Source of the DNA: Macrostomum lignano
Taxonomy: Eukaryota
NCBI GenBank assembly: GCA_002269645.1
Contig: NIVC01001534.1
Location: 44,135-75,035, forward strand
DNA length: 30,901 nucleotides
Reading direction: 5' to 3'
The notes under the pieces are model-generated. The model did no database searches, was not told the origin of the DNA, and worked only from the letters and a program-made list of their open reading frames with translations. A program made the translations under genes and the position numbers. Below, piece after piece: positions 1-30,901 of the stretch (the stretch's first letter is position 1; each line of letters opens with the position of its first letter).

Positions 1-13
1 ACCCTGGGCCTGA

Positions 14-170
14 CGTGGCACAGGCTCTCGTACCTTGCGGACCGAACCTCAGGCGTGGCACAGGCTCTCGCAGGCCTTGCGGACCGAACCTCAGGCGTGG
101 CACAGGCTCTCGTAGCCTTGCGGACCGAACCTCAGGCGTGGCACAGGCTCTGCAGCCTTGGCGCGACCGT
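14..170. repeat. Tandem array B (~41 bp unit) in the LTR-element leader
   Basis: CGTGGCACAGGCTC recurs at 14, 54, 96 and 137 (periods 40, 42, 41). Unit is approximately CGTGGCACAGGCTCTCG(N)CCTTGCGGACCGAACCTCAGG. Confidence 0.9.
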
Positions 171-189
171 CAGGCAGAAACGTGGCAGC

Positions 190-487
190 CGGCACTCAGT
201 CACGAGCCGGCAGAGCTGAGCAGAATCTTGCTGACGCTTGTTGCGAGCTGGCAGGCTGAGCAGAATCTCGCTGACGCTTGGTTGCGAGCTGGCAGGGCTG
301 AGCAGAAGTCTTGATGGCGCTTGCTTGTGTGCTGGCAGCGCTGAGCAAGAGTCTCGGTGGCACTGATTACGAGTTGGCAGCGCTGAGTAGACGTCTCGGT
401 GGTGCTTAGTTTCGAACGTGTTGATGTTGAGCAGAATCTCAGTGGCGCTTAGTTGCGAACCGGCAGTGCTGAGCTTGGTCTCGGTGG
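190..487. repeat. Degenerate tandem array A (~42 bp unit, 7 copies) ending in the PBS
   Basis: G(C/T)TGAG anchors at 215, 255, 297, 340, 382, 426 and 468 (periods 40-44). TCTC(G/A)GTGG occurs at 352, 394, 437 and 479. Confidence 0.85.
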
Positions 488-495
488 GACCTCCA
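479..495 (-). other. Primer-binding site complementary to the tRNA-Gln 3' end
   Basis: The + strand reads TCTCGGTGGGACCTCCA, matching the 3' 17 nt (including CCA) of eukaryotic tRNA-Gln(UUG) as recalled (...AAATCTCGGTGGGACCT+CCA). The minus strand reads TGGAGGTCCCACCGAGA, 6 nt after an LTR-type ...GTGACA end. Confidence 0.85.
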
Positions 496-501
496 AAATT
501 A

Positions 502-1341
502 TGTCACGTTATTGGCGTAGCGGCCAGCTATGCGGTGACCCTTAAAAGGGCCGTTTTAGTCCCAAAATAAGTTGAAGTCAATTCTTGTAAAGCGATTTTG
601 TAGCGGAGCACTTGGCGATAAAGGCAGGAACTGCCGTAGTTGTCTTTATTGTTAATATCAGTATTAAGTTTGGTTGTTACTGGCAATAAACAGACTATAG
701 CTTTCTGGGCACTGGCGGCTGCAGCAATGGGTTGAATATAATTTGGATATGAAGTCAAGTGGCAGGCGAATGACACAATGGCGACGTGACGTGAGCAGTG
801 GCTATGAGCACCGTGAAGGCAGTGAAACGTAGTGTGAGTAGGCGTCGGTCGTGGCGTGAAACAGTCAAGTAAGTGTGTGAGCAGGCTGGCCCAGACAGAA
901 GGGCCGTGGTGAGAAATAAGGAGGCTCGAGGCAGCCAGACAAACAGATAAGACAGCTAAGAGGCCGCAGGGAAGGAAACAAGGAGCAAGCGGAGAGAGAG
1001 GAGCGAGAGAGAGCGAGGGAGCGTGGAGTGCCCGCCGCCAGGCGGGGGGGTTTAATAAAAGAGCGCAGAGGGGGGTAGCGCGAACACGAGTGATTTCATT
1101 GGCTGGCGAGAGAACTTAAAATTATCGATCGTGCCAATTTTATACGGTGGCGAGAGAGGATAGCAAAATATACAATGAATTATAAATTGCCACAAAATCG
1201 TTGGGCACTACTACAAGTAAACGTCGCAATAAACGAATGGAAAAGTTTAGTTGAAGCGGTGAAACTGAAGGGTTGAATGACTATGGAAAACCAGCAGTCC
1301 AACGGCCCTTTTCGGGACCACCTTAAACTGACAACGTCACA
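502..1341 (-). mobile_element. 5' LTR (~840 bp) of an LTR retrotransposon; internal region runs off the left edge
   Basis: Termini TGTCACGTT (502) and AACGTCACA (1341) form a TG...CA imperfect inverted repeat. The PBS lies directly adjacent, a minus-strand AATAAA is at 645-650, and the GC-richer block stops abruptly at 1341. Superfamily (Gypsy vs BEL) cannot be determined without gag/pol. Confidence 0.75.
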
Positions 1342-2450
1342 GTGGATATATATCTATAGGCCTTTAAGTCAGGCTACAATAAAAGCTAAAGCCAAAGGGA
1401 AATGATTACCTAGGCCTATAATATAGACCTAATGTTAAAATAATAATATCATTATTTGATTAAACAATAATTAATATAAAAAAGCTATTATGTTGCTAAT
1501 TAATAGTACGCTCGTAGAAAGAGAGTAGATATAATAGAGATTTAGTGTTGTGGCCATCTTGGTTTTTGGCTGCACATCCGCCGTGTCTATTGTTAAGCAC
1601 ATGTGCCCATTGCCTTAAATTTTGGGAATAAGCCAATTAAGGGACCACCGAAATTTTTGAATTATATTCAATAGCCATGGTCGCTGTGTCTCTAACTCTA
1701 AGTGTGGCGTAGGCCTATTAACAAATATTGATATAAGTCGAATACTTGTTTTCTGCATTATGAACTTATACACATGTAATGACTGTCGCCCTTTTTGATC
1801 TGCCGTCCTTTTGACCTGTAGCCTCTATAAATATCTATAGAAAGGGAAGCTGAAGAATAACAAGGCGCAAGGTAAGAGCAGCGATCTGAGCGTTGCTGAC
1901 CATTGACCAGTTAAAGAAGCATTGCTAGGCTTTTAGGCACAAGTTGCAACTTTTTCCCAAGCTATTTCGCGTAAAAACACTCGTTTGAAAGAAAAAGACA
2001 CATGACTGCGTGGCAATGTATTACAAAATTTACTTAACTTTGTAAAACTATACCTAGTTTCTGTCTAGATTAACTATGATACGAAATTTATTATTAGTTT
2101 AGGCGGAAATACTTTGTTTAGCGCTTATTATTTTTTAAAGTTCAAAAGTTTTCTGCAATATTAAATCCGCGAGCTCACACGTCATTCATTATTAATTCAA
2201 AGGGGATTCCACGAGACTCTCTTTATTAATGTTGCTTGATTTCTGATATCTAACTAATTTCTGTTCTCAATATTTTATTTAGTTCTGTTTTTTATTTTTT
2301 TCTAGCTGACTATTTAATATCCGTCACTTTTATTTACTGCCAAGCCAACGCGTGTGGAAATCGTCGTGTTGAGCTACTTGGAGTTTGAATCATTCGGCTA
2401 GGTTGCATTAAATAGTCTTTGAACTTGATTTTCATTTGTTGGAGAAAACA

Positions 2451-2531
2451 ATGGCTTTTGGGTTTATAGCAGTTGCATACATTCTGGCTCTTATTTTCAC
2501 TGCATTTCTTCTATTTGTAGTTATTCATCAT
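2451..2531 (+). CDS. CNIH: Cornichon homolog, coding exon 1 (MAFGFIAVAYILALIFTAFLLFVVIHH)
   Basis: ATG at 2451, 27 codons, GTAAGT donor at 2532 (phase 0). Matches the cornichon N-terminus (human CNIH1 [27 protein letters not shown]). Not shown in the ORF track. Confidence 0.92.
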
Positions 2532-5147
2532 GTAAGTATTCAAGTTACTTTTCACAATTTCAGTTTATATGATAAAATGGCATATAAACACTAGGCCTAT
2601 ACTATACAGTATAGTTGTATAGATTATATTTAAATTTATCTATTTTATTATATGTCACATTTGCTTCTTACTTACATTGATTTATGCCTGTATGCTCAAT
2701 ATATCATAGGTAAGATAGGCCTAGTTACTAGTATATATAAATTGCTTTTTAATTTTAGTTCAAATATATATTTATATTTTTTAGGTTTATGTTAGAGATA
2801 GGCTATGTTAATTGTTAATTGAAATTAAAAAGCTAATTTTTATTATATGGGTGCATAGGTTTAAGGTAAAAAAGATAACCAATAAAAATTTGATAGTCAA
2901 ATAAGCAATAGGCCTAGTCAAAAGGCAATATGCTAAATATTATATAATTAGTTATAAATGCAATATGTATTGTTGAGGAAGAAAGCAAGGTGTGAAATAG
3001 ATAAAAAACATTTTAAAAACTGTTCTCATTCTCTATAAGATTAGGAGTTCTACTTAATTTAGTAGTAATCTAAAAGTTCTTGCTTAATAAGGCTTCAATT
3101 CAATAATCTATTTATTGTTCATTTAGTTCAATGTACTCTATTCTAAAAAATGGAAGAATATATATAGCCTACCCCCTATCAGAATAAATGGCCAAAAGGT
3201 ATCTGATGGTCTCATCATTTTGGAATTTTCTAGTGTCCCATCGCAGCTAAAGTCAAAGCAGGTAATATTGCAATGTAGTATAGTTTTTGGATAAATGGTA
3301 AGAGTAACTATGACTGTTTATACAGGGCCCCTCCCAATTTCTTTATAAAATAGTCACTATTTAGTCAATTTGAATTCATGCCAAAACTAAGACACAATTT
3401 CTTTTGTTTTAATACTCGTATTTTTCATATTATTTTGCGCAAATATATTTTGTTTTAACCTACGAGTAAAAATAGTATAAATAGAAGCAAATTTGGCAGA
3501 GGGAGAACCAACCTCGCGCATCGCGGTTTTGCAATAAGTGATTAATAGCAAATAGTAAGAGTTCCGAGAAAATAAGAATTGAAGAAGTGCTTTCTGTGTT
3601 AATTCCTTTTATGAAATAAGAGTGAAATAGACTGAAGCAAAGATACTATTAACAACAGTAGTACTTAGTGATAGGATACTAGAGAGAACAATAACTGGAG
3701 GCTGTGACCCTCTGATCTCAGTAATGCCCAAGGACTTGCAAAGTACATGAAATATATATACCAGTATAGCCAATAGACCACTCAGGCCAGAATAATAATA
3801 AACGCTACCAGAACAATAGTAAACGCTACCAGAATGGAAAACAATAACAATGTAAGGGCTAAATAATATTCTAAGAACAATATACTCAGATTACTCAGAC
3901 TAAATACTTAGACTATACTCAGACTAAAATACTAATATATATACTCAAATATTCTACATCTTGGATTATTCTAAGATTGATTAACTCATAATTTATAATA
4001 GGATAATCCTGGTGGCCTACCAACTATAAAAATAGGAGTTTAGCTTTGACAACTTTAATGACAGCTGGGAATCATAGGGACAGAAGAATCAGCCCTTCAA
4101 CAACTTGGTTTCCAATGGGATAATCATGCCAAAATGCTATAACAACTTGGTGACTTATACTAGAGAGAACAATACCACTGTTACAAGGTACCAGCAAATT
4201 GTTCATAAAGACAGAGGAATCCCTGTATATGTTATTAAGGCTAAATGCCTTATCATCTAATTAGTATTACCTTATTTGTTGCAAAAGTTAACATGCATTG
4301 CATCATGCTTTCAGCTAGGGGCCTAATTTTAGATCCTATTCTAAGTAGGCTCCAATAGTACAATAGTATATAGCTCTAATTCTATGTGAGTATATAGAAT
4401 TGGAGCATTGAGCTATGAATAGCCTATGATTACTGACTTTTTTTCATTCATTTTTTTACAAACTGAAAGAATTTAGCAAAGTATGAATAATATTATAGGT
4501 CTAAATGGTTTTACAAATTTCCATAATATAGGTCTATGATATATTACTTTTTGTAATTTTTACCTTTTTACTATTGCCCTTTTGATATATTGCCTTTTTG
4601 ATTGTTTTGTATTTAAAATTAGATTTAAAATTCAATGCAATTCAATTATAAAGAAGCTTAATAGGCTTTAAATATATTAAAAGTATATTTTAAACCAAAA
4701 CTTATAATTGGACTGGAAGCTTCTATAGCCAAATAAGGTAGGTTTGACTATAAGGTCTATATTTAGGGAGTTAAGCAAGTTTTTTCATTTGAAAAAGAGA
4801 TTATAAGCCTAATAAACTTTTTAATTAAAAAATATAAAACTATTTGTATTCTATTACATAGATCTTATTGGAAAGTTTTAAAAAACAGTTAGTCTATAAC
4901 AATTAGTATAAGAGAAGAGGAAGATTTTCAAAGAAAAGTTATTGGTACTCACTTAATTCAGTATTAGGTTTATTGGCATTTCAGAGGTGCTTTCAGGGGT
5001 GCTGGCACACAATCATGAAGGGTTATTGGCACTCACTCAAGGATCAAGGGTGCTGGCACATTAAATGAGTAGCAGTATGCAATTAACTAAATATTTCCAT
5101 GCCAGTTGAAGTAAAACAATATCTTACACATTTACCAAATCCAACAG

Positions 5148-5498
5148 GTGATTGCCTTTGACGAGCTGCAAAATGATTACAAGAATCCCATTGACCAGTG
5201 TCGCAGCCTTAACTCCCTAGTGCTGCCAGAGTACATTGTGCACGCCCTAATGTCACTAATGTTCTTGTTCAGCGGCCAGTTGTTTTCATTCATACTGAAC
5301 CTGCCGCTAGCTGCCTACCATGTGAAACGGTACATAGACAGGCCTGTGCTGAGCTCGCCAGGCCTATACGACCCCACCAGCATCATGAATGCCGACAAGT
5401 TGCGAAGGGCAATGCGCGAAGGCTGGGTTAAATTGGCCATCTATCTGTGCTCATTTTTCTACTATCTCTACTGCATGATCTATGTGCTGGTGTCGTGA
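5148..5498 (+). CDS. CNIH: Cornichon homolog, coding exon 2 (ER cargo receptor; 143 aa in total)
   Basis: CAG acceptor at 5145-5147, then VIAFDELQNDYKNPIDQC...LVLPEY...GLYDPTSIMNAD...EGWVKLAIYLCSFFYYLYCMIYVLVS*. These are hallmark cornichon motifs. Confidence 0.96.
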   Translation: MIAFDELQNDYKNPIDQCRSLNSLVLPEYIVHALMSLMFLFSGQLFSFILNLPLAAYHVKRYIDRPVLSSPGLYDPTSIMNADKLRRAMREGWVKLAIYLCSFFYYLYCMIYVLVS

Positions 5499-6649
5499 AG
5501 GCTTTGCTAGCTGAGTGAACTGATGCTTTAACTATTATAATCTCTATTGGAGCCAATAGAGAATTTGATGGACTGCGTCTGGCGCGCCTAGCAAACATTC
5601 AACTTACTTACAAAGCACTTATTATATGATGGGGAATCTTCGTATCAAAGGGTGGTCATAGTTACTCTTGCCGTGTACCCATTCTAATAATGAAATTTTT
5701 TTATAACTTTAGTTTAGTTAATTTAGGGTAAATTGGCTTCAATAGAATAGTTTAATAACTATCACTGTTCTTTTACTGCTCTAGTATCCTATTTGGCGCA
5801 ATATTTTAATAATACCTGAGCTATTAATTGATAGCTTCAGTTGGAGTAAATTATGTGTGCAAAAATAGTTTTCAAGGCTGATTAGTTTGGGCATAGCTGG
5901 ATTAGCCTGGTTTAATGTGTATTTGGTGGAGTTGTTTCAACGCTATGGTGCCAAATAGAATTGATATATGAGTTGTTTAGTAGGCAGAATGTGCAGAATG
6001 GCACGGGAAGGTAAATTAACACTTATTTTATTACAATGCAATTGCTATGCTAACTAAACGATAATCGCCACTGTTATGTGTTGCATACTGAAGCAGTTGC
6101 AATCGTGTCTGAAGATTGTTCTTGGAATTGTGTTAATTTCGGCATTGTAATTTTCTCTTAATTTAAACTTCTGATGAGTACAGTACTGCATACCTGTTGA
6201 TTGCTGACTGGGTTTTTTATTTGGCTACAGCATCCAAGCCCCCTGTCCTCCTCTTTCTCTGATTTAGTTTTAGTCAATCCTTTCATATTCATTGCTTACT
6301 ACTACTGTTAAAAGCCTAGTTTAAGTAGCATTGTTTGTACATTCAAACGAAAACTTAGTCACAGTTTTCCCTGATTTGTGTGTATACTCAATCCGTAAGT
6401 TCACACACTGCTTCGCATTGTTATAGCCGCTGTTATCAGCTACTCAAATTTTAAATCCCCTGATGCAAAAACTACAATATATTCTTCAGGCACAACAGCA
6501 GGCACTTGTTATCTCTAGCTCCTATCGCTTATTTGGATTTTTACTCAAATTGTAGTCACGGCTTTTTACAGTAAATAAAATTTGTTACTTATTTTCCACG
6601 AAAAATATAAAGTTTTTATCTCAATTTAATTGATAATTGATTGCACCTG

Positions 6650-6895
6650 CCCCTATTGGGCCAGCCGCAGCGCATCTGAAGGCAGAGTACAAGGACTAGG
6701 GGGGGGGGGGAGTCGCCACACACCCTCAATTACCCCAGCTAATGCTGGCACCCATTTTACAGCTGGGTGAATTGAAGCAATGCAGAGTTGAGTGTCTGGC
6801 TTAAGGACACAAATTGTTCCGAGTGGGTCGAGAATCGAACCCCCGACCTTCTTCAAGTCGTGAGTCAGACGCTCTGACCACTAGGCTACAACCCC
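6650..6895 (-). mobile_element. tRNA-derived SINE with a CORE-like central domain
   Basis: Pol III A box TAGCCTAGTGG (6888-6878, tRNA position 8) and B box GGTTCGATTCT (6841-6831). These are followed by 61 nt (6811-6751) aligning without gaps to the MIR/CORE consensus as recalled (~42/61, ending CTGTAAAATGGG). The 3' boundary is approximate. Confidence 0.8.
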
Positions 6896-9794
6896 TTATC
6901 CTAACAGTGAGAATGCCAAGGTAACTCTTGCGTGGAAATCTGGGTTATTTTAAGCGTCAGAATCGCCGCGCCATTTGACATCCTGGGTCCAAAACCAGGA
7001 TGCCAGCTGATATTAGCAAGAGAGTTCAAAATCAAATAAAATACCAGTACCAGCATGTCTACCCTACCCTTTTACACTGTTAAGCCACCTTATTTACAGA
7101 TTACTCTAACTGGACATAGAATGTCAATAATTTAGAATTATTGATACTTCAAATCAACTCTATGAAATACAGAAATATGGAAACTACTAATAGTATTATC
7201 TAGCTTAATAAAACAGCTGGCTGCCAATTCGACATCCGGGATCCAAGTTCAGGATGCCAAAATTAACGTTGTTATGTTATGCAAGGACACAAAAACCCAG
7301 GAAGTCCCATAATTCGATTCTGCATCTGCCATATTAATTTGAGGCGTTTTGCACTGAAATTTACCGAAGAATTGGCAGAGTGACCTACGATGAACTCAGA
7401 ACCGCTGTACACCCCGTGTGAGCGTCTGCGTACTCAGGGGTCGGGTCAGACGGTTCAGACTCGAATAATTCAATGCGTTGTTGATTAGGTTTTTTAATTA
7501 AGTTGTTCGTTAGGAGAGCTCTTTCGACTATACAGCCCAAGCCGCGAACAAGAGAGGGCGACAAATATCATGGAAATTTCCGTATATGTGAAAGGCCCTA
7601 TATTCACATACAGTAGTTTCACATAATTGTATCGCATATTAAATTACTTCGCTAGCTCTGCCACTTGCGAGTTCTCATACATGGTCCTATACATTGTAGC
7701 CTTATGGGTTGTCACGTCTCTGGTTGCATTTCTTTGTTTAATAAATTTATTCCCTGGGTCTACCGGACTGCTCACGTACATTATACGAGCGTACGATTCA
7801 GAATCTTGCTCTTAACTAAAACAGTTTTCAGTGCATTAGGCGCGTTTTATGAATTTGGTATAATAAAATATGACGCAATAGACAGGCGCAGCCAGGGGGC
7901 GCCACTGCATTTGTGGGGATTGCCATATTTTATATGCCTTTAATTTTACATCTTGACGTAACCCGGGCAGCATGAACACACCTGTGCAAACCCCTGGGCT
8001 CTGGCGCTGAAAGGTACAGCCACGAGGCCTCGTCCTCTAGTAGACTGTCCGCCTCTGGATGGTGCGGTAGCTGACGTTGCGGCCAAGATCCCCATTTAGA
8101 CGGCGGGCCCGAGTTGTTTCAATGTATAATACATCAGAGGCGCGGCCACCACAGTCACCTGTGCAGGAGTACACCCGGTAAAATCTCCCACTAAGGAGAC
8201 GGTATTCCCAGTCTGTCACAGACGAAGGTTCTTGACCCCAACTGTACTAGAAATTGGCGGTTAAGGGACTCTATGGGAGGCATAAGGACAGTCTAGTCAG
8301 TGCTGGAAACGAGGAGTTTTGCATAGGGGGATATTTTAGCTGGTGAGCGATTTTAGACTACAATTCCCTCCTAAGCCCCAGGATCCCAAGGATGCATAGT
8401 AGGTAACGCCATTTAAATTTCTTTCCTCCTGGATCGTTCGATGTGGCAGGGGATGGGGAGGTGCAGGACCCAGAGCTCTCTCGTGATGCACATCTTACCG
8501 GGACTTATTTAGAGGTATTGTTTCTGCTATAATTATTTGGTTGGATTCGGCTTATACTCTGCGATCTTCTCTCTGATCCTCAGCTTCTATTGCATGCCCT
8601 GCGACAGGTGCACTCTCTACTCACATCTCATATCGCATCTCATAGTAAATCAGAAAACAGACAGAAGCAAAACGAGTTAAATAGCTAATGCCCTGAACTA
8701 TACTGGCCCTAAACTTAACCTTAACCGCTCAGTTAATTTTTAAAACGGAATTAAAGTTAAGATTAAAAAATAGGAGATGATGAGCAATGGGGTGATACCC
8801 AAGGGCAGCGCAACAGAGAAAGAAATACCTTAATTATGGCTTATAGACGCGACCGACGGGAAGGGCTGCTTGGCGCGGTGGTCGTCGGATAGTCACGATG
8901 TCGGCTGCAATCACGGGACGATCGATCCAGACGAGGGAAAAGCCAAGGGAAGTTACAGCCCAGCACCGAAAAGGGAGAAGGGGTTCCGAACGGTTGTTAC
9001 AGCTCCGAATGGTCCCTAAAGAAACGGAAAGTGAAGGGGAAGGAAACGGTTGCCGCTCCGGGCTCAAAACAGTCTCTTAATTATTTATAGCCTTGAGATC
9101 ACGTGAGCATGATGCGTGAATGCGTGATATTGAAGGCCGTGACTTGTCCTTGACCTCGGTTACATAGCAACCCTGCATGATTACGTCGTCAGCCGCGTTG
9201 TCATTGATCGAGAAATTAGGGTGGGGCGCAGCGGAGAAAAAAATATGATAGGGGATTTCGTAACAGGCAGGAAAAAGCTTCGAACAATAAAAAGGACGTG
9301 GAGTGGTAGGCGATAAGCATGAGTCATCGCCTCATCGGGGGCGCAGGAATCACAGGGTAAAGAAGGGAGGGTGGGCAAAAATGAGTGGTGGGTCCAGGAC
9401 GTGCCTACATCACATGCCTCGAGTAACTTTAATATAATACGAGTATAATCAAAGTTCTCTATGACTCAATGACTCAAAAATATTCTCTCAAGCAAGCAAC
9501 ATCTTTGCACTGTATAATAGAATCCAGACCTAGCTGGGCTGCCATGCAAGGATTGCAATATGCGGTACGGTGCGCCAGGGTCAAGCAAATGCATGCAAAC
9601 TTCATACGTAAGTTCGGAAGCCCAATGAGCCTCACAGATGCAAAATAGCATTGCTGATGGGCGTGCTATAGTCAGCAGCTTCTCTGCAAACTCTTACATA
9701 TGTATATCACTGGATTTGGGTTTGGGTGCTTCTCACGGCCCCCACCGCACAGATACTCAAAGCCTCAGATGTGATTAACTCAGCGCAATACCTT

Positions 9795-9818
9795 TCTCTC
9801 TCTCTCTCTCTCTCTCTC
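9795..9818. repeat. (TC)12 microsatellite ~350 bp upstream of the receptor ATG
   Basis: Direct reading; GAGA-type repeat. Confidence 0.95.
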
Positions 9819-10162
9819 CTGTCTCACTGTCTCCATGCTGGTCTCGCCCTCCCAACAGCATTGTTCTAAAAAAAACACTGAAAGACCTTGAGTCGTCATA
9901 AAGCAAGCTGTTGTGGGCACGCGCGCTGCCAAGTACTTGCGTATCTAGCTTAAACCAACAACTTTATACGAGCGTCGTAGACTAGAGCAAGTCTAAGACT
10001 AGTTTGATAGGCCTGCAGTCGCCCTCATCTCCAGCATCCAGCAGCAGCGTAAATAGGAGGGCGCGGCACAGCAACTGCCGTTTATTTTCGGTAGGCTGAG
10101 CAGGCCCATAAGTGCCTGCTAACTATACATTATTATCATAAGCCTTGTTGAACGAGGTCACT

Positions 10163-10241
10163 ATGACAAACGGTCGAATTTCCAAGGTTACTACAGGATA
10201 CCTGCTCATGATCTGCGTTTGCTTGGTCGCAATGATGTTCG
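10163..10241 (+). CDS. Receptor exon 1: signal peptide MTNGRISKVTTGYLLMICVCLVAMMF
   Basis: Basic n-region plus hydrophobic h-region. GTAGGT donor at 10242 (phase 1) joins exon 2 in frame (G+TC = Val, then ANPEAA). Confidence 0.75.
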
Positions 10242-13200
10242 GTAGGTTTAGTGCAGCTGTTTGAGTGTTGTAGTTATAGTAATTAAGTGAAAGACTGGTG
10301 ATAACCAAGTCTGGCATCATCAGTCAGTTTCCAACTCAGTCACTCTCCCCGTCAGTCACTCTCCCCCTCAGTCACTCTCCCCGTCAGTCACTCTCCCCGT
10401 CAGTCACTCTCCCCGTCAGTCACTCTCCCCCGTCAGTCACTCTCCCCCTCAGTCACTCTCCCTCTCAGTCACTCTCCCCCTCAGCCACTCTCTCAGCTCA
10501 GTCACTCTCCCCCTCAGTCAGTCTCCCCCTCAGTCACTCTCCCCGTCAGTCACTCCCCCCTCAGTCACTCTCCCCGTCAGTCACTCTCCCTCTCAGTCAC
10601 TCTCCCCCTCAGTCACTCTCCCCGTCAGTCACTCTCCCCCTCAGTCAGTCTCCCCCTCAGTCACTCTCCCCGTCAGTCATTCTCCCCGTCAGTCACTCTC
10701 CCTCTCAGTCACTCTCCCCCTCAGCCACTCTCTCAGCTCAGTCACTCTCCCCCTCAGTCAGTCTCCCCCTCAGCCACTCTCTCAGCTCAGTCACTCCCCC
10801 CCTCAGTCACTCTCCCTCTCAGTCACTCTCCCCCTCAGTCACTCTCCCCGTCAGTCACTCTCCCCCTCAGTCAGTCTCCCCCGTCAGTCACTCTCCCTCT
10901 CAGTCACTCTCCCCCTCAGTCACTCTCCCCGTCAGTCACTCCCCCCCTCAGTCACTCTCCCCGTCAGTCACTCTCCCTCTCAGTCACTCTCCCCCTCAGT
11001 CACTCTCCCCGTCAGTCACTCTCCCCCTCAGTCAGTCTCCCCCTCAGTCACTCTCCCCGTCAATCACTCTCCCCGTCAGTCACTCTCCCCCTCAGTCAGT
11101 CTCCCCCTCAGTCACTCTCCCCGTCAGTCACTCTCCCCGTCAGTCACTCTCCCCCTCAGTCACTCTCCCCGTCAGTCACTCTCCCCGTCAGTCACTCTCC
11201 CCGTCAGTCACTCTCCCCCGTCAGTCACTCTCCCCCTCAGTCACTCTCCCTCTCAGTCACTCTCCCCCTCAGCCACTCTCTCAGCTCAGTCACTCTCCCC
11301 CTCAGTCAGTCTCCCCCTCAGCCACTCTCTCAGCTCAGTCACTCCCCCCCTCAGTCACTCTCCCTCTCAGTCACTCTCCCCCTCAGTCACTCTCCCCGTC
11401 AGTCACTCTCCCCCTCAGTCAGTCTCCCCCGTCAGTCACTCTCCCTCTCAGTCACTCTCCCCCTCAGTCACTCTCCCCGTCAGTCACTCTCCCCCGTCAG
11501 TCACTCTCCCCCTCAGTCACTCTCCCTCTCAGTCACTCTCCCCCTCAGCCACTCTCTCAGCTCAGTCACTCTCCCCCTCAGTCAGTCTCCCCCTCAGTCA
11601 CTCTCCCCGTCAGTCACTCTCCCCGTCAGTCACTCTCCCCCTCAGTCAGTCTCCCCCTCAGTCACTCTCCCCGTCAGTCACTCTCCCCGTCAGTCACTCT
11701 CCCCCTCAGTCACTCTCCCCGTCAGTCACTCTCCCCGTCAGTCACTCTCCCCGTCAGTCACTCTCCCCCGTCAGTCACTCTCCCCCTCAGTCACTCTCCC
11801 TCTCAGTCACTCTCCCCCTCAGCCACTCTCTCAGCTCAGTCACTCTCCCCCTCAGTCAGTCTCCCCCTCAGCCACTCTCTCAGCTCAGTCACTCCCCCCC
11901 TCAGTCACTCTCCCTCTCAGTCACTCTCCCCCTCAGTCACTCTCCCCGTCAGTCACTCTCCCCCTCAGTCAGTCTCCCCCGTCAGTCACTCTCCCCGTCA
12001 GTCACTCTCCCCCTCAGTCACTCTCCCCGTCAGTCATTCTCCCCGTCAGTCACTCTCCCCGTCAGTCACTCTCCCCCTCAGTCACTCTCCCCCTCAGTCA
12101 CTCCCCCTCAGTCACTCTTCCCGCTCAGTCACTCTTCCCGCTCAGTCAGTCTCCCCTCAGTCACTCTCCCCAACAGTCAGTCTCCCCTCAGTCACTCCCC
12201 CTCAGTCACTCTTCCCGCTCAGTCACTCTCCCCCCAGTCAGTCTCCCCGTCAGTCACTCTCCCCGTCAGTCAGTCTCCCCTCAGTCACTCCCCCTCAGTC
12301 ACTCTTCCCGCTCAGTCACTCTCCCCCCAGTCAGTCTCCCCCCCAGTCACTCTCCCCTGAGTCACTCACCATTCAGTCACTCTCACCCCAGTCACTCTCA
12401 CCCCAGTCACTCTCCCACTAATTTCCTGCATCGTTTCTCTCTCACAGTCGCCAACCCCGAAGCGGCCACGATCGTACCGTCCGACGCGAACGCGGTGCCC
12501 TCCGCGCTCCGCTGCCCAGACGGCCGCATTCCGCTGAACAGCCCGCAGGCGCGCTGCCGCTCGCAGCCGCAGCTGCAGTGGGCCGGCAGGCGCTGCGAAA
12601 ATGACAGCCTGGATTTCAGCTGCCCGCACGGATACGACTGTCTAGCGGAGGGCATCTGCTGCGAGCCGCCACAGCTCCCGGTGAGCCGCTGGTCCGTAAT
12701 ATTGTCTGAAACCTCTCAGTCTGACACCTCTCACTCTGACCTCAGTCTGACACCTCTCACTCTGACCTCAGTCTGACACCTCTCACTCTGACCTCAGTCT
12801 GACACCTCTCACTCTGACCTCAGTCTGACACCTATCCCTGTGGTCCTCAGCCTGACACCTCACTCTGGCCTCAGCCTGACACCTCTCCTTCTGGTTTTCA
12901 GTCTGACACCTCTCTGGCCTCAGCCTGACACCTCTCTGGTCCTCAGTCTGACACCTCTCTGGTCCTCAGTCTGACACCTCTCTGGTCCTCAGTCTGACAC
13001 CTCTCTGGTCCTCAGTCTGACATCTCTCTGCTCCTCAGTCTGACACCTCTCTGGTCTTCAGTCTGACACCTCTCACTCTGGCCTCAGTCTGACACCTCTC
13101 ACTCTGGCCTCAGCCTGACACCTCTCCTTCTGGTTTTCAGTCTGACACCTCTCTAGTCCTCAGTCTGACACCTCTCTGGTCCTCAGTCTGACACCTCTCT

Positions 13201-16200
13201 GGTCCTCAGTCTGACACCTCTCTGGTCCTCAGTCTGACACCTCTCTGGTCCTCAGTCTGACACCTCTCTGGTCCTCAGTCTGACACCTCTCTTGTCCTCA
13301 GTCTGACATCTCTCTGGTCCTCAGTCTGACACCTCTCTGGTCCTCAGTCTGACACCTCTCACTCTGGTCCTCAGTCTGACACCTCTCACTCTGCTCCTCA
13401 GTCTGACACCTCTCACTCTGGTCCTCAGTCTGACACCTCTCACTCTGGTCCTCAGTCTGACACCTCTCACTCTGCTCCTCAGTCTGACACCTGAACCTGA
13501 TTCCGCATTGCAGCAGCCGCAGGTGCACCTGTGCCGCATGAGCAGGTCTGGCAGCAAAGCGGTAGACATTGTCGGCAGCTGCTCAGCGAACTCGGACTGC
13601 AAGGGTTACGATAGTCTAGCCAGCAGGTGCTGCAGCGGCAGCTGCGTTCTGCTGAAGCAGCGTAGGTTTTGACAACCGACGGCCTTTTCTAGAAAGATTC
13701 GCTTACAACAATCAACTTTTCAACCAATCAAGAAACGAACCATTCATTTACAGGCTGCTTCAGGCAACGACGCCAATATCAGAGCATTTTGTCCACTGGA
13801 CAGGTGCCGAGAATCTACTTGCCCAAGTGAGTAGAAACTATCCGCTTGGTAACAATTTAGTTCAACTCAAGCAATGCGTGACGCCAATGCCATTGGCGAC
13901 TTAGTAACGCGCGAAGGAACCGCGCGAGCATCTTTCATAGGGTATGGATCGCTGTTTCATTTAGAGAGAGGGGCGCACAAGGGGCGCCAGCACCAGGGGC
14001 GCCAGCACCAGGGGCGCCAGCACCAGGGGCGCCAGCACCAGTAGGACCAGTGGGGGATGTGGCAGCTAAGCTACGAGAGATCCAATAAACGAAATAAAAA
14101 TGCTTCAATTTAGCGTTTTTCTACTAAAAGTAGCTTGCACACGAATGTGCTGAGAGGACAGTCCAGTTGTTTTATGCATCTGCAGGCTAGATAGACAGCC
14201 CTAAAACTAAAGATATTGTCTGCTAAAAACACGAGAGTAGTATCTTTAGCAAATTATCAATAAAATTTAGACTATTTTAATGAACCCAATCACCTTGCCA
14301 AGCTGCACCGACGACGGCGCCTTCGAATCGGTCCAGTGGGAGCCGCGCTTCAACCGGCGCTGGTGCGTCGACCAGCGGACCGGCCTGGCGCTTCGCTCCG
14401 GCTGCTGCCTGGCTGGCAACTCGCGACCTGCGTGCTCGAACCCGCGACCTTGCCCACCCGAGCTGTGCGCCCTGAGCGTCTGTCCGGCCAGACCGGACGC
14501 CGTCTGCAGGGTGAACGTCTGCGGCGACGGCGACTGCCGGGCGGAGTTCTTCGACCCAGCCAGCGGCCAGCCGGTCGACTGCGGCGCCGGGCTGGGCCGC
14601 TGCCGTGCCGGCCAGGCCGCCTACTTCGAGGGCCTGGCCTACCTGCGGGCTCGCGACCAGACCCAGTGGCTGCAGGTGCGAATAGGGGCATTAATTAGAT
14701 TAGATTATGTAGGGGTGTGGTGTGCAGTAGATTGTGTCTATGGTTTTGGAGGCAGACAATGGTAGATTGTGTCTATGGCTTTGCAGTCAGACAATGGTAG
14801 ATTGTGTCTATGGCTTTTCAGTCAGACAATGGTAGATTGTGTCTATGGTTTTGGAGGCAGACAATGGTAGATTGTGTCTATGGTTTAGGAGGCAGACAAT
14901 GGTAGATTGTGTCTATGGTTTTGGAGGCAGACAATGGTAGATTGTGTCTATGGCTTTGCAGTCAGACAATGGTAGATTGTGTCTATGGCTTTTCAGTCAG
15001 ACAATGGTAGATTGTGTCTATGGTTTTGGAGGCAGACAATGGTAGATTGTGTCTATGGTTTAGGAGGCAGACAATGGTAGATTGTGTCTATGGTTTTGGA
15101 GGCAGACAATGGTAGATTGTGTCTATGGTTTTGGAGTCAGACAATGGTAGATTGTGTCTATGGTTTTGGAGGCAGACAATGGTAGATTGTGTCTATGGTT
15201 TTGGAGTCAGACAATGGTAGATTGTGTCTATGGTTTTGGAGGCAGACAATGGTAGATTGTGTCTATGTTTTTAGAGGCAAATGAAAATTCCGCAAAACGG
15301 TTGGTCAAATCTCATTTTCAACAGACTGACGCCATCAACAAGCCGGCCACTTCGGACAGAAACCTGGCCGCCTACATGGACACCTGCGAGCAGGACGAGT
15401 GCAGGGCCTACAGCGCCAGTTTGCTTGAACCAGCTGCCTTCGGTTTCGGCAGCTTTAAAAAAGTATGTTTGCTATCGCACTAAGGTATACACAGGGCATC
15501 CCTATCCCCCAAATGCACGCTCCTGTCCCAGTGTAAGCTACAATCCGTCGTCTATCCAACTAAAACAATTTATGTTGTCAAAACAGGCACCTGCGCCTCC
15601 TGCACTGGTTGCTGGGCAGTTCGACTCCTTGCGGATGACTTAATCCTGCCAGTTCTTGCAAAACCCTTCAATGCTCTCGTCAACAGATTTGCCTCCCATT
15701 AAACAGTTCCAACTCATGCCCACCCGGTTTTTCAGGAAGACTGCCCGAAGCAGAACGACCTGAACTATCACTGCCGAAACAGGTGCAACGCCTTCAGCGG
15801 CTGTCCAACTGAAAGTCAGGTGTGCTGCAACAGCGGCTGTGGCCTCGAGTGCATGTCGCCGGCCGACATTAAGCCGGAGTCGCATTGCTCCATGAGCATT
15901 AGCTCCGGTCACTGTCCGGCGGTTGGCTGCTACCGGATGTGCCGACGCTGGGGCTACGACGTGGCGAAAAAAGTCTGCCGTCCGTTCTGGTACGCCGGCT
16001 CCGGCGGCAACAACAACCGGTACAACTCCTGGGCCGAGTGCGAGTGGATGGCGCAGAACTGCCACGGCCGGGTGCGCATCGCGCTGCCCGTCCGGCCGCT
16101 GTGCAAGCGCCGGACAGGCAATTTTGAAAATGTCCAGGTGTCGGACAATGGCATGTTCTGGTGCGTCGACCGGAACGGTGTGCCGACGCCTGGCACTCTG

Positions 16201-19200
16201 CACGCCGACCATATCGCGTGCACTCGAGACGGTCGGCTGATCATTAATAAGTAAATCCAGTGGGAGAGTTGGGGCATTCTGAAAGAAGTCAACCGTCAAA
16301 TCACAGGATTGATGCACAAGTGTGAGATCGTTCAAAATTTCTCAACTCGCTTACATCAACCTTGCACTCCCACTCCAACTCAGGTACTACCTGAAGGTGG
16401 CCCACCTGTACAAGGCCCGCTGTCCCAACGGAAAGCTGCCAGCCTGGTGTCACAATCGGACCATCGACCGAACATGCGGCAGTCCAGGAGTTGCCACCTT
16501 CGCCGACGCCTGCGACAATTGCAGGCTGGTGCACATCAACGCCAACGGCCAGGAGGTCAGCTGCCAGACCGACTCCGACGTCTGCGCCGCCTCCTCGATC
16601 TCCAGCTCCACCGCCGGCGGCCCGTCCCTGATCGCTTGCAAGTCGATGCCGACAACTCCAAACTTCCGCTACTCCCCCAGCACCGGCCGGTGCTCAGCCG
16701 GCTGCCCGGTCAGCGGAGCCAGTGGCTACTCAAGGGAGGCCGGCTGCCTTAGTGCCTGCGCCCGGGGCTGGTGCGGCAGAAACTCCACAGCCTTCTATCC
16801 GGATCTGTGCGTGAGCCCCGCCTGCCCCAGCTGGCCAGGGGCCCTCTGCGTCCCGGACGAGTGCACCGGCAGCGAGCGTTACTTCCTCCGCAACGGCACC
16901 GAGATTGCTGCCTGCGCCCGTCGGTTGGCCGCTCTGCACCCGAACGACAACTGCAGCAGCTCGGCGACTTCGACAACCACACCGTCTGGAAGAGCTGCGG
17001 ACGCGTCAACGACAAAAACATCAGGAAGAACTGAAGAAACAAAGACTACGCAGTCAGGAGCTGCCGCAGACACAAAGACCACCGCAGCGGAGGGAAGCGG
17101 CGGGGGTGCGCCTTCGACTGTGCCGACCTCGACTGCGCCACCCTCGACTGCGCCACCCTCAACTGCGCCACCCTCGACTGCGCCACCCTCGACTGCGCCA
17201 CCCTCGACTGCGCCACCCTCGACTGCGCCACCCTCGACCCCGATCGCGACTACAACTCCGACCAGCGTAGCGCCAACAACAACGACACCGCCGCCGCCAA
17301 AGAAGATTCTGCCTATCTGCTGGGTCCGGCTCCATCTGGGCGTAGAGAAGATGAAGTGCCGGGTCTCGGACGGCCTCTACGAAGCGAGGCAATGCAACCA
17401 GACTCACTGCTTCTGCGTGGTGTCCGACAACGGCGCCGTGCTCCCGGACCCGAGGCCGGTGCCGTTAGCGCAAGGATCTTCGCTTGCCTGTCGTAAGTTG
17501 AGCTTTCCAAATGGATGTCAACTTGAGCATCAGAATGGAACTCAGACCAAAAACCGACTGCATCGGTCCGACAAGTATTCTTTTGCGGTCGGAGTCTGCG
17601 GAATGAGCAGAAGATCAATTGCCTCACCGCTGGTCGTGAGACGACGCAGCCTTTCTGATAGATATGCATTTCTATTCTGGTGCTTATGTGGACATCCACT
17701 CTGTTAAAAAAGTTGATTTAGTAGCTAAAAACGCGTTATTCATGTCCAATTTCAGCGATTGTGGAGACCACTAACTTGTCAGTTACCATCACGTACGGCG
17801 CTGACTACATGTCTGTGCTGCCGACAATGGAGGACGAAGTGAAAATGCAGCGGTGAGAAAACGGCAACGTCAAACATTGTTTTTATTCTAAAAATAGCCA
17901 ATATCTGTTGTTAACAAAACAGCATGAACTCCAGTGTTTTGTGGTTTGACAGCGTTCAAATCAAGGACGACTTTGCTTCTTAGAAAACGTTTAATGGGCG
18001 GATCGTGAGAAAAAAAGCTACGCTCGTGGTGATAGCTTTTCCTTGGAATTTTCCCCGTATTTTTCTACTCAAATCATCCTTGGTTCAATGTGTGTCACGA
18101 AGGTTACAATGTGCAGTCTCATCCATGCCCATCCTCTAGACACAGAGTGTACATACCGGACGATTAGAAAGTCAGGAGGCCCGCTGTACACCCTGTGAGA
18201 GCGTGTGTATGAGTGCGGGCCTGCGTACAGTATTGGCGCGCTTGTGTGTTCAGGAGCCAGCAGAGTTGGCGTCAGCGCTGGTTGTGGGACGATTTTGCCG
18301 AAGGCGCCAGGGTGCCCGCAGCCCTCCTGCAGTTATTATTATTATTTTAACTGTCTTACTGCCTGCCTGCCCACAGTCACATACCGACCATAACTCCCGC
18401 AGAATCGTGGCCAAGCGATTCGCTTACGAAGGAAATCTTCAGGCGCACCACATCCGCCTCGTTGACCTGGAGCCCGGCAGCATTCTGGTGACCGTCGGTA
18501 TGCAGAAGTCGCCAGGCGATTCGACTGCCGACCTCCCTGCGTCCGCGTTCGAGCTCAAGACAATGGTTGGTTTTGAGGGCTTGGGGCTGTTCAAAAACGA
18601 AGTTAAGCAAAGTTGACCGCGGATAGTACGCGTAGGCTACCTGGGTCACCCTCCTCCGCAATAAACATACCTTTGACCGAGTGGCAAGTCAAACCTGGGC
18701 TTTCGTTCTGAGGTGAGGTAGAAATACAGGTGGGATTTGTGACCCCCCCCACAGTGCCAACGCTGTACAAGCACGAATTTAAGATACACAAATAGCTTGC
18801 ACACAGGAACTACTCAAGTATCGCTTTTGACGATCTAAAAAACGGGACGCCATAGACATTCAAGCCAGGCCACAGATCTCACCCTAGTCATGGACTTAAG
18901 CAGTTTAGCTGAGTCTACTGAGGCAGGCTTGGCCATAGACTATAACTTTGGGCATTCAATATGGGAAAAAGCCATTCAAAACGGGAATCGGACTGAGATT
19001 TTATAGCTCTCAGTCCCTCTCTCCCCTGTTTGCTCGTCGCGTCTTTGGCCTGAAAGCGAACGAATTCAATGGCGCCACCAATTCCTGACGCTCAAGGAGT
19101 TCCGAGTTACTTTTGTTTTGCTTCCGGTAACGGACACTTTGTTCACTTTTAAATATTCCAGTGGCCTTGACATATAAAAATACGTTAAATTGGGCGAATT

Positions 19201-21197
19201 CCCGTTTTGAACGGCTTTTTCCCATTTTTATTGTCAATTCCACATTCTAAGGTTGTGTATTCCCATCCAAGCAGCCCAAGTCTGTGGTCTGGCATGAATG
19301 TCAATGGCGTCCCGTTTTGATTGTCCAAATTCATTCCCGTTTAGATCGTCAAAAGCGATACAAGGACGCTACACTTGATTTTCTTAGAAATAAGCTTGAA
19401 TTGTATGCCGGTATGAGGAACGCATATTTGTGTTTGAAAACTTCGCCATCGACAAAGACGATTATTACTCATACTCGTACTCATACAGTGTACTACTGGC
19501 GATAGGTCGAAAAATACACGTTCCTTACCGGCCTACAGCTCATTTCTAAGAAAAAATCCAGTGTAGCTTAGCTTCCCTCTACTGCATTTTTCCATGTGTG
19601 CAAGCTGTACACTGCAATTGCATGTAATTTACCAATATCTAGGACCGGATATCTCACTTGAAATCTTAATCCAGGCCTTGAAGCAGACTCTGCTAATCGA
19701 CTTCAACGGTGTCACCCTGGCGCCGTCGGCTCGGCAGAGCTTCAACGAGAATTTCGACAGCTCAATTGTAGAGCCGCCGACCGCGGCGCCGCTATTCCGA
19801 GGCAACAGCGACAGCGGCGCCCCGCTGAACGTGGTCGGAATCGTTGTCGGAGTGCTCATCACGGTTGCCGTGGTAGCCGTGGCCGCAGTGCTCATCACGG
19901 TGAGTTGGCCAGTTAAGGCTATTGCTGCTTAGGGTGACCTACTACCTACCCTGCTGCAATTTTACGCTACTCAATACTTTTTGGAGATTGGGACTGGCGC
20001 AGACGCTTAAGGTCTGATGTGTTCAGAAATTCTCAATCAAAGAATGCGGGGTTAGATCGAGGGCCTCCCTCAAGCAAAGGATGCGGGGTTAGAGGCCGTC
20101 CTTCAATCAAAGGATGCGGGGTTAGATCGAGGGCCTCCCTCAAGCAAAGGATGCGGGGTTAGATCGAGGGCCTCCCTCAAGCAAAGGATGCGAGGTTAGA
20201 GGCCCTCCCTCAAGCAAAGGATGCGAGGTTAGAGGCCCTCCCTCAAGCAAAGGATGCGAGGTTAGAGGCCCTCCCTCAAGCAAAGGATGCGGGGTTAGAG
20301 GCCCTCCTTCAATCAAAGGATGCGAGGTTAGAGGCCCTCCCTCAAGCAAAGGATGCGGGGTTAGAGGCCCTCCTTCAATCAAAGGATGCGGGGTTAGAGG
20401 CCCTCCCTCAATCAAAGGATGCGGGGTTAGAGGCCCTCCCTCAATCAAAGAATGCGGGGTTAGAGGCCCTCCCTCAATCAAAGGATGCGGGGTTAGAGGC
20501 CCTCCCTCAATCAAAGGATGCGGGGTTAGAGGCCCTCCCTCAATCAAAGAATGCGGGGTTAGAGGCCCTCCCTCAATCAAAGAATGCGGGGTTAGAGGCC
20601 CTCCCTCAATCAAAGGATGCGGGGTTAGAGGCCCTCCCTCAATCAAAGAATGCGGGGTTAGAGGCCCTCCCTCAATCAAAGGATGCGGGGTTAGAGGCCC
20701 TCCCTCAATCAAAGGATGCGGGGTTAGAGGCCCTCCCTCAATCAAAGAATGCGGGGTTAGAGGCCCTCCCTCAATCAAAGAATGCGGGGTTAGAGGGCCA
20801 CAGAGCCTTTTGGTCGCTTTATTTTTACATCAGTCGCGTGGTTTGACTTCTCATACATTTGATGGCGGTATGATTGCGAGGGAGCCTTTGATTCAACAAT
20901 CGGTCTTGGTAATCGCTTGGATTTAATATCCAGCTGCACCACATATTTGAGAGTATATAGCTAACTATTTGATTTTATAACCGTACCCCCGTGCAACAGT
21001 TCGCTTTGCGCAGACGCGCCCAGTCCGGAAGCCCCGCTCTGCCACACGAGTCCGGCAACTACGAGACCATGTCGAATGCCAGCCATTCAACTGCTGGCGG
21101 CGGCGTAGCCTACGACAATTTCGCTAACAAGGTGTACGGCCCCATGGAGGACGATGTGTACGATAACATCGCCCAGCCAGCCATGTCCGATGCTTAA
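10163..21197 (+). CDS. 12-exon gene for a ~1116-aa type I membrane multidomain protein (SP, Lustrin-like, WAP, thyroglobulin-1 x3-4, Kunitz-like x2, mucin, SEA-like, TM, Tyr tail)
   Basis: Exons: 10163-10241, 12448-12680, 13514-13661, 13754-13826, 14303-14675, 15325-15462, 15736-16250, 16384-17492, 17756-17852, 18403-18565, 19675-19899, 21000-21197. All introns are GT-AG, phases 1,0,1,2,0,0,2,1,2,0,0 all match, and the total is 3351 nt = 1116 aa + stop. The exon 6/7 junction is the least secure. Confidence 0.8.
10321..12418. repeat. ~2.1 kb CT-rich minisatellite in intron 1 (unit TCAGTCACTCTCCCC(C/G), ~16-18 bp)
   Basis: Direct reading; roughly 125 copies (estimated from length). Confidence 0.97.
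12448..12680 (+). CDS. Receptor exon 2: Lustrin/WR1-like cysteine-rich repeat
   Basis: TCACAG acceptor; CPDGRIP...C...C...CPHGYDCLAEGICC; GTGAGC donor. Confidence 0.8.
12705..13491. repeat. Minisatellite in intron 2 (23/26 bp unit TCTGACACCTCTC(ACT)CTG(G/A)(T/C)CCTCAG-like)
   Basis: Direct reading; about 30 copies. Confidence 0.97.
13514..13661 (+). CDS. Receptor exon 3: truncated WAP-like module
   Basis: TTGCAG acceptor (NAGNAG, with a further in-frame AG at 13522); C...CSANSDCKG...RCCSGSC; GTAGGT donor. Confidence 0.75.
13754..13826 (+). CDS. Receptor exon 4: start of a thyroglobulin type-1 domain (CFRQRRQY...IYLP)
   Basis: TTTACAG acceptor and GTGAGT donor; phases 1 and 2 fit the neighbouring exons. 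Confidence 0.8.
13980..14039. repeat. (AGGGGCGCCAGCACC)4 in intron 4
   Basis: Four perfect 15-bp copies. Confidence 0.95.
14303..14675 (+). CDS. Receptor exon 5: Tg-1 core (CTDDGAF..Q..WCVD..G) plus unnamed Cys module
   Basis: AAG acceptor; NCTDDGAFESVQWEPRFNRRWCVDQRTG; GTGCGA donor. Confidence 0.85.
14727..15279. repeat. 35-bp minisatellite, 16 copies, in intron 5
   Basis: Unit GTAGATTGTGTCTATGGTTTTGGAGGCAGACAATG with five recurring variants. Confidence 0.97.
15325..15462 (+). CDS. Receptor exon 6: degenerate Tg-1-like segment (AAYMDTCEQDEC)
   Basis: TTTTCAACAG acceptor, GC3-rich frame, GTATGT donor. Confidence 0.7.
15736..16250 (+). CDS. Receptor exon 7: WAP domain, divergent Kunitz domain and Tg-1 domain
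   Basis: TTTTTCAG acceptor. WAP: CP..C..C..C..CC..GCG..C.SP (8 Cys). Kunitz: RWGYD....C..F.Y.GSGGN.NRY.S..EC. Tg-1: PLC...GNF...Q...WCVDRNG.P.PGT. GTAAAT donor. Confidence 0.88.
16384..17492 (+). CDS. Receptor exon 8: Cys modules, degenerate Kunitz, Ser/Thr/Pro mucin stalk and six-Cys Tg-1 domain
   Basis: CTCAG acceptor; FRYSPSTGRC..GC..SGYS..GCLSAC; (STAPP)7; C..KC...GLYEARQCNQTHCFCV...G...C; GTAAGT donor. Confidence 0.88.
17129..17233 (+). repeat. Coding VNTR (TCGACTGCGCCACCC)7 = (STAPP)7
   Basis: In frame within exon 8. Confidence 0.95.
17756..17852 (+). CDS. Receptor exon 9: N-terminal part of an SEA-like domain
   Basis: TTTCAG acceptor; PIVETTNLSVTITYGADYMSVLPTMEDEVKMQR; GTGAGA donor. 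Not shown in the ORF track. Confidence 0.75.
18403..18565 (+). CDS. Receptor exon 10: SEA-like domain with PGSILV motif
   Basis: CCGCAG acceptor; HIRLVDLEPGSILVTV; GTTGGT donor. Confidence 0.75.
18821..19358. mobile_element. 538-bp MITE in intron 10 with long TIRs and TA target duplication (Tc1/mariner-like)
   Basis: The left end TCGCTTTTGACGATCTAAA-AAACGGGACGCCATAGACATTCAAGCCAGGCCACAGA is the reverse complement of the right end, apart from a 22-bp insert and 3 mismatches. TA lies at 18819-20 and 19359-60. Confidence 0.85.
19675..19899 (+). CDS. Receptor exon 11: juxtamembrane region and transmembrane helix
   Basis: ATCCAG acceptor; VVGIVVGVLITVAVVAVAAVLIT; GTGAGT donor. Confidence 0.85.
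20032..20798. repeat. 33-bp minisatellite, ~23 copies, in intron 11
   Basis: Unit CTCAATCAAAGGATGCGGGGTTAGAGGCCCTCC with variants. Confidence 0.97.
21000..21197 (+). CDS. Receptor exon 12: stop-transfer signal and cytoplasmic tail with four Tyr motifs
   Basis: CAACAG acceptor; FALRRR...NYETM...AYDNF...VYGPM...VYDNI...*. Confidence 0.82.
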   Translation, partial: FALRRRAQSGSPALPHESGNYETMSNASHSTAGGGVAYDNFANKVYGPMEDDVYDNIAQPAMSDA

Positions 21198-22608
21198 TTT
21201 AAGCGAGAATTGAGATGTAAAATTGGACACTACTGAATCAAGCGTACACAAGAGACATTGTTACTAGCTCGTACTACTGCATGGATTGCAAAAGGATCTA
21301 TTTTTAATTCATTTCACTCGCTCTAGAAAAGGAAAAAGAAATTGTGGTGAATCTTGAGTGGAGCTGACACTATATATTAGAGTTTTGATGGCGCACCTGC
21401 CCATGGGTATCTTTGTATTGATGAGGTGGCACTGATTGGTCGATCTAACCTGCAGTGCAAAGTACGTGTCGCGTGCAACTAAAGTAGGACGCTAAACGCA
21501 ATCCGTGCGAATTTCCGTTTTCTAGCACAAATTTGTCAATACCGGAATTCCAAATTAAGCAAGCATGTGTTGTGTCCGAGGTGCGCTCACAAGTTTAGCA
21601 ACCTGTTTTTACCATGCAATAAAGCAAAAGTTCCGGCGGAACCTCAGCTACTCTTGTCTCTTTTGCTCGAACGAATGTGTCTATGGCAACACCTCATTTG
21701 CAGAAAAAGCAAATCCCTGCGAAATCCGTTTAGAACGCGCAACTGGGTTTTGAGTATTGCCGCTCTCCAACAATATTTTTTTCTATCTCTTGCTTCACAA
21801 GCTTGTGAGCTTGATTCGGAGATCGGTGAGGCATTGGGAATTTTACGATTTGCGATACATGCACTTTAGTTGGTCATGGTCTAGAGATTTAGAAGCTCCG
21901 TTCTTAATTCCCGTCTTTTTGGATCCTTTTATAATTAGCTTTCACCAGAATCAAAATTTTTTGTAATAATGGAAGTTTTTAACCAGTCGCCATTTATATT
22001 TGAAACCAAATCAATGCGTCATTCCATTTGCAATCTTCGAATATTTATTGGTGAAAATTACCAGTTACTCTTTTTTTATACAATGCCTTATCCAAGAAAA
22101 AGATGCGCTTTTTATTTAAAGCTAAGTTTTGTATATTTAGTTGGCAGTTGGCACCAAACAGGAAATAAGCTTGTTAGGCTTAAATTTTTTACGTTTGTTT
22201 TTTTATCACCGCTGCACAAAACAGTGTTATTATTTCCGGTGTGAACTAATTAAGTAGCTAAATATGGAACGAGCCTTGTTGTTTCTTATTTTTGAGATTG
22301 AGGTAAAATTAATGAATATAATAAATAGTCGACTACATTTTTGTTAAACTCCACTGACCCCAACTCACACCTTTAAATAAACTCTTATTGTTTAAAAATT
22401 CAAATCAATTTCAAAACAAGCAGTTTTGTTATAAACGCATTTAGAATAATAACCAGTGATATTTTCAAGCTACTATAGTATGACCGATCAATTGCATGAG
22501 TACAGAGTAATGTTTCACAACATGCACACACAGTTTAGTTTCAAATTTAAACCCCAATTGAGAGTCAAGCAAGGATTTAATCAAAGCCAAAAGTTCAGTC
22601 AACGCCAG

Positions 22609-22707
22609 CTACTGCTGCTTGAAGAAGGACGACTGCGATTGGCCGAAGAAGCCGGACTGCTTGCTGGCCGAGCGGGACGGCGCAAAGCCGAGAAGTTTTT
22701 GAACGTT
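22609..22707 (-). CDS. TMCO1: TMCO1, coding exon 2 (NVQKLLGFAPSRSASKQSGFFGQSQSSFFKQQ*); 186 aa in total
   Basis: TTTGCAG acceptor after a 112-nt intron. Matches the human C-terminus NIQKILGLAPSRAATKQ. Not shown in the ORF track. Confidence 0.93.
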   Translation of the reverse strand, partial: NVQKLLGFAPSRSASKQSGFFGQSQSSFFKQQ

Positions 22708-22819
22708 CTGCAAATTTTAAACGTTGATGCAGCATAATGGCTTTTTTTCAATGTCGCATGCAAATGATTCAATTTTGTTAACGTTTATAAGGTTGGATTT
22801 AGATCTAATTTGCACTCAC

Positions 22820-23281
22820 CTGTCGCACGGACATGGTGCAGATGACGTACAAGAAAGTGAAGGAGCAGTCGCTATAGTCCTCTCCTAGGAGGTTCCGATG
22901 CGAGATGCCCTGCAGAAGGGACACTGGCACAAATGGCAGCTTGGCAACCACTCGCCCGTCAAAAATAGAGTTAAACATGGAGAACAGCGCCGTGAACACT
23001 AAGAATATTGCCAGCATAGATTTCATGTTAACAAAAGACAAGTCGCGATTGAAGCTTTTCAATCTTTCCTCCTGTTTCTCCAGCTTGCGCTTGGCACTCT
23101 TGTCGCTAAGATCGGCGGCGCTGGTGTCTTTGCGCTTCTCCAGCCGGCGGCTCTGCTTATCAACTTCATCTCGGAGCTTTTTATACTTCTCGGTGCGATA
23201 GACCAGAAGCCAGGTGAGGCCTTCGCCTAAGAAAGCTGTGAACACGGCCACAAACAGAATTACTAGGGTGGACTCCAGCAT
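22820..23281 (-). CDS. TMCO1: TMCO1 (Oxa1-superfamily ER membrane protein), coding exon 1
   Basis: EGLTWLLVYRTEKYKKL...FNSIFDGRVVAKLPFVP...SHRNLLGED..DCSF.FLY..CTMS.RQ; GTGAGT donor at 22819. Confidence 0.96.
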
Positions 23282-25128
23282 GGCGACTGTGCAAGCTGTG
23301 GAATTGATGGAAAAAGTATTATAATAATTCTTTATTCATAAATTTATCTATAACAATTTTTTAAACAATAAAGACTCAAGTAAAAAATAAGACTAAATTC
23401 ATTGGAAATTAGGACAGGATTGCTGATGTCTAAGGTTGTTAGACAAGGTTGAATAAGGATATAATATGAAATATATACAAGTATAAAACATACAAAGGAT
23501 CTAATGAAAATAGTTCTAAATTATATTTGTTAGGAATTTAAGGGTATTTGTTACATGTGCTTAGATATAAAATTGATAGAAATATAATATTTATACTATC
23601 TACCTTTCCTAGATTTAATCCATGAAAATTTAGGTCTTAACATAGATGCCCAAAATATCCCCCAATAAGAATAAAGGTATAAGACCAAGACTAAGCCTAT
23701 CATACTTAGAAGAGTCAAGGGATGAATTTGGCTTATAATGTTATTGCATAATATTGGGAAAAGATAAAGGGACAGAGAAAGCAAGCAGGACAAGGCTTAG
23801 GGGTAGATAATTCTTAGTCATATGCTAGGTATAAAATATACTAACTTGTCGAATCCAAAAATGCTAATCCTATTACTCTCTACTAATAGCATAACTAGAG
23901 AGGAAAGAGACAACTGCCCTAACAATACCAAATTTTGACAAATGATTTTTTGTTTTTATCTTGAAAGGCAATTTGGACCCCTATTGGAATAAAATTTTAG
24001 ATCCTATAGATGCATAGCGTAGGTTTATAAACATTATGCTTAGGCATGGCAGATGTTCATTGCAAAATTGTGGCACCATAGCAACTTTTGCCAAGGTGTT
24101 GCATATAGCAAACTTTCACTTTTAAAATGCATTGCACTAAGACAATAAACAATATCAAGATACTATGAAGAAGAACAATTAAAATGTCCAAATGCAAAAT
24201 GCATATGCTAGTCTCTAAAACAATTTCATGAAGCTCTATGAAGATTTTAAAGGCTTATATTACTATCAAGCAAATTGTACATTATATACCCATTAAAGAC
24301 CCAAAAGCAAATTTTCAAACCTAAATTTTCATTACTGATTCATTGCATAGTGGCATTAAATATAACAAATTATACTTTATTTTAAAAAAGCAGGGCTTTT
24401 TATAAATATATTTATTATTAAAAAATGTAAATTAACATTTAATAGTATTAAATAGCCAAAGAAATGCATCCAATAACAAAAAATAGTTCTTTTTTTAATA
24501 ATGATAGCCTAGATACATTACTATCAGGCCTAGTTTATATAGCCGCCTACATTGCTTTCAAAAACTTATTATATAAAATTGTTATATAGAAAAATTACTT
24601 GGATTCAATTTATTTTAGCTACAAGCTATATTGTCTTCCTACTATAATTCCAATGATTTGAATTATATGCATATGTTGGGTTTTTTGTCATAGGCATGCC
24701 ATGTCATGTCAAAATAAAAAATGGCATAATGATTTTGATGAAAAATTGCCAATGCTAAATCCTCAATTCCAAATTTTAGTTTTGCTTTTAAATTTGTTCA
24801 AATATTTGTTCAAATACCCTGTCATGTTGTGCATTGTATATGCCTGCTGCTGTTGGTTGCCAAACTGGCAAGCTATTATCACTCCTATCTAACTTTGAAT
24901 CTGCAAGGAAACACTAATATAGGCTCACAAATTGCTATTTTATATTTTACGCCAATGGCATGTCGAATTGAAAATGGCATAACGATTTTGACTAAAAAAC
25001 CTAGTGCATATGAAATAAATATATGTAATAACTAATATGTTATTTGAGATGTTCTTTTTCAGAAAAAAATACAAAACTACAAAAGGATAGGCCAACGCTT
25101 AAACGCTTAATAATAATATTGCTTTTTT

Positions 25129-25177
25129 TAGTAGTAGTAGTAGTAAGTTGGCTCAGGCAAGAAGCCTGTTTGGCCAA
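25129..25177 (-). other. LINE 3' terminus: stem-loop plus (CTA)5 tail
   Basis: Minus strand TTGGC-CAAA-CAGGC-TTCTT-GCCTG-A-GCCAA (25177-25148), then CTTA and (CTA)5. Confidence 0.75.
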
Positions 25178-25563
25178 TATATTTCTATGTATTTAAGATT
25201 GCTTCAGGAATAGGAGACAATATTTTAGCACTAGTTATTTAATTATGATTAGTACGAGTTTTGCAAAATGGTATTTGAAAGAACGCGGAAAAGTTATTAA
25301 CGATACTTGGACGACTAACGAAGCGAAAGAAAAAGCAAGGAGTTAAAAAAAGTATTGCAGTTAATAAAAGTAAAAACGAAAGAAAAATGAACAAAAACGA
25401 ATTTCGAAGGGACTTTACGTTAAGCGAATGACGACGATTTAAATAGGTATTAGATAGGAAACTAATTAAATACTAATTAAGTGCTAATTAAGTAGGAAAT
25501 TAAAAATGGGAAAGGCGGATTTATTTCACTGCTGATATGTCTGTTTCAGTTTGCATAACTGTT

Positions 25564-28500
25564 TTAGCTATTCATGACTTCATATATTTTAGCTACACCA
25601 GTGAGCTCTTTTCTGACTCTTTTTTCATTTGTAGCATATCCTAACTTGTGTACTTGCTTGTCATTTAGGAGGTACTGACAGAAGTATTTTTTTCTGAACT
25701 TTTCGGTTTGTGGACATTCGGTCAAGTAGTGTAGGATATCGGAACCATTTCTCGCTCCACACAGTCTACATGGTTCATGAGAGAAAATGTTGGGTGTAAT
25801 TTCGCATTTCAGTTTTAGGAGGGTTGTTAGGAATTTTTTGTTTCTAAAAGTGCATGGAAAGTAATCTGAAAGGTCAGGCCTGCAGATTTTTTTGTAGAGA
25901 TAGGCGTTTTTATAGAGTTTAATATGTTGCTGATTCTCTAGCTTTTGGCTAAGTTCTCTTTCTCTGTGTATCTTGAGGTGCTTTTTCACTAGGTATTTCT
26001 CGTTATTAAAGCTTTGGGAAAGTTTATCTTCAGTTAGTGCTTTTAAGTCTATACTTTCCAGTTTCTTTAGTATATTTGTTTTCCATGGATTTTTTTGGCT
26101 GGTGTTTGAGTAGAAAATTTCTAGTGTCGTTTGGCAAAGTTTTTGATGTCTAATCTTCAGCCAGTAGGTAAGATAGGTTTTAGCAATTCGTTGGGAGATT
26201 GGAGTAAGCTCAAGTTCTGATGATATCACACTGTTGCTAGCAAATTTTGGTAGATTGAGGAGATATTTGTAGAATTTCAGCTGAATGTTATCAATAGCTT
26301 TTGTTTCAGAAATGGTAGCCAGAGGGCCCCAGAGCTCACAGCCGTACGTGATAACGGGGGTGACAAGCGCGTCGAATAGTCTGCGAATGAGTGTGATGTC
26401 CAGGGACGTATTTTTTACCTTGTGGAGTAGGGAAAACATAGCTGAATAACCCTGCTTAGTTTGATGTTCAATACATTTTTTAAAGCTGTTTTTTGGTTCA
26501 AAAATAATTCCCAGGTATTTAAATTCATTTACTTCCTCTATTTCTTGGTTGTCGTAGATTATTTTTGTAGCAAAACTTTCTGTGTCATTTTTTTGTCTGG
26601 TACTGCCCTGCATAAACTTTGTTTTGCTTGCATTAACTTTCAAGTAGTTTTGCTTGCAGTAATTTTCCATAGTTGTAAATGTGTCTTGAAGTTCATCTTT
26701 GTTTTTAGCTAGAATGGCTTGATCGTCCGCAAAGAGCAGGATGAGTGGGAAAGCAGATCTCGTAAGAGAGCGCCTAGCGCTAGAGAGTTCAAGATATTCA
26801 ACAATGTCGTCAATATATAGTTCAAAAAGGATGGTAGAGAGAGGGTTACCTTGAAGAACACCTTTAGATATTGGGATTGGCTGGGTTTCATCATCATCAT
26901 CATCTTTCTTTAGAATGAAACAGGCATTTTTATGCATGTTCTTGATAAGTTCTGTCATTTGACCTTTAATACCTTGGTTATCCGTTTTGTGCCAAAGGGT
27001 CGGTTGATTTAAGCTATCGAAGGCTTTTTCATAGTCAACAAAACCGATAAAGAGTTCATTTTTGTTGTAGATGGACTGGTTTATAATGTTGTAAAGATTA
27101 AAACATTGGTCGATTGTGCTGTGATTGGGCTTGAAACCGTATTGGTATTTTGATATAAGATTGTTAGCGTATGCTAGGTTTTCAAGTCTGGATTTAATAA
27201 TTTGGCAAAAGAGCTTGCCAAAAATTGGTTGAATGCAGATTCCTCTGTAATTGTTGGGGTCGGCACTGCTGCCTTTGTTTTTATAAATCGGATGAAGAGT
27301 ATTTGTAATCCAACTAGTTGGAAAGGTTCCTTGTTTGAGTGCTTCGTTGAAAAGTGAGCATAGGAGGTCAGTAAGTTCGTTTTCAAGGTATTTGAGTGTT
27401 TCTACATATACTTTATCATGCCCAGGTGCTTTGTCGGTTTTGAGCTTTTTAATATGTTTTATAACTTCTTCTTTGGTGAATGGGGCATTGAAATCCTCTA
27501 AATTAGTCAGAATAGGGTTGTCAAGGTGAAGATTGTATGCTAGTCTAATGCTGCTGTCTTGTTCAGTTACAAGATTTTGAAAGTGTATGACAAATTTTTC
27601 GTCAATTGCTGCATTGTTATTGGGGCGGTTATGTGGTTTCAGTAATTGCCAAAGCTGTCTTGTATCATTTTGAATATAAGCCTGGTTGATCATGTTTTCT
27701 GCACACAGTATTGATTCATGTTTCCAAGAAATCAAGCTTTTTTCATATGTTTTTTTAAGCTGTATTTTGGATGCGAGGTTGCTACTTGTGGGGAACATCT
27801 TATATCTTCTGCTGGCATGCCTGGTGGCATTTCTCAGGTCTTTAAGAAATTGTGGCAATGCTGAACAGAGAGGGTTTTTTGTTTCTACTGTGATTTTACT
27901 TTGGATTTGCTGAACTTTCTTGCTTAAATTATGGATGAAAGCTGGGTTTTGCATGTCGAGATTTGGGATTTTATTCTCCAGATCCTTTAGATCATCTGAG
28001 AAGCAATTGATATGTTTTTCTTGTTGTGGGGTGGGTTTATCTAGTTTTCTTAATATCCGGAATTTTGTTCTTTGGTTATTGGTTGCTTGTTTTGTTTCTG
28101 TAATCTCTGCTGTGAATTTACATGATAATGAGAGTATAATTTGATTGTGGTCACTAAGGTAAGTATGGTTTCTTACTTTAAAGTCTTCAAAGTGCTCAAG
28201 TAAGTTGCTAGAGACAAAACAGAGGTCAATTACAGATGAACCAGTTTTGGAGATAAAGGTAAGTGTTCCAGTTGCATCAGATAGGGATCTACCATTGATT
28301 ATATGCAAGTTATATGAGTTTGTGATTTGGTTTAATAATCTACCACTTTTACAGGTTTTTTTGTCTTGGCTTTGCCTATAGAGTGAGATATTTTTTGCCT
28401 TTAAAGTGCTTATTCTATGCAAATCTATATGATCAGTATTGTAAGTATGTGCATTAAAATCTCCCACCAGGATTATGTTTTCTTCAGAATGATGTGCATC

Positions 28501-29148
28501 AAGTATTAGTGCTAACTGTTCCCAAGACTCTTCTTCATAGTATTTTGAAGATGTTGGTGGTATGTAAGAGTTGATAACAGTGAAATTTTTGCTTTTGTCC
28601 TTTTTGTTTTTAAAGTTTAATGTCAAAAAATTGTTGTAATTATTGAATGACTCAGTCACATTGAAATGTGTTTCTAGTGATTTTTTATAAGCAGTCAGTA
28701 GGCCGCCAGATGCCCTACCAGTAGAACTGCTTCCTTTTTTGTTTGCAGACTTTTGGAAAATTGTGTAGTTGTCACGCAATTTGTCAGTGCTGAGAAGCCT
28801 ATCATTGCTTTTTGTGTCAATTATCCAAGTTTCTTGAAGGCAGAAAATATCATGCTTAAAAATTGGTTCAGCTTCTAACAATTCAAGCTTGGGAATCATC
28901 ACTGAGTCTTTTATAGTATAAAGTCCTGTAATATTCCAACTGCTAATTGTGAAATTTTGTTTAATCTTTTTAATATTGAGTTCAGAGAGTTTTGATTTAG
29001 TATTTTGAGATATTTTTATGTTCCTATGAGTGATACTATTATTAATCAAGATAAGATAATCTCTAGTGTACTGAATCCGCTTCTTTTTAGTCCTATTAGC
29101 ATCAGTAGATTTATTAATACATCTAGTATCAAAAAGGTCGGAAGTCAA
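25564..29148 (-). CDS. LINE ORF2: apurinic endonuclease, reverse transcriptase and C-terminal CCHC knuckle (1194 codons, uninterrupted)
   Basis: EN motifs SWN, CLQETW, NSYIPP, GDFNAH, IDLCF, SDH. RT motifs APGHD, NYRGI, QYGF, FVDYEKAFDS, GVLQGNPLS..LF, FADD, KYLG. Knuckle CRLC-x9-H-x4-C. Confidence 0.96.
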   Translation of the reverse strand: MTSDLFDTRCINKSTDANRTKKKRIQYTRDYLILINNSITHRNIKISQNTKSKLSELNIKKIKQNFTISSWNITGLYTIKDSVMIPKLELLEAEPIFKHDIFCLQETWIIDTKSNDRLLSTDKLRDNYTIFQKSANKKGSSSTGRASGGLLTAYKKSLETHFNVTESFNNYNNFLTLNFKNKKDKSKNFTVINSYIPPTSSKYYEEESWEQLALILDAHHSEENIILVGDFNAHTYNTDHIDLHRISTLKAKNISLYRQSQDKKTCKSGRLLNQITNSYNLHIINGRSLSDATGTLTFISKTGSSVIDLCFVSSNLLEHFEDFKVRNHTYLSDHNQIILSLSCKFTAEITETKQATNNQRTKFRILRKLDKPTPQQEKHINCFSDDLKDLENKIPNLDMQNPAFIHNLSKKVQQIQSKITVETKNPLCSALPQFLKDLRNATRHASRRYKMFPTSSNLASKIQLKKTYEKSLISWKHESILCAENMINQAYIQNDTRQLWQLLKPHNRPNNNAAIDEKFVIHFQNLVTEQDSSIRLAYNLHLDNPILTNLEDFNAPFTKEEVIKHIKKLKTDKAPGHDKVYVETLKYLENELTDLLCSLFNEALKQGTFPTSWITNTLHPIYKNKGSSADPNNYRGICIQPIFGKLFCQIIKSRLENLAYANNLISKYQYGFKPNHSTIDQCFNLYNIINQSIYNKNELFIGFVDYEKAFDSLNQPTLWHKTDNQGIKGQMTELIKNMHKNACFILKKDDDDDETQPIPISKGVLQGNPLSTILFELYIDDIVEYLELSSARRSLTRSAFPLILLFADDQAILAKNKDELQDTFTTMENYCKQNYLKVNASKTKFMQGSTRQKNDTESFATKIIYDNQEIEEVNEFKYLGIIFEPKNSFKKCIEHQTKQGYSAMFSLLHKVKNTSLDITLIRRLFDALVTPVITYGCELWGPLATISETKAIDNIQLKFYKYLLNLPKFASNSVISSELELTPISQRIAKTYLTYWLKIRHQKLCQTTLEIFYSNTSQKNPWKTNILKKLESIDLKALTEDKLSQSFNNEKYLVKKHLKIHRERELSQKLENQQHIKLYKNAYLYKKICRPDLSDYFPCTFRNKKFLTTLLKLKCEITPNIFSHEPCRLCGARNGSDILHYLTECPQTEKFRKKYFCQYLLNDKQVHKLGYATNEKRVRKELTGVAKIYEVMNS

Positions 29149-29154
29149 TGAAGT

Positions 29155-29982
29155 TCAAAAAGCTTTGATGAAGGGGACTCCCTTCTTATATGCAATTCGA
29201 ATGTTTTTCTCACCATCTTCTTTCCGTTTTTTCAGCTCTTTGATGACCTTCTGCTTGTACGTACGTTCCTTCTCTGTTAGGTCGTTCTCTATTCTGACTC
29301 TTTGATAGGCAGAACCAGTTTCCGCAGGTTTTTTAGGTTGCCGAAGAAAGCTGCTTTGTCACTTTCGTTTGCAAGGCGAACAACCAGGGGCCTCGGCCGG
29401 TTGCTAAAAGGTTGCTCACGGCCAAGTCGTTTGGTGGCGATAATTGGCACTGTTGATGGGGTGATCTTCAGTCCATCTCGTAGCAAGTTCTCAAGCTCCT
29501 CCGTCTCTTGCAATCCGAAAATTATTATATTATTTTTTTAACATTTCGCAGATTCACTTCTTCTACAATCTCATCGAAGCTTATGTCGTACGTTATTGTT
29601 TGTTTGCCATTTTCGATTGACTCGAGCTCGGCGATGCGTTCCTCCAGGGCGTCCAGTTTAGTATTGATGGCTTTTAATTGCTCTATGTTGTTGATGAGCG
29701 CACGCGCGTGCACCTTACAGTCGCGACAGGTCCAGATGAGCCCATTGTCGCTGGGGCCATTAGCGATTGCGGTAAACACAGGCTTGGCTAGTCCAGAGCA
29801 GGCCTGGTGGCACCAGCGGTGACAGCTCTCGCACTCGATGCCCTCGTGGACTTCAACGTTGCAAGCAAGCAGCTACTGTCCTCGGTCTCTCGTCGGGATT
29901 TGGATCGCGGCGGAAGGGATGCACCTGTTGGTGAAACATCGTGGACTTCCGTGTCATTTTTTCGTTTGCCTTTTTGCGACAT
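29155..29982 (-). pseudogene. LINE ORF1 (PHD finger, coiled coil, RRM-like), broken by three 1-nt deletions; 276 aa when restored
   Basis: C-L-x-C..CESCHRWCHQAC..WTCRDC; INNIEQLKAINTKLDALEERIAELE; KKNNIIIFGLQE; RLG..RPRPLVVRL; RVRIENDLTEKER. Frame changes at ~29865, the A7 run at 29533-29539, and ~29321. Confidence 0.88.
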
Positions 29983-30531
29983 GTCGTTCTCGGATTGTGC
30001 GTTTAGCTGTTAACTACGATAAAACTAAGATATGGCACAAAACTAAGATAAGCAAAATATTATCAAACATTCATAAATTAGCAAATTTGTGATGCACCGT
30101 TAAAATAAAAAATACATCATATTCATTCATAAATAGCACAGATATTTTAGTGAGTGCGTCATGCGCGGTTTAACACTTAATTTACAAGAAAGCAAAAATT
30201 CAAATTTTTAATATTTTACTACAAGGACCTAAAACCATTGCAGAAGTCCTTGCATTTTTAATTGATCGCTTATTGCATATACTGAGTCTTAATTAGATAA
30301 TCAATTAAACCGATCTGTAAAACTTTCAAACAGGATTTATACCTGCTCGTATGAAGTCGAACTCTTTTTTGCCAGGATAAGAAGTCACTTCTATATATTA
30401 TCCATGATCTATGAACGAAAATTGAGGAAACTTGACTAAAAAGGTCGCTATATATATAGTTCGTAATACAAACTTTGCTTAAAATTGCCGTCCAGCTCAA
30501 AATTGTCAAAACTATTGATATAAATGCTCAA

Positions 30532-30669
30532 CCCGTACAGCAATCCGACGTTGGTCGATGTCGGCCGGACGCTCCTCGCGTCTATCGTCGTCTACAGTAT
30601 GACAAAAAACTTACATTACACCGACGTTCAGTTGACGTGTATGACGTCGTTATCCGATTGCTGTACGGG
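30532..30669. mobile_element. 138-bp MITE with 14-bp perfect TIR and 3-bp TSD (CMC/CACTA-like)
   Basis: CCCGTACAGCAATC...GATTGCTGTACGGG, flanked by CAA (30529-31 and 30670-72), with internal GACGT/CCGACGTT subterminal repeats. Confidence 0.85.
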
Positions 30670-30901
30670 CAAAGGGGTCACTTGAAGTTCAAGTAAATGT
30701 CAGGAAGTGCTCAAAGGATACGTAGGTTTGCATACCGATCCGAATCCAATGCACTTGTACTCGTTCATGACGTGACACGCTTTACTCGCAGTCGGGTGCG
30801 CACCGCCCGGTAAGACGCTAATTTTTTAGTGTAGCCGCATCTGATGCGTGCACCAGGATGTCGTCTTGATAAATCAGCAGTCCTTTTGATGTCTCACAAA
30901 A

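Follow-up and report, generated by a model that had tools for sequence, protein, structure and literature searches.

The DNA analysed here, a window of 30,901 nucleotides from the free-living flatworm Macrostomum lignano, carries on its plus strand (10163-21197) a gene of 12 exons encoding one protein of 1,116 amino acids, which is best read as a type I transmembrane mucin with inhibitor-type modules atop a thyroglobulin type-1 (Tg-1)–SEA–transmembrane (TM) cassette of the EpCAM/Trop2 type. The existence of the gene and its single product is confirmed. All GT or GC donors and AG acceptors were searched within ±45 nt around 12 approximate exons, and exactly one splice combination gives back the independent NCBI protein PAA62775.1 (P0001), an M. 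lignano sequence of 1,101 residues annotated "hypothetical protein". The window protein differs from this solely by 15 more residues in its PSTAP repeat. All 11 introns are GT-AG, every phase closes and the coding sequence of 3,351 nt translates to 1,116 residues followed by a stop codon. The start, end, exon number and length proposed in the initial annotation were all exact. No paper mentioning this gene was found in the literature.

Exon 1 (10163-10241) contains the start codon and a putative signal peptide (MTNGRISKVTTGYLLMICVCLVAMMF...), assigned by inspection from a basic n-region and a 16-residue hydrophobic core; it ends in phase 1 and encodes an N-terminus identical to that of P0001. 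The small exon 4 (13754-13826), coding for the N-terminal half of the first Tg-1 domain (aa 155-178), is needed for phase closure between exons 3 and 5 and, when it is included, the Tg-1 profile match begins at profile position 1. Taken by itself, the list of open reading frames (ORFs) shows only fragments of this gene, as had already been remarked. The longest ORFs of the region (e.g. 10298-12421) were rejected as genes, being stop-free minisatellite artefacts within intron 1.

The 3' part of the gene has a counterpart in L002, an intronless Logan contig of 1,563 nt from SRR30276804 with 59% identity to the window, which runs from Cys module 3 through stalk, Tg-1 domain, SEA-class domain, TM helix and tail to the stop codon and 3'UTR. 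Synonymous differences between the two are near saturation (pS 0.56-0.76) and nonsynonymous ones stand at pN 0.16-0.32 in domains. Exon 8 is conserved in the contig from Cys module 3 onward, exon 9 is colinear, exon 11 shows 68% identity, and there are zero indels at window junctions 8/9, 9/10, 10/11 and 11/12. Since L002 is colinear across these last four junctions, the exon carrying the membrane anchor is part of the same mRNA, in agreement with the initial annotation. It is very improbable that the model is an annotation artefact fusing at least two neighbouring genes, one for a secreted inhibitor and a separate one for an EpCAM-like membrane protein. Exon 8 (aa 520-890) has neither start codon nor signal peptide and opens in phase 2, fitting exon 7, 133 nt upstream, and in L002 a single frame, still open at its 5' end, continues from Cys module 3 into the TM helix and tail. 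Junctions 1 to 7 rest on database gene models, and such models are not unanimous: of those for the locus, P0003 is a fragment, and in P0002 the stalk is frameshifted and the C-terminus runs on, but three NCBI accessions (loci g2, g5 and g6) hold identical or near-identical models of 1,101 residues.

The ectodomain contains 72 Cys residues in total, with approximately 680 residues given to small disulfide-rich modules. Pfam profile matches bear out the three Tg-1 domains and the Kunitz domain that had been proposed. In a full-length scan Thyroglobulin_1 (PF00086) matches three stretches, with 74.4 bits in total (E 4.9e-21), above the cut-off. Domain 1, completed in exon 5 (14303-14675), has QW for QC and a core of RWCV for CWCV, i.e. 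the Cys pair of the QC and CWC elements is lost; by inspection, this paired loss reads as type 1B. Domain 2 (aa 470-510, encoded in exon 7, 15736-16250) has the core FWCV and only three Cys, the first Cys also being missing, and is matched by Pfam as a fragment (E 3.1e-7). Domain 3 (aa 833-889), the last module of exon 8 (16384-17492), has six Cys and the core CFCV and is, by inspection, type 1A.

The Kunitz domain (PF00014; aa 399-456, exon 7) scores 39.1 bits as a fragment (E 8.5e-10) and 35.4 bits in the full-length protein (E 1.2e-8), against a cut-off of 21, and finds matches among PDB sequences down to E 4.5e-7, the Kunitz domains of HAI-1 and APP included. When the domain is aligned by HMMER with APPI, collagen VI α3 and boophilin, Cys413 falls at the position of BPTI Cys14, and the alignments with APPI and boophilin make Tyr414 (codon 15931-15933) the P1 residue, which is compatible with chymotrypsin-like targets. 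The equivalent of Cys38 is Ser437, and additional Cys residues at 408 and 417 flank the reactive loop, giving seven Cys in all; the canonical six-Cys set with disulfides 5-55, 14-38 and 30-51 is thus not present in this domain. Kunitz domains that lack the 14-38 bond occur in nature, so that the assignment of the fold stands although, with Cys38 lost, canonical inhibition is uncertain.

The WAP domain (aa 351-390, also exon 7) is a borderline call. Eight Cys residues with CC-x3-C-x3-C spacing are present and the fragment scan gives a match (PF00095, E 3.5e-4), but its 21.2 bits barely pass the cut-off of 20.8 and the domain is missing from the full-length scan. The nawaprin match among PDB sequences has E 0.11, and UniRef labels both P0002 and P0003 'WAP domain-containing protein'.

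Four further labels in the initial annotation found no statistical support in Pfam or among PDB sequences. The 'Lustrin-like' module of exon 2 (12448-12680), with seven Cys at aa 49-98, yielded nothing in either and owes its name to a Cys pattern alone (CP.G...CP.GY.C....CC). The 'WAP-like' module of exon 3 (13514-13661), with six Cys at aa 111-149, was equally without match, and compared with the genuine WAP domain it shows no significant likeness (z 1.2). Exon 6 (15325-15462), contained in P0001, encodes a 46-residue linker with two Cys; this 'Tg-1 remnant' is matched by neither source and scores z about 0 against the Tg-1 domains of the window. The 'Kunitz remnant' of exon 8 likewise matched nothing in Pfam or PDB sequences. 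The same searches returned nothing for Cys module 1 (aa 228-271, exon 5) or for Cys modules 2 and 3, which lie on either side of the 'Kunitz remnant'. Modules 1 and 3 form the only significantly similar pair (z 4.9, with 0 of 500 shuffles reaching the score).

The remainder of the ectodomain is formed by the stalk, the third Tg-1 domain and a membrane-proximal domain. The stalk (aa 706-826, approximately 120 residues) consists to 63% of Ser, Thr and Pro, as expected from the mucin stalk originally described, and contains the PSTAP repeat (17114-17238), the repeat number of which is variable. Directly after the end of Tg-1 domain 3 (Cys889), a domain begins at Pro890 whose SEA-class assignment is supported by structure prediction. 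Exon 9 (17756-17852) encodes its start (β1 and the beginning of α1), exon 10 (18403-18565) the predicted α1-β2-β3-α2 portion and exon 11 (19675-19899) its end, followed by an 18-residue linker and nearly all of the TM helix. An AlphaFold2 (AF2) model built from a 13-sequence alignment has the topology β-α-β-β-α-β (strands 9-19, 55-61, 65-72 and 100-107; helices 30-47 and 81-94), with pLDDT of 74-86 over most of the core and 60-68 at model residues 51-80 (β2, hairpin and β3).

A Foldseek search of the PDB with this model placed TROP2 or EpCAM in all of the top 11 positions (probability 0.99-1.00, E 4.7e-3 to 2.1e-2), with dystroglycan, MUC16 SEA5 (E 0.16) and IA-2 ranked lower. No E-value in this search was as low as 0.001, and the TM-scores of 0.41-0.47 come from a medium-confidence model, the query used for normalisation comprising the TM helix and a disordered linker as well. 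The match is independent of Tg-1, because the modelled sequence excluded the Tg-1 domain. A GSφφφ motif (G947-S948-I-L-V, codons 18476-18490) falls in the predicted β2-β3 hairpin, the model placing P-G-S at the turn. This is the motif defined for autoproteolysis, and the EpCAM C-domain is SEA-class without it (PMC7349879). The pattern GS[IL][IL]V is kept in the window and recurs as GSIIV both in L002 and in the P0006 family, distant SEA-plus-TM proteins of about 200 residues. Topology, structural matches and motif together uphold the SEA-like domain of the initial annotation. At the level of sequence, Pfam SEA (PF01390) gave zero matches at E up to 5 in the window protein and all 13 family members, EPCAM-Trop-2_C and EpCAM_N did not match the window protein, and EpCAM/Trop2 chains were absent from the PDB sequence results. 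The distant relative P0006 alone reaches EPCAM-Trop-2_C, at E 0.34. Pairwise likeness to the MUC1 SEA domain or EpCAM C-domain is not significant, and in an HHalign comparison with MUC1 SEA the probability is 25%, for 25 aligned columns surrounding the motif.

The predicted TM helix (aa 1029-1052, pLDDT 82-86) is followed on the cytoplasmic side by RRR, and exon 12 (21000-21197) encodes its last residue, a tail of 64 residues and the stop codon. The tail contains four YxxΦ motifs, YETM (21060-21071), YDNF (21111-21122), YGPM (21135-21146) and YDNI (21159-21170), the counterparts of which in L002 are YEIM, YDNF, YAPI and YDNI. Helix, RRR and the four conserved motifs accord with the type I topology and Tyr-rich tail previously proposed. 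The sequence may fit a trap or sensor for proteases that signals through phosphotyrosine, as the initial annotation reasonably inferred. The reading of the tail tyrosines is ambiguous, all four also fitting the YxxΦ endocytic signal, which is recognised by AP-2 μ2.

The protein might also be read as an endocytic scavenger or sorting receptor, its YxxΦ motifs being AP-2/AP-3 sorting signals rather than phosphorylation sites, which would carry captured extracellular proteases to lysosomes or, alternatively, deliver Tg-1 and Kunitz domains into endolysosomes to restrain cathepsins, like the Tg-1 domain of CD74 p41, an inhibitor of cathepsin L. The four tyrosines stand in a YxxΦ context in L002 as in the window, the tail is strongly constrained (dN/dS about 0.13, window versus L002) and the change of YGPM to YAPI keeps YxxΦ while the YxxM SH2 consensus is lost. 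Nevertheless we consider this function unlikely: the invariant YDNF and YDNI can also be read as pYxN sites of the Grb2 type, and mucin stalks and SEA domains typify stable apical surface proteins.

The best explanation overall, to which we give about an even chance, is a surface mucin that binds or inhibits proteases, cleaves itself in its SEA domain, is shed and has its release read by the tail. In the ER, the SEA domain would undergo a MUC1-like self-cleavage of the G947-S948 bond, giving a non-covalent heterodimer. The stalk would lift the inhibitor-type modules above the epithelial surface, where they might bind or inhibit extracellular proteases, the candidate targets being chymotrypsin-like enzymes, given the Kunitz P1 Tyr, and papain-like cathepsins, which Tg-1 domains can inhibit. 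The outer subunit would come free when force or a protease acts on the Tg-1–SEA cassette, which in EpCAM/Trop2 forms the proteolytic switch, and the tail could then drive AP-2 endocytosis through YxxΦ, recruit SH2 adaptors through its YxxM and YxN types, or both. Against this explanation count the altered Kunitz cysteines (Cys38 lost, two added), the borderline WAP domain and two Tg-1 domains that are truncated or without Cys pairs.

In a competing explanation, which is somewhat doubtful, the protein serves adhesion, junctions or the glycocalyx and its Kunitz, WAP and Tg-1 domains are degenerate binding or structural modules; surface organisation, lubrication or protection would resemble that of EpCAM/Trop2 or a barrier mucin, and shedding would be turnover. 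Parallels are offered by the collagen VI α3 Kunitz domain and, for Tg-1, by EpCAM and nidogen. The collagen VI α3 C5 domain, which is not known as an inhibitor, is among the best Kunitz sequence matches, and EpCAM and TROP2 are the top structural matches. Inhibitory Tg-1 domains (thyropins) have a short helix and short loops that let them enter the active-site cleft, and in EpCAM the Tg-1 domain serves proteases as a substrate and does not act as their inhibitor (PMC7349879). The non-canonical Kunitz cysteines and the four putative modules too degenerate for recognition point the same way. Set against these are the co-occurrence of three different inhibitor-type folds in one chain, as is usual for multi-inhibitor proteins, the retention of the Kunitz core with a plausible P1 Tyr and of all eight WAP cysteines, and the absence of an EpCAM N-domain and of any sequence-level relation to EpCAM.

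Searches of 5.8 billion proteins found no counterpart of the architecture beyond Macrostomum (M. lignano), consistent with the earlier failure to recognise a named protein with this combination of domains. The implication that multi-inhibitor proteins are secreted only overlooked membrane-anchored inhibitors already known, namely HAI-1/SPINT1, HAI-2/SPINT2, APP and CD74 p41. HAI-1, HAI-2 and APP/APLP2 resemble the window protein as type I membrane proteins displaying Kunitz domains at the cell surface, but theirs are canonical six-Cys domains with Arg or Lys at P1, HAI-1 has MANSC and LDLa domains, and WAP, Tg-1, mucin stalk and SEA domain are lacking. WFIKKN, eppin, papilin, MLT-11 and SMOC/testican combine WAP, Kunitz and/or Tg-1 in one chain, but are secreted, without TM helix or cytoplasmic tail, and none appeared as a multi-domain match in the searches. 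CD74 p41 shares membrane anchorage, a Tg-1 domain inhibiting cathepsin L and endosomal sorting signals, but is a type II protein with a single Tg-1 and a different architecture and function; the role of the CD74 Tg-1 domain is mentioned elsewhere (PMC7349879).

The initial annotation also missed two layouts, the EpCAM/Trop2 cassette (type 1A Tg-1, SEA-class domain and TM) and that of MUC1 (SEA, mucin and Tyr tail). With MUC1, the window protein shares a stalk of variable-number Ser/Thr/Pro repeats, a SEA domain next to the membrane whose β2-β3 hairpin carries G↓Sφφφ, a single TM helix and several tail tyrosines of the YxxM and YxN types, both of which the MUC1 tail carries. It differs in the missing Pfam SEA match and a short stalk (about 120 residues), and MUC1 has no inhibitor modules. 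MUC1 also has no structured domain adjoining its SEA domain (PMC6586460).

Like EpCAM and TROP2 (the GA733 family), the protein has the C-domain fold, a disulfide-free SEA-class α/β domain, with a six-Cys Tg-1 just N-terminal to it, a single TM helix after it and a short tail. In a shedding assay, a SEA or SEA-like domain with its neighbouring domain acted as a proteolytic switch, the response of Trop2 being moderate (PMC6586460). In place of the N-domain, the window protein has approximately 830 residues of inhibitor-type modules and mucin stalk; it also differs by having GSφφφ, which EpCAM lacks (PMC7349879), and a longer, Tyr-rich tail. Because there is no Pfam or PDB sequence match and no N-domain, it is not filed in this family; the likeness is one of fold and domain order without a sequence-level match, and does not imply common descent. 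That the gene is nevertheless a relative or ancestral-like form of GA733, a non-vertebrate Tg-1–SEA–TM switch with a self-cleavage motif in which the inhibitor array would gate the proteases of the shedding site and the Tyr tail would read release, is in our opinion quite unlikely. The GA733 family is not known to have been described outside vertebrates, and the gene provides a point of comparison from beyond that group for how the EpCAM family arose.

If the favoured explanation of a shed, protease-binding surface mucin holds, membrane-anchored inhibition (HAI-1/2), mucin/SEA shedding (MUC1) and the EpCAM/Trop2 switch would be united in one chain. The stability of mammalian EpCAM depends on the membrane inhibitor HAI-2. 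It depends also on matriptase (PMC7349879). The flatworm protein, fusing both sides, would then be a compact model of the matriptase/HAI-2/EpCAM circuit, in an animal that is amenable to RNAi and in situ hybridisation; if its modules do not inhibit, the gene would be a lineage-specific mosaic surface mucin.

The protein obtained by a rough hand splice of the locus, used as a query against 5.8 billion proteins, yielded three matches, all from Macrostomum lignano. The best of these is P0001 (PAA62775.1), an annotated protein of 1,101 amino acids listed at NCBI as 'hypothetical protein BOX15_Mlig012180g2'. The exon structure was then defined by considering every GT or GC donor and every AG acceptor near the 12 approximate exons, under the condition that the translation reproduce P0001 with the window's own repeat length permitted. 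A single solution resulted, with 12 exons spanning 10163-21197 on the forward strand, encoding 1,116 amino acids, and with GT-AG introns and closing phases throughout. The mapping of P0001 supplies the 73-nt exon 4, without which exon 3 cannot be joined to exon 5 in phase. The coordinates, exon count and length proposed in the initial annotation proved exact. The sole difference between the window protein and P0001 is the presence of 15 added residues in a PSTAP coding repeat within exon 8 (17114-17238, forward strand; 15-nt unit, 8.3 copies), in which the window exceeds P0001 by three units. The PSTAP tract is a variable-number repeat of the mucin stalk, of different length in the window and in the NCBI gene model, and in this it resembles human MUC1.

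The gene region has a GC content of 50-63% and AT-rich flanks, and minisatellites crowd its introns, filling most of four of the eleven. They comprise a 16-mer in intron 1 (131 copies, 10320-12416), a 23-mer (32 copies, 12715-13492), a 35-mer (16 copies, 14727-15279) and a 33-mer (23 copies, 20032-20796), this last producing a false ORF of 212 amino acids on the reverse strand. The 16-mer array is stop-free in the three forward frames, and the intron-1 ORFs of about 690-820 amino acids (e.g. 10298-12421) were rejected as coding in favour of this explanation. A strong excess of C over G is also seen at 10-13 kb.

When the C-terminal 291 residues were employed as query in an exhaustive search of representatives, P0004 was recovered at 59% identity. 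It is encoded by a contig of 1,563 nt (L002, run SRR30276804), which includes a six-Cys Tg-1 domain and continues for about 235 nt of 3'UTR after the stop codon. We infer that the contig is mRNA-derived and represents an orthologue from a related species, its source not being M. lignano since no such protein is present among the annotated proteins of that organism.

This contig bears directly on whether the gene model wrongly fuses separate genes, which we consider most improbable. Exon 8 (residues 520-890), where a second gene might be sought, opens in phase 2 and offers no start codon followed by a signal peptide; exon 7 closes in phase 2, and exon 8 begins after 133 nt. Furthermore, L002 contains an uninterrupted frame, open at its 5' end, running through the third of the small Cys-rich modules, a Ser/Thr stalk, Tg-1, the SEA-class domain, the transmembrane (TM) helix and the tail to a stop codon. 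It is colinear with the window protein over junctions 8/9, 9/10, 10/11 and 11/12, where the introns of the window measure 263-1,109 nt. The two-gene reading was rejected on the exon 7/8 phases and the continuity of L002. The proposal of a single protein, against which a lack of exon 11 (TM) would have counted, survives, the TM helix being carried by L002 in the same frame. For exons 1-7 the support consists of database gene models, namely three NCBI accessions from loci g2, g5 and g6, whose proteins are identical or near-identical.

Among the extracellular modules, Pfam recognises three Tg-1 stretches (E 4.9e-21) and a single Kunitz domain (E 1.2e-8). The WAP assignment is borderline: scanned as a fragment, the stretch scores 21.2 bits in Pfam, where the cut-off is 20.8, it has eight Cys residues spaced as in WAP, and the UniRef title of P0002 and P0003, two other gene models matching the locus, is 'WAP domain-containing'. 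In HMMER alignments of the Kunitz domain to APPI, collagen VI α3 and boophilin, Cys413 corresponds to BPTI position 14. From this it follows that P1 is Tyr414, that the Cys38 equivalent is Ser437 and that the extra residues Cys408 and Cys417 flank the reactive loop. The same register overturns Pro as P1, obtained by pairwise alignment to BPTI. Since the Kunitz domain contains seven Cys residues and the truncated Tg-1 domain next to it three, an inter-domain disulfide may link them.

Other labels applied earlier to Cys-bearing stretches find no such backing. Neither Pfam nor the PDB sequences yield a match to the 'Lustrin-like' stretch of exon 2, the 'WAP-like' stretch of exon 3, the 'Tg-1 remnant' of exon 6 or the 'Kunitz remnant', and none of the four is significantly similar to the protein's own real domains. 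Cys modules 1 (exon 5) and 3 (exon 8) resemble each other (z 4.9) and, judged by sequence, are true repeats of one another, though no family assignment was obtained for either. The best PDB profile match to the Cys modules, kalata B1 (E 0.08), was taken as chance. In the stalk (residues 706-826), Ser, Thr and Pro together account for 63% of residues.

The membrane-proximal domain, previously termed 'SEA-like', gave no Pfam match to SEA or EPCAM-Trop-2_C in the window protein, and nothing relevant emerged when PDB sequences were searched with either the C-terminal region or the A2 alignment profile. By Smith-Waterman, similarity to MUC1 SEA (z 1.2) and to the EpCAM C-domain (z 1.8) was not significant; HHalign gave nothing for the latter and a 25% probability for the former, outcomes that are leads only. 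A single-sequence AF2 model of Tg-1, SEA and TM had a pLDDT of 41 and was left unused. Profile searching, meanwhile, revealed a distant family of ORFs of about 200 residues from eukaryotic contigs (P0006, P0008-P0017), whose members have the domain, a GSIIV motif and a TM helix in common. The family also has an acidic poly-Asp linker, and weak Pfam TRADD-like_N matches occur in 8 of 13 aligned sequences (best E 6.3e-6). Its members seem to represent the last exon of a bigger eukaryotic gene; P0008, for example, lies at 8001-8603 of L001, with weak REJ-domain matches in upstream ORFs (1206-2024).

The AF2 model built on a 13-row alignment including this family has block pLDDT values of 74-86 in most of the core and of 60-68 at model residues 51-80 (β2, hairpin, β3). 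Its predicted topology is β-α-β-β-α-β, with P-G-S positioned exactly at the β2-β3 hairpin. In a Foldseek search of the PDB, ranks 1-11 are TROP2 or EpCAM, with the exception of dystroglycan at rank 4; the TROP2 and EpCAM matches have probabilities of 0.99-1.00, TM-scores of 0.41-0.47 and E values of 4.7e-3 to 2.1e-2, none reaching 0.001. Thyroglobulin, SorCS2, MUC16 SEA5, TRADD-N and IA-2 appear at lower ranks. As the query held just the last five residues of Tg-1, the match to the TROP2/EpCAM fold is independent of that domain. The order Tg-1, SEA-class domain, TM is likewise that of EpCAM and Trop2. The SEA group includes the EpCAM C-domain, which is without the autoproteolytic GSφφφ motif (PMC7349879), whereas the window protein retains this motif as G947-S948-ILV. 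Topology, fold matches, domain order and motif together support the SEA-like call, to which the analysis adds an EpCAM/Trop2-type cassette, a claim of fold class and architecture and not of family membership.

Comparison of the window with L002 gives a pS of 0.56-0.76, with synonymous sites near saturation, a pN of 0.16-0.32 for the folded parts and a dN/dS of about 0.13 for the tail. These values show purifying selection acting on the C-terminal half. The tail has four tyrosine motifs, YETM, YDNF, YGPM and YDNI, whose L002 counterparts are YEIM, YDNF, YAPI and YDNI. YxxΦ, an AP-2 sorting signal, is fitted by all of them, pYxN (Grb2 type) by two and pYxxM (p85 type) by one or two; ITAM or ITIM spacing is absent from the tail. 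That the protein is an endocytic scavenger or sorting receptor seems to us rather improbable.

The preferred reading, to which we give an even chance, is a transmembrane mucin that would present inhibitor-type modules on an epithelial surface, with probable self-cleavage within the SEA domain, probable shedding at the Tg-1–SEA cassette and a tail that may serve uptake, adaptor binding or both. An adhesion or glycocalyx protein devoid of inhibitor role is an unlikelier reading, albeit one that retains some weight. The components and principles of such a transmembrane mucin are each known already, in membrane-anchored inhibitors, SEA mucins and the EpCAM cassette. Outside Macrostomum, no protein sharing more than one module was found among 5.8 billion proteins (E up to 10) or, exhaustively, 1.84 billion representatives, and literature searches by locus tag and by Macrostomum plus Kunitz gave no mention of this gene.

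Several further features lie around the gene. The window opens on a stretch of 55% GC in which 42/43-nt units, forming double units of 83/85 nt, are repeated in tandem (14-474, forward strand). Upstream of the gene, a forward-strand ORF of 116 residues (5148-5498) matches Cornichon strongly (PF03311, E 4.3e-37, profile positions 23-122) and probably forms the final exon of a gene for a cornichon/CNIH cargo receptor. Just downstream, on the opposite strand, is a TMCO1-type gene, seen as an EMC3/TMCO1-like ORF of 158 residues (22805-23281; PF01956, E 1.7e-38). Adjoining it is a forward-strand ORF (about 22456-22737) corresponding to the extra C-terminus of UniRef entry P0002 (...QRQLLLLEEGRLRLAEE.GLLAGRAGRRKAEKFLN...); lying 1.3 kb past the stop codon, this was taken as run-on annotation in preference to a true alternative exon. 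Finally, an intact reverse-strand ORF of 1,194 residues in an AT-rich stretch (25564-29148), combining endonuclease/exonuclease/phosphatase and reverse transcriptase domains (RVT_1, E 1.5e-30), looks like a LINE-type non-LTR retrotransposon that is possibly still active.

What the first reader, a model, noticed from the sequence alone, without database searches (positions are those of the whole stretch)
17129..21197. MUC1-like C-terminal half: (STAPP)7 stalk, SEA-like G|SILV, TM and multi-Tyr tail
Seen: seven STAPP repeats (17129-17233); a ~110-aa juxtamembrane domain from exons 9-11 containing LEPGSILVTV (GSILV at 18476-18490); a TM helix; RRR; and NYETM, AYDNF, VYGPM, VYDNI. Established: vertebrate transmembrane mucins such as MUC1 have a Ser/Thr/Pro VNTR (MUC1 contains GSTAPP), an SEA domain that autocleaves at G|SVVV, and a Tyr-phosphorylated tail. 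YxxM fits PI3K-SH2 and YxN fits Grb2-SH2 preferences. A Tg-1 domain next to a juxtamembrane domain and TM also recalls EpCAM/Trop2. Inference: the inhibitor-bearing ectodomain is held non-covalently after autoproteolysis and can be shed as a mechanical or protease sensor, either convergently with or ancestrally related to membrane mucins.
Basis: partly seen in the sequence, partly recalled or inferred. Interest (0 to 1): 0.7.

Follow-up and report, generated by a model that had tools for sequence, protein, structure and literature searches.

The report
Flatworm membrane protease-inhibitor's mucin-like, possibly self-cleaving anchor
The region encodes the membrane-anchoring end of an uncharacterised, Macrostomum-only flatworm surface protein: a short sugar-bearing stalk, a thyroglobulin-type module, a probable SEA-type domain with a conserved self-cleavage motif, a membrane helix and a four-tyrosine tail. 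It resembles MUC1 and EpCAM in layout but shows no detectable relationship to either.

Summary
The five C-terminal exons splice with canonical GT-AG sites into one open frame.

The window is Macrostomum lignano DNA. The gene has 12 exons (10163-21197, + strand) and encodes 1116 aa. It is identical to a database protein except for three extra STAPP-type units.

From signal peptide to tail the protein reads:
- Cys-rich inhibitor modules (WAP, Kunitz, two Tg-1);
- a 115-aa Pro/Thr/Ser stalk;
- a third Tg-1 module;
- a 120-aa Cys-free juxtamembrane domain;
- a TM helix followed by RRR;
- a 62-aa tail.

GSILV and all four tyrosines are conserved in the only ortholog found (about 60% identity). The STAPP array is not: the ortholog has a non-repetitive stalk, and M. 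lignano database copies carry 4, 5 or 8 units.

The SEA assignment is plausible but unproven. No sequence method detects SEA. Both AlphaFold models are low-confidence. They give the β-α-β-β-α-β order with G|S at the β2/β3 turn. The best Foldseek hit is an SEA domain, but it is not significant (E=0.05).

No homology to MUC1 or EpCAM is detectable. In layout the Tg-1–SEA-like–TM arrangement is closest to EpCAM/Trop2, with a MUC1-type GSφφφ motif added. Self-cleavage, shedding and phosphotyrosine signalling remain inference.

The parts
10163..21197 (+). Whole gene: 12 exons encoding a 1116-aa type I membrane protein of Macrostomum lignano. Exons: 10163-10241, 12448-12680, 13514-13661, 13754-13826, 14303-14675, 15325-15462, 15736-16250, 16384-17492, 17756-17852, 18403-18565, 19675-19899, 21000-21197.
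   Evidence: tblastn of P0004 plus a splice-site search. All introns are GT-AG. The product equals P0004 except for a 15-aa insertion. Pfam finds Tg-1 x3, Kunitz and WAP.
16955..17299 (+). Pro/Thr/Ser-rich stalk, residues 711-825 (115 aa): 44% Ser+Thr, 21% Pro, 17% Ala. Presumed to be O-glycosylated.
   Evidence: Composition computed. The ortholog has a non-repetitive S/T/A/P stalk at the same position.
17129..17233 (+). Seven exact STAPP units, preceded by a degenerate STVPT unit. The 15-bp tandem array spans 17114-17238. Copy number varies between database copies.
   Evidence: Unit counts are 8 in the window, 5 in P0004 and 4 in P0008. The array is absent from the ortholog.
17300..17492 (+). 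Third thyroglobulin type-1 domain, residues 826-889 (six Cys; CFCV in place of CWCV). It is followed directly by the juxtamembrane domain.
   Evidence: Pfam PF00086, E=8.1e-5, 22.4 bits against a cutoff of 20.6. The best PDB sequence match is a thyropin, 8r6t, E=0.01.
17756..17852 (+). Exon 9: predicted strand β1 and the start of helix α1 of the Cys-free juxtamembrane domain (IVETTNLSVTITYGADYMSVLPTMEDEVKMQ).
   Evidence: Splicing. Secondary structure of the AlphaFold models.
18403..18565 (+). Exon 10: the rest of α1, β2, the LEPG turn, β3 (SILVTVGMQ) and the start of α2.
   Evidence: VDLEPGSI is invariant between the two species.
18476..18490 (+). GSILV (G947-S948-I-L-V), the candidate SEA-type autoproteolysis site G|S. 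It lies at the predicted β2/β3 turn.
   Evidence: Sequence. The GSφφφ motif is defined in PMC7349879. Conserved as GSIIV in the ortholog. Arises in 0.65% of shuffles.
19675..19773 (+). First part of exon 11: end of α2, β4 (LLIDFNG) and the C-terminal end of the domain (to residue 1009).
   Evidence: 63% identity to the ortholog across the 120-aa domain.
19774..19824 (+). Poorly conserved 17-aa linker between the domain and the membrane (PPTAAPLFRGNSDSGAP). A possible site for an external sheddase.
   Evidence: 24% identity to the ortholog, against 63% in the domain. pLDDT is below 50.
19825..19899 (+). Transmembrane helix, first 25 of 28 residues (LNVVGIVVGVLITVAVVAVAAVLIT). The last three residues, FAL, are at 21000-21008.
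   Evidence: A hydrophobic run followed by RRR. 68% identity to the ortholog.
21009..21197 (+). Cytoplasmic tail of 62 aa plus the stop codon: RRR stop-transfer, YETM (21060-21071), YDNF (21111-21122), YGPM (21135-21146), YDNI (21159-21170), TAA at 21195-21197.
   Evidence: All four Tyr are conserved in the ortholog as YEIM, YDNF, YAPI and YDNI.
20032..20796 (.). 33-bp minisatellite (x22.8) filling most of intron 11. Non-coding and not part of the protein.
   Evidence: It lies between the donor at 19899 and the acceptor at 21000.

Best explanation
The region encodes the membrane-proximal third of a Macrostomum-restricted type I surface glycoprotein. Its N-terminal ~680 residues display an array of protease-inhibitor-type modules (WAP, Kunitz, Tg-1 and other Cys-rich units).

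Proposed mechanism, all of it inferred:
1. A 115-aa Pro/Thr/Ser stalk, probably O-glycosylated, holds the inhibitor array away from the membrane. Its short (STAPP)n array changes length by replication slippage.
2. A third Tg-1 module packs next to a 120-aa Cys-free α/β domain of SEA type, with β-α-β-β-α-β order.
3. On folding, strain at the conserved G947|S948 turn drives an N-to-O acyl shift. This cuts the chain into a large inhibitor-bearing subunit and a small subunit of 79 extracellular, 28 TM and 62 cytoplasmic residues. MUC1-C measures 58/28/72.
4. The two subunits stay joined through the shared β-sheet until force or unfolding releases the ectodomain.
5. The tail's four conserved YxxΦ motifs (two YxN, two YxxM) direct endocytic sorting, dock SH2 proteins after phosphorylation, or do both.

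Shown here: the gene structure, the domain order, the motifs, their conservation and the repeat-length variation. Inferred: the SEA fold, the cleavage, shedding, glycosylation, inhibitor activity and the function of the tail.
For: - **Gene model.** Identical to M. lignano P0004 apart from the repeat.
- **Domains.** Pfam finds Tg-1, Kunitz and WAP.
- **Juxtamembrane domain.** It has no Cys, while the N-terminal half is Cys-rich.
- **Fold.** Two independent AlphaFold runs give the same β-α-β-β-α-β order, with β3 starting at S948 or I949.
- **Foldseek, model 1.** The top hit is an SEA domain (2e7v, E=0.052) and rank 3 is a MUC16 chain (8vm1_A). Most of the remaining hits look, by my reading, like other α/β-sandwich domains.
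- **Foldseek, model 2.** 2e7v aligns at TM 0.46 and rmsd 4.7 Å over 99 columns.
- **hhalign.** Against the MUC1 SEA domain it places PGS on PGS and α1 on α1, though weakly (P=0.043).
- **Conservation.** The GSφφφ motif (PMC7349879) is invariant in an ortholog with 63% domain identity. VDLEPGSI is one of the longest invariant runs.
- **Chance.** Shuffle frequencies are 0.65% for GS[ILV]3 and 0.02% for four of four YxxΦ.
- **Tail.** All four tyrosines are conserved.
- **Literature.** SEA and SEA-like domains next to a structured neighbour such as Tg-1 can behave as proteolytic switches (PMC6586460). SEA cleavage products stay associated until mechanical force separates them (PMC10556640).
Against: - No SEA match in Pfam, even at E<=10.
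- No PDB sequence or profile hit for the domain.
- A profile search of 1.84 billion representative proteins found only Macrostomum sequences plus three matches to short stretches of repeat proteins, which I judge spurious.
- Both structure models are low-confidence (pLDDT 54 and 42). No Foldseek hit reaches E<=0.001, and all TM-scores are below 0.5.
- The two-domain model matched MscS best and did not match EpCAM or Trop2.
- The multiple alignment holds only two sequences, so conservation is measured over a single species pair.
- A GS motif in an SEA fold does not guarantee cleavage.
- Nothing here shows glycosylation, phosphorylation or inhibitor activity.
Confidence: 0.5

Rival explanations
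1. The domain is a non-cleaving SEA-like spacer of the EpCAM or Notch type. It folds as an α/β sandwich next to Tg-1 but does not cut itself. Any release of the ectodomain is carried out by external proteases. These would cut within the domain or within the poorly conserved 17-aa linker, possibly followed by intramembrane proteolysis.
For: The Tg-1 / Cys-free domain / TM order is the EpCAM/Trop2 order. The EpCAM C-domain is an SEA-type domain without the GSφφφ motif and is cut by other proteases (PMC7349879). Several SEA-like domains with a structured neighbour behave as regulated switches (PMC6586460). The linker is only 24% conserved and is predicted to be disordered.
Against: GSφφφ is present, sits at the predicted β2/β3 turn and is invariant in the ortholog. 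There is no sequence or fold match to EpCAM or Trop2.
Confidence: 0.27
2. The juxtamembrane domain is a lineage-specific fold unrelated to SEA, and GSILV is a coincidence. The domain would act as a spacer or a ligand-binding unit.
For: Every sequence-based test for SEA failed. The models are low-confidence and no Foldseek hit is significant. The domain is found only in Macrostomum.
Against: The predicted secondary-structure order, the length, the lack of Cys, the position next to the membrane after an O-glycan stalk, and the location of the motif all match SEA. SEA entries rank first and third among 350,542 PDB chains for model 1. Known SEA domains are notoriously divergent in sequence (PMC6586460, PMC7349879).
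Confidence: 0.18
3. The tail tyrosines act mainly as YxxΦ sorting signals that bind adaptor-complex μ subunits. They would drive endocytosis and recycling or polarised delivery of the inhibitor, and would not be phosphotyrosine docking sites for PI3K- or Grb2-type SH2 domains. This rival concerns the tail only and is compatible with any reading of the ectodomain.
For: All four tyrosines are followed at +3 by M, F, M and I in the window and by M, F, I and I in the ortholog, so YxxΦ is conserved four times out of four. The YxxM reading of the third site is lost in the ortholog, which has YAPI. The YxxΦ/AP-2 rule is established knowledge and was not tested here.
Against: Two YDN[FI] sites are strictly conserved, including the +2 Asn that YxxΦ does not require. 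Acidic residues precede Y1105 (EDDVY), as is common at tyrosine-kinase sites (inference).
Confidence: 0.45
4. The C-terminal half is a true homolog (ancestral relative) of vertebrate MUC1-type membrane mucins.
For: Only resemblance: the STAPP pentapeptide also occurs in the MUC1 repeat (my own knowledge), both have PGS followed by hydrophobic residues, and the subunit sizes are similar (PMC9488590).
Against: There is no significant similarity (hhalign P=0.043 and probability 1.2%). The gene is detectable only in Macrostomum. The STAPP array is absent even from the closest ortholog. A review argues that MUC1 emerged in mammals (PMC9564314, title and abstract only).
Confidence: 0.03

Closest known systems
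MUC1 and other SEA-bearing transmembrane mucins
   Same: Type I topology. A Pro/Thr/Ser region with a length-variable tandem repeat. A Cys-free juxtamembrane domain of about 120 aa with PGS followed by three hydrophobic residues at the predicted β2/β3 turn. After a putative cut, the small subunit would have 79 extracellular, 28 TM and 62 cytoplasmic residues, against 58/28/72 in MUC1-C (PMC9488590). The tail carries several tyrosines, including YxxM and YxN contexts.
   Different: No detectable homology. The repeat is 7-8 units of 5 aa (35-40 aa), against 25-125 units of 20 aa, and it is missing from the ortholog. Most of the ectodomain is Cys-rich inhibitor modules, not mucin. A Tg-1 module lies between the stalk and the juxtamembrane domain. 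The SEA fold is unproven.
EpCAM / Trop2 (GA733 family)
   Same: A Tg-1 domain is followed directly by a Cys-free α/β juxtamembrane domain and then a single TM helix. The EpCAM C-domain is classed as an SEA-type domain with no sequence similarity outside its own family (PMC7349879). Tg-1 is the structured neighbour thought to gate proteolysis (PMC6586460).
   Different: EpCAM lacks GSφφφ and is cut by other proteases, whereas this protein has a conserved GSILV. Only the Tg-1 signature aligns. No Foldseek hit to EpCAM or Trop2 was found. The N-terminal part is far larger, and the tail is 62 aa with four tyrosines, against about 26 aa in EpCAM (my own knowledge).
Membrane-anchored Kunitz inhibitors HAI-1/HAI-2 (SPINT1/2)
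   Same: A type I membrane protein that displays Kunitz-type inhibitor modules at the cell surface. This is a likely functional analogue for the whole protein (inference from Pfam Kunitz).
   Different: Pfam reported only Tg-1, Kunitz and WAP, so none of the other HAI modules was found. This protein also has a PTS stalk and an SEA-like module. No orthology is detectable.
Thyropins (Tg-1-type cysteine-protease inhibitors such as equistatin, the p41 fragment and testican)
   Same: Three Tg-1 domains pass Pfam's threshold. The best PDB sequence match of the third Tg-1 is a thyropin, 8r6t.
   Different: Thyropins are secreted or form part of other scaffolds. Inhibitory activity of these domains is untested, and the third domain has CFCV in place of the usual CWCV.

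Membership tests
SEA domain (Pfam PF01390 / SEA fold) | Significant match to an SEA sequence profile | tested here: not met
   No SEA hit at E<=1 or E<=10 for the window or the ortholog domain. No PDB hit with the two-sequence profile at E<=10. hhalign against the MUC1 SEA domain gives P=0.043 and probability 1.2%.
SEA domain (Pfam PF01390 / SEA fold) | An α/β sandwich of about 110-120 aa with β-α-β-β-α-β order | tested here: inconclusive
   Both AlphaFold models show this order, but at pLDDT 54 and 42. The top Foldseek hit is SEA 2e7v at E=0.052 and rank 3 is MUC16. No hit reaches E<=0.001 and all TM-scores are below 0.5.
SEA domain (Pfam PF01390 / SEA fold) | GSφφφ autoproteolysis motif at the β2/β3 turn | tested here: met
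   GSILV is at 18476-18490. β3 is predicted to begin at S948 or I949. The ortholog has GSIIV. The motif definition comes from PMC7349879.
SEA domain (Pfam PF01390 / SEA fold) | Extracellular position next to the membrane, close to O-glycosylated sequence | tested here: met
   The domain is at residues 890-1009, 17 residues before the TM helix and 64 residues after a 115-aa PTS stalk.
SEA domain (Pfam PF01390 / SEA fold) | Actual self-cleavage, with the fragments remaining non-covalently associated | not testable with these tools
   This needs expression of wild type against S948A, followed by fragment analysis.
Transmembrane mucins (MUC1 type) | A long, heavily O-glycosylated PTS tandem-repeat domain (MUC1: 25-125 repeats of 20 aa) | tested here: not met
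   The array is 7-8 units of 5 aa inside a 115-aa stalk. The ortholog has no repeat. The MUC1 figures come from PMC9488590.
Transmembrane mucins (MUC1 type) | Sequence homology to a mucin SEA/TM/tail module | tested here: not met
   The only homologs are Macrostomum proteins.
Transmembrane mucins (MUC1 type) | A cytoplasmic tail with phosphorylatable tyrosines used in signalling | tested here: inconclusive
   Four conserved tyrosines lie in YxN or YxxM contexts. Phosphorylation cannot be tested here, and the same sites fit YxxΦ sorting motifs.
EpCAM/Trop2 (GA733) | Tg-1 followed directly by a Cys-free juxtamembrane α/β domain and one TM helix | tested here: met
   Tg-1 spans 826-889, the domain 890-1009 and the TM helix 1027-1054.
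EpCAM/Trop2 (GA733) | Sequence or structural similarity of the C-domain to the GA733 family | tested here: not met
   hhalign aligns only the Tg-1 signature, or a 23-residue hairpin out of register. No EpCAM or Trop2 entry appears among the 50 Foldseek matches listed for either model, although both models are of low quality.
EpCAM/Trop2 (GA733) | A small N-terminal Cys-rich domain as the only other ectodomain module, and a short tail | tested here: not met
   About 680 aa of WAP, Kunitz, Tg-1 and other Cys-rich modules plus a PTS stalk lie upstream, and the tail is 62 aa.
Thyroglobulin type-1 domain (PF00086) | Passes the Pfam gathering threshold | tested here: met
   The third Tg-1 alone scores 22.4 bits against a cutoff of 20.6. 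The whole protein has 3 matched stretches at 74.4 bits.

The most novel reading that the evidence does not exclude
The Tg-1–SEA-like–TM module is an invertebrate relative of the EpCAM/Trop2 module that still carries the self-cleaving GSφφφ site. Here it is fused in one chain to a HAI-like Kunitz/WAP/Tg-1 inhibitor array. If so, the EpCAM C-domain would descend from an autoproteolytic SEA domain. A flatworm would also carry, in a single shed-on-force molecule, two components that vertebrates encode as separate proteins: a surface protease inhibitor and an EpCAM-type module.
Probability: 0.08. Interest if true: 0.7.

Novelty: new variant of a known kind. Interest (0 to 1): 0.35.

Why it matters
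If the domain is a self-cleaving SEA module, this protein would be a membrane-tethered multi-class protease inhibitor whose whole inhibitor array is held on by a non-covalent joint that force can break. I know of no characterised protein with this combination. Macrostomum lignano is a laboratory flatworm in which RNAi has been used, so the idea can be tested directly.

It would also extend the Tg-1 plus SEA-like arrangement, known from EpCAM and Trop2, to a flatworm, here together with the cleavage motif that EpCAM lacks.

The finding is limited in three ways. The gene is lineage-restricted, the evidence is entirely computational, and the resemblance to MUC1 is best read as convergence on a common cell-surface design.

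Tried and rejected
- **Pfam.** Scans of the domain, the ortholog domain and the full protein at E up to 10 gave no SEA match. The only C-terminal hit was a sub-threshold ECSCR match over the TM helix and tail, at 13.7-15 bits against a cutoff of 27.
- **PDB sequence searches.** The domain profile and the Tg-1+domain sequence gave only a thyropin match for Tg-1.
- **Profile search of 1.84 billion representatives.** It returned only Macrostomum proteins, plus P0005-P0007. Those three are repeat proteins that match stretches of 28-79 residues several times over, and I judged them spurious.
- **Two word-index searches of 5.8 billion proteins** (the C-terminal part and the N-terminal 681 aa). Only M. 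lignano entries and one ortholog were found.
- **AlphaFold, two constructs.** Both were low-confidence. Adding Tg-1 made the model worse (pLDDT 42), and its Foldseek list was led by MscS channels, which I do not take as meaningful.
- **hhalign.** Against the MUC1 SEA domain the alignment is in register but not significant. Against EpCAM it matched only a 23-residue stretch (LDLDPGQTLIYY against VDLEPGSILVTV) in the wrong topological position, or the Tg-1 signature.
- The Pei & Grishin 2017 paper is not held, so I cite it only through PMC7349879 and PMC6586460.
- **Not attempted.** I did not build a custom SEA profile. One remaining word-index search seeded with MUC1 would return mostly MUC1 orthologs. 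I also did not put SEA sequences into the AlphaFold alignment, because that would be circular.
- **Other negatives.** Rfam found nothing in the window. No paper mentions the gene identifiers.
- **ITAM reading of the tail, rejected.** The YxxΦ motifs are 3-4 residues apart, not the 6-8 an ITAM needs (my own knowledge).
Full report
**1.

Reading 16800-21500 and translating all three frames shows seven exact STAPP units at 17129-17233. A degenerate STVPT unit precedes them. Tandem Repeats Finder reports a 15-bp unit x8.3 with 95% matches at 17114-17238.

The downstream coding pieces have canonical AG/GT borders and join in frame:
- 16384-17492
- 17756-17852
- 18403-18565
- 19675-19899
- 21000-21197 (TAA at 21195-21197)

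The product contains LEPGSILVTV (GSILV at 18476-18490). It also has a 28-residue hydrophobic helix followed by RRR, and NYETM, AYDNF, VYGPM and VYDNI.

**2. Source and gene**

A search of 5.8 billion proteins with the C-terminal 291 aa returned only three hits. Two are Macrostomum lignano entries at 100% identity. The third, P0002, is 57% identical and comes from an RNA-seq assembly.

The window is therefore M. lignano (free-living flatworm) genomic DNA.

A profile search of 1.84 billion representative proteins added the full-length M. lignano protein P0004, 1101 aa. Mapping P0004 onto the window gives a 12-exon gene at 10163-21197 with all introns GT-AG. It encodes 1116 aa. This product is identical to P0004 except for 15 extra residues, which are three repeat units.

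| Feature | Residues | Evidence |
|---|---|---|
| Signal peptide (assigned by eye) | N-terminus | |
| Cys-rich modules: WAP (PF00095), Kunitz (PF00014), two Tg-1 (PF00086) | up to about 710 | |
| Pro/Thr/Ser stalk (44% S+T, 21% P) | 711-825 | |
| Third Tg-1 | 826-889 | |
| Cys-free juxtamembrane domain | 890-1009 | |
| Linker | 1010-1026 | |
| TM helix | 1027-1054 | |
| Cytoplasmic tail | 1055-1116 | |

A second search with the N-terminal 681 aa again found only M. lignano entries. At this sensitivity the whole gene is detectable only in Macrostomum. No paper mentions its identifiers.

**3. The stalk and the 'VNTR'**

The ortholog transcript (L001, run SRR30276804) has an S/T/A/P-rich stalk at the same place, but with no STAPP repeat.

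Among M. lignano database copies the number of 15-bp units differs. The window has 8, P0004 has 5, and P0008 has 4, read in a shifted frame. The rest of P0004 is identical to the window.

The array is therefore a young, length-variable slippage product inside a conserved mucin-like spacer. Whether the variants are alleles, duplicated copies (database names g2 and g4) or assembly collapse cannot be told here.

At 35-40 aa the array is far below a mucin domain. MUC1 has 25-125 repeats of 20 aa (PMC9488590).

**4. Is the juxtamembrane domain an SEA domain?**

*Sequence tests are all negative.*
- No Pfam SEA hit for the window or the ortholog domain, even at E<=10.
- No PDB hit with the two-sequence profile.
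- No relatives outside Macrostomum among 1.84 billion representatives. The exceptions are three repeat proteins matched on short stretches, which I judge spurious.
- hhalign against the MUC1 SEA domain gives P=0.043 and probability 1.2%. My recalled MUC1 sequence matched PDB 2ACM chains A and B exactly, which are deposited as two chains ending in G and starting with S. The weak alignment is in register, with PGS on PGS and helix on helix.

*Structure tests are inconclusive.*
- AlphaFold on the domain, with a two-row alignment, gave pLDDT 54. The predicted order is β1 (8-18), α1 (30-48), β2, β3 (64-72, starting at the Ser of GS), α2 (84-97), β4.
- The Tg-1+domain construct gave pLDDT 42, with the same order for the domain.
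- Foldseek against the PDB with model 1 ranks an SEA domain first (2e7v, E=0.052). A MUC16 chain, 8vm1_A, is third. Most other hits look, by my reading, like assorted α/β-sandwich domains. No hit reaches E<=0.001.
- With model 2 the list is led by MscS. SEA 2e7v appears at rank 35 (TM 0.46, rmsd 4.7 Å over 99 columns) and 1ivz at rank 50. Neither EpCAM nor Trop2 appears.

*Supporting features.*
- The length is about 120 aa and the domain has no cysteine, while the rest of the ectodomain is Cys-rich.
- It lies next to the membrane, downstream of a presumed O-glycosylated stalk.
- The GSφφφ motif (definition in PMC7349879) sits exactly at the predicted β2/β3 turn. It lies within VDLEPGSI, one of the longest runs invariant between the two species.
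- GS[ILV]3 arises in 0.65% of shuffles of the domain.

I estimate roughly 60-65% that the fold is SEA-type. I estimate roughly 35-45% that it actually cleaves itself.

**5. Comparison with EpCAM/Trop2**

The EpCAM C-domain has no sequence similarity outside its own family. By structure it belongs to the SEA group. It lacks GSφφφ and is cut by other proteases (PMC7349879).

Its neighbour is a Tg-1 domain. SEA and SEA-like domains with a structured neighbour behaved as contact-dependent proteolytic switches in a Notch-chimera assay. In the same assay MUC1 and IA-2, which lack such a neighbour, were cut constitutively (PMC6586460).

The flatworm protein has the same order, Tg-1 then a Cys-free domain then TM, and in addition carries the MUC1-type motif.

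Membership in the EpCAM family is not supported. Only the Tg-1 signature aligns. A 23-residue similarity to the EpCAM hairpin LDLDPGQTLIYY lies at a different position in the domain. There is no Foldseek hit to EpCAM or Trop2.

**6. The tail**

All four tyrosines are conserved in the ortholog: YETM/YEIM, YDNF/YDNF, YGPM/YAPI and YDNI/YDNI.

Two readings fit:
- **Phosphotyrosine docking.** YxN would suit Grb2-type SH2 domains and YxxM would suit p85-type SH2 domains. This is established knowledge and was not tested here.
- **YxxΦ adaptor-binding sorting signals.** This reading fits all eight sites in the two species. The YxxM reading of the third site fails in the ortholog.

Four of four tyrosines in a YxxΦ context occurs in 0.02% of shuffled tails. 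The strictly conserved Asn at +2 of the two YDN sites argues for a requirement beyond YxxΦ. I treat the two functions as about equally likely, and they are not exclusive. The spacing rules out an ITAM.

**7. Most likely mechanism**

The protein is a surface-tethered multi-class protease-inhibitor array, raised on a glycosylated stalk.

It is joined to its membrane anchor through a Tg-1/SEA-type module. That module probably cuts itself at G947|S948 during folding and holds the two subunits together non-covalently. The small subunit would have 79 extracellular, 28 TM and 62 cytoplasmic residues. MUC1-C has 58/28/72 (PMC9488590).

Force or unfolding would release the inhibitor array. This general behaviour of SEA domains is described in PMC10556640.

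Only the anatomy and its conservation are shown here. Every functional step is inferred.

The main rival is a non-cleaving SEA-like spacer of the EpCAM or Notch type, shed by external proteases. Next is an unrelated lineage-specific fold. True homology to MUC1 is very unlikely.

**8. Novelty and verdict**

The protein is not a member of the MUC1 or EpCAM families. It is a lineage-restricted, uncharacterised protein that combines known kinds of modules in a new arrangement, so I class it as a new variant of a known kind. Interest is moderate to low (0.35). The arrangement can be tested in a laboratory flatworm, but the case rests on motifs, a single ortholog and low-confidence models.

Noticed in passing
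window 10320-12416: A 2.1-kb satellite of a 16-bp unit (TCAGTCACTCTCCCCC, about 131 copies) fills most of intron 1 of the gene. It produces a spurious 707-aa open reading frame.
   Followed up: partly
window 12715-13492, 13975-14041, 14727-15279, 20032-20796: Four more introns of the same gene carry minisatellites: 23 bp x32, 15 bp x4.5, 35 bp x16 and 33 bp x23. That is unusually dense for a single gene.
   Followed up: no
window 18818-19361 (intron 10): Nested inverted repeats: arms of 22, 38 and 36 nt that are 89-100% complementary. They form a foldback of about 540 bp that looks like a MITE or foldback element insertion.
   Followed up: partly
window 5148-5498 (+): An exon of an upstream neighbouring gene encodes a Cornichon-family protein (Pfam PF03311, E=4e-37).
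   Followed up: partly
window 22805-23281 (-): A 158-aa ORF downstream matches the EMC3/TMCO1-like family (PF01956, E=1.7e-38).
   Followed up: partly
window 25564-29148 (-): An intact 1194-aa ORF carries an endonuclease domain and a reverse-transcriptase domain (PF03372, PF14529, PF00078). It looks like a non-LTR (LINE-type) retrotransposon in AT-rich DNA.
   Followed up: partly
window 22456-22737 (+) and proteins P0001/P0008: Two UniRef gene models replace the last residues (MSDA, then stop) with an extension of about 90 aa that maps about 1.3 kb downstream of the stop codon. The ortholog transcript ends like the window, so the extension is probably an annotation artefact. Several database models of this gene are also frame-shifted through the repeat.
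   Followed up: partly
window 14-474: Tandem repeats of 42-43 bp (and 83-85 bp) lie at the left edge of the window. The DNA is GC-rich and their significance is unknown.
   Followed up: no
window 14500-14640 and 16780-16910 (exons 5 and 8): A Cys pattern recurs twice in the N-terminal half and has no Pfam match: CPPELCALSVCPARPDAVCRVNVCGDGDCRAEFFDPASGQPVDC and CGRNSTAFYPDLCVSPACPSWPGALCVPDECTGSERYFLRNGTEIAAC. It may be an undescribed small disulfide-rich module.
   Followed up: no
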